From: Verrucomicrobiia bacterium
GTDB lineage: Bacteria; Patescibacteriota; Saccharimonadia; Saccharimonadales; JAGQNK01
Direction: 5' to 3'
DNA: 64,000 bases
NCBI GenBank assembly: GCA_035489575.1
Contig: DATHJY010000011.1
Location: forward strand, 84,514 to 148,513
Of this stretch, positions 1-64,000 are shown piece after piece (the stretch's first letter is position 1; the number at the start of each line of letters is the position of its first letter). The notes below the pieces were generated by a model. It worked only from the letters and a program-made list of their open reading frames with translations, made no database searches and was not told the origin of the DNA. Position numbers and translations under genes: made by a program.

Positions 1-1686
1 GGGGCCTTCTTTGGACAGCTTTTCATCAGCGTAGCATTTGTAGCCACTCTTTAGTCCAAGTTTGTTGGCTACTTCAATAGTTTGCTCGACGCCAACAGTC
101 AGCATGGCTTTTACCGCTGGGATGTTGCGCGAGCCACCCAGGGCGTAGCGGAGTGTCATCGGTCCTGGGTAACGGAAGTCATAGTCCCATAGGCAATTAG
201 CTTTTTTGTCAGTCTTGGGATTGGTTTTGACAGTACATGGATAACCCGGGATAGGTCCCTGCGTATCGTACAGGACAGAGCCAGCACCAAAGTTATTAGT
301 CTTTTCTATAAGCGCAGCATAGTCATAGGGCTTAAAGCTCGAGCCCGGGGGAAGGCGCGTGCGTGCATAGTTGAGCTCTCCATGCACCGGATTGTTAAAG
401 TCCGCTCCACCTACCAAGGCTACGATCTGACCCGTCTTTACATCTTCTGCGGTAAAGGCTGCAACATCACCGCCTTGGCGTCGCACCTGGGCCAAGCCCT
501 TGTTTACCTGGTCTTCTGCTGTCCGTTGCAATCCGAGGTCCAGGGTTGTAGTTACTTTCCATCCACCACGCTTGACGGTGTCAGCAGTGAACTTTTCTTC
601 TAGGAAATCTTTGGCAGCCAGCACAAACCATGGGGCCGTGATGCCGTTGTATTTCGCTTTGGGCTGTTTAACTTTGGCAAGAATCTCCACCTGCTTAGCT
701 GTATCGCGCTCCTGAGAGCTGATCATGCCTTGCTCTTCCATCAGCTGCAAGACGTAGTGTTGGCGACCTATTAAGGCCTCGGGGTTATATTCGGAGCCAT
801 AGGGCGAATAATAAGACGGCGACTGTGGCATAGCGGCCAAAAAGGCTGCCTCGTCTAGGGTTAGGTCTTTGGCAGATTTCTCAAAGTAATCACGAGAGGC
901 CGACTCAACCCCATATTGCACGTCACCATACGGAGCTGTATTGAGGTAACCTACCAGGATCTCCTGTTTGGAATAGCTACGCTCTAGTTCGACAGACAGA
1001 ATAACTTCTTTTATCTTGCGCTTATATGTCTGTTCTCTACCTACACTGGACTGTGTCAGGCGAACCAGCTGCTGGGTGATGGTCGAGCCACCTTGGGTGC
1101 TACCCCCCGTAAAGTTGTTATAAGCAGCGCGAACAATACCACGAGTATCAAAGCCGCCATGCTTGAAGAAGTCCTTATCCTCAATGGCTACAGTGGCTTT
1201 CTTTATATAGTCGGACATTTCTTCGTCCTTGACCGGGATACGCTTGACGGCGTCAAAATCTTCCCATAGCAAGGTCTGTCCGGTGCGGTCATAGTATCGA
1301 ATACTACCGCCCAGGTTATTTCCAGAGATATCACGCAAGTTAGGCAGATCTTTGCGGAAGTAAGCAAACAGGCCTACCAACAGCAAAAAACCTGCGATCA
1401 GGCCAATGCCGGTGAGCTTGAGGGCCATGATACCGCCCTCACGACTGAACCAGTACTTATACATGCGCTTGGGGTGCAACCTGAAGAAGAACCGCTTTAT
1501 GCGTGACTTAGGCATGCCAGCAAGCCGCTGGGCGCGGGCACGAGCATAGGCGTCCTTGCGAGCCTTGATTTTGTCGGTCAAGCTCCGGTTCACCTTGATA
1601 GTTTGACCACTTTTTGTCGTAAAGGTATTTTTGCTTTTACGGCCAAGTTTTCGACCGCGTCCAGACAACCCCTTATTTGTGCTCAT
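1..1686 (-). CDS. Class A penicillin-binding protein (GT51 glycosyltransferase + transpeptidase); C-terminus runs off the window start
   Basis: Absent from the ORF track because it has no stop in the window. Manual minus-strand translation from ATG at 1684-1686 gives MSTNKGLSGRGRKLGRKSKN..., a TM segment IMALKLTGIGLIAGFLLLVGLFAYF, GT51 motifs EDKDFFKHGGFD, GGSTITQQL and RKIKE, then SxxK (GSSFKPY). Confidence 0.85.
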   Translation of the reverse strand, partial: MSTNKGLSGRGRKLGRKSKNTFTTKSGQTIKVNRSLTDKIKARKDAYARARAQRLAGMPKSRIKRFFFRLHPKRMYKYWFSREGGIMALKLTGIGLIAGFLLLVGLFAYFRKDLPNLRDISGNNLGGSIRYYDRTGQTLLWEDFDAVKRIPVKDEEMSDYIKKATVAIEDKDFFKHGGFDTRGIVRAAYNNFTGGSTQGGSTITQQLVRLTQSSVGREQTYKRKIKEVILSVELERSYSKQEILVGYLNTAPYGDVQYGVESASRDYFEKSAKDLTLDEAAFLAAMPQSPSYYSPYGSEYNPEALIGRQHYVLQLMEEQGMISSQERDTAKQVEILAKVKQPKAKYNGITAPWFVLAAKDFLEEKFTADTVKRGGWKVTTTLDLGLQRTAEDQVNKGLAQVRRQGGDVAAFTAEDVKTGQIVALVGGADFNNPVHGELNYARTRLPPGSSFKPYDYAALIEKTNNFGAGSVLYDTQGPIPGYPCTVKTNPKTDKKANCLWDYDFRYPGPMTLRYALGGSRNIPAVKAMLTVGVEQTIEVANKLGLKSGYKCYADEKLSKEGP

Positions 1687-1939
1687 CAGATTTAGATAGC
1701 TCCTTGAATAATCCGTCTAATTGATACTGATTATAACAGAATTAGTGTCCGTACAATGCCATTTCATGCTGAGAGAAAGCTGATACTTTCTAGCTAGTTT
1801 TTGCATATCAAATCAAGATCGCAATTTACTTGCGCTTGGACTGGTCGCTGGAAGGGTAGATTACGAGGATTTAATGAAGGGAAAGCCTGGGTTATACCTG
1901 GGTTTCTCATCATTAAGTGGCTACGCTATACTGGTGGGC

Positions 1940-3193
1940 ATGAGTATGACCCTATCCGAAGAGCTCGCTTGGCGCGGGTTCGTAAACCAAACCACTTATA
2001 AAGACCCCGCCGAGCTCGACAAAGATCCTATTACTTTTTACTGGGGCGTAGATCCCAGTGCTGACTCTATGCAAATCGGCAACCTCGCCGCTGCCATGAT
2101 GGTTCGACGCTTCATAGACCATGGCCACAAGGCCATCCTGCTCGTCGGTGGCGCCACAGGATTCATTGGCGATCCGGATGGCAAAAAACAAGAACGCGGC
2201 CTCAAGACACTTGACGAAATCAGCAAAAACAAAGCCGCTATCGCCGAGCAGTACAAGACTATATTTGCCGGTAAAGATTTTGAAATCGTTGACAATTATG
2301 ACTGGTTCAAGGGCATAAACTACCTTGACTTCTTGCGTGACGTCGGCAAGCACATGCCTATGCGCCTCATGCTGGGGCGTGAGTTCGTGCAATCTCGTTT
2401 AAACGATGATGGTGCCGGTATCTCATACGCCGAATTCAGCTACTCACTCATTCAGGGGTACGACTTTTTGCACCTACACCGAGAAAAAGGAGCTACCCTG
2501 CAACTATCCGGTGCTGACCAGTGGGGAAACTGTATCGCAGGCGTAGAACTTATCCGACGTATCGACGCCAAAGAAGCACATGTCTGGACCACGCCACTTA
2601 TCGTCAACAAAGCTACCGGTGTTAAGTTTGGTAAAACAGAACAAGGTGCCATCTGGCTAGACCCCAAGAAAACCAGCATCTACAAGTTTTACCAGTTCTG
2701 GCTAAATGTCGATGATGAAGGCGTCATAGACTATATGAAAATCTACACCTTACTTTCAAAAGAACAGATAGACGAGATCGCTGCACAGTTTAATGACAAC
2801 CGGGCTACCCGCATTGCCCAAAAAACCTTGGCATACGAAGTCACCAAGCTTGTCCACGGCCAAGAAGCAGCCGACACTCAGGTAAAAATCGCCCAGGCAC
2901 TGTTTGGCGGCGATACCCTAGACCTAGGCCAAGCCGAATTCCAGAGTCTCAGCGGCGAGTTCCCCGTGGGCACCGTTCCTAAACGCATGACACCAGAGGA
3001 TTTATTTGAGGCAGTTGTCCAGACACGCTTGGCATCATCAAAATCAGAGGCTCGGCGATTCCTAGAAGCTGGCGCTCTTTATATAAACAACAACCAGATA
3101 AAACCCAATGAAAGCTTTTTATACGATCAGGGCGCGCAACATGCGGTTGTTCGGCGGGGCAAGAACACAATAGCAATCTTAAAAATTACATAA
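1940..3193 (+). CDS. tyrS: Tyrosyl-tRNA synthetase
   Basis: ORF 1874..3193. Class I aaRS with KFGKT (KMSKS-type) motif and C-terminal S4-like domain. Start moved to the ATG giving MSMTLSEELAWRGF, the typical TyrRS N-terminus; the start is uncertain. Confidence 0.88.
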   Translation: MSMTLSEELAWRGFVNQTTYKDPAELDKDPITFYWGVDPSADSMQIGNLAAAMMVRRFIDHGHKAILLVGGATGFIGDPDGKKQERGLKTLDEISKNKAAIAEQYKTIFAGKDFEIVDNYDWFKGINYLDFLRDVGKHMPMRLMLGREFVQSRLNDDGAGISYAEFSYSLIQGYDFLHLHREKGATLQLSGADQWGNCIAGVELIRRIDAKEAHVWTTPLIVNKATGVKFGKTEQGAIWLDPKKTSIYKFYQFWLNVDDEGVIDYMKIYTLLSKEQIDEIAAQFNDNRATRIAQKTLAYEVTKLVHGQEAADTQVKIAQALFGGDTLDLGQAEFQSLSGEFPVGTVPKRMTPEDLFEAVVQTRLASSKSEARRFLEAGALYINNNQIKPNESFLYDQGAQHAVVRRGKNTIAILKIT

Positions 3194-3213
3194 GGTGTAT
3201 ACTGACTGACGAT

Positions 3214-4002
3214 ATGGCTACTACAACTAAAAACTCAGCAAAAACTAAAGTAAAAAAGGCAGACCAGTACAACGACCCCTCGCACAACTACCTGCGCTAC
3301 TGGGATGGTCGTGATTACGAGCATGCTGCCGAGGAAATGGCCCTGAAGCGCCTCCTGCATGGCAAACACTTCAGGCATGCCGCTGATATTGGCGGCGGGT
3401 ACGGCCGACTTTGTTTATTCCTAGAAAATTACGCAGACAAAGTCACCCTGGCGGAGCCTTCGCAGCAACAACTAGACATTGCCAAAGATTTCCTAAAAGG
3501 ACATCCGGAGATTGATCGTGTCCTAACCCAGACAGAAGACCTCCAGCTAAAAGACAAATCGGTCGACCTCATCACCGTTATCCGGGTCATGCACCATTTG
3601 CCCGAGCCAGCCGACAGCTTTGCAGAGCTAGCCCGTGTACTCAGTGACGACGGCTACCTGATACTAGAAGTCGCCAACTACGCTCACGGCCGCAATCGCC
3701 TAAAGCACATACTAAAAGGCAAGAAGCTCCCAATAGAGCCAGTAGATATCCGTTCGGCTCAGAACAAAAAGCAGGACGAGATTCCTTTTGTGAACCACAA
3801 CCCTAAAACGGTCGTAAAACAGCTGGCCCATGCCGGCCTCAAGGTAGAAAAGGTGCTGTCTGTATCTAACCTACGCAGCCCTGGCCTCAAAAAGCTGATA
3901 CCTAAAGGTGTCATGCTGTCTGCCGAGAAGGTCATGCAGACCACATTGGCTCGGACCTACTTTGGCCCTAGCGTCTTTTTCTTGATCAAAAAAGCTAAAT
4001 AG
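3214..4002 (+). CDS. Class I SAM-dependent methyltransferase
   Basis: ORF track. Motif I DIGGGYGR, followed by LITVIRVMHHL, typical of Methyltransf_11/25-type folds. Confidence 0.7.
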   Translation: MATTTKNSAKTKVKKADQYNDPSHNYLRYWDGRDYEHAAEEMALKRLLHGKHFRHAADIGGGYGRLCLFLENYADKVTLAEPSQQQLDIAKDFLKGHPEIDRVLTQTEDLQLKDKSVDLITVIRVMHHLPEPADSFAELARVLSDDGYLILEVANYAHGRNRLKHILKGKKLPIEPVDIRSAQNKKQDEIPFVNHNPKTVVKQLAHAGLKVEKVLSVSNLRSPGLKKLIPKGVMLSAEKVMQTTLARTYFGPSVFFLIKKAK

Positions 4003-4132
4003 TTTTCGCTCTTTTCAGAGCTCATCAGCGTGACTGGGATGGGTTCTTAAATATTCACGGAACTATTTTGCACCAGGAGGATACCCATCTGGGGATGCGC
4101 CGTATGCGCAGAGCCCCAGTGGACAGCAAGCT

Positions 4133-4624
4133 TCAGAAGAGCGCATCAACAATAAATCGGATGCGATCGTACGCCGACTCATCATCGATGATCTCAGAAG
4201 TGCCCAGCAGCGTGGCAGTCATGACGTTCTGGTAATTGTAACCGAGGATCAGGACGAAGCCACTCAAGGGCGCGTCGAGCATAGACCTACGGATACCGCG
4301 TACACCACCAGCGAGCACAAGGGAGTCCTTGATAAAAACTACATCCTTGATCTCCAAGTAGTAGACGCTCTCTCCAATCTCTAACAAGAGCGTAGGCCTC
4401 TCGTCGATATCAACCTTGCGATGCACAAGGAACATTTCAACGCGATACCTGAGCAGTAGCTCTAATTTAGATACCACCTCATCAAGATTCTGTGGCACCC
4501 GCCTGTCCTCAAGTAACAGGAAGGGCAACGACGGACTCTTAGGAGAGAGGGAAATGGCTGTACCTCCTGGTGCGTACTCTACCTTCTCAGGCGAGCAATT
4601 GATCTGACATTGCAGAACATGCAT
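4133..4624 (-). CDS. Hypothetical protein
   Basis: 163-aa ORF with no recognisable motif. TATAAT abuts the annotated ATG, so the true start may be internal. Confidence 0.4.
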   Translation of the reverse strand: MHVLQCQINCSPEKVEYAPGGTAISLSPKSPSLPFLLLEDRRVPQNLDEVVSKLELLLRYRVEMFLVHRKVDIDERPTLLLEIGESVYYLEIKDVVFIKDSLVLAGGVRGIRRSMLDAPLSGFVLILGYNYQNVMTATLLGTSEIIDDESAYDRIRFIVDALF

Positions 4625-4675
4625 ATTATATCATATATATACAGATCCAGCAATGTAACCTTATACTGGTGACTG

Positions 4676-6709
4676 ATGAAACTAACAAGTCCGCTAACTG
4701 ATGTAAAAGGTGTGGGGCCGGAGGTGGCGAAGAAGTACGCCAGCGCTGGCATTGCCACTGTCGCCCAACTGATTGACTACTATCCACGGGCTTACGAAGA
4801 TTATTCGCATATACAATCCATTGGCCATATCAAACCCGGCACCGTCACCATTAAAGCCACTATCAAACAAGCAACCGGGCGATATGTTCGCAGAGGCATG
4901 CATATCACCGAGGCTATCGCCAACGACGGGACTGGCGACGTGCGCCTGGTCTGGTTTAATCAGCCGTACCGGGCCGGCGCCATAAAGCCAGGGGCCGACT
5001 ATTTTATATCTGGTGATTTCGGACTCCGCCGTCAGCACCTGAACATCCTGAACCCTTCGGCCGAGCTGGTGAGCGACTTTCCGGTGAATACGGCGCGGAT
5101 TATACCCGTGTACCGCGAGGCCAAGGGCCTGAAGTCTTTGCAAATCAGGAAGTTCTTGCGCGAATGCATGCCCATGATCCGATCGTTGCCAGAGACTCTA
5201 CCAGGCTGGGTCGTGCAAGAACAGCAGCTTTTATCCCGGGCTCAGGCGCTCGAGGCACTGCATTTTCCGCAATCATCTGCAGAGCTCGAGAAAGCGCGGC
5301 GGCGACTGGGGTTCGAGGAAGTGTTCGAGCTTTCTTTAGCGGCCTTACTCAATAAGTATGATCTGCTGAAAGAAACATCGCTCGAGATTCCGTTTCACGA
5401 GCAGTTGGCCAAAGACTTTGTAGGGCACTTGCCATTTACTCTGACGCCCGCTCAAAAGAAGGCCGTGTGGCAGATTTATCTAGATATGCAAAAGAGCCAC
5501 CCCATGAATCGACTGTTAGAGGGCGATGTCGGCTCTGGCAAGACCGTCGTTGCGGCCATGGCTGCCGTGATGGTCATGCAGCAGGGGTTCCAGGTGGCCC
5601 TCATGGCCCCCACCGAGATATTGGCCCGGCAACATGCCGAGACGCTATATGACCTCCTAGCCCCTTTGGGCACGGCAGACAAACTGACACTATTAGTCGG
5701 CGGGCTAAAGCCGGCACAGAAAAAAGCCGCTCAGGAACGCATCAGGCAAGGCGATGTCAGTTTTATTGTGGGCACCCATGCGCTTATTCAGGAGAAGGTG
5801 GACATGCACAAACTAGGGCTGATAGTTGTAGATGAGCAACATCGTTTTGGCGTAGACCAACGCAAAACACTGCAGACAAAGGCCGGTCACATGCCGCACG
5901 TACTCAATATGACCGCCACACCCATACCCCGCAGCCTAGCACTGACACTGTACGGAGAACTGGATGTCACCGTTATAGATGCCAAACCAATGGGCCGCAA
6001 ACCAATAATGACCAAAATTATATCGCCAAATTCCCGCGCCCAACTGTATGAACGGGCCACCAAGCAGCTCGAACAAGGTCGCCAAATGTTTGTAGTCACC
6101 CCGCTGGTGAATGACTCTGACGCCCTGGCAGCCCGGTCCGCCGACAGCGTACACAAAGAGCTGGTTAGAACCTTCAAGAAGTGGCGGATCGGCCTGCTGC
6201 ACGGCAAGATGAAGCCAGCAGACAAGGATCAGGTCATGCAGCAATTCATGCGACATGAGCTTGATGTGCTGGTGGCCACTACGGTGATCGAAGTAGGCGT
6301 GAATGTCCCCAATGCTACGGTTATGATTCTTGAAAATGCCGACCGCTTTGGCCTGGCCCAAATACACCAGTTGCGGGGGAGGGTAGGGCGCAGCGAACAC
6401 CAGGGTTACTGCTTTTTGGTTATGAGCGATAGCAAAGCGCCCAGTCGTCGCCTACGGGCGCTCGAACAAACCACCGACGGCTTTGCGCTAGCTGAACTAG
6501 ACCTAGAACTCCGTGGTCCAGGCGCCATCTACGGCACGCTGCAAAGTGGCGAGCTGGATCTGCGCATTGCTAAGCTGAGTGACACCAAGCTAATCGCTGC
6601 CGCGCGTCACACCGCCCAGACCTTCATAGACAAACAAGAAAACCTGAAAAAATATAAAGAGCTGTACGCTCGAGTCACACGAGCACGGGCAGTGACAAAC
6701 CTCAATTGA
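4676..6709 (+). CDS. recG: ATP-dependent DNA helicase RecG
   Basis: 677 aa. Wedge-domain N-terminus, Walker A GDVGSGKT, DEQHRFG, and helicase C motifs (QLRGRVGR). Confidence 0.92.
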   Translation: MKLTSPLTDVKGVGPEVAKKYASAGIATVAQLIDYYPRAYEDYSHIQSIGHIKPGTVTIKATIKQATGRYVRRGMHITEAIANDGTGDVRLVWFNQPYRAGAIKPGADYFISGDFGLRRQHLNILNPSAELVSDFPVNTARIIPVYREAKGLKSLQIRKFLRECMPMIRSLPETLPGWVVQEQQLLSRAQALEALHFPQSSAELEKARRRLGFEEVFELSLAALLNKYDLLKETSLEIPFHEQLAKDFVGHLPFTLTPAQKKAVWQIYLDMQKSHPMNRLLEGDVGSGKTVVAAMAAVMVMQQGFQVALMAPTEILARQHAETLYDLLAPLGTADKLTLLVGGLKPAQKKAAQERIRQGDVSFIVGTHALIQEKVDMHKLGLIVVDEQHRFGVDQRKTLQTKAGHMPHVLNMTATPIPRSLALTLYGELDVTVIDAKPMGRKPIMTKIISPNSRAQLYERATKQLEQGRQMFVVTPLVNDSDALAARSADSVHKELVRTFKKWRIGLLHGKMKPADKDQVMQQFMRHELDVLVATTVIEVGVNVPNATVMILENADRFGLAQIHQLRGRVGRSEHQGYCFLVMSDSKAPSRRLRALEQTTDGFALAELDLELRGPGAIYGTLQSGELDLRIAKLSDTKLIAAARHTAQTFIDKQENLKKYKELYARVTRARAVTNLN

Positions 6710-6962
6710 GGACCTAGACCTGAATCACGAAACTCAATTTAACAGAGGTGGTTGCAACTCAAGTTCATTTTTGATCAACAGAGGTAAAGTTTTGAGCGAA
6801 ACTACCGCTAACGGAGGTAGAGAACCTAGATATTGACTCTGTGTTGTTTTCGTGGCATAGTATAGACTGTTATCAATGGACGGTAACACTGACGTCCTCT
6901 GTTAAAGCGTTTTTGCCAGATCACATCCGTCGGATCCTCGGATCCTAATGAGGAGGTACCCT

Positions 6963-7301
6963 ATGTCTCACGACATCGCCGCCACGGCCTCTGAACATCA
7001 CTACATCCTGGGTATCGACCTGTACCTGGGCTCGAATCCCCATGACACTCGCGATTTCCCGGGCCTTCGGTCCCCAGACGCCCTCGGCCAGCTCGACAGC
7101 AGTCTCAAGCTGCTTCCCAAGATCGACGATGGCCAAGGTGTGCCGCGCACCCAGCTGACCCCGAGCGCCTTCAGGGCCGTCGCCCGATGGGCCGAGAGAC
7201 ACTGTGCGCCAGATGCTCTTCAGAACCTGACAATCTGGCTGGGAGATCACGTCAACCAAGGATTTGCCTTCGGCTACGCCAGCGAGATTCCACTTCAATA
7301 A
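6963..7301 (+). CDS. Hypothetical protein, high-GC (foreign-looking) composition
   Basis: Strong SD (aatGAGGAGGtaccctATG). Codon third positions are mostly G/C. Chosen over the overlapping minus-strand 155-aa shadow ORF 6945..7412. Confidence 0.55.
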   Translation: MSHDIAATASEHHYILGIDLYLGSNPHDTRDFPGLRSPDALGQLDSSLKLLPKIDDGQGVPRTQLTPSAFRAVARWAERHCAPDALQNLTIWLGDHVNQGFAFGYASEIPLQ

Positions 7302-7344
7302 CGCAAGAGGCAGTAGCTTCAATAAGAACAGAGGGCTGTCCAGG

Positions 7345-7393
7345 GCGGGAGAAAAGGTGTGGTCAAACCACAACACGAGCCTTTTTCTCCCGC
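7345..7393 (+). terminator. Stem-loop downstream of the 6963-7301 ORF
   Basis: Arms gcgggagaaaagg / cctttttctcccgc (13 bp with one bulge) enclose an inner tgtgg/ccaca hairpin. No clear U-tract. Confidence 0.35.
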
Positions 7394-7447
7394 TGACAGC
7401 ACCCATTTTCATGACCTTTACTCGTGGACATAGGCACTGTCAGCACC

Positions 7448-7613
7448 TATAACCCCTGCGAAACAAAACTTGTGAACTTAGGCTGATGATCCGAGTGAGC
7501 CGGAATCACCCGGACCGAGTGAAACATATCCGTAGATACGGTGAGTGAGGGCCGAGTGATTCCGGCCGCTCGGGCGCGGCATAAGACACAGGTTTTGCTT
7601 CGCGGGGGTTATA
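7448..7613. repeat. 166-nt nested inverted repeat (rod-like hairpin; MITE-like element or structured ncRNA)
   Basis: Outer arms 7448-7474 / 7587-7613 pair over 27 positions (1 mismatch; 2 G-U if read as plus-strand RNA). Inner arms 7491-7509 / 7556-7573 pair over 16 bp. The motif ccgagtga occurs three times inside. Confidence 0.6.
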
Positions 7614-7670
7614 CTATAGGAGTAGCTTAGTGGCGTATGTAATGGTCGCCTCTGTAGTAGCCCATAAACT

Positions 7671-8570
7671 ATGTATTCTGGAACAACACTTACAAAATAT
7701 TCTGGTCGTGTGCTTGGGGCACACCAAAAGATTGATCGGGTGGCACGCAAGCACCTGTCGAAGCTTCTGAAAGACGATGCAGTTTTTCCCAGTAGCCGCA
7801 ATTTGCTGCACTTCGAGGGCAAGAACGGTCCAGATGGCATAAAGGTCAAAAGCCCCGCAAAGGACGAACCCTGGCACTATTTCAACCCTTTTGACGACAG
7901 CGATACCCAAATCATTGACCTTATCGAGGGCCACTACAAGCAACTAGTCAAAGAGCTCAAAGCCAACAACCGTGAACGCATAGCCTTTGAGGCCGCCTGG
8001 CTGTCTCACGCCATCGTCGACGGCCTGACGCCCGCTCACCACTACCCCTACGAAGAAAAGCTGGTCGAGCTCCGCAAGGGCGAAGGCATAGAAACCCGCA
8101 CCACCTACAAAGAAAAACTGATCATGCATGGCGACACCCGCCGCGAAAAAGTCAAAAACAACTGGAAGATGTGGGGTGCCCGCGGCCTGTTCATGACCCA
8201 TACGCTGTTCGAGATGGGCGTGGCCACTATTATCAAGCCCCTCAATTTTACCGAAGCCATTCCCAAGCCCAAAGAAGTCGCCCACATGCTAGATATTGGG
8301 CCAGCCGAATGGTTCAAGCGCACCGCCCGTGAGATTGCCGTGCTGGACATGTACACCCGGTACTACGAAAAAGGCTGGACCCCCAAACTGGCTTATGATG
8401 TCCGGCACAAACTGGGCCCACTTATCATTAAGAACGTCGCGCTCACGTGGTACGCCGCGTTAGCCGAAGCAAAGGTTATAGATCCAAAGAGTCTACCTGT
8501 CAAATCTCGTTTGTTAAGCAAAAGGCGCAGATCGTCGAGCTATAAAACAGTAAAAAATGAGGAGGCGTAA
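7671..8570 (+). CDS. Hypothetical protein (His-rich pattern faintly reminiscent of Zn phospholipase C / P1-nuclease-like folds)
   Basis: 299-aa ORF with genome-typical composition. The functional guess rests only on spaced H/D/W residues (HQKIDR, WHYF, HAIVDGLTPAHH). Confidence 0.55.
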   Translation: MYSGTTLTKYSGRVLGAHQKIDRVARKHLSKLLKDDAVFPSSRNLLHFEGKNGPDGIKVKSPAKDEPWHYFNPFDDSDTQIIDLIEGHYKQLVKELKANNRERIAFEAAWLSHAIVDGLTPAHHYPYEEKLVELRKGEGIETRTTYKEKLIMHGDTRREKVKNNWKMWGARGLFMTHTLFEMGVATIIKPLNFTEAIPKPKEVAHMLDIGPAEWFKRTAREIAVLDMYTRYYEKGWTPKLAYDVRHKLGPLIIKNVALTWYAALAEAKVIDPKSLPVKSRLLSKRRRSSSYKTVKNEEA

Positions 8571-8696
8571 CCATGATTACGGCTACGAGTTTTTGGCTGT
8601 TTTTAGCCGACGAGGTGTGCACTGCCACCCCATGAAACAGGTTTCATGGGGACCCCGACTTTTGGCTGAACAGGATTTGACAGGTAGATTCTTAGC

Positions 8697-9233
8697 ATGA
8701 GAGTCATCGCCGGAAATTTAGGCGGAAGAACATTCCACAGTCCTAAGACCCATAACACCCACCCCACAAGCGAGAAAATCCGTGGAGCAGTTTTTAATAT
8801 GCTCGGCGATATTCACGGGCTGACCGTTTTAGACGCTTTTGCCGGCAGTGGCGCGATGAGCTACGAAGCCATCAGCCGGGGCGCACAACACGCCATGCTT
8901 ATCGAACTAGACAAGGGTGCTTTTACAACAATCAAAGAAAACGTCGAGCTACTTGGGCTAGAAGACCACATAACAGCCGTACGCGGCAATATAAAAGGCT
9001 GGTCCAACAACAACCTGGACAAGCAGTACGACATAGTAATATGTGACCCACCCTACGATGCTGTGCTAGAAATGCTTATTCACAAGATCTCGCGGCATGT
9101 AGCCAGGGGTGGCACACTTCTCGTATCTTGGCCCACTAGCGAACCCACGCCGGTCATTCCCGACATGGAGCTAACTAGGCACAAAGTCTATGGCAACGCC
9201 CAGGTTGTTGCCTACAAAAAACCTAGTTCTTAG
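8697..9233 (+). CDS. rsmD: 16S rRNA (guanine966-N2)-methyltransferase RsmD-like
   Basis: 178 aa with LDAFAGSGA (SAM motif) and the DPPY catalytic motif. Confidence 0.8.
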   Translation: MRVIAGNLGGRTFHSPKTHNTHPTSEKIRGAVFNMLGDIHGLTVLDAFAGSGAMSYEAISRGAQHAMLIELDKGAFTTIKENVELLGLEDHITAVRGNIKGWSNNNLDKQYDIVICDPPYDAVLEMLIHKISRHVARGGTLLVSWPTSEPTPVIPDMELTRHKVYGNAQVVAYKKPSS

Positions 9234-9873
9234 AGGCTTTTTTGATCTGCTCGTATCGAACAGCAGGGGCGCAGTAGTACACCACTTGCAAGATAGCAGT
9301 AGCCACAGCCAACAAAGGTATGACACCCAGTAGACCTATTAGGACAGACACGCCAACGACCCCCCACAGGGCGTTCGCAAAGGGCTTGGAATCAGCCTGA
9401 CTTTGGCGCATGGCTTCTCGTACAGTGAGCTTGCGATCATACAGATAAAACGGCGCTAGCAGATAGCGCTTAATCATAAAGAAGCCTGGCACAATCAGCA
9501 GGATAAAACCACCAATGACTAGCAGCGTCGTCAAAATAGACAGGCCGTAAAAGCGCCAGAAGTACTTTCTGCCTCCCCGGAGTGCCTCGCCAATAGTTAC
9601 TTCCTGGCCTCGCACGCTCTTGAGCTGCAAGAACGGAATCGCCGGAGCAACCAATAGCCCAGCAATCCCGCCCACCAAGCCAGCCAGCAGGGCAACTGTG
9701 TTTGTGTCGGTACCTCCGCGGTTACCGAAGGCACCGCTTACTACAAATCCGGCAATCGGCAAGAGTAACAGGGCCAGAAACGTCCAGATATTGACCATGA
9801 TGGCCTCGTAGCTAGGTTTGAAAAGCGCAAAGGCGCTGGGTAGATTTGCTGCCTGCGGATGCTTGTGAGCCAT
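9223..9873 (-). CDS. Integral membrane protein, unknown function
   Basis: 216-aa ORF with about 5 hydrophobic helices. Confidence 0.6.
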   Translation of the reverse strand: MAHKHPQAANLPSAFALFKPSYEAIMVNIWTFLALLLLPIAGFVVSGAFGNRGGTDTNTVALLAGLVGGIAGLLVAPAIPFLQLKSVRGQEVTIGEALRGGRKYFWRFYGLSILTTLLVIGGFILLIVPGFFMIKRYLLAPFYLYDRKLTVREAMRQSQADSKPFANALWGVVGVSVLIGLLGVIPLLAVATAILQVVYYCAPAVRYEQIKKASKN

Positions 9874-9990
9874 AAAGGGTTCTCCTGATTGTTTCTATAA
9901 TCATTCGCTAAATAGATGTGCCTGTCAATCAAGCCTGTACAAACACCCTGTTAACCTCGTATAATTGCATCCGTCACAACCTTAACCTGC

Positions 9991-10076
9991 GCGCGAGTGG
10001 TGGAATTGGTAGACACGCTAGCCTTAGGAGCTAGTGCCGATAAGGCGTGGAGGTTCAAGTCCTCTCTCGCGCACCA
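9991..10076 (+). tRNA. tRNA-Leu (anticodon TAG), CCA encoded
   Basis: Manual cloverleaf: acceptor GCGCGAG/CTCGCGC, anticodon stem CTAGC/GCTAG with loop CTTAGGA, long variable arm, T-arm GGAGG TTCAAGT CCTCT. Confidence 0.9.
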
Positions 10077-10253
10077 GACAGGACTACAGGGGTGGTTATG
10101 TATTTTTCATGGTATTTTGTTAGGCTGATATATTACTACCTCTGTAATTTTGAGTTCAAGTTCCTTCATGTTCTTGACCAATTTATAATTCTTCCAATGG
10201 CATAGCTATACTTCTTCGCTGCTTGAGCACGAGAAGCCCTTATCAATCGTTGC

Positions 10254-11216
10254 TCAAGGCTTTGTTGCAAGAAGAATCTGTCCTTCGCGGCCCGGTAGTG
10301 ATACATCTATTGGAGGGCGATCGGCTGTGTCTCCCCATTGATCCCCGGTTTGCTGCGACCTGGCAGTCGCGATCGTGCCGATGAACAATGTCCGTTGTTC
10401 TTCAGGCTCCCCGATAAGCCCACGATGTAAGGTACCTTCTCTGGAGATAAGGAACGCACGACCTGGCTCGGGGCTAATAGTATGGATGGCACCACGTTCT
10501 TTTAGTTCTCCTTCATTTTCTGCGATGTATCGCCGCATTGCCTTGAGCAGCCCTTCGTACGACAGGCCGGTCTTCCCGTCACAAATGTCATAACACCTTA
10601 CTCCTCCATCAAATAGTAGGGCAGATTCACCACTAAAAGAGTTACGGCCTAGAAGCGGCAAACTGACTGGAGGAAATGGGTCCGTACGTTCCACTTCCTG
10701 AATGTACAGATCAATACTGGCTAGTGTATCGGGGTCGGCCGTAGCGCGAATTGGGAGCAGGATATCATTTATAAATGTACTATAGTCACCATCAAACATG
10801 CTGACTGCATCTTGTAGGCCTGCCTCCCTAAGACCGTGCAGAGCGAAAAACTCGTCTGTTTGCATTGCTTCGTACAGTCCAGCAGTATCAAGAACCTGCA
10901 TTTTTCCGGCATCCGAAGAGGCTTCGTGCCAGTATCCAACAGTTACAAGTTTTCCCTCTTGCTCCACGCGGTCCATGTGCCACAGCCCATCAGGGGCCCA
11001 AGCGACGTAAGGCTGCCCTGGATTACGGACCAATTCTTGATGATCTTTTGGAACCAGCAATTCTGGATGTGTATCGTCGGTGTCAAATAAGCATGGCGGC
11101 CCGTCTGCTAGTAATTCCATCCATTCTTCTGACGAGCTAATAGGCTCACTCACCGGCCAAGTGACGATTCCTGGCCCATGTTCGATAGCGTCTGGTGGGA
11201 GTTCCATGCGCAACAT
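10254..11216 (-). CDS. Hypothetical protein (only gene inside the tRNA-Leu-bounded islet)
   Basis: 320-aa acidic ORF with no recognisable motif. Confidence 0.6.
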   Translation of the reverse strand: MLRMELPPDAIEHGPGIVTWPVSEPISSSEEWMELLADGPPCLFDTDDTHPELLVPKDHQELVRNPGQPYVAWAPDGLWHMDRVEQEGKLVTVGYWHEASSDAGKMQVLDTAGLYEAMQTDEFFALHGLREAGLQDAVSMFDGDYSTFINDILLPIRATADPDTLASIDLYIQEVERTDPFPPVSLPLLGRNSFSGESALLFDGGVRCYDICDGKTGLSYEGLLKAMRRYIAENEGELKERGAIHTISPEPGRAFLISREGTLHRGLIGEPEEQRTLFIGTIATARSQQTGDQWGDTADRPPIDVSLPGREGQILLATKP

Positions 11217-11442
11217 ATCTACATAGTGAACCTCATGCGTTCACTAGTCAATTACGGTTATGCTATCGATTGCCCAAGCAGGTACATTAATTAATTTTTC
11301 GCACATCAATGATAACCAAGGTTCATCAGACTGGACGATCGGAGTTGTTTTTACTCAAACGTTCTCATAAGTTGGTCAAGCCAGCCCAAAAGATGTTCGA
11401 AAGAAACTGCTTCAAGCGCACCACGGTTTGGCAAACATCTCT

Positions 11443-11492
11443 ACAGAGAAGAAAGTTCCACATTTATTTTGTGGAACTCTTTCTTTTTGAAG
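11443..11492 (+). terminator. Intrinsic-terminator-like hairpin with T-tract
   Basis: agagaagaaagttccac ... gtggaactctttc pairs over 8 perfect bp plus a bulged extension and is followed by ttttt. It lies in an intergenic region with no upstream plus-strand gene. Confidence 0.45.
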
Positions 11493-11509
11493 CTGTCTCT
11501 GTTAATTGG

Positions 11510-11528
11510 GGTTCAAGTCATCTCGCGC
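11510..11528 (+). repeat. Partial direct copy of the tRNA-Leu 3' end (att-like)
   Basis: ggttcaagtcAtctc--gcgc versus the tRNA sequence at 10052-10072, ggttcaagtcCtctcTCgcgc. 18 of 21 positions shared. Confidence 0.6.
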
Positions 11529-11586
11529 TAACAAGATCTCCTTAACATGTTTGACAGTGACGATGGATTGACCATTAATAAGCTCC

Positions 11587-13071
11587 ATGTCCGAGGTGCA
11601 CGAGGTAGTCCAAGACCCTATGGCACGGCCGATGCCTGGCGAAAGCCTTGGCCTGACTACGGTTAACATCATCCAACGACTTGCGTCAGGGGAGAGATTT
11701 ACCGACATAGCTAACCAAGTTAACTTGATGTCGGTTGAGGAGATTGAGGGATTGAGGCCAGATGAGTCTAGGGACATAACGGTGGCCAATGTTTTGGCAC
11801 GGCTGAATGCAGTGCGCGTAAGGGCAGGCACACTACATAATGCGGTTTTGGGTTCTTTCCAGAAGGTTGCCAACGAAGTGGCCATCCTGGAAAGTGCTCG
11901 AGTTACAGAGTGGTCAGGCCTCAACGGGTTTAAACATCTGGCAGGTTATGATCATCTGCTCAGGACGAGGGTTGAACTGGTTAACTACCCGCCCACGGCT
12001 CATGAGTTTATGTGCGTTACGGGTAGTTTGAGACACTTTGGTACAGAAGCAGCCTGCGCAGACTTGAAGGAAAGAGATCCGGGGTGGCGGGTTCGTGCTA
12101 GGGATGTTAAAAAGTGTAAAATTGCGGCTCATGCGCAAATGAGACGCGTGCTAGATGAAATTCAGATAGGCCCTGGCCCAGACGACACCGTAGCAAATGC
12201 AATCGAGATTATTGAGCAATCCATGCGAACTGGCGTTGTGTCCGCAAGGGAAGGAAAGATGTCTATACTTGCGCTAGTTCGGGAAGCAAGCGGTTTTCGT
12301 GTTCCTCAGAGGGTTATGCAGTTGGCTTCACACAAAGACGCTGAAGCTCGCAAATGGCTCGAACGCCCCGTTTCTTACTCAGAAAGTGGCCTAGCTGGTC
12401 TGGCAAATCGAATTGATAACGCAACCTCCATGTTCCAAGTGATCTTTGGTTTTACTACCTTGCGTCGCATATTAGGAGAAGAGCGGGAGGAGGTAGTGCC
12501 CAACATGCTTGCGCACGATCTTAGCACACTCACAAGTTATATAACTGGTACGGCACCTGACATGCCTTTCGATCCTTCCAATGGTGCTACGTCGGATTTT
12601 ATGACTTGGATGAATGGGATTGCGGGAACTGCGCAGGCTGGAGCATCTATCGAGGAAGGGACGCTTGTTCTGCCGCATGTGGATCGGATTGGAAGTGGCA
12701 GATGCCCCGTACAGCATGTAGTGATAGCAAACAGCCCCTCGGCTGTAGAATTGCCCGAGCACATGCAAGTACTACAAACAGAGGTCAAAGATAGATTTGG
12801 CGTTGATCTGGGCTTTGACCAAGAATTACCCTCTATAGGCAAGGTTGCACTGGCGAATGCAATTGAGACTGCCGCTAAGCCCGGCGGACCATTGCATCCC
12901 GACTCGGTTGGCCTAGACGCTATGGTGAGGCATATCCAAGAGAGAGTACCCAAGTCGTCTATGCAACGACTCGTGCAATTGGCTCGCTTTTTACTAAAGC
13001 CGGGTATGCATACGCCCGTGGCATATACTTCTAAATACTACACTGAACCTGGCTTAATTTTTGAGCCCTAG
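11587..13071 (+). CDS. Hypothetical protein (possible N-terminal HTH)
   Basis: 494-aa ORF. N-terminal LTTVNIIQRLASGERFTDIANQVNL weakly resembles a LuxR/GerE-type HTH; nothing else recognised. Confidence 0.55.
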   Translation: MSEVHEVVQDPMARPMPGESLGLTTVNIIQRLASGERFTDIANQVNLMSVEEIEGLRPDESRDITVANVLARLNAVRVRAGTLHNAVLGSFQKVANEVAILESARVTEWSGLNGFKHLAGYDHLLRTRVELVNYPPTAHEFMCVTGSLRHFGTEAACADLKERDPGWRVRARDVKKCKIAAHAQMRRVLDEIQIGPGPDDTVANAIEIIEQSMRTGVVSAREGKMSILALVREASGFRVPQRVMQLASHKDAEARKWLERPVSYSESGLAGLANRIDNATSMFQVIFGFTTLRRILGEEREEVVPNMLAHDLSTLTSYITGTAPDMPFDPSNGATSDFMTWMNGIAGTAQAGASIEEGTLVLPHVDRIGSGRCPVQHVVIANSPSAVELPEHMQVLQTEVKDRFGVDLGFDQELPSIGKVALANAIETAAKPGGPLHPDSVGLDAMVRHIQERVPKSSMQRLVQLARFLLKPGMHTPVAYTSKYYTEPGLIFEP

Positions 13072-13161
13072 GTAGAGAGAGCATGGTCGCACTGGTACAC
13101 CAAGATAAGAAGATCAGCTATTGTCGGTCTTTTTATATGTTCTGCGCTTTTTGACCGTAGC

Positions 13162-14091
13162 TTAGTCTTCGGCAGGCACAGGATCGCGCGTGGTGAAGCG
13201 AATGATATCGTCACCCAAATCTTCTCTTTCAAGCTGGCCTTCGTCTAGGATCAAGTAAGCAAACGTGTCTTTATTCAGGTCGTTAACATCTATTATCTTA
13301 AACCGGGGACGGTAGACATACTTTGTTGTTATCTCGGTAGCAGCGTAGCTATCACCCGTACCGATGCGATCCACAATCCGGCGAGTCTCGTCTTGTCGCC
13401 TTACCTCAGCGGTCAACATTTTGTCACCAAAGTTTATAAGGACAATCTGCTGAGGATCGGAGTTGATAATCATATAAGACCGTAACCCCCGGGTAGCACG
13501 AGTGCCCATAGCATATGCAACCGCAATAATAAGTATAGCCAATACCGGCAGCACAACCCGGACCTTATCTATAAAATACGCAGTAGGTGTCCGATACACT
13601 TCCAGGTCGGACTCCTGACCAAACTTTGCCCGCAGTCCCTTGAGTTTGCGGTGTCGAATGAGAGGCAGAATAAAGTCACCCATAAGCAGATAGATGATAA
13701 TGGGAGCCAGCAGTAGATGTATGATCAGAAAATACTGAAGGGGAGATACCTCGCCACTGGAAACAAGCAGGGCAATAGTGCCAAATAGAAACTCAGGCAC
13801 AAACATAATCCCCACGAACCGCCTAAGGCGGATCAGTAACGGATGCCTCCCTGGAATAAACTTAGCTACTAGTTGCCCGATCACATAAGTAAGCACAAAG
13901 AAGATGGCTATGCTGGCACCAAACAGCAACGCCTGCATAGAGTTTGGCCGGAAAAGTCCTATCGGGACATTGTAGTGTTCGAACTGAGGCTGATAGTAAA
14001 ACCACAGCAGCAAATAAGAAAAAGAAGGAATGGCTGCAATAATAGCAACCTCAGTAATACGTACCTTGGCAAGTGCAGATGGCTGGCTCAT
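13162..14091 (-). CDS. Membrane protein, unknown function
   Basis: 309 aa. N-terminal multi-helix hydrophobic region with a soluble C-terminal part. Confidence 0.6.
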   Translation of the reverse strand: MSQPSALAKVRITEVAIIAAIPSFSYLLLWFYYQPQFEHYNVPIGLFRPNSMQALLFGASIAIFFVLTYVIGQLVAKFIPGRHPLLIRLRRFVGIMFVPEFLFGTIALLVSSGEVSPLQYFLIIHLLLAPIIIYLLMGDFILPLIRHRKLKGLRAKFGQESDLEVYRTPTAYFIDKVRVVLPVLAILIIAVAYAMGTRATRGLRSYMIINSDPQQIVLINFGDKMLTAEVRRQDETRRIVDRIGTGDSYAATEITTKYVYRPRFKIIDVNDLNKDTFAYLILDEGQLEREDLGDDIIRFTTRDPVPAED

Positions 14092-15935
14092 GGGTTGCCA
14101 CTAAGTATACTGGCTCCTTTATCTTATGGATACTATATAAGTCCGTAGACATTTGCTGGGACCTTATTCATATTTGTTATGATGAGCGGGTGAAATTCAT
14201 CCACAGAGCTCGCAAGTTTGTTGTCACTCACCGAAAGCTGGTCATTGGCTTGGCCTGCCTGGTTGCGGTGGGGCTTGTCGCTATCGTACTCAATTACCTT
14301 ATGACTGGTCGGAATGGACGGTATGTGCTGACCAGCCAAGATCAGGTATCGCACATCTTTGGCAACGAAAAGCCGGTTGGCGTGGTGCTGGGAGGCGGTA
14401 TTGTAGACGGTAAGCCAATGCTCCTCTTGCAGGACCGGCTGGATACAGCCGCCGCACTGCTCGGCTCGGGAAAGATCCGCAAAGTCATCGTGTCAGGGGA
14501 CAACAGATACAAAAATTATGACGAGCCGACAGTCATGCGTAATTACCTAATCCGCGAGAAAGCTATAGATCCCAGCTTTATACAGCCAGACTACGCGGGG
14601 CGTAGCACCTACGAGACATGCGAACGGGCTAGAAAGATATTCGATCTTAACAAAGCACTTCTCATATCCGAATCGACCCACTTGCCCCGGGCTATCTATT
14701 TGTGCCGATCCTTCGGGATCGAAGCCTATGGCTACACCAGCGACGGCCAGTCTTCGGCCGGCCTGAAGGTCGGGCAGCGGTGGCGTGAAGTTTTTGCTCG
14801 CACCAAGGCAACGCTCAATATATACATCTTGGGCGAAAAGACTGTTCTGGGGGATAAAATCCGGCAAACCGCCATAGACAACAATCCATTCATACCCCCC
14901 GAATCACCCCAACCATACATCAAGCAGGTACTGTCTTCCATGTCGCTACGCGATAAAGTGGCTAGTTTGTTTATTGTTCATGTCCGCGGCACGGACCCCA
15001 GCGCCTTGGCAGCCTATATGTCTGCGCACAAACCGAGTGGCCTCATTTTCATGGGAGACAACATTTCTTCCACGTCTGATGTGCTGCGAGCACAAACAAG
15101 CGACCTGGTTACCGACAAACAGCTCACGCCATTCACCGCAATCGACCAAGAAGGCGACACGGTCAAGCGACTACAGTCCGACACCTTTCCAGGTGCCCAG
15201 ACGCTGCGTGACCAGCATCCAGACGCAACGCGTAGTGCCTTTGCGGGACGCTCAGAGCTACTCAAGAACGCCGGGCTAAACCTCAACTTTGGCATTGTTG
15301 CCGATGTGACAGCCGACAAAGATTCTTTTATGTACGATCGTGTCCTAGGCACAACGCCCCAGGCAGCCAGCGTACGTGTTATCCAGGCCGTCGTTGGGTC
15401 ACGCGGCAAAACGCTAGCCACCCTCAAACACTTTCCAGGTCATGGCGAAGCCAGCGAGGACTCACACGGCACCATTCCGACCGCCCCTACCAACTATGAC
15501 GATTGGAAAAAGCGGGTAGCCCCACCATTCCAGGCAGGCATAGCCGCTCAGGCGGACATGGTGATGTTCGGTCACTTGCGCTATTCGGCTGTTGATACAG
15601 CACCAGCTACGCTATCAAAAAAGTGGCATGATATTCTACGCCGCGACCTTGGCTTTACTGGTATTACTATCACTGATGACATGATTATGCTGCAAGATTC
15701 AGGCGATACCGCCTACAAAGACCCTGTCAACAATGCCGTGGCCGCTCTGACTGCCGGGAATGATCTCTTGCTGTATGTGCTGGACCACAATAGCGCGTCA
15801 TCAAATGTGGATGCCGGCGCTCTCATAAATGGCGTCGTAGAGGCCGTGAACAACGGGCGCCTAGACAGTCGCCTGATCGACGAGCGTGCTCAAAAAGTCC
15901 TAACCCTGCGCCACCACCTAGCCAACGTATATTAG
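14073..15935 (+). CDS. Fusion protein: DUF218/SanA-YdcF-like domain + GH3 beta-N-acetylhexosaminidase (NagZ-like)
   Basis: TM helix (LVIGLACLVAVGLVAIVL), a DUF218-like block (VVLGGGIVDGKP...IVSGDN...YDEP), then GH3 motifs (KHFPGHG, ITDDM). Start is uncertain; an alternative GTG lies at 14190. Confidence 0.72.
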   Translation: MQMAGSWVATKYTGSFILWILYKSVDICWDLIHICYDERVKFIHRARKFVVTHRKLVIGLACLVAVGLVAIVLNYLMTGRNGRYVLTSQDQVSHIFGNEKPVGVVLGGGIVDGKPMLLLQDRLDTAAALLGSGKIRKVIVSGDNRYKNYDEPTVMRNYLIREKAIDPSFIQPDYAGRSTYETCERARKIFDLNKALLISESTHLPRAIYLCRSFGIEAYGYTSDGQSSAGLKVGQRWREVFARTKATLNIYILGEKTVLGDKIRQTAIDNNPFIPPESPQPYIKQVLSSMSLRDKVASLFIVHVRGTDPSALAAYMSAHKPSGLIFMGDNISSTSDVLRAQTSDLVTDKQLTPFTAIDQEGDTVKRLQSDTFPGAQTLRDQHPDATRSAFAGRSELLKNAGLNLNFGIVADVTADKDSFMYDRVLGTTPQAASVRVIQAVVGSRGKTLATLKHFPGHGEASEDSHGTIPTAPTNYDDWKKRVAPPFQAGIAAQADMVMFGHLRYSAVDTAPATLSKKWHDILRRDLGFTGITITDDMIMLQDSGDTAYKDPVNNAVAALTAGNDLLLYVLDHNSASSNVDAGALINGVVEAVNNGRLDSRLIDERAQKVLTLRHHLANVY

Positions 15936-16141
15936 CCTCGGAGACGTTGGCGGGGATAGTAGTCTCCAGGAATCCCACCGGCCTTGTTCCTGGCACTCCC
16001 ACAAAATGATCCCGTCATAGACCGCGCTACGTACTGTGCGGGGCGAGGCAAGCGGCCAAACCACTGGCGTGCCTGGAGCCAGTGGTCAAAATACAGCCCC
16101 ATGTATGCAGCTCGCTGCACACCGTACCATCTCCGCTCCCT

Positions 16142-16957
16142 TCACCCTGGCTCTTGCGAAGTTACTTTATCACCAGGCCCTGTGGGCAAAGTAGCAGCAG
16201 GGAACTGCAACAATGCCTGTACCGCCAGATGGTCCGAAGCCACACAGAAGGTCTCGATCTCGTACCCATACTGCTGCTCTGTGTCGACTGAACCGTTAAC
16301 AAGCTTTGTGTCGTCAGGAATGCGGATATCGATGCCATCCAGCTGCAGGTTAGACAAAAGCCTCAGCCAGCCCATCCACCTATGCTTGCCTGCACCTACT
16401 ATATAAGTGGGCTCATTCTCGGGCAGCAGAGCCTGCGCTCCCCACGCTTTCTGAAGCTGTCGATACTGTTGCGCCTGGCGTTGCCGGACAAAATTGCGGT
16501 CACCCGTACTAATAATGACGCTATTCGTATTCTCAATAGCCAGCCTGCCAAAAGCCAGAGCGTCTTGGCGAGCAACAGCCTGCCAGCGGGGCGAGCTAAA
16601 CACCGGGACGTGACCGTTCCCCAGTAATACCTCATGGTCACCAACGGCCGTCCTTACCACTTGCAGGCCATACTTTCTGCTAGTTCGCCCACCCTGGTAG
16701 GTCAACGTCTGCATGTCTCGCACCTCCAGATCCGGGCTCATGGCCAGCGCCAGCCCGTGGGACGCTAGCAGGATAGGTTGATACCCTCGCTGCCGAATGA
16801 GCGCCTCGGCCTGATCATGCCGATGCGCTACTTCCTGGAATGCAACTATAGTCGGAGTGTCATCGTCAGGCAGCAATTGCTCTAGGCTGGCCGGGTTGTT
16901 TAGCGCCCTATTCCTATAAGTATTCGAACTGATAACTCGCAGTGTTTCACCTGGCAT
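16142..16957 (-). CDS. Endonuclease/exonuclease/phosphatase (EEP) family protein
   Basis: 271 aa with IVAFQEV, GDRNF and C-terminal SDHLAV motifs. Confidence 0.7.
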   Translation of the reverse strand: MPGETLRVISSNTYRNRALNNPASLEQLLPDDDTPTIVAFQEVAHRHDQAEALIRQRGYQPILLASHGLALAMSPDLEVRDMQTLTYQGGRTSRKYGLQVVRTAVGDHEVLLGNGHVPVFSSPRWQAVARQDALAFGRLAIENTNSVIISTGDRNFVRQRQAQQYRQLQKAWGAQALLPENEPTYIVGAGKHRWMGWLRLLSNLQLDGIDIRIPDDTKLVNGSVDTEQQYGYEIETFCVASDHLAVQALLQFPAATLPTGPGDKVTSQEPG

Positions 16958-17079
16958 GGCACTCCTTAAGAAACCTCTTGGATCCCCAAGAGATGGTTAG
17001 GTTGCAAATAGACAAGTCGAGAAGTATAATAATACTACGAATTAAGTAGTACTACACATATCGTAGCACTGCGAAATGG

Positions 17080-17409
17080 ATGAATCAAATGGTTTCTTTA
17101 CACACCACCGCCCACGACAAAGATGAGTTTAGTCAAAGAATTAAAGTCTTTGGTGATATTTGGATGGTACGCATTATTAGCATGCTTGCCGATGTAACCC
17201 AGCGATTTAACGAGCTACACCGCAGCCTGGGACCCGTCAGTCCTACCGTACTGGCCGACCGGCTCAAAAAGCTAGAAGACTACGGTCTGATTGCCCGTGA
17301 AAGACAAACAATGGACCAGCTGTCGGTAACTTACGCCCTTACGGACAAGGGCCGAGCAATCCTGCCGCTCCTGAAATCCATCGAATCATTCACCAAAAAG
17401 TATCTGTAG
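17080..17409 (+). CDS. HxlR-family winged-helix transcriptional regulator
   Basis: 109 aa; RFNELHRSLGPVSPTVLADRLKKLEDYGLIARE is typical of HxlR. Confidence 0.75.
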   Translation: MNQMVSLHTTAHDKDEFSQRIKVFGDIWMVRIISMLADVTQRFNELHRSLGPVSPTVLADRLKKLEDYGLIARERQTMDQLSVTYALTDKGRAILPLLKSIESFTKKYL

Positions 17410-17593
17410 CACCCGTTTTCGTCTTTAACGTCTGTCGGATAAGACAGATAGACTCGTCAGCACTACCGCGTAGCAGTGGAACGGGTTGGTAAGAGAAAAA
17501 ATAGAGAGGGTGCAGCGGGCAGGGGCGGTGTCATAAAGTGCAGTCTTTACAGACCAACCTTTAGCACACACCCCTGCCGGACTGCATCAGGGC

Positions 17594-17800
17594 CTAGGCG
17601 ACCATGTCGTCGAACTCGCCAGCCTTGGCTCCCTGGAGGAATGCCAGCATCTCGTCACGGGTGAAGTGGGTCATCCCACCCTCCGGGTTGTTCGAGTTGC
17701 GCACGGCGATGCCACCGCTGTCGGTCTGCGCCATCTCGACACAGTTGTCCATGCCCTTCGTGGCACTGAAGGAGCTCTTCCGCCAGTTCAGCTGATCCAT
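17594..17800 (-). CDS. DUF397 (BldB-like) domain protein, high-GC
   Basis: WRKSSFS...NCVEMA...IAVRNSNNPEGG...FTRDEMLAFLQGAKAGEFD matches the DUF397 pattern known from Actinobacteria. Codon third positions are mostly G/C. Confidence 0.8.
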   Translation of the reverse strand: MDQLNWRKSSFSATKGMDNCVEMAQTDSGGIAVRNSNNPEGGMTHFTRDEMLAFLQGAKAGEFDDMVA

Positions 17801-17976
17801 GGGTCCTCTTCTCTCAAGGTTCTCTTACCTAAAAAAGTATCGTCCGGCTGGACGATCCTTATGCACAGTCAAGACTGCACGCAAACTAGATTACCAAGCT
17901 GGAGGGCGGGACGATGCAAGATTTTCGACAAACAGATGGCTTGTCTTTTCAGAAAAATATGACATTATGTAACGGT

Positions 17977-18036
17977 ATGAGATACATCCAGACCAACCAG
18001 CATCATCTGCATATTCTGCCGGAGCGCATCGGTTAG
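17977..18036 (+). promoter_or_regulatory. Candidate His-codon leader peptide (MRYIQTNQHHLHILPERIG) upstream of hisS
   Basis: 19 codons with CAT CAT CTG CAT. GCCGGAGCG (18018-18026), inside the ORF, is complementary to CGCTCCGGC (18073-18081) in the downstream terminator. SD is weak. Confidence 0.3.
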
Positions 18037-18061
18037 TTTCTCTTTGTCTTAAAACATTCAG

Positions 18062-18087
18062 AACGCCGGATCCGCTCCGGCGTTTTT
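18062..18087 (+). terminator. Intrinsic terminator immediately upstream of hisS
   Basis: aacgccgga tccgc tccggcgtt (9-bp stem) followed by ttttt. It ends 28 nt before the hisS ATG. Confidence 0.6.
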
Positions 18088-18115
18088 ATATGCAAATCAT
18101 AAGGAGAAAATACTG

Positions 18116-19450
18116 ATGACTGGTAAAATACTGGAAATGGCTTTATCTACACAACCCTATAAAGGTGCTCGGGATTTTTATCCCGAGGACAAACGCATCC
18201 AGAAGTACATGTTCAAAACGATTCGTAGAGTCGTCGAGAAATTTGGATACGAAGAATATGACGCTCCATTTTTGGAGCCCACAGAACTCTACGCCAGCAA
18301 GACCAGCGACGAAATCGTCAACGAACAAACCTATAGCTTCACCGACCGTGGCGACAGGGCGGTGACCATTCGCACAGAAATGACACCCAGCGTCAGCCGT
18401 ATGGTAGCTGGTCGTCGCCAAGAACTGGCATATCCGGTCCGCTGGTACTCAATCCCCAATCTGTGGCGGTACGAACGCCCACAGCGCGGCCGCATGCGTG
18501 AGTTTTTTCAGCCCAACGTTGATATCTTTGGTGTCAACGGTATCGAGGGCGACCACGAGATCATCCTGGTAGCCGACACCATCATGCAAGCCTTCAAGGC
18601 CAAGCGCGACATGTACACCATCAAGATTAATAGTCGCAAGCTCATGGACAGCCTATTCCAGGACTATCTCAAACTCAGCCAAACCCAGGCCGTCACCATG
18701 GGCCGGCTCATCGACCGCATGCACAAAATGGACTATGCAGAATTCGTCGGCAACGTCGACGCCATATTCCAGCCAGCTCAGCGTGAGAATGGCGAGACCG
18801 ACATGCTGCTGGCATTCCTGCAGGTCAAAAACCTCGGCGAGCTACCCGCCCAGCTCAAAGACCACCCCTCTATTGGTGAACTCACCAAGCTCCTCGATAT
18901 GCTACACGCCTCTGGCATTACCAACATAGAATTCGACCCCACGCTTATGCGCGGCTTCGACTACTACACCGATGTAGTGTTCGAGGTATTCGACAACCAC
19001 CCCGACAATAACCGGTCTATGTATGGTGGCGGACGGTACGAAGGGCTCGTCACCCTGTTTGGCGTAGAATCCGTATCTGCTGTCGGTTTTGCCCTGGGTG
19101 ATGTGACCCTGCAAAACTTTCTAGAGAGCCACAAGCTCATGCCCAATCTTCAGCCAGAGACAGATCTATACGTCATTCTGATAGGTGACGTCTACAGCCG
19201 GTCCCAGAAAGTCTTCAAGGAGTTGCGCGATTCAGGCGTCAAGGTAGCCGTCGACAGCACCGGACGCAAACCAGACAAACAAATCAAGACTGCCGTCAAA
19301 AAGGGCATTCACTACGCCTTGTTTATTGGCGAAAAAGAACTCGAAGATGACCAGTATGTCCTAAAAAATCTGTCAGCCGGCACCGACGAACGCCGGGGCA
19401 TCACCCGAATTGTCAGCATTGTTAAAGATTACCGCCAGAAAAAGAAGTAA
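18116..19450 (+). CDS. hisS: Histidyl-tRNA synthetase
   Basis: 444 aa. Class II aaRS with YKGARDFYPED, the HisRS-type FDYYT motif, and a C-terminal anticodon-binding domain. SD AAGGAG lies 8 nt upstream. Confidence 0.85.
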   Translation: MTGKILEMALSTQPYKGARDFYPEDKRIQKYMFKTIRRVVEKFGYEEYDAPFLEPTELYASKTSDEIVNEQTYSFTDRGDRAVTIRTEMTPSVSRMVAGRRQELAYPVRWYSIPNLWRYERPQRGRMREFFQPNVDIFGVNGIEGDHEIILVADTIMQAFKAKRDMYTIKINSRKLMDSLFQDYLKLSQTQAVTMGRLIDRMHKMDYAEFVGNVDAIFQPAQRENGETDMLLAFLQVKNLGELPAQLKDHPSIGELTKLLDMLHASGITNIEFDPTLMRGFDYYTDVVFEVFDNHPDNNRSMYGGGRYEGLVTLFGVESVSAVGFALGDVTLQNFLESHKLMPNLQPETDLYVILIGDVYSRSQKVFKELRDSGVKVAVDSTGRKPDKQIKTAVKKGIHYALFIGEKELEDDQYVLKNLSAGTDERRGITRIVSIVKDYRQKKK

Positions 19451-19903
19451 GTGAGGGCAATCAATCACGCCATGACCGGTGCCCTTATCGGGTTGACCGT
19501 AAGCAGTCCGGTCATAGCGTTGCCCCTGGCAGTGGCTTCACACTTTGTCCTCGATAGTATTCCGCACTATGCTGACGACGAGCGAGTACCCATCAATTCT
19601 AAAATCTTTGCAATCGAACTTGCTGTAGACGCCTTGCTTTGCGGGCTTTTGGTATTGGCTCTCATGGCAAGAACACCTGATAACTGGTTTGTACCCAGCC
19701 TTGCCGCTCTAGCTGCCGCCTCGCCAGATTTTATGTCTATCGCCAGATACCTCCGTGGCATACGCCGCGGTGACACCAGCAAGGACAGCAAATATACCAT
19801 CAGACAATTTCATACCCGCATTCAAAACGAATCACCCAAGGCCTGGCCGGTAGAGGTTATATGGGCGTTGGGTTGTATCGTGCTGCTTGCGCGGGCGACA
19901 TAA
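19451..19903 (+). CDS. Small membrane protein (YdjM/DUF457-like?)
   Basis: 150 aa with a GTG start directly after the hisS stop. Hydrophobic helices; HFVLDSIPHY motif. Confidence 0.5.
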   Translation: MRAINHAMTGALIGLTVSSPVIALPLAVASHFVLDSIPHYADDERVPINSKIFAIELAVDALLCGLLVLALMARTPDNWFVPSLAALAAASPDFMSIARYLRGIRRGDTSKDSKYTIRQFHTRIQNESPKAWPVEVIWALGCIVLLARAT

Positions 19904-19944
19904 GGGGTAGAAAAACGTAATCATATCTGTTAGGATAAAAAACT

Positions 19945-21228
19945 ATGCAAGTAAAAAAGACTCAACCATCAGAGACAGAAGCCGTTCTAGCTGTTGTAGC
20001 TGACGCCAAAGAGCTCGCTCCCATAAAAGAACATGTCCTCACTCATTTCCAAAAAAACACCAAAATACCCGGCTTTCGTGCCGGCAAAATCCCAGGCGAT
20101 CTACTAGAAAAGAGTGTTGACCAAAACGCGCTCCAAACCCAATTCCTAGAAGAAGCAGTCGAGCAACTCTATGTTGCTGCTGCCCGCGAAGTAAACCTGC
20201 GCCCCGTAGACAATCCTCAAATTTCTATCAAGAAATTCGTGCCATTCACCACCCTCGAATTCGAAGCCACTGTAGCTGTAGTAGGCGTCGTTACACTGCC
20301 TGACTACACCAAAATCAAAAAGACCAAGCCAGAGGTCAAGCTGACCGATGCAGATGTCAAAGAAGTTATCAAAAGCCTGCAAATGCGCGCCGCTGAAAAA
20401 AAAGACGTCAGCCGAGCCGCCAAAGATAGCGACCAAGTATGGATCGACTATACCGGCGTAGATGCCGACACCAAAGAATCTATCAATGGTGCTGACGGCA
20501 AAGATTATCCACTCGTCTTGGGCAGCAATACTTTTATTCCAGGATTCGAGCCAGAGCTCATTGGCCTAAAGGCTGGTGATGAAAAAACCTTCACCCTGAC
20601 TTTCCCTAAAGACTACGGCGTGGCCATGCTACAAGGTCGCAAAGTGACCTTTACCGTAACGGTCACCAAAGTCCAAGAAGTCGTCGAGCCAAAAGTAGAC
20701 GACGCCTTTGCGGCTAAAGTGGGACCATTCAAGACCCTCGCCGAGCTCAAAGCTGATATCAAAAAGCAGCTTGCCATCGAACGACAGCGGGAAGCCGATC
20801 GGAATTTTGAGTCACTCCTCATCAAAGAGATCAGCGACAAAAGCGCAGTAGCCATCCCCGACGTTCTAATAGCCGACCAAATCGAACGCCTCATGCAGGA
20901 GGTGCAGCAGAACCTCGTGTACCGAGGCCAGACCATCCAGGAATTCCTGGCAGCAGAAGGCAAAACCGAAGAGACATACAAATCCGATGTACTCAAACCA
21001 CAAGCTCATGACCGCGTAAAAGCCAGTTTGGTTCTGGCTGAAATTGCCGAAAAAGAAAAGCTAGACGTTACACCCGAAGAACTCGAGATCCGCATGCAGG
21101 TCCTAAAAGGCCAGTACAAAGACGAAGCCATGCAGGCAGAGCTAGAAAAGCCCGAAACTCGTCGGGACATCGCCTCTCGTATCCTTACCGAGAAGACCGT
21201 CAGCAAACTCGTCGCCTACACCGCATAA
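19945..21228 (+). CDS. tig: Trigger factor
   Basis: 427 aa with the GFRAGKIP ribosome-binding signature and a central FKBP-like block. Confidence 0.88.
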   Translation: MQVKKTQPSETEAVLAVVADAKELAPIKEHVLTHFQKNTKIPGFRAGKIPGDLLEKSVDQNALQTQFLEEAVEQLYVAAAREVNLRPVDNPQISIKKFVPFTTLEFEATVAVVGVVTLPDYTKIKKTKPEVKLTDADVKEVIKSLQMRAAEKKDVSRAAKDSDQVWIDYTGVDADTKESINGADGKDYPLVLGSNTFIPGFEPELIGLKAGDEKTFTLTFPKDYGVAMLQGRKVTFTVTVTKVQEVVEPKVDDAFAAKVGPFKTLAELKADIKKQLAIERQREADRNFESLLIKEISDKSAVAIPDVLIADQIERLMQEVQQNLVYRGQTIQEFLAAEGKTEETYKSDVLKPQAHDRVKASLVLAEIAEKEKLDVTPEELEIRMQVLKGQYKDEAMQAELEKPETRRDIASRILTEKTVSKLVAYTA

Positions 21229-21239
21229 GTTAGGGGCCC

Positions 21240-21494
21240 ATGAAAGAGAGCGGACCAGACCCCGAAGAAACCGAGCGGTTCGTAACAGTGGTTGAGTATA
21301 TTGACGGAGCGTTGGCAGTGGGAGGTATGGTGCTGATTGAAGTTTCAGACAACCCAGAAACTATCGAAGATGGTGCTCAAGAATTTACTTTTTGGTTTGG
21401 TGCTGCATCTATAGTCATAGCAGCTACTGTGGCCGTTGCCACTGGTCGCTACCGATTCCGAGAATACCGAAACAGCAAGAGACAAGACAACTAG
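21240..21494 (+). CDS. Small hypothetical protein with C-terminal TM helix
   Basis: 84-aa ORF between tig and clpP, followed by a terminator hairpin. Confidence 0.4.
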   Translation: MKESGPDPEETERFVTVVEYIDGALAVGGMVLIEVSDNPETIEDGAQEFTFWFGAASIVIAATVAVATGRYRFREYRNSKRQDN

Positions 21495-21520
21495 CACTCT
21501 TGACTTGAGAGTGCTAGTTT
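21491..21520 (+). terminator. Intrinsic-terminator-like hairpin
   Basis: ctagcactct tgacttg agagtgctag (10-bp perfect stem) followed by ttt. Confidence 0.55.
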
Positions 21521-21553
21521 CGGTAATATAGTGGTACATAAGGAGAAAGTTTT

Positions 21554-22144
21554 ATGCCCTTAGTCCCGACCGTTATCGAACAAGAAGGCCGCATGGAGCG
21601 CGCCTATGACATATATTCTCGGCTGCTCAAAGATCGCATTATCTTTTTGGGTGAAGACGTCAATTCGCACACCGCCAACCTGATAACCGCGCAGCTGCTT
21701 TTCTTGGACAACGAAGATTCCAAAAAAGACATCTACTTTTATATAAACAGTCCGGGCGGCAGCGTCTATGACGCACTGGCCATCTACGACACCATGCAAT
21801 TCGTAAAAGCCGACGTACAGACCTTTGGCATTGGTGTCCAGGCCAGCGCGGCAGCTTTCCTGCTGAGTTCCGGTGCCAAGGGCAAGCGCTTTATTCTGCC
21901 GCATGCCACTGTCATGATCCACCAACCCTCTAGTGGCACCCGCGGAAAAGTAACCGACCAAGAGATCGACCTACGCGAGTCTCTGCGTGTAAAGAAGCTG
22001 CTTGAACAAATCATGGCCAGGAACACCGGCCAAAAACCAGAAAGAATCCATGAAGACATGGAGCGCGACAAGTGGCTGAACGCCGAAGAGGCCAAAAAGT
22101 ACGGCCTAGTAGACAAAGTGATCCAGACTACTTCCAAGTCGTAA
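21554..22144 (+). CDS. clpP: ATP-dependent Clp protease proteolytic subunit
   Basis: 196 aa with [16 protein letters not shown], the active-site Ser context ASAAAFLL, and MIHQP. Confidence 0.92.
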
Positions 22145-22218
22145 CTATTTTCGAAATATCTCACACCCTAAAGCATCCCTAAAATGCTATCCTAGACATA
22201 GTAAACAAGGCTACCGAT

Positions 22219-22932
22219 ATGGTTGAGTCAGCACGTGGCGTAGATGATCTCCACTTCGAGCGTATGGATCCTTCAGCTCTATCAAAGGAACGATGGGATG
22301 AGGTTGTGCAGTTGCGCCATGACTACTATAGTCGCACGCTTCGGGGTCGACCTACGGGTCACGTCGAAATGTTCGTTAGTCATACCACTCAAGATTCCTG
22401 GGATAATCCTAACACCTCAGATCTTCGGGGTAGCTATGCCAGGGCCATGGTAGTGGCAGCTTTCGACAAGCACGATGACCTTGTCGGTTTCAGCTATACG
22501 GCCGACAACGCCTCTAGCGATCGACCCCAACCCCAAAACAGTGCCGAACGGCTTGCCAAGCTCTATCTGCCTCGGTATATCGAAGGCCGTTACCACTGGC
22601 AACGCGAGCTAGTAGACAACGGAGATGGCCGGCCGGGCCTGCGCGAAGCGTTAGCCGCACTCAGCATCAAAGGTAGGCTCAAGAATAAACAACACCTCCA
22701 ACCTATGTCTGTCTGGATCATGGGCGAAGAATATGACCTCCAGGAAGAAGCATCGGCCTGGGGCTTTACTGCCCACACCAAGCCCGAAGAACGTGGTATG
22801 TTTGGCGAGGGCACCATGCCTACGCACCTAACCATGTACAAGGCAAACTCTAAACTCGAGGTATTTGACCGGTTACTTGATCGGCCCAACGGGCAATCTG
22901 CCGTCTCTTTTGCAATGCAGCACGTCAAATAA
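22219..22932 (+). CDS. Hypothetical protein
   Basis: 237-aa ORF with no confident motif. Confidence 0.5.
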   Translation: MVESARGVDDLHFERMDPSALSKERWDEVVQLRHDYYSRTLRGRPTGHVEMFVSHTTQDSWDNPNTSDLRGSYARAMVVAAFDKHDDLVGFSYTADNASSDRPQPQNSAERLAKLYLPRYIEGRYHWQRELVDNGDGRPGLREALAALSIKGRLKNKQHLQPMSVWIMGEEYDLQEEASAWGFTAHTKPEERGMFGEGTMPTHLTMYKANSKLEVFDRLLDRPNGQSAVSFAMQHVK

Positions 22933-23063
22933 GCATCGAATATCTTGACATTAGAATCCTTATAACTCATACTTTTATCCTAAGAAGTAGTGTACGTGGG
23001 CGTGCTATGCACCAAAAATACCCAAGGTAGTAATCTTCATGGCCCCTCAAAAACCAAAACCAT

Positions 23064-23095
23064 AAAACATCCGACCGGATCCTTGGATGTTTTTT
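23064..23095 (+). terminator. Intrinsic terminator in the clpP-side / rpoB intergenic region
   Basis: aaaacatcc gaccggatcctt ggatgtttt followed by tt(t). Confidence 0.55.
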
Positions 23096-23097
23096 GC

Positions 23098-23259
23098 ATA
23101 GGAGTTTCGCACTTTCCCATCGTTGCCAGCTTGCATCCTGAGTACATCAGGAGCTTTTATCTCCGAGGGAGGCATAACTTTGTTACGTTGACCGAGGAAT
23201 GGAAGCTTCTGTGTGCTCAGGTGTGAGCTGGGGCGATGCGGAAAGTGGGAAACTCCTAT
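23098..23259 (+). promoter_or_regulatory. Structured rpoB 5' leader closed by a long-range stem
   Basis: ataggagtttcgcactttccc (23098-23118) pairs with cggaaagtgggaaactcctat (23239-23259) at 19 of 21 positions. Local hairpins inside include tcctga/tcagga and ggag/ctcc. Confidence 0.4.
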
Positions 23260-23299
23260 ATGTACCAAATCATTTATAACAGCGGGAGTATCAACGCGT

Positions 23300-26200
23300 A
23301 TGGCAAAAAGCTCACTCAGCGCAAAGGCAGCGCTCAAGAAGCGAACGTTTTTTACCAAAACTGACGATGTACTCGACATGCCGAATCTTGTCGACCATCA
23401 AAACCGATCATTCCAGTGGTTTATAGACGAAGGACTTGGCGAACTGTTGGCCGAGATCAGCCCTATAGACGACTACACAGGCACCAAACTTTCTTTGCGG
23501 TTCAAAGATTACCGTTTTGAAGACCCCAAAACGTCCGAGCTGGAAGCTCGCGAAAACAACGTTTCGTACGAGGCACCCCTGAAAGCTACCGTCGAGCTGA
23601 CCAACAAAGTCACTGGCGAAATCAAAGACCAAGAGATCTACCTGGGTGACTACCCATGGATGACTGCTCGTGGTACTTTTGTCATTAATGGCGCCGAGCG
23701 CGTTGTCGTAAGCCAGCTGATTCGCTCAGCCGGTGTTTTCTTTACTGCCGATCCACACGGTACGCACAATCTGTACGGCGCAAAGGTTATTCCTGGCCGT
23801 GGTGCTTGGCTAGAGTTCGAAACCGCTGCATCTGGTGCTCTCTACGTCAAGATCGACCGCAAGCGCAAGATTGCCGTTACCACCCTCCTGCGTGCTCTGG
23901 GTATGAGCGAAGCGCAGATCAAAGACGCCTTCAAACACGTTGACCAAGGCAAGCTGAACTACATCGATGTCACCATCGACAAAGACCCAGCTCGCGGCAA
24001 CAACGACGCCCTCATCGAGGTCTACCGTCGTCTGCGTCCTGGCGACCTGGCAACCGTAGACAACGCCCGCAGCTTGCTAGAGAACATGTTCTACAACTTC
24101 AAGCGATTCGACTTCTCCCGCGTAGGTCGCTACAAAATCAACAAGCGCCTGAACCTAGATATTGCTAATACCACCGAAAATCGCGTGATGCGCATCGAAG
24201 ACCTAGTGGCCATCATTGCCGAGATTATTCGCCTCAATAACTCGCAGGAACCAGCTGACGATATCGACAGCTTGGCCAATCGCCGCGTTAAATTGGTAGG
24301 CGAACTGGTTCAACGTCAATTCCGTATCGGTCTGCTGCGCATGGAGCGTAACACCAAAGACCGTATGAGTATGAGCGAAATCGAAACCGTCACGCCCGCC
24401 CAACTCATTAACGCTCGTCCTATTGTGGCTGCCGTTCGTGAGTTCTTTGCCAGTTCTCAGCTGTCACAGTTCATGGACCAGATCAATCCGCTTTCAGAGC
24501 TGGCCCACAAGCGCCGCCTGAGTTCTATGGGTCCTGGTGGCCTCAGCCGTGAACGTGCTGGCTTTGAAGTCCGCGACGCCCATGCTACTCACTATGGTCG
24601 TATCTGTGCCGTAGAAACTCCAGAAGGCGCCAACATTGGTTTGGTACTCAACCTGGCTACTTACGCACGTATTAATGAATACGGTTTCATCGAAACACCT
24701 TACCGCAAGGTCATCAACGCCCTTACAGCCAAAGATGCCGTCGGTTACATCGCCGCCATCAACCTAGATGTCGATGGCAAAGTGGTTGTCAAAAAAGGCG
24801 ACAAAATCACTGCCGAAGCAGCCAAGAAGCTCGCTACTGTCAAAGGTCAAATAACATGGCCGGTTAAATCTAAGGTTACCGACAAGGTTCTCTACTTGGA
24901 CGCTTCCGAAGAAGAGCAAGCAGTTATTGCCAGCGCCGGCGAAGAAGTCGATGCCGACGGTTACTTTGTGAACGACCGTATTTCTGCCCGGGCACGCCTA
25001 AAGGCTGGAGAAGTTGACTCAGACGACGTTACCCACATGGATGCTTCACGCAAGCAGATCATTGGTTCCAGCGCCGGCCTGATTCCTTTCATCGAAAAGA
25101 ACTATGTGTACCGTTCGCTCATGGGTAGTAACCAGCAGCGCCAAGCAGTGCCACTAGTGACGCCACAGGCCCCAATTGTCGGTACCGGCCTAGAGTCAAC
25201 AGCCGCTCATAACAGTGGTCAGTTGATTGCCGCCGAATCTGACGGCGAGGTCGTCAAGGCCTACGGCGACGAAGTCATTGTGAAGTACAAAGACCAGACC
25301 GTTACCTATAACCCGCTGCACTTTGTTCGTTCCAACGAAGGTAGCTCTATCAACCAAAAGGTTGTGGTGAACACCGGCGACAAATTAAAGGCTGGTGATC
25401 CTATCATCGAAGGCATGTCAATTGCCGACGGCGAACTCGCCCTTGGTAAAGACCTCGTTGTAGCCTTCATGCCCTGGAATGGTTACAACTTCGAAGACGC
25501 TATTATCCTCAGCCGCAAATTGGTCGAGGACGACACTCTTACTTCAGTCCATATTGTTGACTTCATGGTAGAAGTCCGCGAGACCAAGCTCGGTCCAGAA
25601 ATTGTTACCCGCGATATTCCAAACGTTTCAGAAGACGCCCTGCGTCATCTGGACGAAGACGGCATTGTCCGCATTGGAGCAGAAGTCCATCCTGGTGACA
25701 TCCTGGTTGGCAAGATTACTCCAAAGGGCGAGCAAGAACTCAGTTCTGAAGAGCGTCTGCTGCGCGCCATCTTTGGTGAAAAAGCCAAGGAAGTCCGCGA
25801 CACCTCACAGCGTATGCCAAACGGCAAGCACGGTAAGGTTGTAGGCGTAAAAGTCTTCTCTCGCGCTAACGGCCATGAGTTAAAAGCCGGTGTCATCATG
25901 CAAATCCAGGTCTTTGTGGCCCAGATGCGCAAGATTTCTGTTGGCGACAAGCTTGGTGGACGTCATGGTAACAAGGGTGTTATCGCTCGTATCCTACCCG
26001 TAGAAGACATGCCCTTCATGGAAGACGGTACTCCTGTAGACATCATCCTGAATCCCCTCGGCGTACCATCACGTATGAACGTTGGTCAGTTATTCGAGAC
26101 TCATCTAGGTATGGCCGCCCGTGCCTTGGGCATGAAAGTTGCCAGCCCCTCATTTAACGGCGTGCCAACTTCTAAGATTCACGAGCTTTTGACAGAAGCT

Positions 26201-26884
26201 GGCCTACCCGAAGATGGCAAACAACGTTTGTTCGACGGCCGCACCGGTGACGCCTACAAAGAGCGCACTACTGTTGGCTCTATGTACATGATCAAGCTCA
26301 ACCACATGATTTCAGACAAGATCCACGCCCGCAGCACCGGACCATACACCATGGTTACGCAGCAGCCGCTTGGTGGTAAGGCACAAAACGGTGGACAGCG
26401 ATTTGGAGAGATGGAAGTCTGGGCCCTCGAAGCTTACGGCGCATCCCACACTCTTCAAGAAATGCTGACTATCAAGTCAGACGATGTCTACGGACGCTCC
26501 AAAGCCTACGAATCCATCATCAAGGGTACCGAGATTGTCGGTCCAAAAGTTCCCGAAAGCTTTAACGTACTCGTGAAAGAACTCCAGGGCCTAGGCCTCA
26601 AGGTCGACCTGATGAGCAGTAGCAAGGTCATCGACGCCGAGGACGTACTGGCCGAGAACATCAAGGACGAAGCCAGCAATCTGCCTCAGGTAGAAGTCCC
26701 CGCACCAAGCATTTCCGATGTTGATGTCACACAAGATGTCTCCGCCGACGAATTTGTCGTCATGGAATTAGAAGACGATATTCCTGCCACAACAGTCATT
26801 ACCGCAGATGATTCTGCGAACGATGACGACGATACCGCCATGATTGGAACAGACGATACCGACGATAAAGAGAAGGAGGCTTAA
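23300..26884 (+). CDS. rpoB: DNA-directed RNA polymerase subunit beta
   Basis: ORF 23213..26884. Start moved to the ATG giving MAKSSLSAKAALKKRTFF. Conserved RpoB blocks throughout. Unusual acidic C-terminal tail (...DDSANDDDDTAMIGTDDTDDKEKEA). Confidence 0.95.
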   Translation: MAKSSLSAKAALKKRTFFTKTDDVLDMPNLVDHQNRSFQWFIDEGLGELLAEISPIDDYTGTKLSLRFKDYRFEDPKTSELEARENNVSYEAPLKATVELTNKVTGEIKDQEIYLGDYPWMTARGTFVINGAERVVVSQLIRSAGVFFTADPHGTHNLYGAKVIPGRGAWLEFETAASGALYVKIDRKRKIAVTTLLRALGMSEAQIKDAFKHVDQGKLNYIDVTIDKDPARGNNDALIEVYRRLRPGDLATVDNARSLLENMFYNFKRFDFSRVGRYKINKRLNLDIANTTENRVMRIEDLVAIIAEIIRLNNSQEPADDIDSLANRRVKLVGELVQRQFRIGLLRMERNTKDRMSMSEIETVTPAQLINARPIVAAVREFFASSQLSQFMDQINPLSELAHKRRLSSMGPGGLSRERAGFEVRDAHATHYGRICAVETPEGANIGLVLNLATYARINEYGFIETPYRKVINALTAKDAVGYIAAINLDVDGKVVVKKGDKITAEAAKKLATVKGQITWPVKSKVTDKVLYLDASEEEQAVIASAGEEVDADGYFVNDRISARARLKAGEVDSDDVTHMDASRKQIIGSSAGLIPFIEKNYVYRSLMGSNQQRQAVPLVTPQAPIVGTGLESTAAHNSGQLIAAESDGEVVKAYGDEVIVKYKDQTVTYNPLHFVRSNEGSSINQKVVVNTGDKLKAGDPIIEGMSIADGELALGKDLVVAFMPWNGYNFEDAIILSRKLVEDDTLTSVHIVDFMVEVRETKLGPEIVTRDIPNVSEDALRHLDEDGIVRIGAEVHPGDILVGKITPKGEQELSSEERLLRAIFGEKAKEVRDTSQRMPNGKHGKVVGVKVFSRANGHELKAGVIMQIQVFVAQMRKISVGDKLGGRHGNKGVIARILPVEDMPFMEDGTPVDIILNPLGVPSRMNVGQLFETHLGMAARALGMKVASPSFNGVPTSKIHELLTEAGLPEDGKQRLFDGRTGDAYKERTTVGSMYMIKLNHMISDKIHARSTGPYTMVTQQPLGGKAQNGGQRFGEMEVWALEAYGASHTLQEMLTIKSDDVYGRSKAYESIIKGTEIVGPKVPESFNVLVKELQGLGLKVDLMSSSKVIDAEDVLAENIKDEASNLPQVEVPAPSISDVDVTQDVSADEFVVMELEDDIPATTVITADDSANDDDDTAMIGTDDTDDKEKEA

Positions 26885-26885
26885 C

Positions 26886-29800
26886 ATGAGACGCTATTCG
26901 TACGGTACTAACATTGCCGACTTCGACGCCGTTCGCCTAGCAGTTGCCAGCCCAGAAGATATTCTGGACTGGAGCTATGGCGAGGTAACAAAACCAGAAA
27001 CCATCAACTACCGTACCCAAAAGCCAGAACGCGACGGCTTGTTCTGCGAGCGCATCTTTGGACCGGTCAAAGACATTAATCCGCACGACGCAAAATACAA
27101 GGGCGTCCGCTCCCGCGAGGCTGCCGTAGACAAGAACGGCGAGATCGTTACCAAGAGCATTGTCCGCCGCGAGCGCATGGGCCATATCAACCTAGCCGCA
27201 CCGGTTGCGCACATCTGGTTCCTTCGTGGCACCCCAAGTGCCATCGGCCTGCTCCTAGGTATGACCGTCAAGAATCTCGAACGCATCGTGTACTTTGCCA
27301 GCTACGTCATTAAGTCTGTCGACATCGCCAAACGTGACCAATACCTGGTAGACAAAGAAGCTGAATTCTCAGCCGCCAAAGAAGCCATCAAGGTACGTTA
27401 CGAAAAAGAAGCTGAAAAAGAAGACGCCAACGTCAAAGCCTTGGCAGAGATGCAAACTAAAGAGCTCGACGAAGTCACCACCGAGTTTGAACAGCTCAAG
27501 ACGCAACTCACTGGACTCGAGAAGTACAGCCTCATCAACGAGACCGATTACCGCTCACTGCCAGACGAACTCCAAGATATGATCACCGTCGGCATGGGTG
27601 GCGCTTCGCTACGCGACCTGCTGGTAGAGATCGAGCTTACCAAGCTCATCCAAGAGCTCACCGCCGAAGCCGAAGACGCCAAGGGCCAACGCAAGAAGAA
27701 GCTTATGAAGCGCTTGCGCCTCCTAGAGAGCATGGAACGTGCTGGTATCAAACCCAGCAGCATGTGCGTATCAGTTCTGCCAGTCATTCCTCCAGACCTG
27801 CGCCCTATGGTGCAGCTAACTGGTGGCCGCTTTGCAACATCTGACCTGAACGACCTGTACCGCCGCGTCATCAACCGCAACAATCGCCTGAAGAAGCTGA
27901 TCGAGCTCAATGCTCCAGAAGTCATCCGCCGCAACGAACAGCGCATGCTTCAGGAAGCCGTTGACGCCCTGATAGACAATAACAACGCCCGCAGTGGCCG
28001 CGCCGTGGCCGCAACCGGTCAACGTCGTCGCCTGAAATCTTTGAGCGACATGCTCAAGGGTAAGCAGGGACGTTTCCGCCAGAACTTGTTGGGTAAGCGC
28101 GTGGACTACTCTGGTCGTTCGGTCATCGTGGCCGGTCCAGAGCTCAAGATTTTTGAGTGTGGTCTGCCAAAGATGATGGCCCTCGAACTCTTTAAGCCAT
28201 TCGTTATTGGCTATCTCATCCAGAACGAGCACGCCCACAACATCCGCTCTGCCACTCGTATGATCGAGACAGGCGAGATCGAAGTATGGGACGCCCTAGA
28301 CGAAGTCATTAAGGGCAAGTATGTGCTACTCAACCGCGCACCATCCTTGCACCGGCTATCTATCCAGGCCTTCCAACCTCGTTTGATCGAAGGTAAAGCT
28401 ATCCAGTTGCACCCCCTCGTCTGTAAAGGCTTTAACGCCGACTTCGACGGTGACCAGATGGCTGTGCACTTGCCACTGTCTGATGGTGCCCAAGAAGAAG
28501 CTCGCACTATCATGGCCAGCAACATGAACCTATTGAAACCTGCCGATGGTTCGCCAATCCTGCACATCGAACAAGATATCGTGCTTGGTTGTTACTACCT
28601 CACCTACGACCGTCCAGGTACCAGCAAGAAAGTTGCCAACTTTACCGGTATAGAAGAAGCCATCATGGCCCGCGACGCCGGCGTCATTACGCTCCAAAGC
28701 CGGGTCCACGTGTCTTTCCGTGGTGAAATGCGTGACACAACACTGGGACGCCTCTTCTTCAACGAGATTTTCCCCGACGACTTCCCGTTCCAAGACGAAG
28801 CCATGACCAAGAAGAAGCTCAACAACGTCCTAGCATTGGCTTACCAGAAGTACGGCCAAGCCAAGACTGCGGCTATTGCCGACGACCTAAAAGACCTAGG
28901 CTTTGAATTTGCTACCATGTCAGGTCTGTCTATGGGTATGAGTGACTTTAGCGACCTCAAAGGACTAGATGAACTGCTTGCCCAGGGCGAAAAGACCGCT
29001 GCTAAAGTTAGCGAACAGTACGAACAAGGCTTCATCACTGACGAAGAGCGTTACCGCCTGACCGTCGAAACCTGGACAGAAACTGACGCCAAGGTGCAAA
29101 AAGCTCTGACCGAGCAGTTTGCTACCGAGGACAGTTCTATGTCCATCGCCGTCGTATCTGGCGCCCGTGGTAACATCGGCCAGGTCAAGACCGCTGTCGG
29201 TATGCTTGGTCTTATGGTAGACGCTACTGGCCGTGCTATCGAGCTGCCGATTCGCTCCAACTATAAGGGTGGACTGACACCACTCGAATACTTTACCGCC
29301 ACCCGTGGTGCCCGTAAGGGTATGATCGACACCGCCCTCAAGACCGCTGACTCTGGTTATCTGACTCGTCGCTTGGTAGATGTATCGCAAGATGTCTTTA
29401 CTATCGACGAAGCCACCAGCGACGACGATCCCGGCTTTGCCCAATTCCGCTCAGACGCTGCCGAGATTGGCGTGAACTATGCCGTTCGCCTCGAGGGCCG
29501 ATTTGCTGCCGAGAAAATCCCCAAACTGCTGAAGCGTGGCGACCTCATTACCACCGAACTTGCTAAGACTATTGATGAAGACGAGTCTATTGACGGCGTC
29601 AAGATCATGAGCGCCCTGTCCAGCACATCAGTCCTGGGCGTCCCCCAAAAGTCTTACGGTCTCGACCCCGCAACCGGCGAACTAGTAGCCAACCACCATC
29701 CTGTTGGTGTCATCGCTGCCCAGTCTATCGGTGAGCCTGGTACCCAGCTGACGCTGCGTACCTTCCACTCCGGTGGTTCAGCTGTCGCAGACGACATTAC

Positions 29801-30698
29801 CCAAGGCTTGCCTCGCGTCGAAGAGCTGTTCGAAGTTCGCGCACCAAAGGGTCAGGCCTATCTGGCTGACATTGGTGGCATCACCAACACCTGGGAAGAG
29901 GGCGACCACTACGTTGTTCAGCTGACCGCCGACGATGCCGAACGTGTCGAGCTCCGCCTAGGCGAACGTAAAGCCCGTGTGGGCAGCGGAACCGATGTTG
30001 CTATCGGCGATGTCATTGCCTCACTCGAAGACAGCTCAGAGCCCATTACTGCACCAATCGCCGGCAAGGCAGAAGTTGCCAAGACCAAGATTGTAATTGT
30101 TCCAAGCAACCAAAGCGTCATGCGCTATGAAATCCCCGGCTTCAAGCAGCTAGTTGTCAAAGACGGCGACAAAGTAGTAGCCGGCCAGCGCCTGACCAAC
30201 GGTTCAATCAATCTGCACGAGCTCATGCGCCTGCAAGGTGTAGAAGCGACTCAGCGCTACATCATGAACGAAATCCTGCGCATCTTTGCCTCACAGGGCC
30301 AGAACATTGCTGACAAGCACCTAGAAATCATCGTGCGCCAGATGTTCAGCCGTGTACAGATCGAAGAAGCTGGTGACACCGAATTCGTAACTGGTGACGT
30401 CGTATCCAAGCTCGCTGCCGTACAAGCCAACGAAAGGCTCGTTAAGAAAAAGAAGCAGCCCGCCAAGTTCATCCAACTGCTCTTGGGTATCACCAAGGCC
30501 AGCCTGTCCACCGACTCATTCCTGAGCGCCGCTTCCTTCCAAGACACCACACGCGTCCTCATCGCTGCTGCTACCAGCGGCAAAATCGACCGCCTGTATG
30601 GCCTGAAGGAGAACGTTATCCTAGGTCGCCGCATCCCTGTGGGTACCGGCTACAACGCCGAGAAGCGAACCCGAGCCACCCAAGACGATGATCTCTAG
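26886..30698 (+). CDS. rpoC: DNA-directed RNA polymerase subunit beta'
   Basis: ORF 26844..30698. Start at the ATG after SD GAAGGAGG (MRRYSYGTNIADFD...). NADFDGD catalytic motif present. Confidence 0.95.
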   Translation: MRRYSYGTNIADFDAVRLAVASPEDILDWSYGEVTKPETINYRTQKPERDGLFCERIFGPVKDINPHDAKYKGVRSREAAVDKNGEIVTKSIVRRERMGHINLAAPVAHIWFLRGTPSAIGLLLGMTVKNLERIVYFASYVIKSVDIAKRDQYLVDKEAEFSAAKEAIKVRYEKEAEKEDANVKALAEMQTKELDEVTTEFEQLKTQLTGLEKYSLINETDYRSLPDELQDMITVGMGGASLRDLLVEIELTKLIQELTAEAEDAKGQRKKKLMKRLRLLESMERAGIKPSSMCVSVLPVIPPDLRPMVQLTGGRFATSDLNDLYRRVINRNNRLKKLIELNAPEVIRRNEQRMLQEAVDALIDNNNARSGRAVAATGQRRRLKSLSDMLKGKQGRFRQNLLGKRVDYSGRSVIVAGPELKIFECGLPKMMALELFKPFVIGYLIQNEHAHNIRSATRMIETGEIEVWDALDEVIKGKYVLLNRAPSLHRLSIQAFQPRLIEGKAIQLHPLVCKGFNADFDGDQMAVHLPLSDGAQEEARTIMASNMNLLKPADGSPILHIEQDIVLGCYYLTYDRPGTSKKVANFTGIEEAIMARDAGVITLQSRVHVSFRGEMRDTTLGRLFFNEIFPDDFPFQDEAMTKKKLNNVLALAYQKYGQAKTAAIADDLKDLGFEFATMSGLSMGMSDFSDLKGLDELLAQGEKTAAKVSEQYEQGFITDEERYRLTVETWTETDAKVQKALTEQFATEDSSMSIAVVSGARGNIGQVKTAVGMLGLMVDATGRAIELPIRSNYKGGLTPLEYFTATRGARKGMIDTALKTADSGYLTRRLVDVSQDVFTIDEATSDDDPGFAQFRSDAAEIGVNYAVRLEGRFAAEKIPKLLKRGDLITTELAKTIDEDESIDGVKIMSALSSTSVLGVPQKSYGLDPATGELVANHHPVGVIAAQSIGEPGTQLTLRTFHSGGSAVADDITQGLPRVEELFEVRAPKGQAYLADIGGITNTWEEGDHYVVQLTADDAERVELRLGERKARVGSGTDVAIGDVIASLEDSSEPITAPIAGKAEVAKTKIVIVPSNQSVMRYEIPGFKQLVVKDGDKVVAGQRLTNGSINLHELMRLQGVEATQRYIMNEILRIFASQGQNIADKHLEIIVRQMFSRVQIEEAGDTEFVTGDVVSKLAAVQANERLVKKKKQPAKFIQLLLGITKASLSTDSFLSAASFQDTTRVLIAAATSGKIDRLYGLKENVILGRRIPVGTGYNAEKRTRATQDDDL

Positions 30699-30806
30699 GC
30701 CTTGAAAGTACCGAGTAAATCTGTTAAAATTACATTACAAACCTAAGTGATCCGAGCTGTACGCGGCATACGTATACTGCGGTAGATCACATCTCTAAGG
30801 AGAGAT

Positions 30807-31220
30807 ATGCCAACAATTAATCAGTTAGTGCGCAAACCGCGCAAGGCTAAGACATCCAAGTCTAAGTCACCACACCTGCAACGTGTGGTCAACAACCTGA
30901 AGACCACCAACTACGAAAAGCCCGCCCCATTCAAACGCGGTGTCTGTGTCAAGGTAACCACCAAGACCCCTAAAAAGCCTAACTCTGCGCTTCGCAAAGT
31001 TGCCCGCGTTCGTCTGAACAACGGCTATGAAGTCTGGGCTTACATTGGCGGCGAAGGCCACAACCTACAAGAACACGCCGTAGTCATGGTTCGTGGTGGT
31101 CGCGTACCGGACCTTCCCGGTGTTCGTTACCACATTGTCCGCGGAACCCTAGACCTCCAGGGTGTCCAAAACCGCAAGAATGGCCGCAGCAAGTACGGCA
31201 CCAAGAAGGAGAGCAAGTAA
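30807..31220 (+). CDS. rpsL: 30S ribosomal protein uS12
   Basis: 137 aa; [13 protein letters not shown]. Confidence 0.97.
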
Positions 31221-31369
31221 TGTCTTTCGCAGCCTTAAGGGAAAAGAGCAGCCAGAACGCGGATTCATTCCGCGTCCTGCGCGATGAAACGGGGTCCCCG
31301 CAAAACCTGTTTTGTGGGGTACAGAAAAACCGCAAGGTTTGTCTCATTACTCCGAAGGAGAGCAAGTAA
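31220..31369 (+). CDS. Mini-ORF 1 of the junction element (49 aa: [49 protein letters not shown])
   Basis: The ATG overlaps the rpsL stop (TAATG). The frame stays open to TAA at 31367-31369, 1 nt before the rpsG ATG. Too short for the ORF track. Confidence 0.45.
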   Translation: MSFAALREKSSQNADSFRVLRDETGSPQNLFCGVQKNRKVCLITPKESK

Positions 31370-31370
31370 G
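31221..31370 (+). repeat. Junction-insertion element copy 1 (core 31238-31347, carrying a nested 36-nt hairpin insertion)
   Basis: Shares the core AGGGAAAAGAGCAGCC...GATGA..GAAAAACCGCAAGGTTTGTCTCAT with three other copies. Flanked by a perfect 16-bp direct repeat, GAAGGAGAGCAAGTAA (31205-31220 and 31354-31369). Confidence 0.85.
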
Positions 31371-31850
31371 ATGCCTCGTAAAGTTACCAAATCACTCGTT
31401 CGTCCTATCAACCCAGACCGTCTATACAACGACGTTATGGTCCAGCGCCTGATCAACCGTGTCATGCTGAATGGTAAAAAGCAATTGGCCGAGCGCCTGG
31501 TATATAACGGCATGCAAGAAGCAGCCGACACTCTCAAGGTCAAAAACCCTGTAGAGGTGTTTACCCAAGCTATGCAAAATGTTCGCCCCTCCATGGAGAC
31601 TCGTTCTCGTCGCGTAGGTGGTGCCAACTACCAGATTCCTTTCGAGGTTAAAGGTCAGCGCCAAAACCACCTGACTATGATGTGGTTCGTAGCCGCAGCC
31701 CGTGCCCGCAAAGGCATGAGCATGCAGAAGCGTCTCGCTCTAGAACTCGTTGACGCCTACAACAGCACCGGCGCAGCCGTTAAGAAAAAAGAAGACACCC
31801 ACAAAATGGCCGAGGCCAACCGCGCCTTTGCCCACTTTGCGCGGAGCTAA
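31371..31850 (+). CDS. rpsG: 30S ribosomal protein uS7
   Basis: ORF 31284..31850, trimmed to MPRKVTKSLVRPINPD... after SD GAAGGAG. Confidence 0.95.
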   Translation: MPRKVTKSLVRPINPDRLYNDVMVQRLINRVMLNGKKQLAERLVYNGMQEAADTLKVKNPVEVFTQAMQNVRPSMETRSRRVGGANYQIPFEVKGQRQNHLTMMWFVAAARARKGMSMQKRLALELVDAYNSTGAAVKKKEDTHKMAEANRAFAHFARS

Positions 31851-31851
31851 C

Positions 31852-32406
31852 ATGTCCGCAGAAGTTCGCACCGGAAAAAGTGTCGTCATAGATCAGCACA
31901 TTGGGCGGCCAGCTGGCAAGCGAGTGTCGCGCCGCCGTGCCTCCTTTGAAGATATTCACGCACACCTAGGTATCAGCCAGCCCGAAAGGAATCGGCTTGG
32001 TGGCCTTATTCAGCCCGGCGACGAATTTCTGCTATTCCTAAATGTAGGTCGCACTCGCAGGCGTACACCACCCGTCATGGGAGTGGGCGTTATCTTACGT
32101 GACCACCTGCAGGAAGGTGACGTAATCTTTAGTGGTGAAATCAAAGTGCCAAAATTAGGTGACCCCACCGAAGAACCAGAAACAAGGCAAGGCACCTTTC
32201 ATTTTGACCCAGAAATGGTAGATAGACTGAGTCGGGACGATTACACCAACGTACCGCTCGCCGCTCGCGGAGCGGCCGACCTCATTGCCACCCGTGTATT
32301 TCATCTCGACCCAGTAGATACCGAATTAGAAACAACGTATGACGCACTCCGAGCCAACGTAGAACCCATGAGCTGGGTCAATTTTCATGAGAGAGTATGG
32401 CCGTGA
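31852..32406 (+). CDS. Hypothetical protein inserted between rpsG and fusA
   Basis: ATG 1 nt after the rpsG stop (GGAGctaacATG). 184 aa (MSAEVRTGKSVVIDQH...) with no recognised domain. Confidence 0.55.
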   Translation: MSAEVRTGKSVVIDQHIGRPAGKRVSRRRASFEDIHAHLGISQPERNRLGGLIQPGDEFLLFLNVGRTRRRTPPVMGVGVILRDHLQEGDVIFSGEIKVPKLGDPTEEPETRQGTFHFDPEMVDRLSRDDYTNVPLAARGAADLIATRVFHLDPVDTELETTYDALRANVEPMSWVNFHERVWP

Positions 32407-32440
32407 AACAAAAGAACATAACGCTTAAGATAGGATAATT

Positions 32441-34528
32441 ATGGCAGCAAAAAAATACCCACTCGATAAGCTCCGCAACATTGGCATTATTGCTCATATT
32501 GACGCCGGCAAAACAACTACAACCGAAGGTATTCTGTACCGCACGGGGCTTAAGCACAAAATTGGTGCCGTTCATGAGGGCGAAACCACCACAGACTGGA
32601 TGGCTCAAGAGCGCGAGCGTGGTATTACTATTGTGTCTGCTGCCGTTACTTGCTACTGGAGAGATCACCAGATCAATATCATCGATACCCCGGGACACAT
32701 CGACTTTACCGTCGAGGTAGAACGTTCGTTGCGCGTTCTAGACGGTGCAGTTGTTGTCTTTGACGGCAAGATGGGCGTGGAATCTCAGTCAGAAACTGTC
32801 TGGCGCCAGGCTACCAAGTACGGTGTGCCTCGTGTCTGCTTTATCAACAAGATCAACCAAACTGGTGGCGATTTCTACAAATCACTCGACACCATTCATG
32901 CCCGCCTGAGCAAGCGCGCATTTCCCATCCACCTGCCTATCGGCTTTGAACAGTCTATTAACGGCATTATAGACCTGGTCAGTCAAAAGGCGTACACCTA
33001 CAAAGAATTCACCGACAAAGAACTTGTAGAAACCGAAGTCCCTGAAGACATGAAAGACAAGGTTGCCAAGTACCGCAGCCTCCTCATCGAAAACGCTGTC
33101 GCCGAAGACGAAGCCATACTCGAGAAGTTCTTCGAGGTTGGCGAAGAAGGTCTGAGTGAAGCTGATGTTAGGCAAGCTATCCGCACAGCCACGCTGGCGG
33201 GTGACTTTTATCCCGTCACTGGTGGCGACGGCCGTGGTGTTATCGTAGAAAAAGTCCTCGATATGGTGGTAGATATTTTGCCATCACCCCTCGACCGTGG
33301 CTCAACCTGGGGCACCCACCCCAAAACTGGTGACGAAATCGAGCGCAAGCCCGATGCTGACCAGCCCATGGCTGGTCTGGCGTTCAAGATCACCACCGAC
33401 CCATTTGTGGGTAAACTCGCTTACTTCCGTGTTTATTCCGGCAAGCTGATCGCTGGCTCTTACATACTGAACACTTCTACCGGCGAGAAAGAACGCGTAG
33501 GCCGCATCGTTCGTATGCAGGCCGACAAACGCGAAGACGTTACCGAAGTAGAAGCCGGTGACATTGCCGCTATCGTGGGCCTCAAGGGCACCACAACGGG
33601 TCACACCCTGGCAGATCCCAATAACCCAATCGTTCTCGAGAGCATCACCTTCCCAGAACCTCCCGTGTCTATCGCCATAGAGCCCAAGACCAAGTCTGAC
33701 CAAGAAAAGATGAGCCTAGCCCTACAGCGCCTGGCAGAAGAAGACCCCACTTTCCGTATCAGAGTAGACGACGAGACCGGCCAGACTATCATCTCCGGCA
33801 TGGGCGAGCTGCATCTGGAGATCCTAGTAGACCGCATGAAGCGCGAATTCTCCGTAGAGGCCAACATTGGTGCGCCACAAGTTGCCTACCGCGAAACCAT
33901 TCGCAAAGACGCCGTCGAGGCAGAGGGCAAGTTTATCCGCCAGAGTGGTGGTCGCGGGCAATACGGTCATGTATGGCTACGCCTCAGCCAGAACGAGGCC
34001 GGCAAAGGCTTTGAGTTCATCAACTCCATCAAGGGTGGTATTGTTCCCAATGAATACATCAAGCCCGTCCAAGAAGGTATCAAAGAAGCCATGAACAACG
34101 GCGTTATTGCCGGCTACCCCATGGTAGATATCAAGGCTGAGCTTTACGACGGCAGCTACCACGATGTTGACTCCAACGAAATGGCCTTCAAGATCGCCGG
34201 CAGTATGGGCCTCCAAGAAGGTGCCAAAAAAGCCAATCCCGTACTCCTAGAACCTGTCATGAAGGTCGTAGTCGTCACCCCTGAAGAATTCATGGGTGAC
34301 GTTATCGGAGACCTCAACAGCAAACGCGGACGCATAGAGTCCATGGAAGATCTCAGCGCCGGCATCAAAGAAATCACTGCATTTGTACCACTTGGCGAAA
34401 TGTTTGGTTACACTACCAACCTCCGCAGCAATACCCAAGGTCGCGCTAGTTCCAGCATGGAATTGGATCATTACGCTGACGTGCCAAGCCACGTAGCAGA
34501 AGCAATCGTTGCCAAAGCAGGGAAGTAA
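32441..34528 (+). CDS. fusA: Elongation factor G
   Basis: 695 aa; AHIDAGKTTTTE, DTPGHIDF. Confidence 0.97.
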   Translation: MAAKKYPLDKLRNIGIIAHIDAGKTTTTEGILYRTGLKHKIGAVHEGETTTDWMAQERERGITIVSAAVTCYWRDHQINIIDTPGHIDFTVEVERSLRVLDGAVVVFDGKMGVESQSETVWRQATKYGVPRVCFINKINQTGGDFYKSLDTIHARLSKRAFPIHLPIGFEQSINGIIDLVSQKAYTYKEFTDKELVETEVPEDMKDKVAKYRSLLIENAVAEDEAILEKFFEVGEEGLSEADVRQAIRTATLAGDFYPVTGGDGRGVIVEKVLDMVVDILPSPLDRGSTWGTHPKTGDEIERKPDADQPMAGLAFKITTDPFVGKLAYFRVYSGKLIAGSYILNTSTGEKERVGRIVRMQADKREDVTEVEAGDIAAIVGLKGTTTGHTLADPNNPIVLESITFPEPPVSIAIEPKTKSDQEKMSLALQRLAEEDPTFRIRVDDETGQTIISGMGELHLEILVDRMKREFSVEANIGAPQVAYRETIRKDAVEAEGKFIRQSGGRGQYGHVWLRLSQNEAGKGFEFINSIKGGIVPNEYIKPVQEGIKEAMNNGVIAGYPMVDIKAELYDGSYHDVDSNEMAFKIAGSMGLQEGAKKANPVLLEPVMKVVVVTPEEFMGDVIGDLNSKRGRIESMEDLSAGIKEITAFVPLGEMFGYTTNLRSNTQGRASSSMELDHYADVPSHVAEAIVAKAGK

Positions 34529-34530
34529 CC

Positions 34531-34761
34531 ATGGAATTTCCTGGACAAAGAGCGGCCGAAAGGCTCACAGATGCCATAAAAGAGCGAGCCCGGCAATGGT
34601 TCGTTAGGCTAGGCGACCAAGTGTTTGAAGCTATGATGGTTCCACCAAAAGACGACAACGAAATCGTGCCACAAGACCTGGCAGCGGCTGACGTGTGCCC
34701 TGACGAACCAGCCCCTCCAGAGGAAACACGCCGACCCGACCAACTCGCCAGCCGTTCGTAG
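34531..34761 (+). CDS. Small hypothetical ORF coupled to the fusA stop
   Basis: GGGAAGtaaccATG; 76 aa with an acidic, Pro-rich C-terminus. An antisense ORF of similar size also exists. Confidence 0.35.
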   Translation: MEFPGQRAAERLTDAIKERARQWFVRLGDQVFEAMMVPPKDDNEIVPQDLAAADVCPDEPAPPEETRRPDQLASRS

Positions 34762-34918
34762 GGGTAACTATCAAAATTCCAATCCACCCCGTTAGCACCT
34801 GCCCAAAGAGTCGCCCAAGCCTCTTTACAACTGGGGCGATATCAGATAAGATTATCCGGTAACTCGTGTGAGTTATCTATGCTCATGCAACTAATTAATT
34901 TTAAGGAGATCTACCTCT

Positions 34919-36103
<1,185 letters not shown>

Positions 36104-36152
36104 GTATCTCGCCCATTTGTCAGGGCGCATCGCGGGCAAAAACCTGCGACAG

Positions 36153-36187
36153 AAAAAGGAGCAGTACCATTTGTACAGCTCCTTTTT
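36153..36187 (+). terminator. Intrinsic terminator after tuf
   Basis: aaaaaggagc ... gctccttttt (10-bp stem, inner gtac/gtac). A-tract before and T-tract after, so potentially bidirectional. Confidence 0.65.
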
Positions 36188-36314
36188 CGTGCTCGGCCTT
36201 TGCTCCACGCTGCACTCCTGAAAATGCCCGAGCCATAGCGACTCACCCCAAAGATCCCTCAGCCAGAGAGAGTTTTCTTTTTGGTACATGCTTGGCGTAG
36301 AATTATTACATACT

Positions 36315-36734
36315 ATGAACGAAACCGGCGAAACGTCTGATAGCCCCGACCTCCTAGAGGTCAGTCCGCTCCCTATTCGCCGCAGGATTAGGCGCGCGCT
36401 GAGAGGTTCGGTGGAATTCTGCCCTCCTTGTCCCGCCAAAGGCTCGTGTGCGGGCAAAGTCACACCCCAGGTAGGAATTAGGCGGGCAAAAAACTCGTAT
36501 GACACCCCAGTAATACTTGCCGAGGTGATATTCACGGATAGAGATGGACTACGTAGTAAACCTAAAGTTGCTGGCATAGATCGGTTTGATGACGCCAAGT
36601 CCGAAGAGTTAGCATACCGACTCGAAAACCGAGTAGGTCGTTGTAACGGCCCCGCCGACGCTAACTGCCCAGCGCTTACCAACGACGCCATAAAACACTT
36701 AGCCGCAACCGTTATGGGTGACATAGACCAGTAG
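36315..36734 (+). CDS. Hypothetical Cys-containing protein between tuf and rpsJ
   Basis: Part of ORF 36288..36734 (MNETGETSD...CPPCPAKGSC...). No SD and an uncertain start. The opposite-strand 239-aa ORF was rejected. Confidence 0.35.
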   Translation: MNETGETSDSPDLLEVSPLPIRRRIRRALRGSVEFCPPCPAKGSCAGKVTPQVGIRRAKNSYDTPVILAEVIFTDRDGLRSKPKVAGIDRFDDAKSEELAYRLENRVGRCNGPADANCPALTNDAIKHLAATVMGDIDQ

Positions 36735-36860
36735 GCACCTTCCATTTCCGGCATAAATGTTGTAAAATCATATCTATAAACTAATTGTGATGACTAAAAG
36801 TCGTTGTGCATGCTCTCTTATAGCAGTTCAAAGATGTTACATCACCAAGGAGATAGTTCT

Positions 36861-37226
36861 ATGGCTGAAGCCAAGAAACCAGCAGCAAAGACTGCTGCTA
36901 AAAAAACCGAAGCACCCGCTGGCAAACAACGTATTCGTATTCGCCTAAAGGCCTACGACCATAAAGTAATCGACCAATCTGCCAAGCAGATCGTTGACAC
37001 CGCCCTGCGTACCGGCGCCACCATTGCCGGCCCGATCCCACTGCCTACCAAGAAGACGCTTTACACCGTTGTCAAAAGCCCGCACGTCTACAAAAAAGGA
37101 CGTGAGCAATTCGAGATGCGCGTACACAAACGCCTTATCGACGTCCTAGAGCCCACCCCCAAGACCATCGACAGCCTCATGAACTTGAGCCTGCCAGCTG
37201 GTTGCGACGCCGAAATTAAGATGTAA
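36861..37226 (+). CDS. rpsJ: 30S ribosomal protein uS10 (with Lys/Ala-rich N-terminal extension)
   Basis: ORF 36804..37226, trimmed to the ATG after [24 protein letters not shown]. Confidence 0.92.
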
Positions 37227-37263
37227 CATTCGTTGCATAAATAGTTATTTTATGCTATAATAT

Positions 37264-37292
37264 GTACCTCTGTGAATAGCAGAGGTACTTTT
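37264..37292 (+). terminator. Intrinsic terminator directly after rpsJ
   Basis: gtacctctg tgaatag cagaggtac followed by tttt. It separates rpsJ from rplC. Confidence 0.6.
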
Positions 37293-37321
37293 ATATGTCA
37301 GTACCAGAGAAGGGTGTTTGA

Positions 37322-37368
37322 TGCGAGGAGCAAGTCTTGCCGTTTGGCAGCAAGGCTTGCTCCTCGCA
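37322..37368 (+). other. Perfect 13-bp stem hairpin upstream of the high-GC ORF
   Basis: tgcgaggagcaag ... cttgctcctcgca with a structured 21-nt loop. It lies 42 nt before the GTG start at 37411. Confidence 0.5.
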
Positions 37369-37410
37369 TCGACCGCAACTTGTCCCATTCGACCAGACCA
37401 AGGAGGCCTT

Positions 37411-38040
37411 GTGCCTGCTACCTCCACCGTCCCCGACAGCGGTGAACTCCTGGACGGAGACTTCTGCTACGAACTCGTCCGACCGGGCTGCTACAACGTC
37501 TACAGCAACAACGCGGAGCTAGACCTCGGCAAGCTCTTCCCCCAAGGCTTCCACGGTGAAGTCAATCTTGGCATGGAAGGTGTGCACTGGGCAATCGGCG
37601 TCAAGCGTGAAGCTCGAAACCCGGCCCACCTCTGTGCCCAGATCCTGCCGGCTCACCGAGGCACCAGCATGCAGATCCTGACCAACGCCGCACGCGTCCT
37701 GCGCGAAGCGTTCTGGCCGACCGACCTCCCAGATCACACCCCCGTCCGGGCGACGAACGTTGCCGACCACAGGCGTGTGCCGCTGAACCTCGGCGAGGTC
37801 CAAGTGGGCATGAAGGTCTGCACCCGCGGCAGCATCCAAGTGCACGGCATCGTGGCCGAGATCGGACACGATGACGATGGCCGAGACGCCGTGTGCCTCT
37901 CCAGATCACCGTACATCGCCCACTTCGAGGACCCCCAGGGACGCAGGTGGTATTATGCCGACCTAATGGGGCTTGTCCCACGCCACGCCGGCACCAACCG
38001 TGCCCACTGGGACCCTCGCAGCTACACCCTTCCGGACTGA
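37411..38040 (+). CDS. High-GC hypothetical protein, family member 1 (shared C-terminal motif)
   Basis: Start is aAGGAGGccttGTG. Codon third positions are mostly G/C. C-terminus: YADLMGLVPRHAGTNRAHWDPRSYTLPD. The ORF-track start at 37318 would read through the upstream hairpin. Confidence 0.6.
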   Translation: MPATSTVPDSGELLDGDFCYELVRPGCYNVYSNNAELDLGKLFPQGFHGEVNLGMEGVHWAIGVKREARNPAHLCAQILPAHRGTSMQILTNAARVLREAFWPTDLPDHTPVRATNVADHRRVPLNLGEVQVGMKVCTRGSIQVHGIVAEIGHDDDGRDAVCLSRSPYIAHFEDPQGRRWYYADLMGLVPRHAGTNRAHWDPRSYTLPD

Positions 38041-38047
38041 CAGCGTG

Positions 38048-38092
38048 TCATCATGGTGGCCATCCACACCCTGGCTCTGGCCACCATGATGA
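38048..38092 (+). repeat. Conserved palindrome H1 (TCATCATGGTGGCCA / TGGCCACCATGATGA)
   Basis: 15-bp perfect stem with a 15-nt loop, starting 7 nt after the stop of 37411-38040. Confidence 0.8.
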
Positions 38093-38130
38093 CACAACAA
38101 TTTACTTATATGATCATGTACAATACGCTT

Positions 38131-38403
38131 ATGGCCTCAAAAACAAAAAAGAAACAAACCTCACAGGAATTAGACAGCATTTATATCCTCAAACTTGTGG
38201 TGTATCTGGTGCTTGGGTCGCTCTGGCTCAAAATAACCGACGGGCAAGACACTCAGATACCTATTCCTATCGGCTTTTTCATCGGCCTGGTATTTGCCAG
38301 TCATGACCACATTCAGCTGGATCGCAAGATTGGGTATGCCGTACTGCTCGTGGCCATGCTCATTGGCTTTTGGGCACCGTTTGGCGTCTACGTTGCCACA
38401 TAA
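38131..38403 (+). CDS. Small membrane protein
   Basis: Part of ORF 38053..38403. Start placed after the palindrome (MASKTKKKQTSQ...). Two or three hydrophobic helices. Start uncertain. Confidence 0.45.
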   Translation: MASKTKKKQTSQELDSIYILKLVVYLVLGSLWLKITDGQDTQIPIPIGFFIGLVFASHDHIQLDRKIGYAVLLVAMLIGFWAPFGVYVAT

Positions 38404-38597
38404 TTCGTAGTGGAATTATCAACACATTGACAGAGGTTAGCAAACTATGCTAATCTGTAGCGGTATATCAAAAGTTCCCGGACTTGGTGAGTGGCATAGG
38501 TCTGCCCCTAACAGAGGTAGAAACCAGCCAACACCAAGCGTTTTTGTGTCACGCATTCGTGACACTTAAGGGAATTAAATAACAAGTAAGGTTTGCT

Positions 38598-39212
38598 ATG
38601 AAAGCTCTTATCACCAGAAAGGTTGGCATGACCAGTACCATCGCAGAAGATGGCGTAGTTCAAGCCGTTACCTTGCTTTCCGCTAGTCCCTGTGTCATTA
38701 CGCAGGTGAAGACCGAGGAAACTGACGGCTATACAGCTGTTCAGCTCGGCACCGAAGAAAACAAAGCCATGGGCAAGGCCCAGGCTGGTCACTTCAAACC
38801 ATCAAAGGTACAGCCAAAGCTCGTGCGCGAATTCCGCATTGCAGAGGTTGATGAAAGTATCAAAGTCGGCGAGAGCATCTCGGCCGACATTTTTGAAGTT
38901 GGGGACATCGTAACTGTCACCGGCACCAGCAAAGGTAAAGGCTGGGCTGGTACCATCAAGCGTCACAACTTTCATCGGCAGCGCAAAACACACGGTGGCA
39001 AAGGCGATACCCGCAAGCCCGGTTCTATTGGCTCTATGTATCCGCAGCACATCCTGAAAGGCAAGAAAATGGCCGGACAGATGGGCGCAGAGCAAGTAAC
39101 TGTTCAGAATTTGCGGGTTGCTTTGGTAGACACCGACCTTGGTGTTATTGGTGTAACCGGCGCTGTTCCAGGCCCACGCAAGGGCATTGTCCTTATCAAG
39201 GAGGCAAAATAA
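38598..39212 (+). CDS. rplC: 50S ribosomal protein uL3
   Basis: 204 aa; KGKGWAGTIKRHNF. Confidence 0.95.
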   Translation: MKALITRKVGMTSTIAEDGVVQAVTLLSASPCVITQVKTEETDGYTAVQLGTEENKAMGKAQAGHFKPSKVQPKLVREFRIAEVDESIKVGESISADIFEVGDIVTVTGTSKGKGWAGTIKRHNFHRQRKTHGGKGDTRKPGSIGSMYPQHILKGKKMAGQMGAEQVTVQNLRVALVDTDLGVIGVTGAVPGPRKGIVLIKEAK

Positions 39213-39213
39213 G

Positions 39214-39852
39214 ATGGCTGTACCTACTTATACAAAAGCCGGTGCCAAGGCTTCTACTCCAGCCAAGCTCGACAAGGCTGTCTTTTCAGTGATGCCAGAG
39301 AACCATGAGCTCATTCAAGTAGCTTATGTAGCATACTTGGCAAACGGCCGCGGGAACTTGGCACAGACAAAGACTCGCGGTCTTGTTAGTGGTGGTGGTA
39401 AGAAACCATGGAAACAAAAGGGTACTGGCCGGGCTCGTTTTGGCTCAAGCCGTAACCCTATTTGGCGCGGTGGTGGTATCGCCTTTGGTCCTACTGGCCA
39501 AGAAAACTACAAGCAAAAACTGCATGTTACAGCAAAGCGTCTGGCCATCCGCCAGGCTCTCAGCCTGAAAGCAGATACCAGCGCTATTAAAGTTATCGAG
39601 ACTTTTGAGTGTAAGGATGGCACTGTTAAGCCAACCATCAAACTCCTGGAGAGGATCGAAGCAAAGGGCAATACCCTGATTGTCGTAAGCAATAAGGACA
39701 CCTTGGTCGAGCGCGCAACACGCAACCTCCAGAACGTCAAAGCTATACACGCCAAGTACCTGAATGTCTATGATGTCATAAACGCTGACACCATTGTAGT
39801 GAGCAAGAAAGCCCTCGACATCGTCCATGAGTGGCTGGGAGGTGATAAGTAA
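39214..39852 (+). CDS. rplD: 50S ribosomal protein uL4
   Basis: ORF 39187..39852, trimmed to the ATG after AAGGAGG. GTGRARFGS motif. Confidence 0.93.
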   Translation: MAVPTYTKAGAKASTPAKLDKAVFSVMPENHELIQVAYVAYLANGRGNLAQTKTRGLVSGGGKKPWKQKGTGRARFGSSRNPIWRGGGIAFGPTGQENYKQKLHVTAKRLAIRQALSLKADTSAIKVIETFECKDGTVKPTIKLLERIEAKGNTLIVVSNKDTLVERATRNLQNVKAIHAKYLNVYDVINADTIVVSKKALDIVHEWLGGDK

Positions 39853-40199
39853 TGGATAAGACTATGATTCTAAAACCTCGCATCAGCGAGAAAGCTTATG
39901 CCATGAGCCAAGACGGCAAAAGCGTCTACGTATTCGTAGTACCCAAAGAAACCAGCAAGCAAGCAATTGCTTCAGCTGTGGCTACTCAGTATGGCGTAAC
40001 CGTTACTGCCGTTAATACAACCGTCACTAAAGGCAAGGCAAAACGAACCGTCCGCAAGGGTGGTCGTGCTATTGCCGGCCGCACCAACACCATCAAGAAG
40101 GCCTACGTCACCCTGAAAACGGGCGACTCTATTGCCATCTTCAAGGCTACTGAAGACGAGAAGCCAGCTGCCAAGGCTGCCAAAAAGGAGAAGAAATAA
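39852..40199 (+). CDS. rplW: 50S ribosomal protein uL23
   Basis: 115 aa. TAATG-coupled to rplD. Operon position and sequence fit. Confidence 0.9.
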   Translation: MDKTMILKPRISEKAYAMSQDGKSVYVFVVPKETSKQAIASAVATQYGVTVTAVNTTVTKGKAKRTVRKGGRAIAGRTNTIKKAYVTLKTGDSIAIFKATEDEKPAAKAAKKEKK

Positions 40200-41053
40200 T
40201 GGCCATTAAAGCATACAAGCCTACCACTCCTGGTCAGCGCGGTATGACCACTCAGGACATGAGTGCTATTACCACCAAGAAGCCACTGAAGTCCTTGACA
40301 GTCATCAAGAAAAAGCATTCTGGCCGTAATAACCAGGGCCGTATTACTACTCGCCACCGCGGTGGTGGTGTCCGTAAGTTCTATCGCCTGATTAACTTCA
40401 ACCTGCCCGCAGGTACTACGGCAACTATCGAACATATCGAATACGACCCTAACCGCAGCGCTCGTATTGCGCGCGTCAAAGACCAAGACAACGTGTACCA
40501 CTATGTATTGGCTGCCAAGGATATGAAAGTTGGTCAAACCATTGCCAGTGGCGAAGAAATTGCCATCGAAAACGGCAACCGCCTACCGCTCAAAAACATT
40601 CCAGTTGGTAGCGTTATCCACGCCATCGAACTGCAACCTGGTCGTGGTGCCCAATTAGCCCGCAGCGCTGGCAACAGTGCCCAGCTGATGGCCAAAGAAG
40701 GAACTTACGCCCAGGTCAAATTGCCCTCTGGTGAAGTCCGTCTGGTCAACATTAACTGCACCGCCAGTTTAGGTGTTATTGGCAACGAACAACATCAGAA
40801 CATCAAGATTGGTAAAGCAGGACGCAATCGCCACAAGGGCAAGCGCCCAGGTGTGCGTGGTGTTGTTATGAACGCGGCCGATCACCCTCATGGTGGTGGT
40901 GATGGTGGCCGTCACGGCGTCGGTGGTGGTAAGAACCACGGTACAGCTCCCAAGACCCCTTGGGGCCAAAAGACCCTGGGCTTCAAGACCCGCCGCCGCA
41001 AGAGCACAACCAAGTTTATCTTAAAGAGCCGTCACGCGGCGAAGAGGAAATAA
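40199..41053 (+). CDS. rplB: 50S ribosomal protein uL2
   Basis: 284 aa; ADHPHGGGDGG. Confidence 0.96.
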   Translation: MAIKAYKPTTPGQRGMTTQDMSAITTKKPLKSLTVIKKKHSGRNNQGRITTRHRGGGVRKFYRLINFNLPAGTTATIEHIEYDPNRSARIARVKDQDNVYHYVLAAKDMKVGQTIASGEEIAIENGNRLPLKNIPVGSVIHAIELQPGRGAQLARSAGNSAQLMAKEGTYAQVKLPSGEVRLVNINCTASLGVIGNEQHQNIKIGKAGRNRHKGKRPGVRGVVMNAADHPHGGGDGGRHGVGGGKNHGTAPKTPWGQKTLGFKTRRRKSTTKFILKSRHAAKRK

Positions 41054-41065
41054 GGGAGTATATAG

Positions 41066-41341
41066 ATGAGTCGTTCACTCAAAAAAGGGCCATTCATAGA
41101 TCCCAAGCTCGCCAAGAAAGTGGCCGCACTGGGTAATGAAGACCGCACCATCATCAAGACATGGGCTCGTTCGAGCACCATCAGCCCAGACTTTGTTGGC
41201 CGTACTATTGCTGTACACAATGGCAAAGTTCATGTACCAGTATTCGTTACCGAAAACATGGTTGGTCACAAACTCGGCGAGTTTAGCCCAACCCGTAAAT
41301 TCCGCAGTCATGGCGGCAAGCTCGCGAAAGGCAAGAAGTAA
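41066..41341 (+). CDS. rpsS: 30S ribosomal protein uS19
   Basis: 91 aa; [10 protein letters not shown]. Confidence 0.95.
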
Positions 41342-41721
41342 TGGCAGTTACCGCTATCGCTAAAGGCGTTCGCATGAGCCCACGCAAAGTCGGTGTTGTA
41401 GCCGCTTTGGTTCGTGGCCGCACCGTAGCTGACGCGCTGACAATCCTTCAGCACACCCCTCGTCGCTCGGCATTGCCTGTCAAGAAAGTTATCGAAAGTG
41501 CCCGGGCTAACGCCGACCACAACCACAACTACAAGGCAGACACCTTGCAGATTGTGTCCATCCAGGTCAGCCCTGGCCCTCGTTTTAAACGGTACCGTCC
41601 CGCAGCTCATGGTCGCGCATTGCCATTCCAGCGACGCACCAGCCATATTCATGTAGTCGTCGATGGCGAGCAGCGAGCAGCCAAAAAGTCAGCATCATCT
41701 GCGAAAAAGGAGACAAAATAA
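41341..41721 (+). CDS. rplV: 50S ribosomal protein uL22
   Basis: 126 aa; TAATG-coupled; correct operon position. Confidence 0.92.
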   Translation: MAVTAIAKGVRMSPRKVGVVAALVRGRTVADALTILQHTPRRSALPVKKVIESARANADHNHNYKADTLQIVSIQVSPGPRFKRYRPAAHGRALPFQRRTSHIHVVVDGEQRAAKKSASSAKKETK

Positions 41722-42353
41722 TGGGACAGAAGGTAAATCCAATTAGCATGCGTCTTCAGGTCAATAAAGACTGGCGCAGCAAGTGGTTCGCTTCCAAGCG
41801 CGACTATGCAAAGTTCTTGGGCCAAGACCTCAAGATCCGCAAACTAATCCAAGACAAGGTCGGTTCACGTGGTGCTATCAACAAGGTAGACATCGAACGT
41901 TCGCCTAACCTGGTATCAGTCACTATCACCACCGCCAAGGCCGGTGTAGTTATCGGTCGCGGTGGCGCAGGCGCCCAGGAGCTCAAGGCAGCTATAGAGA
42001 AAATCTATGGTTTCCCGGCTCGTGTAAATATTGAAGAAATCAAAAAGCCAGAACTGTACGCCAAGCTCGTTGCCGAGAACATCGCCCACCAGTTGGAGCG
42101 CCGTATTGCTTTCCGGCGAGCCATGAAACAGTCCGCAGGCGCAACCATGCGCGCTGGTGCCAAAGGCATCCGTATTGAAATAGCCGGACGCCTCGGCGGT
42201 GCCGAAATGTCTCGCCGCGAGAAAACAGTCGAAGGCTCAGTGCCACTGCACACCCTTCGTGCTGATGTCGACTACCACGCAGCCCGTGCCAAGTATCCAG
42301 GTGCCGGTATTATCGGTATCAAGGTCTGGATCTACAAAGGGGAGGTTAATTAA
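41721..42353 (+). CDS. rpsC: 30S ribosomal protein uS3
   Basis: 210 aa; MGQKVNP..., KH domain, GRLGGAEMSR. Confidence 0.95.
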   Translation: MGQKVNPISMRLQVNKDWRSKWFASKRDYAKFLGQDLKIRKLIQDKVGSRGAINKVDIERSPNLVSVTITTAKAGVVIGRGGAGAQELKAAIEKIYGFPARVNIEEIKKPELYAKLVAENIAHQLERRIAFRRAMKQSAGATMRAGAKGIRIEIAGRLGGAEMSRREKTVEGSVPLHTLRADVDYHAARAKYPGAGIIGIKVWIYKGEVN

Positions 42354-42475
42354 TATGATTTCTTCTGTTGTTTTAAGGGAAAAGAGCAGCCAGAACGCGG
42401 ATTCATTCCGCGTCCTGCGCGATGAGAAAAACCGCAAGGTTTGTCTCATGGCTTGCAAAGGGGAGGTAAACTAAT
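42354..42475 (+). repeat. Junction-insertion element copy 2 (core 42376-42449)
   Basis: Core identical to copy 1 apart from the nested insertion. Flanking 23-nt direct repeat CAAAGGGGAGGT(T/A)AA(T/C)TAATATG at 42335-42357 and 42456-42478 (21 of 23). Confidence 0.85.
42355..42474 (+). CDS. Mini-ORF 2 (39 aa: [39 protein letters not shown])
   Basis: ATG 1 nt after the rpsC stop; TAA 1 nt before the rplP ATG. Corresponds to the tail of ORF-track entry 42199..42474. Confidence 0.45.
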
Positions 42476-42889
42476 ATGCTTATCCCGAACCGAACCAAAC
42501 ACCGTAAGGTGTTCAAGGGCCGCGTTCGCGGACCCGCCACCACTGGCAATCATATTGCCTTTGGTCAGTTTGCCCTGCAAGCCCAAGGTCACGAGCGCAT
42601 CACCAGTCGTCAGATCGAGTCCGCTCGTCAGGCAATGACCCGCTACGTGAAACGTGGTGGTAAAATCTGGATTCGTATCTTCCCACACACACCTGTCAGC
42701 CGCAAGGCGCTCGGTACCAAGATGGGTAGCGGCAAAGGTAACCCAGAATTCTTCGTAGCCAAAGTCCGTCCCGGCACCATTATGTTCGAGATGCAAGGTG
42801 TGCCAGAAGAAACTGCACGCGAGGCAATGCGCCTGGCTGCCCACAAACTCCCTGTCAAGACCAAATTCTTGGTGAAGGAGGATGTTTAA
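42476..42889 (+). CDS. rplP: 50S ribosomal protein uL16
   Basis: 137 aa; [16 protein letters not shown]. Confidence 0.95.
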
Positions 42890-42890
42890 G

Positions 42891-43094
42891 ATGCAAAAAA
42901 TGACTGAAATTCGTAAATTATCAACCACAGAGCTAGCAAACGGAAGTACTAAGCTCCGTGAAGAAATCGCCGAACTAAAGCGCGGTCTTCACATGGGCGA
43001 AGTCACCAACGTCAAAGTCGTGCGCACAAAGCGCAAAGAACTGGCACGTATGCTGACCGTTCTGAGTGAGCAGCTCGCAAAGGAGACAAAATAA
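42891..43094 (+). CDS. rpmC: 50S ribosomal protein uL29
   Basis: ORF 42882..43094. The ATG at 42891 has better SD spacing (GAAGGAGG), but 42882 or 42900 remain possible. Confidence 0.85.
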   Translation: MQKMTEIRKLSTTELANGSTKLREEIAELKRGLHMGEVTNVKVVRTKRKELARMLTVLSEQLAKETK

Positions 43095-43210
43095 TGAGTT
43101 TTTCCATGGTCCTCAGGGAAAAGAGCAGCCAGAATGCGGATTTATTCCGCATGCTGCGCGATGAGAAAAACCGCAAGGTTTGTCTCATTACCCCGAAGGG
43201 GGCAAAATAA
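43094..43210 (+). CDS. Mini-ORF 3 (38 aa: [38 protein letters not shown])
   Basis: The ATG overlaps the rpmC stop (TAATG). The TAA overlaps the rpsQ ATG (TAATG). Confidence 0.45.
   Translation: MSFSMVLREKSSQNADLFRMLRDEKNRKVCLITPKGAK
43095..43209 (+). repeat. Junction-insertion element copy 3 (core 43115-43188)
   Basis: The core carries a compensatory variant of hairpin A (ATGCGGA tttat TCCGCAT). Flanking repeat at 43078-43096 and 43194-43212 (16 of 19). Confidence 0.85.
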
Positions 43211-43539
43211 TGGCACGTACATTAGTGGGTGTGGTTGCGTCTGACAAAGCCGACAAGACAATTGTTGTCCGGGTTGATACCAGAAAGACCCATCCGGTTT
43301 ATAAGAAGCAGTACACCACCAGCAAGAAGTTTATGGCTCACGACGAGCAAAACGAGGCACACACAGGTGACCGTGTTGAGATTTCCGAAACCCGTCCCCT
43401 GAGTGCTCGCAAACGTCACACGCTCAAGCGAGTGATCGAGCACGCCGCCATTCAGCACGTCGAAACCGTCGACAAAGCAGTAGCAGAAGTGACTGGCACC
43501 AAAGAAAAAGAAGAAACGGAAGCCGAGGAGAAGAAGTAA
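43210..43539 (+). CDS. rpsQ: 30S ribosomal protein uS17 (Glu/Lys-rich C-terminal extension)
   Basis: ORF 43180..43539, trimmed to [20 protein letters not shown]. Confidence 0.92.
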
Positions 43540-43907
43540 TGATTCAGCAAGAATCTCGCCTCAGTGTCTGTGATAACAGCGGTGCCAAGGAAATCCTATG
43601 CATCCGCGTACTGGGCGGCACCCGTCGGCGCTACGCCCGTGTAGGCGATGTTATTGTGGCTACCGTCAAACAAGCCAGTCCAACTGGTACCGTCAAAAAG
43701 AAGTCAGTTATCCGTGCAGTTGTTGTACGCACCAAGGACACCATTCGTCGCAAGGATGGCTCGACCATTAAGTTTGACGATAATGCAGCTGTTATTATCG
43801 GTGACGATAAAAACCCCAAGGCTACCCGTATCTTTGGCCCAGTCCCACGCGAACTGCGTGACCAAGGCTATGCCAAGATCATCAGCCTAGCACCGGAGGT
43901 CCTATAA
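43539..43907 (+). CDS. rplN: 50S ribosomal protein uL14
   Basis: 122 aa; [18 protein letters not shown]. Confidence 0.96.
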
Positions 43908-44233
43908 TGAGTGATCAGATCTATAAAATTCGCCTAAAGAAAGGCGACACTGTCGTCGTTCGTGCAGGCAAATATAAGGGCAAGTCCGGCAAGATTACTG
44001 CCGTACACCCTAGCCTCAACAAAGTGACCGTTGAGGGTATCAATATCGTCAAGAAACACCAGAAGCCAAACCGAGCTCACCCTCAGGGCGGCATCCTGGA
44101 AATCACCAAGCCTATAGATGTCAGCAAGGTTGGCATCAGTGACGGCGGCAAGCCCTCACGTATTGGCTACAAAGTCGACAAAGACGGTAAAAAGACTCGC
44201 ATCGCCAAGAAGTCTGGGAAGGAGATCAAATAA
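43907..44233 (+). CDS. rplX: 50S ribosomal protein uL24
   Basis: 108 aa; [16 protein letters not shown] (KOW motif). Confidence 0.93.
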
Positions 44234-44820
44234 TGGCTGAAGCAAAAACCGCTACAAAAGCGCCAGCAACTGCTGCACGCCTGAAAGCTCTGTACACCAG
44301 CAAGTTCGCCGACGAGCTACAGAAGGAGCTTGAGCTCCCTAACCGCAACCAGGTTCCAAAATTGGAAAAGATTGTTCTGAACGTTGGACTTGGCAAAGCC
44401 AAGGACGACAAAAAGATCATGGAAGTTGCCGCCAATACACTTCGCAAGATCACCGGCCAGCAACCCATAGAGACTGTTGCCAAGAATTCTATCGCCGGTT
44501 TCAAGCTGCGCGAAGGCAACAAGATCGGCCTAAAAGTTACATTACGCGGTAACTATATGTACGAATTCATGGATCGCCTGATTAACATTGTGCTACCACG
44601 TTTTCGTGACTTCCACGGCGTTAAGACCACTGCCTTTGACAAGTCCGGCAACTTTAGCCTGGGCCTCACCGACCAATCAGTCTTTCCTGAGCTTACCTTT
44701 GAAGAGACAACAACCGTCCATGGCATGCAAGTGGTATTTGTAATCACCTGCCAAGAACCCGCACATGCCCGTGCATTGCTAGAAAAGTTTGGTATGCCCT
44801 TTCAGAAAGGAGCTAAGTAA
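44233..44820 (+). CDS. rplE: 50S ribosomal protein uL5
   Basis: 195 aa; correct operon position and conserved blocks. Confidence 0.94.
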
Positions 44821-45089
44821 TGGCTAAGAAATCTATGATTGCCCGCGATTTGAAGCGCCAAAAGATGGCAGATCGCTTTGCAGCCAAGCGAGCCGAATTG
44901 AAAAAGGTTGGCGACCGCGACGGTCTGCATAATCTGCCGCGCAACAGTTCGCCCACACGGCGCAAGAACCGGTGTGTCGAAACCGGCCGGCCGCGTGGCT
45001 TTATGCGCCAATTCGGCCTGAGCCGCATTAGTTTCCGCGAACACGCAAGCAAGGGCGAAATCCCTGGTGTAACAAAATCAAGCTGGTAA
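44820..45089 (+). CDS. rpsN: 30S ribosomal protein uS14 (long, non-zinc type)
   Basis: 89 aa with C-terminal [21 protein letters not shown]. No CxxC pairs. Confidence 0.92.
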
Positions 45090-45106
45090 GAAAGGAGATA
45101 GCTTTC

Positions 45107-45508
45107 GTGAGTACTACATCAACCGACCCAATCGCAGACATGCTGTCTCGCATTCGTAACGCTATTGCTGTTAGCAAGAGCGAGATCAGCATGCCACACA
45201 GCAAAGTTAAAGAATCTGTTGCCAAGCTGCTAAAAGACAATCGCTACGTAGATAGCGTTAACGTCGAAGACGCACGTGTTGGCAAAACACTAAAAATTAC
45301 CATCAACGGCCCGCAAAAGAACTCCCGGATCACCGAGATCAAGCGCATGAGTACCCCTGGCCGTCGTTACTACGCCAGCGCAGACCAGATCCCAACGGTC
45401 AAGCGTGGCCGTGGCGTTGTCATCATTAGCACTTCCAAGGGCATGATGACTGGCGCCGAAGCCAAGAAGCAAGGTGTTGGTGGTGAATTAATTTGTAAGA
45501 TTTACTAA
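45107..45508 (+). CDS. rpsH: 30S ribosomal protein uS8
   Basis: 133 aa with a GTG start after AAGGAG. DPIADMLSRIRNA. Confidence 0.94.
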   Translation: MSTTSTDPIADMLSRIRNAIAVSKSEISMPHSKVKESVAKLLKDNRYVDSVNVEDARVGKTLKITINGPQKNSRITEIKRMSTPGRRYYASADQIPTVKRGRGVVIISTSKGMMTGAEAKKQGVGGELICKIY

Positions 45509-45520
45509 AGGAACAAAGTA

Positions 45521-46060
45521 ATGAGTCGTATAGGAAAACTGCCCATCGATATACCGAGCGGCGTGACAATCACTGTCGACCCTGACTGGATTACTGTAGC
45601 GGGGAGCAAAGGCACCCTCAAGCAGTTCACCATGCCGGGCGTGACAGTTAAACAAGAAGACAATCAAGTTGTCGTCACCCGCATAAATGACGAAGCGCCA
45701 AACCGTGCCAAGCACGGGCTGATGCGCACACTGGTTGCCAACATGATAGAAGGCGTCAGCAAAGGCTTTGAGAAAAAGCTAGAGCTAAACGGCGTCGGCT
45801 TCCGTGTAGCGTTGGCTGGTCCTGGTCTGAAGTTCAATATTGGTTTCTCGCACGAGGTCAATTACGCACTGCCACAGGGCGTATCCGCCAAAGTAGAAAG
45901 TAATATTATTACAGTGTCTGGCATAGACAAACAACAGGTCGGCCAAGTCGCCGCTGAGATTCGTGCCCTCAAGAAGCCAGAACCCTACAAGGGCAAAGGT
46001 ATTAAGTACGTTGGCGAGCGGATTATCCGTAAGTCAGGTAAGTCAGGTAAGGACAAGTAG
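45521..46060 (+). CDS. rplF: 50S ribosomal protein uL6
   Basis: 179 aa; MSRIGKLPI. Confidence 0.94.
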   Translation: MSRIGKLPIDIPSGVTITVDPDWITVAGSKGTLKQFTMPGVTVKQEDNQVVVTRINDEAPNRAKHGLMRTLVANMIEGVSKGFEKKLELNGVGFRVALAGPGLKFNIGFSHEVNYALPQGVSAKVESNIITVSGIDKQQVGQVAAEIRALKKPEPYKGKGIKYVGERIIRKSGKSGKDK

Positions 46061-46061
46061 T

Positions 46062-46418
46062 ATGAACAGAATAACTCATAAGATCCAGAATCTTTCCCGC
46101 CGACGCAATCGTGTTCGTTCAACCGTGTCCGGCACTGCTGAACGTCCTCGCCTGAGCGTGCACGTCAGCAACAAGCACGTGAGTGCACAGATTATTGACG
46201 ATACCGCTCACAAAACCATTGCGCAGATCAGTACGGTTGGCCAAAAGGATGCCCTGGGCACCATGACCGAGCGCGCTACCTGGGTTGGTACCCAAATTGC
46301 AAAAAAGGCTAAGACTGCCAAAGTTCGTCAGGTCGTATTCGACCGCGGTGGCCGTCTGTACCATGGCCGCATAAAGGCCCTGGCTGACGCAGCCCGCGCC
46401 GGAGGATTGGAGTTCTAA
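46062..46418 (+). CDS. rplR: 50S ribosomal protein uL18
   Basis: ORF 45963..46418, trimmed to the ATG 1 nt after the rplF stop (MNRITHKIQNLSRRRNRVRS). Confidence 0.92.
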   Translation: MNRITHKIQNLSRRRNRVRSTVSGTAERPRLSVHVSNKHVSAQIIDDTAHKTIAQISTVGQKDALGTMTERATWVGTQIAKKAKTAKVRQVVFDRGGRLYHGRIKALADAARAGGLEF

Positions 46419-46419
46419 T

Positions 46420-46980
46420 ATGGCAGACCAAAGAGAACAACGAAGAGGCCGGCACGACAACCGACCGCCGCAAGAAGAAAAACAGTTCGACGAGCGCGTT
46501 GTAAACATCGACCGTGTTGCCCGTGTGGTTAAGGGCGGTCGCCGCTTCCGATTCCGCGCGCTGGTTGTCCTTGGCGACCACAAGGGTAGGGTAGGCATTG
46601 GCATCTCAAAGGGTGCTGACGTGACTACAGCCGTTGCCAAGGCCGTAGAAGTAGCCAAGAAGAGTATGGTGACCATCCATATGTACAACGACACTATCCC
46701 GCACGAGGCCGAGACGAAAGTCAGTGGTGCTCGTATCCTCATTAAGCCAGCCGCTCCTGGTACTGGTCTGATTGCAGGCGGTGTTGTTCGTACCGTGCTG
46801 GAAGTAACTGGTATCAAGAATGCATTGTCCAAGTCACTTGGCTCAAGCAACAAAATCAATATTGCCTACGCCACCCTAGCTGCACTGCAAAGTGTTGTGC
46901 CTGCTGACAAGTGGGTGACGAATCAGGGCGAGAAGAAAACCTCCACGAAAAAGTCCGTAGCCAAGGAGAGCGTAAAATGA
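46420..46980 (+). CDS. rpsE: 30S ribosomal protein uS5
   Basis: 186 aa; VVKGGRRFRFRALVVLGD. Confidence 0.95.
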   Translation: MADQREQRRGRHDNRPPQEEKQFDERVVNIDRVARVVKGGRRFRFRALVVLGDHKGRVGIGISKGADVTTAVAKAVEVAKKSMVTIHMYNDTIPHEAETKVSGARILIKPAAPGTGLIAGGVVRTVLEVTGIKNALSKSLGSSNKINIAYATLAALQSVVPADKWVTNQGEKKTSTKKSVAKESVK

Positions 46981-47084
46981 AAGTAAGGGAAAAGAGCAGC
47001 CGGAGCGGGCGAATTTATTTCGCCGCCCCGCGCGATGAGAAAAACCGCAAGGTTTGTCTCATCACAGCTGTGGAGGCCAAATAA
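46977..47084 (+). CDS. Mini-ORF 4 (35 aa: [35 protein letters not shown])
   Basis: The ATG overlaps the rpsE stop (ATGA). TAA at 47082-47084 directly abuts the rplO ATG at 47085. Confidence 0.4.
   Translation: MKVREKSSRSGRIYFAAPRDEKNRKVCLITAVEAK
46981..47084 (+). repeat. Junction-insertion element copy 4 (core 46986-47062; most diverged)
   Basis: Same 5' block (AGGGAAAAGAGCAGCC) and hairpin B. Hairpin A is replaced by a different but still complementary sequence (CGG a GCGGGCGAA tttat TTCGCCGC c CCG). Confidence 0.8.
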
Positions 47085-47558
47085 ATGAAGTACAACGAAT
47101 TAAACCTAACCAAAAAGCGCAGCCCCAAGCGAGTGGGACGCGGCATCGCAGCTGGACAGGGTAAGACTGCCGGTCGGGGAACCAAGGGCCAAGGCGCTCG
47201 CAAGAGCGGTGGTGTTCGCCCCGGATTTGAAGGTGGCCAGACACCCCTTACTAAGCGACTGCCTAAGTTGCCTGGCTTTACGTCTCACCGACCAAAGGTC
47301 GAGAACGTCTATACCGGCCAACTCGAAGCTTTTGCGGGCAAAACCGCTGACAACTTTACGGTCGCAGAAGCTGGCTTAACCACCAGCCCCTACGTCAAAG
47401 TAAAGCTGATAGTCCAGGGCGACATTACCAAGAAAGTTACCGTCAAACTCCAGGGTGCCAGCGAGAGCGCCATTGCAGCCGTCCAAAAAGCCGGTGGTAG
47501 CTTTGACAAAGTGCCGCAAGTAAAACGTCAGCCAAAAGAAAAGCCAGAAACCAAGTAG
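47085..47558 (+). CDS. rplO: 50S ribosomal protein uL15
   Basis: 157 aa; GRGIAAGQGKTAGRGTKGQ. No bL30 gene between rpsE and rplO. Confidence 0.94.
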   Translation: MKYNELNLTKKRSPKRVGRGIAAGQGKTAGRGTKGQGARKSGGVRPGFEGGQTPLTKRLPKLPGFTSHRPKVENVYTGQLEAFAGKTADNFTVAEAGLTTSPYVKVKLIVQGDITKKVTVKLQGASESAIAAVQKAGGSFDKVPQVKRQPKEKPETK

Positions 47559-47581
47559 CCCACCGTGGGCTGCTAGAGAGA

Positions 47582-47609
47582 AAAAGTCACTCGTTCACGG
47601 GTGACTTTT
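47582..47609 (+). terminator. Intrinsic-terminator-like hairpin after rplO
   Basis: aaaagtcac tcgttcacgg gtgactttt. Confidence 0.55.
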
Positions 47610-47625
47610 GTTATAGTAGGGGCGA

Positions 47626-49461
47626 ATGAGCAATAAGACCCAAAAAAAGCGCGACAAACATATTACGCGCGAGATACATCGTTTGTTCTGGAGGCACACC
47701 CTCAACAACCCGCTTCGGCTTGTTCTGGGTATGTCCGGACGATTCCCGGCTTTTATGACAACACACCTCTTGATGCCGCTGGTTGTTGCCAACGCCCTGC
47801 AGGCCATCATCGAGAGGCAATTTGACAGTATTACTGGCTATGCGTACCAGCTGCTTCTACTGGCAGCCATCTTCTCGGTCCTGTGGGCCATCAGTAACTA
47901 CCTGGTTATTGGAACAGTTGCCAGGGCTGGCAGGAACATACAAAGAGAAGTATTTGCCAACTTCCTACACAAAGATTATGACTTTTATGCCAATACCTAT
48001 TTTGGCGCATTGGGCGATCAAGCCTCGCGTCTGCGCGAAGCATTTATCGGTGACTACTGCGGCGTTTTCCTTTTGGCCGTTCCTAAGCAACTGGTAGTCA
48101 TAGTCGGAGGGATTGTGGTGATTGCAACCAAATCACCACTTCTAGCGCTCGTAACGCTGGGAGCTATGGCGTCAGTATTAGGATTTACCATGCTTACCAG
48201 CAGTATGCGTATAAAGTGGCGCCGAAAGGTCAGCGAAGAAAGTAGCGCTATCGCTGCCAAACTTGGTGATGCGCTAACACAAGCGCCGGCCGTAAAAAGC
48301 TTTGCCTCAGAAGATTACGAAAGTAAAAGGCTTGATCACAACCTTAACCTCTGGGAACGTGCTCAGTTTACTGCATGGATGTCCTCTGTACCCGCAGATG
48401 CCGGACGTTATTTCTTGGTTGCTCTTGCCACAGCCATTCTGCTGGTTATGACCGGTCGTATGTACCGGGATGGTGCTATATCGATTGCCATCGTCGCTCT
48501 TGTGCAACTATACGTCGTAAAAATGGTTGCAGCCACGATTGATATCAATGACATTATCAAATCTTATGAATCTGCTGTAGGTGGTGCATACCAGCCTATA
48601 AAAACCATGCTGATACAGCCTACCATCGTAGACAGCGCAAAGCCGGATAAGTTACCAAGACGAGCCAAATACCCCGTTACCCTTCAGTCCGTGTCATATA
48701 AATATGACAATACAGCCAAAGACGCAGTAGCGGTGCGTGATTTTACATTAGACATTGCCCCTGGCGAGAAAGTAGGGCTGGTTGGCTTTTCTGGCAGCGG
48801 CAAAACAACACTGACCAAACTGCTACTTCGATTCATGGACATCACGAGCGGCAGCATTGCCATAGCCGGCAAAGACATTCGGTCTATCGCCCAAAAAGAC
48901 CTACGTCGCCATATATCATACGTACCACAGGAACCGTTACTGTTCCACCGAAGCATTGCCGAAAACATTGCCTACAGCAAACCTACTGCTAGCAATAAAG
49001 AGCTAAAACACGCCGCTAAAATGGCCTACGTCACGGAGTTCATAGAAGAGCTGCCCGAGCGGTACAACACCTTAGTTGGCGAGCGGGGAGTCAAATTGTC
49101 TGGTGGCCAACGCCAGCGCGTGGCCATAGCCCGTGCCATTCTAAAAGACGCCCCCATCCTGGTCCTGGACGAAGCCACCAGTGCTCTAGACAGTCGCAGT
49201 GAACAACTCATTCAAAAAGCTCTATGGAGTCTTATGGAAGACCGGACCGCCTTAGTGATCGCTCACCGGCTCAGCACCATTCAGCGCATGGACCGCATTG
49301 TGGTTATGGATAAGGGCAAGGTGGTCCAAGTTGGTACGCACAGGGAACTCCTAAGAGACAAGAAGGGCATATATGCCGAATTGTGGGCACACCAAAGCGG
49401 TGGCTACATTGGGGTACCGGCTGAACCAGAGGATGATGTAGGTGCCATATCTGTTGCATAG
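47626..49461 (+). CDS. ABC transporter, fused permease/ATPase (MsbA-like exporter)
   Basis: 611 aa. Six-helix TMD, Walker A GFSGSGKTT, signature LSGGQRQR, Walker B ILVLDEATS. Confidence 0.88.
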   Translation: MSNKTQKKRDKHITREIHRLFWRHTLNNPLRLVLGMSGRFPAFMTTHLLMPLVVANALQAIIERQFDSITGYAYQLLLLAAIFSVLWAISNYLVIGTVARAGRNIQREVFANFLHKDYDFYANTYFGALGDQASRLREAFIGDYCGVFLLAVPKQLVVIVGGIVVIATKSPLLALVTLGAMASVLGFTMLTSSMRIKWRRKVSEESSAIAAKLGDALTQAPAVKSFASEDYESKRLDHNLNLWERAQFTAWMSSVPADAGRYFLVALATAILLVMTGRMYRDGAISIAIVALVQLYVVKMVAATIDINDIIKSYESAVGGAYQPIKTMLIQPTIVDSAKPDKLPRRAKYPVTLQSVSYKYDNTAKDAVAVRDFTLDIAPGEKVGLVGFSGSGKTTLTKLLLRFMDITSGSIAIAGKDIRSIAQKDLRRHISYVPQEPLLFHRSIAENIAYSKPTASNKELKHAAKMAYVTEFIEELPERYNTLVGERGVKLSGGQRQRVAIARAILKDAPILVLDEATSALDSRSEQLIQKALWSLMEDRTALVIAHRLSTIQRMDRIVVMDKGKVVQVGTHRELLRDKKGIYAELWAHQSGGYIGVPAEPEDDVGAISVA

Positions 49462-49565
49462 AGCCCACCTCATGGTAATTTTTGAGACTGAAAGCTGATG
49501 ATTTTTAAGCGAAACCAGCAAAAAATGGCAGTTTTCTGGCCAAAATATTGCCTTGGGGTGGGCTC
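49461..49565. repeat. Long-range inverted repeat between the ABC transporter gene and secY
   Basis: gagcccacctcatgg (49461-49475) pairs with ccttggggtgggctc (49551-49565) over 15 positions (1 mismatch, 1 G-U), enclosing about 75 nt of AT-rich sequence. Confidence 0.45.
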
Positions 49566-49631
49566 CGAATAACACGTCATGTATACTGGAGTGAGTTTAC
49601 ACAAAACAACCGGAGAATCTTTGGGAAACAC

Positions 49632-51128
49632 ATGAACTGGAAGCTTATTTGGAAGTCACTTAAAAACAGCGATATGCGTAACCGCGTGTTGGCAGTGCTT
49701 GGCATGTTATTAATATTTCGCGTCCTTGCTCATATTCCGATTCCTTTGAGCGACCCTGAAACCCTTAAACAAGTTCTAGAGAATCTCTTTAGCTCTAAAG
49801 ATACCCCCGAACTCCTTAGTTTTATAGATGTTTTGTCTGGAGGAGCTTTGGCTAATTTCTCCATTATGCTGATTGGCCTGGGGCCATACATCAACGCCAG
49901 TATCATCATGCAGCTCCTCACCAAGGCCATTCCGCAGCTAGAGACACTCAACAAAGAAGGTGAGTTTGGGCGTCGCAAAATTAACCAGTACACCCGCATC
50001 CTGACCCTGCCACTGGCTATCATTCAGTCTATTGGTGCCATCTATCTAGTCCGCCAGTCTGCGCTTCAGATTGGTGGCATCGGCGACATCACCGCCAATA
50101 CATCCATTACCCAATGGGTTTTGATGGTCGCAGCACTGACCGGTGGCGCCATGCTAGTGATGTGGCTAGGTGAACTCATCACCGAACAAAGTGTAGGAAA
50201 CGGTATCTCACTGGTCATTACCATTGGCATTGTCAGCCAGCTACCAACGACTATCACCAGCCTTGTTACTGGTATCTTCAGTGGCGCCAACAAGGTAAAC
50301 CTCTTTGGCTGGCAGTTCGCCGTAGACCGTCACAACGCCATTATTGGTGCAGTTTTGCTGATCACCACCGTTGTCATCACCGTACTGATCGTCAAACTTA
50401 ACGAAGCCTCGCGTAAAATCACCATCAACTATGCCAAGCGCATCCAGGGCAGCCGAGCTTACGGCGGCGTATCGACCATACTACCCGTCAAGCTCATTAC
50501 AGCTGGCGTGGTACCTATTATCTTTGCTGTCGCCTTCCTGAGTGTCCCAGCATTTGCTGGGCAGCTCCTGACCAGCGCAGGTAGCGCTCGGCTGCAGTCA
50601 ATTGGCACCAACCTGGCCGCCTGGTTCCAGACACCTAGTCCGCAGACCTTCCTACAGGAAGGCATTACGCCCTATATTTATCCCATTACTTACTTTGTCT
50701 TGGTCTTTATGTTCACGTTCTTTTATACAAGCATCACCTTCAACAGTAAGGAAATTGCCGAGAACTTACAGAAGCAAGGTGGGTTTATCGAAGGGGTTCG
50801 CCAAGGTAACTCAACAGAGAAGTATCTGGCCAAAGTCCTAAATCGCCTGACGCTCTTTGGGGCAATTGCCCTTGGTTTCCTAGCACTTATTCCAATCATC
50901 GGACAAGTTTTCCTAGAGACCAATATCGCCCTCGGTGGCACCAGCATCTTGATTCTAGTGTCTGTAGCCCTTGAAACGCTGCGCCAGATAGAATCACGTG
51001 CTCTTATGGTCACATACGACCAGTATGAACAACCCGACTTCTTCTATGATCAAGACCAACCCGCCCTGGCTGCTACTGGTGCACGACGCCTTCGTTTTCT
51101 GCCGGGCCGTAAGAAGTCAAATAAATAA
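49632..51128 (+). CDS. secY: Preprotein translocase subunit SecY
   Basis: ORF 49548..51128, trimmed to MNWKLIWKSLKNSDMRNRVL. Ten TM segments expected. Confidence 0.93.
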   Translation: MNWKLIWKSLKNSDMRNRVLAVLGMLLIFRVLAHIPIPLSDPETLKQVLENLFSSKDTPELLSFIDVLSGGALANFSIMLIGLGPYINASIIMQLLTKAIPQLETLNKEGEFGRRKINQYTRILTLPLAIIQSIGAIYLVRQSALQIGGIGDITANTSITQWVLMVAALTGGAMLVMWLGELITEQSVGNGISLVITIGIVSQLPTTITSLVTGIFSGANKVNLFGWQFAVDRHNAIIGAVLLITTVVITVLIVKLNEASRKITINYAKRIQGSRAYGGVSTILPVKLITAGVVPIIFAVAFLSVPAFAGQLLTSAGSARLQSIGTNLAAWFQTPSPQTFLQEGITPYIYPITYFVLVFMFTFFYTSITFNSKEIAENLQKQGGFIEGVRQGNSTEKYLAKVLNRLTLFGAIALGFLALIPIIGQVFLETNIALGGTSILILVSVALETLRQIESRALMVTYDQYEQPDFFYDQDQPALAATGARRLRFLPGRKKSNK

Positions 51129-51215
51129 TGTCGCAAACTCTCATTTTTGCGTCCCCTTATAACCCCTTTACAAACTGTAGTGTAATTTGCTATAATTGGG
51201 CGACGTTATATCTGT

Positions 51216-51437
51216 ATGGCCAAAAATAAGGAAGTAATCGAATTAGCGGGAGTAGTAACTGAGGCCCTCCCAGGGACTCAATTCCGCGTGGAACTCGAGA
51301 ACGGTCACCAGATCATAGCCCATGTTGCTGGCAAGATGCGAAAACACTACATTCGTCTCGTACCCGGTGACAGCGTTACGGTAGAATTGACTCCTTACGA
51401 TCTTACGAAGGGTCGGATAACGTACCGCAAGTCATAA
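51216..51437 (+). CDS. infA: Translation initiation factor IF-1
   Basis: 73 aa; S1-like fold; [14 protein letters not shown]. Confidence 0.95.
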
Positions 51438-51491
51438 CTTATAAATATTAAGCAGTGTGTCATTGACCGCTTGAGAGGAGCAATGATCCGC

Positions 51492-51608
51492 ATGAAAGTG
51501 CGTGCAAGTGTCAAAAAAATCAGTCCCGATGACAAGATCGTCCGCCGCAAAGGACGACTTTATGTTATTAACAAATTTAAGCCAAAGCACAAGCAAAGGC
51601 AGGGGTAG
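51492..51608 (+). CDS. rpmJ: 50S ribosomal protein bL36 (cysteine-free variant)
   Basis: Below the ORF-track size cutoff. Manual translation: [38 protein letters not shown]. The canonical Zn-binding Cys positions are S, D and N. Confidence 0.85.
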
Positions 51609-51672
51609 TAATGACGAAGTCATTCAAAATTATTAAGGATGGCGCATTAGCAAGCCCCGAAGGAGGTCACTA

Positions 51673-52059
51673 ATGGCTCGTATTTCCGGAGTAACCATTC
51701 CTGATAACAAACAGGTCCAAATCTCTCTGACGTATGTGTTCGGTATTGGCCCTAAGACTGCGGGCGAAGTCCTGACAGCCGCAAAGGTAGAGCCTACCGT
51801 GCGAGTCAAGGATCTGACCGACGCAGAAGTTGGTCGTATCCAGGACACTATCAACGAGAAACTAACGGTTGAGGGTGAACTGCAACGTATTGTTGCCGGC
51901 AACGTCAAGCGCTTAAAAGATATCAACAGCTATCGGGGCATTCGCCACAAGAATAATTTGCCTTCCCGGGGCCAGCGTACTCGTACTAACGGTCGCACAC
52001 GCCGCGGTCGCAAAGTAGCAGTGGGCGGCGCACAACCTAAATCAGCGTCTAAGACATAG
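51673..52059 (+). CDS. rpsM: 30S ribosomal protein uS13
   Basis: 128 aa; MARISGVTIP. Confidence 0.95.
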   Translation: MARISGVTIPDNKQVQISLTYVFGIGPKTAGEVLTAAKVEPTVRVKDLTDAEVGRIQDTINEKLTVEGELQRIVAGNVKRLKDINSYRGIRHKNNLPSRGQRTRTNGRTRRGRKVAVGGAQPKSASKT

Positions 52060-52071
52060 GAATAAGGACAA

Positions 52072-52467
52072 ATGGCAGACCTACCTACAGCAACCAAGAA
52101 GAAGAAAGCCAAGCGCTCTGTGCCTACTGGACAGATGCATGTCTTGGCAACGTTCAATAACACGATCATTACCTTTACCGACACCAAGGGTGGCGCTCTA
52201 GCAAATAGCAGTGCCGGTGCCTGCGGTTTCCGCGGTAGCAAGAAGGGCACAGCGTATGCTGCCCAAATAGCTACCGAAAAGGCTGGAACTGCCGTCAAGC
52301 AGCTCCACGGTCTTACCAAGGTAGATGTATATATAAAGGGTGTGGGCCTCGGCCGCGAAGCAGCCGTTCGCAGCCTAACCAACCTTGGCATTCAAGTTGA
52401 AACCATCAAAGATGTAACAGGCGTACCCCACGGTGGCGTTCGTCCACGTAAGGCACGAAGGGTATAG
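52072..52467 (+). CDS. rpsK: 30S ribosomal protein uS11
   Basis: 131 aa; HVLATFNNTIITFTD. Confidence 0.95.
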   Translation: MADLPTATKKKKAKRSVPTGQMHVLATFNNTIITFTDTKGGALANSSAGACGFRGSKKGTAYAAQIATEKAGTAVKQLHGLTKVDVYIKGVGLGREAAVRSLTNLGIQVETIKDVTGVPHGGVRPRKARRV

Positions 52468-52476
52468 GAGACAGAT

Positions 52477-53094
52477 ATGGCACGAGATACCCAATCTATC
52501 GTTAAAATGTCACGCCGCGAAGGCTATGCGCTGCATCCCAAAGCCCACAAGGCTTTGGCCAAGCGCACCGGGCCTCCTGGACAGCAGGGCGGACGATATC
52601 AGCGCAACAAGTCGAGTCAATACTCTTTGCAGCTGCGTGAAAAACAAAAAGTAAAGCGCTTGTATGGCTTACTGGAAAAACAATTCAGTAATCTCATGAA
52701 AGAAGCTAGCCGCACACCCGGCCAGTCCGGACAGGTTTTGTTGCAGTACCTAGAACAGCGTGCTGATAACGCAGTCTACCGAGCAGGGCTTGCACCGTCA
52801 CGACGGGCAGCTCGCCAGCTCGTAACCCATGGTCACTTTACGCTGAACGGCCGTCGCGTAGATATCCCGTCTATCCGCATGAAGGCTGGAGATGTTTTAA
52901 CAGTACGTGACCACAGCAAGGCGACTGAATACTTCAAGAAGATTGACGACGTCAGCCCTGCACCATCAGAAACTCCCGGATGGTTGAAAGTTAATCGCAA
53001 GAAATTCGAAATAACCATTACTGGCGTGCCTACCCGCGAGGAAGCCGAGCCAGACTTAAACGAACAACTAATCGTGGAATACTACTCACGCTAA
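52477..53094 (+). CDS. rpsD: 30S ribosomal protein uS4
   Basis: 205 aa; S4 domain (RQLVTHGHFTLNGRRVDIPS). Confidence 0.94.
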   Translation: MARDTQSIVKMSRREGYALHPKAHKALAKRTGPPGQQGGRYQRNKSSQYSLQLREKQKVKRLYGLLEKQFSNLMKEASRTPGQSGQVLLQYLEQRADNAVYRAGLAPSRRAARQLVTHGHFTLNGRRVDIPSIRMKAGDVLTVRDHSKATEYFKKIDDVSPAPSETPGWLKVNRKKFEITITGVPTREEAEPDLNEQLIVEYYSR

Positions 53095-53112
53095 GGGAGG
53101 CTAGGAGAAAAT

Positions 53113-54051
53113 ATGTCAAAGATAATTCACACACCAGGCGTTGTTAAAGTAGACGACCACAGTCCAAGTAGCGCCACTTTCGCAGTCGAGCCACTCCACA
53201 CCGGCTATGGCATGACCCTCGGCAACAGCTTGCGACGCGTACTACTATCCAGCATTGCTGGCGCCGCTATCACAGCCTTTAAAGTAGAAGGCGCAACCCA
53301 CGAATTCACCACCCTAAAGGGCGTGCGAGAAGACGTAGTTGATATTATGCTCAACCTAAAGGGTATCCGTTTCCGCGTTTTCGGCAGCGAAGCTCAGTCC
53401 TTGCGCATTACCAAAAAGGGCAAAGGCCCTGTTACCGCCAAAGACATCCAGCTAAACGCTGACGTAGAAGTAGTCAATCCCGACCATGTGATTGCTACTA
53501 TCGACGATGATAAGACGTCGCTTGTCATGGACCTGGTGGTAGAAACCGGCCGTGGCTACCGTACCATCGAAGAAGGTACTGCCAAGAAGGCTAGTGACAT
53601 GATTGCAGTTGACGCTATCTTTAGCCCAGTTGTACGTGTTCGCTACAAGGTAGAGAACACCCGCGTTGGCCAGATGACCGATCTAGATAAGCTACTGCTT
53701 ACCATTGATACCGATAGCTCAATTACCCCACGCGACGCTTTTGAAGAAGCTGCTGCAATTCTAGTGAACCAGTACACTGCCCTGGCTGGACAAACTCGCG
53801 TCGAGAGTGCTGCGCCTATCAGCCCTACTGGCGACGATGACGCTGCCACCAACGATGACGCTCCTGAACTTATGACTCCTATCGAAGACCTGAACCTGAG
53901 CGCCCGCACCACCAATGCCCTGATCAACAACGAGATCCACACTTTGCGTGACTTGTTCTCGCTCAGCGATTCAGAGCTACGTGAACTGAAAGGCTTCGGC
54001 AGCAAAGCGCTGGATGAAGTCAAAGAAAAGCTAGCGGAGCTGGAGCTCTAA
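53113..54051 (+). CDS. rpoA: DNA-directed RNA polymerase subunit alpha
   Basis: 312 aa. NTD blocks plus a C-terminal HhH domain (LNLSARTTNALINNEIHTLRDL). Confidence 0.94.
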   Translation: MSKIIHTPGVVKVDDHSPSSATFAVEPLHTGYGMTLGNSLRRVLLSSIAGAAITAFKVEGATHEFTTLKGVREDVVDIMLNLKGIRFRVFGSEAQSLRITKKGKGPVTAKDIQLNADVEVVNPDHVIATIDDDKTSLVMDLVVETGRGYRTIEEGTAKKASDMIAVDAIFSPVVRVRYKVENTRVGQMTDLDKLLLTIDTDSSITPRDAFEEAAAILVNQYTALAGQTRVESAAPISPTGDDDAATNDDAPELMTPIEDLNLSARTTNALINNEIHTLRDLFSLSDSELRELKGFGSKALDEVKEKLAELEL

Positions 54052-54052
54052 G

Positions 54053-54532
54053 ATGCATCGTCACGGATATAAAGGAAGGAAATTCCACCGCGAACGCGAC
54101 CAACGCCAAGCTCTTATCAAGAGTCTGGCTGAGAGCCTTATCAAGCATGAGTCTATAGAGACTACCTTGCACAAGGCCAAAGAAGTCGTGCCCTACGTGG
54201 AACGCCTGATCACCAAAGCTAAAAAGGGTGATTTACATAACCGCCGTCAGGTTATTAGCAGTCTGCAAACAGTTGCAGTCGCTCATAAATTGGTTGACGA
54301 GATTGCACCAAAGCTAAAAGGACGCGTTAGCGGCCATCTGCGCATTGAGCGCACTGTGGCTCGTCGTGGCGACAACGCCCAGCTAGCTCGCATAAGTTTT
54401 GTAGACGACCTCAAAGAAGCGCCCGTTGCCAAGAAAGCCGTAGAGAAAAAGGCTGAAGCACCTGCCGCAAAACCAGCTACCATCAAGAAACCAGTAGCCA
54501 AGAAAACTCCTGCCAAAAAGGAGGCTCAATAA
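54053..54532 (+). CDS. rplQ: 50S ribosomal protein bL17 (Lys/Ala-rich C-terminal tail)
   Basis: 159 aa; MHRHGYKGRKFHRERDQRQAL. Confidence 0.93.
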   Translation: MHRHGYKGRKFHRERDQRQALIKSLAESLIKHESIETTLHKAKEVVPYVERLITKAKKGDLHNRRQVISSLQTVAVAHKLVDEIAPKLKGRVSGHLRIERTVARRGDNAQLARISFVDDLKEAPVAKKAVEKKAEAPAAKPATIKKPVAKKTPAKKEAQ

Positions 54533-54972
54533 TGAAAACTTTTAGCGCAAAACCATCAGACGTAACTCGCAAGTGGTACGTTATCGATGCCGCCGAAGCT
54601 CCCGTGGGCCGTCTGGCTACCGTAGCCGCCACATTGTTGACCGGCAAGGGTAAGCCAACGTTTACCAAGCATATCGACACCGGTGACTTCGTCATTGTTG
54701 TCAATGCAGACAACCTGGTTGTCACGGGCAACAAAATGGAAGACAAGATGTACTACCGTCATAGTGGCTTTCCTGGTGGACTAAAGGAAACCAAACTGCG
54801 TCACCAGATGGACAAAGATTCGACTCACGTTATCGAGCACGCTATTCGTGGCATGCTGCCCGTCAACAAGCTGCGCGATGACCGACTGAAGCGACTCAAG
54901 GTCTATGCCGGTGCCGAGCATAATCATGCCGCCCAGAAACCACAGAAACTTAATGTAAAGGCAGAGAAGTAA
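54532..54972 (+). CDS. rplM: 50S ribosomal protein uL13
   Basis: 146 aa; TAATG-coupled; KWYVIDA. Confidence 0.94.
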   Translation: MKTFSAKPSDVTRKWYVIDAAEAPVGRLATVAATLLTGKGKPTFTKHIDTGDFVIVVNADNLVVTGNKMEDKMYYRHSGFPGGLKETKLRHQMDKDSTHVIEHAIRGMLPVNKLRDDRLKRLKVYAGAEHNHAAQKPQKLNVKAEK

Positions 54973-55379
54973 TGGCAGAAAAAACTGCTCACTATCACTA
55001 CGCCCTTGGCCGACGCAAGAGTTCGACTGCTCGTGTTCGTTTGCAAAATGGCAAAGGCAAAATTGTCATAAACGGCAAAGAAGCCAGCGAGTATTTTGGC
55101 GAGAGCAAGTCCAACATGCACGAACTCATGAAGCCTTTTGTTGCACTAGAGCTTGAAGCCACCAAGTACGACATCAGTGCCGTAGTTAGTGGTGGTGGCC
55201 ATGCCGGTCAAGCCGATGCTATTCGTTTGGGGATTGCCAAGGCCTTGGCTCTCATGAACGAAGACCTGCGGGGCACACTTCGTCGTGCAGAGCTACTTGG
55301 TCGCGACCAACGCGAAAAAGAACGCAAAAAACCCGGCCTCAAAGGCGCCCGCAAACAACGTCAGTTTACGAAGCGCTAA
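54972..55379 (+). CDS. rpsI: 30S ribosomal protein uS9
   Basis: 135 aa; GGGHAGQADAIRLGIAKAL ... KQRQFTKR. Confidence 0.95.
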   Translation: MAEKTAHYHYALGRRKSSTARVRLQNGKGKIVINGKEASEYFGESKSNMHELMKPFVALELEATKYDISAVVSGGGHAGQADAIRLGIAKALALMNEDLRGTLRRAELLGRDQREKERKKPGLKGARKQRQFTKR

Positions 55380-55430
55380 AGACAGTAATGAGGAGCCTCA
55401 AGCGGGTTCCCCATGCACTTTGGGCACAGA

Positions 55431-55468
55431 AAAACAGGACTCTGGAAATACATCCAAGGTCCTGTTTT
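55431..55468 (+). terminator. Intrinsic terminator after rpsI
   Basis: aaaacaggac ... gtcctgtttt (10-bp perfect stem). Confidence 0.6.
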
Positions 55469-55515
55469 GCATAATATGATATTCTCAATACTTGAATGTT
55501 GAGAGATAGGCGCAA

Positions 55516-56115
55516 ATGAAAAATTTCCTGTGGCGGCATAAATTTTTGATACTTATTTGGGTGACAGTTTTTGTTGTTGGCGGATACATAGGTTATCTAC
55601 TTTTCTTTAAGTCTACTGGTGGTAAAAATCCATACACCATAGCAGCAAGCGAAAAGGCCGTAAACGATACCAAGACAGCCGAAACACCCAAAAACCAGCC
55701 CAAAAAGCCCCAGATTGGTGAGCCTGCGCAAGATGGTGACCTGGAGTTCACCGTCAAAGGCACCGCCTGCAATGGCGAAAGAACTATTGGCACCAATGCC
55801 TACGCCCAAGCAGAAGCCGAAGGACAGTTCTGCCGCCTTAGTATTACTCTAAGAAACACGGGTAGCGCGCCCGTTAGCCTATCGCTGGCTGCGCAAAGAG
55901 TCTTTGTGGCTACAGAAGATTCGTACCCCGCAGACGAAGGCGCCACCCAAAACGCCCAGGCGGATCAAACGAAAAACTACTGGTACCAGCAAATCGCTCC
56001 AGACAGTACCGTATCGGGCGATCTGCTCTTTGATCTAAATGGCGGCGAAGAAATGAGACGAGCCGAGCTGCATGGCGCAGAGAATAGCCCCGGCATACAA
56101 ATTAACCTGAAGTAG
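55516..56115 (+). CDS. Secreted/membrane-anchored DUF4352-like protein
   Basis: 199 aa. N-terminal TM helix, then a beta-rich block (DLEFTVKG...FCRLSITLRNTGSAPVSL...GDLLFDL) typical of DUF4352. Confidence 0.6.
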   Translation: MKNFLWRHKFLILIWVTVFVVGGYIGYLLFFKSTGGKNPYTIAASEKAVNDTKTAETPKNQPKKPQIGEPAQDGDLEFTVKGTACNGERTIGTNAYAQAEAEGQFCRLSITLRNTGSAPVSLSLAAQRVFVATEDSYPADEGATQNAQADQTKNYWYQQIAPDSTVSGDLLFDLNGGEEMRRAELHGAENSPGIQINLK

Positions 56116-56181
56116 TTCGAGTCAGCACCGCCTCTTTAGCCGACGTAATGCTTGCCTATGGTGGCGATCTAAATAATAAAG

Positions 56182-56190
56182 TGGTATAAT
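56182..56190 (+). promoter_or_regulatory. Extended -10 promoter (TGgTATAAT)
   Basis: TGGTATAAT lies 9 nt upstream of the ATG at 56200. No SD in between. Confidence 0.45.
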
Positions 56191-56199
56191 GCTCAAGTT

Positions 56200-56280
56200 A
56201 TGAAACTAATCCAGAGCTTCGCTTATTGGTTTACCGGCCGTAAATTGGCGGTTGTTCCTGTGCGTATTCGTAATAAATAA
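56200..56280 (+). CDS. 26-codon micro-ORF (MKLIQSFAYWFTGRKLAVVPVRIRNK), or the body of a small RNA
   Basis: Bracketed by the extended -10 promoter and a strong terminator, giving a total unit of about 125 nt. Confidence 0.3.
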   Translation: MKLIQSFAYWFTGRKLAVVPVRIRNK

Positions 56281-56296
56281 TCAATAAGCACTCAGC

Positions 56297-56323
56297 AAAA
56301 GACCGCCACGGGCGGTCTTTTTT
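56297..56323 (+). terminator. Intrinsic terminator
   Basis: aaaagaccgcc acg ggcggtctttt followed by tt. Confidence 0.7.
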
Positions 56324-56342
56324 AAATGACGAAAGGAAAGCT

Positions 56343-56687
56343 ATGGAAACTCACGAACCTACCAGATACAGACGGGAGCTCACCGACGAACAACTACAGC
56401 GTGCCCAGGTGGTACCCGATATTGCGGGCCGAGACCTCAGCAACGGTGAGGTTGCGGGCTCACAGACAACGGAACTGTCGTTGCTACCAGCAGACATATA
56501 CGCGGGGGCGGGCATATCCAGGGAGGCAGAGGTCGCACCAGATATCTCGTACGGTCAGGCACGGGTAGAAGCTATGCGCAGGATCATAGCCTACCAGGCA
56601 GAGCTAACACGCCGCCGGAACCTGTTAGAAGCAACAATAACACCGGTAGAATCAAAAACTAGTGGTACAATTAGTGCAAATGAGTAA
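56343..56687 (+). CDS. Hypothetical protein overlapping the trpS start
   Basis: 114 aa with SD-like AAAGGAAAG. Its stop overlaps the trpS ATG region by 8 nt. Confidence 0.45.
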   Translation: METHEPTRYRRELTDEQLQRAQVVPDIAGRDLSNGEVAGSQTTELSLLPADIYAGAGISREAEVAPDISYGQARVEAMRRIIAYQAELTRRRNLLEATITPVESKTSGTISANE

Positions 56688-57699
56688 AGAAGTAATATTG
56701 ACCGGCATACGGGCGAATAACGACCTTCATATTGGCAATTATTTGGGCGCATTACTGCCCATTGTTGACATGGCCACTACACGTGCCGGGGACTATCAAA
56801 TTAATCTGTTTGTGCCAGATCTGCATAGTTTTACCACGCCCATTGATCACAGCAAGCTGCAGGAGCGCATCTTCCAAGCCCTGAGGATGTTTGTTGCGGT
56901 TGGCTTGCCCCTAGACAACTCGGACATACATATTTACCGCCAGAGCTATGTGCCTGCTCATTCAGAACTGACTTGGATACTTGATTGCTTCACTGGTTTT
57001 GGCGAAATGTCCCGCATGACTCAATTCAAAGACAAGTCAGCCAAACTTAAAGAAGACCGTATTAGTATCGGGCTGTTTAACTATCCTGTATTGATGGCCT
57101 GCGACATGTTGCTGTACGGCGCAACTTATGTGCCAGTTGGTGACGACCAATCTCAGCACCTAGAGTTCACACGCGATATTGCCGACCGGCTGAACAGCCA
57201 ATTCGGCGAGCTATTTATAGTCCCGAAACCAGTCAAAGACCAGCATGAGTTCTTTGGCAAAGATCAGGGGTTACGTATCCGCGACCTGGGGGATCCAACC
57301 AAGAAAATGAGCAAATCGGACGAAACTGGCAAAGGCGTGATATTCTTGACCGATTCTCCGGATGAAGCCCGCAAAAAGATCATGTCGGCCACAACCGACA
57401 GTCTGGGTGATATTCAGCACGATTACAAAGAACGCCCAGGGGTGACTAACCTGTTAGATATGTTAAAATTATTCGGTGGCAACTCGGATGAGTTTATTGG
57501 ACAAAACCAGTATGGTCAACTCAAAACCGCCGCAGCCGATAAAGTCGCCACATTTTTACAAGAATTTCAAACGAAGCTTGGTCAAATAGACGAAAACGCT
57601 ATCAAAGCAAAGTTAGAGTCCAGCGAGGCCACCATGAACCAACAAGCCAATCAAACTTTGCTAAAAGTCCAGCAGGCGGTAGGACTACGTCCTCAATAA
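56680..57699 (+). CDS. trpS: Tryptophanyl-tRNA synthetase
   Basis: ORF 56662..57699, trimmed to MSKEVILTGIRANNDLHIGNYLG (HIGH-type motif). KMSKS present. Confidence 0.9.
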   Translation: MSKEVILTGIRANNDLHIGNYLGALLPIVDMATTRAGDYQINLFVPDLHSFTTPIDHSKLQERIFQALRMFVAVGLPLDNSDIHIYRQSYVPAHSELTWILDCFTGFGEMSRMTQFKDKSAKLKEDRISIGLFNYPVLMACDMLLYGATYVPVGDDQSQHLEFTRDIADRLNSQFGELFIVPKPVKDQHEFFGKDQGLRIRDLGDPTKKMSKSDETGKGVIFLTDSPDEARKKIMSATTDSLGDIQHDYKERPGVTNLLDMLKLFGGNSDEFIGQNQYGQLKTAAADKVATFLQEFQTKLGQIDENAIKAKLESSEATMNQQANQTLLKVQQAVGLRPQ

Positions 57700-57700
57700 T

Positions 57701-58597
57701 ATGTCAAAAAATCTAATTGTAGACGAGGAGACAAAGGGCAAACGCTTTGACGTGGTGGCTACAGAAATGCTGCCCATGCTCAGCCGTGCCTATGTGCACG
57801 TGCTGATTGAAGGCAAGCGCGTCCTGCTAAACGATCACCAGGAAAAAGCTGGCTACAAGCTACGCATGGGTGATGTTATCAGCACCGACTTTAACGCCAA
57901 AGAGATTGATCAGATTGCCGATATTGACCTGCCTATTATTTATGAAGACGACAATGTGCTGGTAGTGAACAAGCCTGAAGGCATTATCAGCCATAGCCGA
58001 GGTCGGTACTGGAACGAGCCATCTGTGGCCTCGTTTGTACGTCAAAAAACCGCTGCTACTGGGTACGACCCCGTAGCAGGCCCGTCCGTTGGGGCCGATG
58101 GCCGGGCAGGTATTGTGCACCGCCTGGACAGGGCAACGTCCGGTGTTATGATCTGCGCCAAGAATCAGCAAACACTCTCGTTTTTGCAGAAACAGTTCTC
58201 GCAGCGCAAGGTCAAAAAGACCTACATGGCAGTTGTTACCGGCCATCTAGATCCCGAGGAAGCTGCTATAGATATGCCGATAGAACGTAACCCCAAAGCT
58301 CCGGCCACCTTTCGTGTTGGTGCCAACGGCAAGCCGTCGGTTACCGTCTATCATGTAGAGACAAAGGGTAAAACAGACGATCTAGTACGGCTAGAACCTA
58401 CCACAGGACGAACCCACCAGCTCCGCGTGCACCTGACACACCAGGACCATCCTATTGTTGGCGACGTGTTATATGACGGTGCACCGGCCGATCGGCTCTT
58501 TTTGCACGCGCTGTCTTTGGAAATCACGCTGCCTGGCGGCGAGCGAAAAACCTTCACAGCCCCATTGCCCAAGGTATTCAAGTCACGAGTAGTATAG
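57701..58597 (+). CDS. RluA-family pseudouridine synthase (RluD-like, with S4 domain)
   Basis: 298 aa; HRLDRATSGVM catalytic motif. Confidence 0.85.
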   Translation: MSKNLIVDEETKGKRFDVVATEMLPMLSRAYVHVLIEGKRVLLNDHQEKAGYKLRMGDVISTDFNAKEIDQIADIDLPIIYEDDNVLVVNKPEGIISHSRGRYWNEPSVASFVRQKTAATGYDPVAGPSVGADGRAGIVHRLDRATSGVMICAKNQQTLSFLQKQFSQRKVKKTYMAVVTGHLDPEEAAIDMPIERNPKAPATFRVGANGKPSVTVYHVETKGKTDDLVRLEPTTGRTHQLRVHLTHQDHPIVGDVLYDGAPADRLFLHALSLEITLPGGERKTFTAPLPKVFKSRVV

Positions 58598-58599
58598 CC

Positions 58600-59457
58600 A
58601 TGTTGCTGCACGGCTATACTCAGAAACGCCTGCAAGCTATTAAGCCCGGTAGCATCCACGGACTGTTACTGTCCGGGCCAAGAGGATCAGGCAAAGCATT
58701 TGCGGCCCGATATCTCGCCCAATTGCAGTTAGGGCTGGCTACGCCCGCACAGCTAGAGATCTACCCGTACTTTTCGGTTATCGCCCCGACCGACGGCACG
58801 ATTAGCATCGATTCTATCCGGGGATTGCAAAAGTTTTTACAGCTTCGCACACCAGGCGATCAAGTCGTTCGCCGGGTGGTAGTTGTCGAAGATGCCCACA
58901 CCATGACTAACGAGGCCCAAAATGCACTACTGAAAGCCCTGGAGGAACCGCCAGCCGACACGATGATTATTCTGACTGCACCAAAGTCTTTGCAGCTCAA
59001 AGAAACTATTTACTCACGCGTCCAAGAGATTCCTATTCAGAAAATAGCCAAAGAGCAGGCCAACACCTATTTTGACGGTGACTTCGAGCAGGCAGACATT
59101 GACCGCGCATACATGATGAGTGGCGGTCATGCTGGCCTGATGAATGCCCTCCTGAAGCAAGAGGACCATCACCTGGCCAACCAGGTCCAACGTGCCAAGC
59201 AAATCCTAAGCAGTACGCTCTTTGACCGTCTGGCCCAAGTGGACGACCTCGCCAAGCAACGTGATACATTGCCGCTATTCTTGCAAGCATGCAAGCTCAT
59301 TTGCTCGGCCGCCCTGCACCAGGCCATAGACAAAGGAGACGACACCAAAATAAAGCATTGGCACCGGACCCTGGGAGTCGTACATGAGGCAGAGGCATCG
59401 CTAGCCCATAACCCCAATACCAAACTGTTGTTGTGCGATCTGTTTTTAAACCTTTAG
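58600..59457 (+). CDS. holB: DNA polymerase III subunit delta'
   Basis: 285 aa; LLSGPRGSGK (AAA+ P-loop-like), then a VVVVEDAH... block. Confidence 0.75.
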   Translation: MLLHGYTQKRLQAIKPGSIHGLLLSGPRGSGKAFAARYLAQLQLGLATPAQLEIYPYFSVIAPTDGTISIDSIRGLQKFLQLRTPGDQVVRRVVVVEDAHTMTNEAQNALLKALEEPPADTMIILTAPKSLQLKETIYSRVQEIPIQKIAKEQANTYFDGDFEQADIDRAYMMSGGHAGLMNALLKQEDHHLANQVQRAKQILSSTLFDRLAQVDDLAKQRDTLPLFLQACKLICSAALHQAIDKGDDTKIKHWHRTLGVVHEAEASLAHNPNTKLLLCDLFLNL

Positions 59458-59524
59458 AGTCCATCTCGTAATTCACCTCCGTCCTGCGGCCTCGGAATCG
59501 AAGGGAATTACGAGATGGACTCTA
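59455..59524. repeat. Perfect 20-bp inverted repeat starting at the holB stop codon
   Basis: tagagtccatctcgtaattc (59455-59474) and gaattacgagatggactcta (59505-59524) with a 30-nt loop. Confidence 0.75.
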
Positions 59525-59543
59525 GGAGTGTATAATAGTCGTC

Positions 59544-60197
59544 ATGTACGAACTTGCTCTGGTCATTGGCTTTGGTGCCTTGGCCTACCGCAGCGCCAAG
59601 ATGCGCGACGATGACCTAGAGGCTATTCCACGCAGGATAAGTGACAAGATGGGCCGCCTGTGGGATATAGCCCACCAGGGTATGCGCGAGAACCGATTCT
59701 TGCGTGCCGAAAAAGCTTTGCTGACTATTCTAAAAATTGACCAGAAAAATGCCGCTGCTTACAACCGTCTGGGTATTTTGTACGCCAAGCAAAAAGAATA
59801 CAAAGACGCTATTGACTGTTTCGAGATCGCTAGCAGCATAGAACCAACAGCCTCCAGTTTGCATAACTTGGGGCTGATTTATTACGAAACCGAAAACTAC
59901 CAAAAAGCCGCCACGGCTTTTGAGCAAGCGCTCAAACTAGAAGAAGAATTGGCCGCCCGCCACATTGCCTATGCCAAGGTCCAAGAAAAACTGGGCAATG
60001 AAAAACTCATGCTAGACGGACTCAAGCGCGCCATAGAGTTAGAGCCAAATCCCGAAAGCTTTAGCCTTCTTATAAAAGCCTATGAAAATGCTGGCATGCA
60101 GGCCGAAGCCGACGTGCTGAATGACAAGCTGGAGAAACTCATTGTGCCCTCTGGCAAGTCCAAGCGAGTGATACGCCCCAAGCGCGTCGTTATCTAA
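59544..60197 (+). CDS. TPR-repeat protein
   Basis: 217 aa. N-terminal TM helix plus 3-4 TPR-like repeats (AAYNRLGILYAKQKEYKDAIDCFEIA...). TATAAT lies 7 nt before the ATG and there is no SD. Confidence 0.7.
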   Translation: MYELALVIGFGALAYRSAKMRDDDLEAIPRRISDKMGRLWDIAHQGMRENRFLRAEKALLTILKIDQKNAAAYNRLGILYAKQKEYKDAIDCFEIASSIEPTASSLHNLGLIYYETENYQKAATAFEQALKLEEELAARHIAYAKVQEKLGNEKLMLDGLKRAIELEPNPESFSLLIKAYENAGMQAEADVLNDKLEKLIVPSGKSKRVIRPKRVVI

Positions 60198-60263
60198 TTC
60201 TCTTCCTTGAAAACTCATGTCTATCTGCCTGTTAGACAGACACGAAAGCTCAAAAAAATGTAG

Positions 60264-60312
60264 TCATCATGGTGGGCGCGGCCCTGGGTGTAGGGCCGGC
60301 CCACCATGATGA
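60264..60312 (-). repeat. Conserved palindrome H2 (TCATCATGGTGGGC / GCCCACCATGATGA)
   Basis: 14-bp outer stem plus a GGCCCT/AGGGCC inner stem. It starts 5 nt after the stop of 60318-61151. On the minus strand it is followed by ctacaTTTTTTT. Confidence 0.8.
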
Positions 60313-60317
60313 GGTAG

Positions 60318-61151
60318 TCAAGACTCGAGGGTGTAGCAGACATCGCTCCAGCGGGGATTCGAGGTGGCGCGTCCATAAGGCTCCATGCCCAAGTGAGCAG
60401 CAGCCACCAGACGCGTCTTGTCCAGCTGAATCAGCGTGGGCCTACCGCCAGACGTGATGATGTCGGTGATGATGGCCCAAGTGGGATGTTCGTCACGAAT
60501 GTGACGCACGATCGGCATGCCACTGCGCGCGGTGGCCACTGTCAGTGCTGCATGATGCAGCGGGCTGTGTGCCGGTAGGGCTCCATCCACAGGGAACAGT
60601 CGCCCTAGAGCAGTGAGAACACCACACAGGACAGCGTTGGCCTGCGACAGGTAGCTGTCCGCCACAAGCACTTCTAGCACATCTGACTCGAAGTAGTCAC
60701 AACCAATCCGGTCGATCCCATCCACAGCCAGACAAACCTGGCTGAGCTTCTGAGTACCGACGTACGTCAAGGGCAGCGGACAGCGGACATGGAACAAGCT
60801 CCACGCGGGGTAGTGCCGACGCACCTCAATACCAGGACGCCAGGTCTGCCAGCTGACATCGATGGAAACCACCGGCTGCTCCGGAACAACGAAGAAGGAC
60901 TCGAGCTGCTTGAGCAGCGGGTGCAGAACTTCGTGCGGGTTGATCGCCAGCGCTTCCAGCTCGACCGCCAACACGTGGCGACGCTGCATGACATCGGGCG
61001 TACAAGACGCGACAAATGGCGTGTTCGCCACAAGCACGTCCAGGTTGGACCGGTCCAGTTCGCCAATGGGATAGCGACTTTGTATATTCCAGCCCGTAGG
61101 CATGGCGAAGTAGGTGAATGGCTGGACCAAAAGGTCCGAGACGGGGGACAC
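60318..61151 (-). CDS. High-GC hypothetical protein, family member 2
   Basis: Start is GGAGGcgcccacGTG. Codon third positions are mostly G/C. C-terminus: RLVAAAHLGMEPYGRATSNPRWSDVCYTLES. Confidence 0.6.
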   Translation of the reverse strand: MSPVSDLLVQPFTYFAMPTGWNIQSRYPIGELDRSNLDVLVANTPFVASCTPDVMQRRHVLAVELEALAINPHEVLHPLLKQLESFFVVPEQPVVSIDVSWQTWRPGIEVRRHYPAWSLFHVRCPLPLTYVGTQKLSQVCLAVDGIDRIGCDYFESDVLEVLVADSYLSQANAVLCGVLTALGRLFPVDGALPAHSPLHHAALTVATARSGMPIVRHIRDEHPTWAIITDIITSGGRPTLIQLDKTRLVAAAHLGMEPYGRATSNPRWSDVCYTLES

Positions 61152-61297
61152 GTGGGCGCCTCCAAGACGAGGGTGCTAGAGGGGTCTTCCAGCTTTTTCA
61201 AGCTTGACTATAAAAGAGCTCTAACACGCGAGGTGAAGAGATAATATTATTATACAATTTTTTGGTAAATACCACAATATCATTCAAATGTTATCGG

Positions 61298-61348
61298 TCA
61301 TCATAGTGGGGCAGAGCCCGTTGCGTTGGGCTCCGCCCACTATGATGA
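61298..61348 (-). repeat. Conserved palindrome H3 (TCATCATAGTGGG / CCCACTATGATGA)
   Basis: 13-bp outer stem carrying a compensatory G->A / C->T change relative to H1 and H2. Inner stem GAGCCC/GGGCTC. It starts 8 nt after the stop of 61357-62301. Confidence 0.8.
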
Positions 61349-61356
61349 CCGGATCG

Positions 61357-62301
61357 TCAGGCTGCAACCATGTAGAAATTGACGCTCCAGTCCAAAACCT
61401 CATCCGGCCCAAGGGGCACAAGGCCCAGGTCAGCGGCCTGGCGCGTCCTCAACCCGAGATTGTCGCCTCGGCTGTTCAGCGTCACCAGCTGATTGGCCTC
61501 ATCGATCTCGGCGACCAGCAGTCGAGTCCCGGCATTCCCCAATGTGGAGATGACCTCACCCGTAGAGGTGAGACTGGACCGCAGCTCGACCCACATGCCG
61601 ATCTTGAGCTGACTGAACGTCAACGCGTCCACACTGAGCGGACTACGACCGGGAGGGGCAAGGGACAGGTGACTGACAATTCGGCGGACCACCGTGTGCA
61701 CGTCTGGCAGCGGCTGGTCTTGCTTGTACTCCTCGAGCACGAGATGCAGGATGTGCGGTTCCAGGCCCTCGTCTCGCGAGACGCTGATCACGCCCATGGT
61801 GTCACCAGCGACTTCATCCAGCCACACCTGTTTGAGCTCATCCAGGGAGTAGGGGAAGCGCAGGATGCACTCATTGGGGGCCTGCCACAGTCGGACACCC
61901 ACACCCGGCGCAACCGGCTGCCACTCGTAGTCGGGGTATCCCCTCATCTGTTCGGGGGGGTCCCAATCCTTGCGAGTGACATGGCGGGCAAAAGCCTGCA
62001 GACTGGTCAGCTCGTGATCATGTGGCTGCTCACGACGCGGACATGTCTTGACCCGCAATGCGTACAGGGAGTGCTCCGCCGTAGTCTGCTCGAACTCCTG
62101 GCGCTTGTCACCCTCGGGGTTGTCACCCACCTGGGCACGTTCCCAACTTTCGATCCCATCCGTCTCCTTGACGATGAAGTTGAGGTCCGCGTCAGTCAGG
62201 TCACCGATGCGCAGATCGCTCATGATGACGTAGCAGCCTACTTGCGGCTGCGGCCGACCGTAAGTGAACGGCGCCAGATCAAACGGCTTCGTGATAATCA
62301 C
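61357..62301 (-). CDS. High-GC hypothetical protein, family member 3
   Basis: Minus-strand ORF 61357..62412, trimmed to GGAGGtaactgcaGTG. C-terminus: RQAADLGLVPLGPDEVLDWSVNFYMVAA. The plus-strand 375-aa ORF is judged a shadow ORF. Confidence 0.6.
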   Translation of the reverse strand: MIITKPFDLAPFTYGRPQPQVGCYVIMSDLRIGDLTDADLNFIVKETDGIESWERAQVGDNPEGDKRQEFEQTTAEHSLYALRVKTCPRREQPHDHELTSLQAFARHVTRKDWDPPEQMRGYPDYEWQPVAPGVGVRLWQAPNECILRFPYSLDELKQVWLDEVAGDTMGVISVSRDEGLEPHILHLVLEEYKQDQPLPDVHTVVRRIVSHLSLAPPGRSPLSVDALTFSQLKIGMWVELRSSLTSTGEVISTLGNAGTRLLVAEIDEANQLVTLNSRGDNLGLRTRQAADLGLVPLGPDEVLDWSVNFYMVAA

Positions 62302-62483
62302 TGCAGTTACCTCCAGTGGATTTTCTACGTGTATAGCACTGACACTAAACGTAACTCTGCCCAAATAGGCAGAGATGCCTATGCTTATATAATACCGGCC
62401 AAAAAAACACAATGAGTTTTACCCAACAGATTGCCATTTAACCCCTGTTTTGGTAAAATTCAGCGGTTAGCAAGGAACAGTAC

Positions 62484-62559
62484 GCCACCTTAGCTCAGTG
62501 GCTAGAGCAACACTTTTGTAAAGTGAAGGTCGTCGGTTCGAATCCGACAGGTGGCTCCA
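62484..62559 (+). tRNA. tRNA-Thr (anticodon TGT), CCA encoded
   Basis: Manual cloverleaf: acceptor GCCACCT/AGGTGGC, D-arm GCTC..GAGC, anticodon loop TTTGTAA, T-arm GTCGG TTCGAAT CCGAC. Confidence 0.88.
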
Positions 62560-62679
62560 CGGGAAACTTTTGGCAGCTTGCTGACAGAAAGTTTCCGAGG
62601 AAGCCACGTGAACGCAGTACAGGTGGTTCCAAGTTTCATCGCACATTAAAACAGCACTATACTCTGCTATAATCGATGT

Positions 62680-63057
62680 ATGCATACGAAGCAGAAGGGC
62701 GATCTAGCAGTGGCGAATGCCATTCAATACTACATGACCAACGGATACGAGGTTTGTCTGCCAATAGGAGATAAGCGACCCTACGACCTAGTAATCGAAG
62801 TTGAAGGAGTATTGAAAAGGGTTCAGGTGAAATATGCAGGTTTTTATAACGGAATCCAACAGCACAAAGTGGCGTTGCGAATAACGGGAGGTAATCAATC
62901 ATTTTCTACCACCAAGAAATACCTGGACAATGACTTTGACGAGTTATTCGTATACACCGCAAGCGGCAGAAAGTTCGTATTGGCTTGGGATAAGATAACC
63001 GCAAGGAATGAGCTAAATATTGAACATCCAAAGTATAGTGGTTATGAAATAGTGTGA
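62680..63057 (+). CDS. PD-(D/E)XK endonuclease (group-I-intron-associated PDDEXK_5-like family)
   Basis: 125 aa. MHTKQKGDLAVANAIQYYMTNGYEVCLPIGDKRPYDLVIEVEGVLKRVQVKY matches the family N-terminal pattern. Extended -10 (TGcTATAAT) lies 6 nt before the ATG. Confidence 0.65.
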   Translation: MHTKQKGDLAVANAIQYYMTNGYEVCLPIGDKRPYDLVIEVEGVLKRVQVKYAGFYNGIQQHKVALRITGGNQSFSTTKKYLDNDFDELFVYTASGRKFVLAWDKITARNELNIEHPKYSGYEIV

Positions 63058-63061
63058 TTAT

Positions 63062-63147
63062 GCAGGGTTAGTGAAGCGGTCAAACACGATAGACTGTAAA
63101 TCTATTGGCTTATGCCTTCGTAGGTTCGAATCCTACACCCTGCACCA
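63062..63147 (+). tRNA. tRNA-Tyr (anticodon GTA), CCA encoded
   Basis: Manual cloverleaf: acceptor GCAGGGT/ACCCTGC, anticodon stem ATAGA/TCTAT with loop CTGTAAA, long variable arm, T-arm GTAGG TTCGAAT CCTAC. Confidence 0.88.
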
Positions 63148-63214
63148 ATAAAAAGACCTCGATTTATCGGGGTTTTCTTATTGGTGCTTGGTCCGGGCTG
63201 AGAATACTTTTTGC

Positions 63215-63450
63215 CTATTCCTGGTCAGGGCTCTCTATCCAAGACGCTAAAACAACATCGGCTTCAAACCCGGCTTGTGTTAAATAGCTGTACGGGGTGT
63301 CAAAGGCATCTTCGAATGAGAGATCTGCGAGCTCGCCTAGAGTCTCTTCGTCAAAGCCAGCATCTTCCCCATAGAAGCGCCTAACATGTCAGCAACCCCT
63401 TGGCTTGGTGTTTTTGGCTCAGGCTCCGGCCCGGGTAATAGCTCGCTCAT
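63215..63450 (-). pseudogene. Small acidic ORF split by a frameshift
   Basis: Minus strand: MSELLPGPEPEPKTPSQGVAD... (frame 1, stops after 37 codons) continues in another frame as ...RRFYGEDAGFDEETLGELADLSFEDAFDTPYSYLTQAGFEADVVLASWIESPDQE. Confidence 0.3.
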
Positions 63451-63505
63451 CCTCTGCAGTATAGGTTTTTATTTCTAGTTCGAGTAAGGTAATATAGGCT
63501 ACACT

Positions 63506-63990
63506 ATGTCAATACTTGTTGCTCGACACGGTCTTTCAGAAGCCAACAATCGTGATAATTACGGCACGCCAGCATTTGGCAACCCAGAAGCCCCACTGAT
63601 GCCGCAAGGCAGAGAGCAAGCTACCGAGCTAGGCGAAAAACTGACAAGTGAATATGGTTTTGATCTCGCCAGCGAACCTGTCGCGGTATCTATGATGCGA
63701 CGTACGCAAGATACCGCAATAACTGCGGGTTCCGTAGACTCCACTTGTATCCAGAGCTTAATGAAGAAAAGGGTGGGCTCAGTAATTCAGAAATTCGCGC
63801 TGCGCTAGACAAAAGACGCCCTCCCGAAGTGGCGCGTAAAGCTGCACGTTTTCTCATCGAGCATCCACCTCAAGAAAAAGTCTGGATAACCCACGCCCTA
63901 TTAATAGCAACCATTTGCCAAGAACTTGGCATCTACGAAGAGGCTCGTTTTACGCCTAAATTTTGCGAGATCAGAGAACTTCGCCTATAG
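63506..63990 (+). pseudogene. Histidine phosphatase (phosphoglycerate-mutase-like) family gene with a frameshift near 63726-63745
   Basis: ORF 63506..63808 starts MSILVARHGLSEAN (RHG motif). ORF 63745..63990 continues the family in another frame (...LYPELNEEKGGLSNSE...). Confidence 0.6.
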
Positions 63991-64000
63991 TTTTGCCAGA

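Follow-up and report, generated by a model that had tools for sequence, protein, structure and literature searches.

A folded repeat family of Saccharimonadia at ribosomal-protein operon junctions, in tRNA leaders and in rRNA genes: a probable non-autonomous mobile element

Two RNA hairpins encoded between rpsC and rplP in a Candidatus Saccharibacteria genome belong to a folded repeat of about 100 bases, with a core of about 80 nt, that forms a multi-copy family throughout the Saccharimonadia (TM7) and is not specific to ribosomal-protein (r-protein) junctions. Comparison of flanks shows, at the level of sequence, that the family gains copies by insertion, with 10-50 bp of target sequence duplicated in the process, and we consider it probable that the hairpins are part of a non-autonomous mobile structured element. 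[quoted passage not shown]

Four copies in one r-protein cluster and their fold

The str/S10/spc/alpha r-protein cluster of a CPR bacterium fills the region studied in the window (the whole stretch of 64,000 nucleotides that was analysed), with rpoC, rpsL, rpsG and fusA followed further on by rplC to rplO, secY, infA and rpsM, and finally by rplQ, rplM and rpsI; L30 is absent from this cluster. rpsC ends at 42353 and rplP starts at 42476, with a 120-nt insert between them, and three other junctions hold copies of the same element. The copies (c1 to c4) and their parts are as follows:

31220-31369, plus strand: copy c1, rpsL/rpsG junction, with a 49-aa mini-ORF, hairpin A at 31253-31279 and a covariance-model match at 31237-31350.
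42335-42357, plus strand: upstream copy of the duplicated rpsC/rplP junction (SD, stop, ATG), CAAAGGGGAGGTTAATTAATATG; over 26 nt it is 88% identical to 42456-42481.
42355-42474, plus strand: copy c2, rpsC/rplP junction, the element with a 39-aa mini-ORF whose ATG lies in TAATATG just past the rpsC stop and whose stop lies in TAATATG at the rplP start.
42391-42417, plus strand: hairpin A of c2, CAG a ACGCGGA uucau UCCGCGU c CUG, with 3 bp, an A.C mismatch, 7 bp and the loop UUCAU; supported by covariation.
42422-42449, plus strand: hairpin B of c2, ATGAGAAAAACC GCAA GGTTTGTCTCAT (as RNA, AUGAGAAAAACC GCAA GGUUUGUCUCAU), with 12 positions, a conserved A.G mismatch and the loop GCAA; weak covariation.
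42456-42478, plus strand: downstream copy of the duplicated rpsC/rplP junction, which gives rplP its SD and start codon and the mini-ORF its KGEVN* end.
43094-43210, plus strand: copy c3, rpmC/rpsQ junction, with a 38-aa mini-ORF, hairpin A at 43130-43156 and hairpin B at 43161-43188.
46977-47084, plus strand: copy c4, rpsE/rplO junction, its ATG overlapping the rpsE stop (ATGA), with a hairpin A of divergent stem at 47001-47030 and hairpin B at 47035-47062.

Copy c2 matches the covariance model at 97.2 bits (42375-42452) and c4 at 85.6 bits. The 26-nt core of hairpin B occurs four times in the window against an expectation of 0.00, and the folding of all four regions beats that of shuffled sequences (z = -3.1 to -3.8). 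Hairpin A is identical in c1 and c2, and c3 differs from them by one compensated pair. Indels among the copies are in frame: c1 carries an extra hairpin of 36 nt (31287-31322), which splits hairpin B, and c4 has three additional nucleotides. A clear duplication of the local SD/stop/start junction flanks the first three copies, and at c1 it is a perfect 16-bp repeat, GAAGGAGAGCAAGTAA, at 31205-31220 and 31354-31369. An earlier note on this DNA, made from the letters alone, had placed and spelled both hairpins of c2 exactly; its sequences for the other three copies, including the in-frame insert of c1, were recovered as described, and it was right that in c4 the peptide encoded by the hairpin-A segment is a different one (SRSGRIYFAAP).

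The core consists, in order, of a purine block (GGGAAAAGAGCAGCC), hairpin A, the linker CGCG and hairpin B. Hairpin A varies in sequence and length and keeps a non-canonical position near its base (A.C, A.A or C.C) with covarying pairs on either side. In 45 gap-free family members both sides changed at nine of its ten pairs while 98% of cells remained paired, the covariation score was 0.47 compared with 0.12 after shuffling (none of 500 shuffles reached the observed value), and pairing fell to 32-50% when the partners were slid as a control. A covariance-model alignment of 70 copies, which leans toward structure because it was fitted to the model, gave double changes at 17 of 21 pairs, 98.1% paired cells and again no shuffle of 500 at the observed level. 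Further compensatory variants of hairpin A came from two relatives found by peptide search (CAGAGUUUGGA/UCCAAACUCUG and CCG a GUGCCGA/UCGGUAC c CGG). G.U exceeds A.C at paired cells (25 versus 7), which favours the sense strand as the folding strand. The compensatory substitutions that the earlier note had read in hairpin A are thus borne out, and covariation beyond chance in a larger alignment, on which it had staked the claim, was observed in both alignments. We caution that covariation within a mobile family can reflect the diversification of active lineages and not constraint at each site.

Hairpin B is near-invariant: among 107 distinct copies that were not selected on it, every pair is the consensus pair in 81-100% of sequences, 98 retain the A.G mismatch, and 60 have the loop GUA, most of the others having four-base loops. 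Covariation in the 70-copy model alignment touches 8 of its 11 pairs, but through only one to six sequences per pair. The compensated changes in divergent, unselected copies include A-U to U-A at the closing pair, AAACC/GGUUU to ACCCC/GGGGU, and G-C/A-U to A-U/G-C. Compensatory support had been claimed for both hairpins; for hairpin B this fails within the window, where the hairpin is invariant, and stands weakly in the family. The description of a stem with one mismatch and a GNRA loop likewise fits the window, and of its parts the mismatch extends to the family while the GNRA loop does not.

Inserts of 36-90 nt, which fall into two classes, all enter hairpin B at one fixed point; by eye, the 36-nt insert of c1 appears to belong to one of these classes, and comparable extra hairpins that interrupt B at four other loci (L014, L028, L105 and L108) appear to be of the same class. 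Many untranslated copies carry a further 5' hairpin, P0, which is present in predicted folds and whose 3' strand is the purine block; at least four of its pairs are found in 32-38% of copies versus 9-21% in controls. A tRNA-like fold was considered and rejected, since the D-arm likeness of GTAGCTCAGGGAAAAGAGCAG appears in few copies and is better explained by this optional hairpin. The reverse complement of the invariant block begins UGCUCUUU, which is like E. coli boxA; a role in boxA antitermination was set aside because the boxA-like sense falls on the minority strand. No Rfam 15 family matched at its gathering score when the window and 26 related loci were scanned whole, and a search at E values of up to 10 with two ORF-embedded copies and one tRNA-leader copy gave nothing meaningful among families that cover riboswitches, r-protein leaders, self-cleaving ribozymes and sRNAs.

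Distribution of the family and the mini-ORF at operon junctions

Nucleotide scans revealed the extent of the family. A metagenome scan anchored on the invariant blocks flanking hairpin A yielded at least 119 contig stretches, and a scan of GTDB species genomes anchored on hairpin B yielded at least 120 matches; among the genome matches listed, almost all were Candidatus Saccharibacteria/Saccharimonadales, including complete genomes and an oral TM7. Searches of 247 loci with nhmmer gave 280 copies. Even copies ascertained through hairpin B alone have a near-invariant 5' block GGAAAAGAGCAGCC, although most copies came to light through exact core-block matches and 22 unselected copies are visibly more divergent; owing to the same ascertainment, a comparison of core conservation between sense and antisense copies is uninformative. 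A search of IMG/VR for carriage by phages returned no match to the element, and exact-sequence and keyword searches of the literature returned no description of it, the core sequence occurring in no paper searched.

About 230 copies are distinct, and 58 of these lie directly upstream of a tRNA gene on the same strand, compared with 2 upstream of a tRNA on the opposite strand. The gap between copy and tRNA is 3-12 nt in nearly all cases and -10 boxes of the host lie 20-45 nt upstream of the copies, which places the tRNA-linked copies in pre-tRNA leaders; the variable distance of these boxes also argues that the promoters belong to the host genes, and a promoter borne by the element was therefore rejected. 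Other copies occupy the 23S-5S spacer or lie inside 23S rRNA genes, in a variable region at three loci (L025, L050 and L057) and nearer the 5' end of the gene at a fourth (L092). Copies in 5' untranslated regions stand 15-30 nt ahead of start codons; the genes downstream include those for SSB, S18, L11, S10, L10, EF-Ts, RNase III, Jag/KhpB and ATP synthase gamma, confirmed with Pfam, and, identified by eye, EF-Tu, GroEL and RpoC (from N-terminal sequences only), PNPase, aminoacyl-tRNA synthetases, HrcA and others. Antisense copies were found in the tRNA-Pro leader at four loci and elsewhere between tRNAs, the antisense evidence being restricted to tRNA-anchored copies because strands from the crude ORF caller are unreliable in some opposite/opposite cases. 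Only about 39 of the roughly 230 copies sit at r-protein junctions, of which at least 17 different ones are represented.

This distribution bears on the r-protein context in which the hairpins were first noticed. E. coli has r-protein operators at rpsL-rpsG (for S7) and in the spc operon (for S8), and c1 lies at rpsL|rpsG, the site of that S7 operator in E. coli; an autoregulatory operator, in which an rRNA mimic binds one ribosomal protein, would suit this single copy and would be structured and conserved, as the element is. However, the element occurs at no fewer than 17 different junctions and also ahead of tRNAs, within 23S rRNA and ahead of genes that are unrelated, the same junctions lack it in most relatives, and no r-protein leader in Rfam matches it, so that the distribution leaves the operator reading close to refuted and, in our estimation, extremely improbable. 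A device that sets r-protein stoichiometry, one of the roles suggested in the earlier note, is not supported, given the small share of copies at r-protein junctions, the emptiness of those junctions in most relatives and the antisense copies.

At r-protein junctions a read-through ORF spans the whole element in 39 of 39 copies, 38 of them in the frame AGG GAA AAG. In most of these the ATG lies on or next to the upstream stop, and the stop overlaps or abuts the downstream ATG (both TAATG-type). The same frame is open in only 12 of 54 tRNA-leader copies. Keeping it open requires both a hairpin-A length that preserves the frame (mostly 25 or 28 nt, sequences compared by eye) and a period of 2 modulo 3 between the two copies of the duplicated junction, which argues that the open frame is selected and does not arise automatically; the idea that the spacer is kept translatable is thereby upheld. 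Pairing between the 3' tail and the downstream SD is seen in 10 of the 39 junction copies, three of which are in the window; in c3 this is a tail hairpin, CCCC GAAG GGGG, that covers the SD.

The obvious alternative is that the ORF is itself the gene, encoding a family of basic peptides of 34-49 aa such as a new ribosome-associated peptide, with the hairpins incidental. The intact ORF of every junction copy, the in-frame indels of c1 and c4 and the fact that gene callers report these ORFs are all consistent with that idea, but the nucleotides are equally conserved in tRNA leaders, rRNA and antisense copies that cannot be translated, conservation reaches third codon positions, hairpin-A residues are unconstrained while its pairs covary, and some copies read the second half in another frame. 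A peptide search of 5.8 billion proteins, moreover, returned only five proteins, namely the mini-ORFs of the window genome and two others (a Logan contig carries one at rpsL|rpsG, and the second is at rplQ|rplM, where the window has no copy), and no Pfam domain was recognised in any of the five. The small-protein hypothesis was rejected on the result of this search and on the equal conservation of untranslated copies, and we give it almost no weight. Mini-ORF peptides differ in the hairpin-A segment, and beyond it where a change of length shifts the frame. Judged from these sequence patterns, namely free residues in hairpin A with covarying pairs, the use of alternative frames and the retention of nucleotides where translation is impossible, the peptide is not the target of selection; the earlier view that hairpin A is constrained as structure and not as peptide agrees with the equal conservation of the core in untranslated tRNA leaders and rRNA.

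The mini-ORFs at junctions are probably translated, and by analogy with MIRUs they may act as a relay that keeps the neighbouring genes translationally coupled. Where the tail pairs with the SD, initiation of the downstream gene would be tied to ribosomes translating through the element.

Insertion, spread and the explanations that compete

Exact direct repeats of at least 10 nt flank 38 of 217 copies, compared with 6 of 648 controls with mismatched flanks, and their lengths run from 10 to 50 bp. The longest case is unambiguous: at one locus (L165) a perfect duplicate of the final 50 bp of a 728-aa ORF, which by eye resembles a UvrD/PcrA-type helicase, stands on either side of the element, so that the gene has not lost its end, and at an antisense copy the first 16 nt of the tRNA-Pro gene are duplicated. 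Between duplication and core lies a variable filler of 1-27 nt or more on the 5' side and 0 to about 22 nt on the 3' side, leaving the ends ragged. The rpsL|rpsG duplications are self-identical within the window and within a second genome (L001) but differ between the two.

Occupancy is patchy. Each r-protein junction holds the element in some genomes but lacks it in the majority, empty gaps measuring 3-40 nt, and sites upstream of tRNAs are divided similarly (70 with the element and 77 without), with tRNA genes of the same type in both states. In one related genome (L015), rpmC|rpsQ holds a different subfamily, rpsE|rplO is empty, and a second, unrelated repeat family occupies the same kind of junction. 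Of 25 pairs of copies within a locus, 7 share a hairpin A of at least 90% identity, versus 22 of 3000 pairs between loci. Together, the duplications, the patchy occupancy and the genome-specific hairpin A argue for turnover and spread within genomes rather than for one ancient, fixed feature.

We also looked for signs of known machinery. No terminal inverted repeats were found when the duplication-bounded copy at L165 and c2 were examined, both having only the two internal hairpins, and TRF found no tandem arrays of the element across 31000-47300, all 247 loci having one copy per site. A search for an autonomous parent, in which an ORF would part the 5' half from the 3' half, recovered only variants with inserts of 36-90 nt or with hairpin B replaced (L036 and L063), none of them gene-bearing, and no mobilising gene was identified among the element variants examined. 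No transposition mechanism described in bacteria matches duplications this long and variable together with ragged ends and a transcription bias; the insertion signature, in which long variable duplications and a sense-strand bias in transcribed regions go with a lack of inverted repeats, points to a way of mobilising repeats that is undescribed in bacteria.

The explanation that we favour, a mobile element that does not move autonomously, would account for these observations as follows. Only sites at which a compact RNA fold of about 100 nt does no harm would retain copies, such sites being pre-tRNA leaders (removed by RNase P), the spacers and surface helices of rRNA, 5' untranslated regions and operon stop/start junctions. 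At the last of these, the duplicated junction would place a start codon (ATG) at the upstream stop and a stop codon at the downstream ATG, and selection would hold the frame through the element open; ribosomes would translate through it, melt the hairpins and terminate exactly at the point of re-initiation, as proposed here by likeness to mycobacterial MIRUs, with the mini-ORF peptide a by-product. The hairpins and the core may be retained because a putative mobilising machinery recognises them, because compact folding keeps the insert inert, or both. Among the roles suggested in the earlier note, that of a recognition structure for whatever mobilises the element fits best, given the flanking duplications and the patchy occupancy.

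Several observations stand against a mobile element, in addition to the failure to find a mobilising gene or an autonomous parent and to long variable duplications and ragged ends that suit no known transposase. The core is almost invariant in every sampled copy, even at tRNA-Lys leader sites that appear to be shared, which is unlike a purely selfish, decaying repeat, although much of this near-invariance is ascertainment through exact core matches, and divergence is greater among unselected copies. There is a strong bias of copies toward the sense strand and toward the side of promoters that is transcribed. Genes of the translation apparatus and other highly expressed genes are also favoured, and a functional RNA regulon would predict the same.

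These difficulties lend some weight to a cis-acting RNA module that benefits the host, whose fold tags transcripts of the translation apparatus (pre-tRNAs, rRNA and the mRNAs of r-proteins, EF-Tu/Ts and RNA polymerase). A dedicated RNase, an RNA-binding protein or a ligand would recognise the fold, or it would cleave itself, coordinating processing, stability or expression, and mobility would be no more than the route of distribution. About 40 nt are invariant across a class-level clade, which together with a peripheral stem that covaries, non-canonical positions that are kept and fixed sites for optional inserts is the usual signature of functional RNA; without exception the copies stand where the promoter's transcript would include them, with 3-12 nt separating them from the 5' end of the tRNA; the host genes are enriched for tRNA, 5S/23S, S10, L10, L11, S18, EF-Ts, RNase III and Jag/KhpB, as well as EF-Tu, RpoC and GroEL by N-terminal sequence only; and tail-SD pairing occurs in a quarter of junction copies (10/39). 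On the other hand, the element is patchy at every class of site, so that a given junction or tRNA lacks it in most genomes, and copies lie within 23S rRNA helices, at the 3' end of the helicase-like ORF (so named by eye) and antisense in the tRNA-Pro leader and between tRNAs. Fresh duplications as long as 50 bp, the occupation of the same kind of junction by the unrelated second family in L015, and the lack of any match to Rfam families or ribozyme models, even at E values of up to 10, also count against a host module, which we regard as possible but unlikely.

A more speculative version of mobility, which we also think unlikely and put forward tentatively, is a SINE-like, RNA-mediated element of bacteria or, what amounts to the same, a functional tag made of RNA and propagated via RNA. 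The folded transcript would be joined by template switching to abundant RNAs (pre-tRNAs, rRNA and the mRNAs of r-proteins, EF-Tu and chaperones), copied by a reverse transcriptase or otherwise recombined, and the chimeric cDNA would replace the locus by homologous recombination. If true, RNA-mediated spread would explain at once the restriction to the transcribed side, the approximately 95% sense orientation at tRNAs and the enrichment in highly expressed genes, including sites inside 23S rRNA, together with the ragged ends, the 10-50-bp duplications, the want of inverted repeats and transposase, and the invariant RNA core.

Relation to known repeats and wider meaning

The closest likeness is to MIRUs (Supply et al. 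1997, as summarised in PMC12548453), which are described as mobile and as inserting at start codons with a coupled internal ORF, minimising the effect on the downstream gene. Like them, the mobile element proposed here is a short intra-operon repeat whose small ORF overlaps the flanking stop and start at its ends, an arrangement seen in all 39 junction copies and in all four copies of the window. MIRUs, however, as a rule form tandem arrays (VNTR) and occur only at operon junctions of mycobacteria, whereas the Saccharibacteria element is single-copy at each site, has an invariant RNA-like core with covarying hairpins and flanking duplications of 10-50 bp, and also occupies tRNA leaders, rRNA and 5' untranslated regions.

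With MITE-type repeats (Correia/NEMIS of Neisseria, ERIC/IRU, RUP and BOX) the element shares that it is non-coding, multi-copy, hairpin-forming, co-transcribed with its neighbours and patchy among strains. These MITE-type repeats have terminal inverted repeats and a short target duplication of fixed length, for example TA for Correia; the Saccharibacteria element has no terminal inverted repeats, its ends are ragged, and at 10-50 bp its target duplication is neither short nor fixed in length. Rickettsia palindromic elements (RPEs) are, similarly, selfish palindromic repeats tolerated in translated sequence by staying in frame. RPEs lie inside protein-coding genes and are translated as a segment of the gene product, whereas the element described here makes its own mini-ORF between genes and is untranslated in most copies. 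REP/BIME repeats are comparable as small, extragenic, hairpin-forming intra-operon repeats of conserved structure; REPs are palindromes of about 35 nt that make no target duplication and are linked to a RAYT gene, and neither a RAYT gene nor such an architecture was seen with the Saccharibacteria element. By analogy, then, the element appears to behave at junctions as a MIRU does and at its other sites as co-transcribed MITEs do, yet it fails the defining features of both, having no tandem arrays, no inverted repeats and no short duplication of fixed length.

Saccharibacteria genomes are among the most streamlined in bacteria, and they nonetheless hold several copies each of a folded repeat of about 100 nt in their most essential transcription units. 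The junction copies amount to a natural experiment in how translational coupling persists when an insertion breaks an operon junction, and cultivable, genetically tractable Saccharibacteria exist (PMC10633639).

The copies inside the 23S genes of L025, L050, L057 and L092 resemble rRNA insertions, or intervening sequences (IVSs). Classical IVSs are excised by RNase III. In a survey of CPR rRNA insertions, 64 of 66 from Ca. Saccharibacteria were short (at most 250 bp) and had no intron or homing-endonuclease features (PMC11270868), and no repeat family common to tRNA leaders and mRNAs is described there. The family described here probably accounts for some of the short insertions that rRNA genes of this phylum are reported to contain, as it accounts for unannotated hypothetical ORFs of 34-49 aa in r-protein operons, and a covariance model is now available for annotating both.

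Insertion sites and the element's own ends

The cleanest recent insertion among the copies seen is that of the related locus L165 (5296-5480), where the element lies between perfect 50-bp duplicates derived from a 728-aa ORF, at its 3' end; by eye, we judge this ORF to encode a UvrD/PcrA-type helicase. Locus L170 carries a 48-bp duplication whose sequence resembles that of L165, possibly at the equivalent site. In L082 (7038-7260) and also in L088, L116 and L239, an antisense element copy has been inserted into the 5' end of a tRNA-Pro gene, with duplication of the tRNA's initial 16 nt. The insertion leaves the host promoter on the far side of the element, so that transcription would place the element's reverse complement in the pre-tRNA leader.

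The invariant block (window 42376-42391, present in all copies) has the reverse complement GGCUGCUCUUUUCCCU, and in fuller copies the 5' strand of hairpin P0, the additional 5' hairpin, is a sequence of this kind. Part of that reverse complement, UGCUCUUU, matches the E. coli boxA at its start. At the opposite end, CAUUAC is a frequent 3' terminus (for example, window 43186-43191 and the L003 tail) and is the exact complement of GUAAUG, the commonest junction, in which the start codon overlaps the stop. Folds predicted for several of the junction copies include CAUUAC-GUAAUG pairing, which would cover the downstream start codon. Hairpin B is remodelled or replaced in L036 and L063, and it accepts two recurrent classes of insert, of 36-90 nt, at the same point of its 5' arm or loop:

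L018, L021, L029, L036, L076 and L118: inserts after GCGCGATGA
Window 31287-31322; L014, L028, L105 and L108: inserts in hairpin B

A second junction element in a relative

In L015, from a relative of the window genome, six r-protein junctions are occupied by a second junction element of ~115 nt, unrelated to the first, which reads in order ATGAGTAAAATGCTACAGCATTTTAGGAGTGAGGAG...GGAGTGCGRAGT...ACTCCGCACTTC...CTGAAAGGAGC. Its start is an ATG placed on the stop codon of the upstream gene, and it includes its own SD; the window lacks this element. Two larger inserts in the S10/spc operon of the same locus look like small additional ORFs.

L015 340-540, 3060-3210, 3590-3745, 4300-4530, 6415-6565 and 8060-8205: second junction element
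L015 1350-1810: larger insert, 442 nt, between rplB and rpsS
L015 5790-6170: larger insert, 362 nt, between rplE and rpsN

Other features of the gene cluster and related loci

The rplO-secY adjacency that is usual elsewhere is broken in the window by an ABC transporter gene, and the rpsG-fusA gap is unusually long at 590 nt (31850-32441). Putative ORFs of 218, 240 and 116 aa, in this gap and upstream of rplC, had no Pfam match.

31850-32441 and 37318-38403: regions of the putative 218-, 240- and 116-aa ORFs
~47575-47612: terminator-like hairpin, after rplO
Within 47559-49461: ABC transporter gene, 611 aa (ABC_membrane and ABC_tran), after the terminator-like hairpin
49548-51128: SecY, 526 aa, long

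Upstream of tRNA genes at many loci (for example, L227, L162, L112, L240 and L171), the motif CCYCTGTT recurs, directly after, or sometimes directly before, the -10 box of Saccharimonadia tRNA promoters. One 23S rRNA gene, in L025, holds both an element copy (845-924) and a group I intron:

L025 1796-2054: group I intron (Rfam RF00028, 63 bits)
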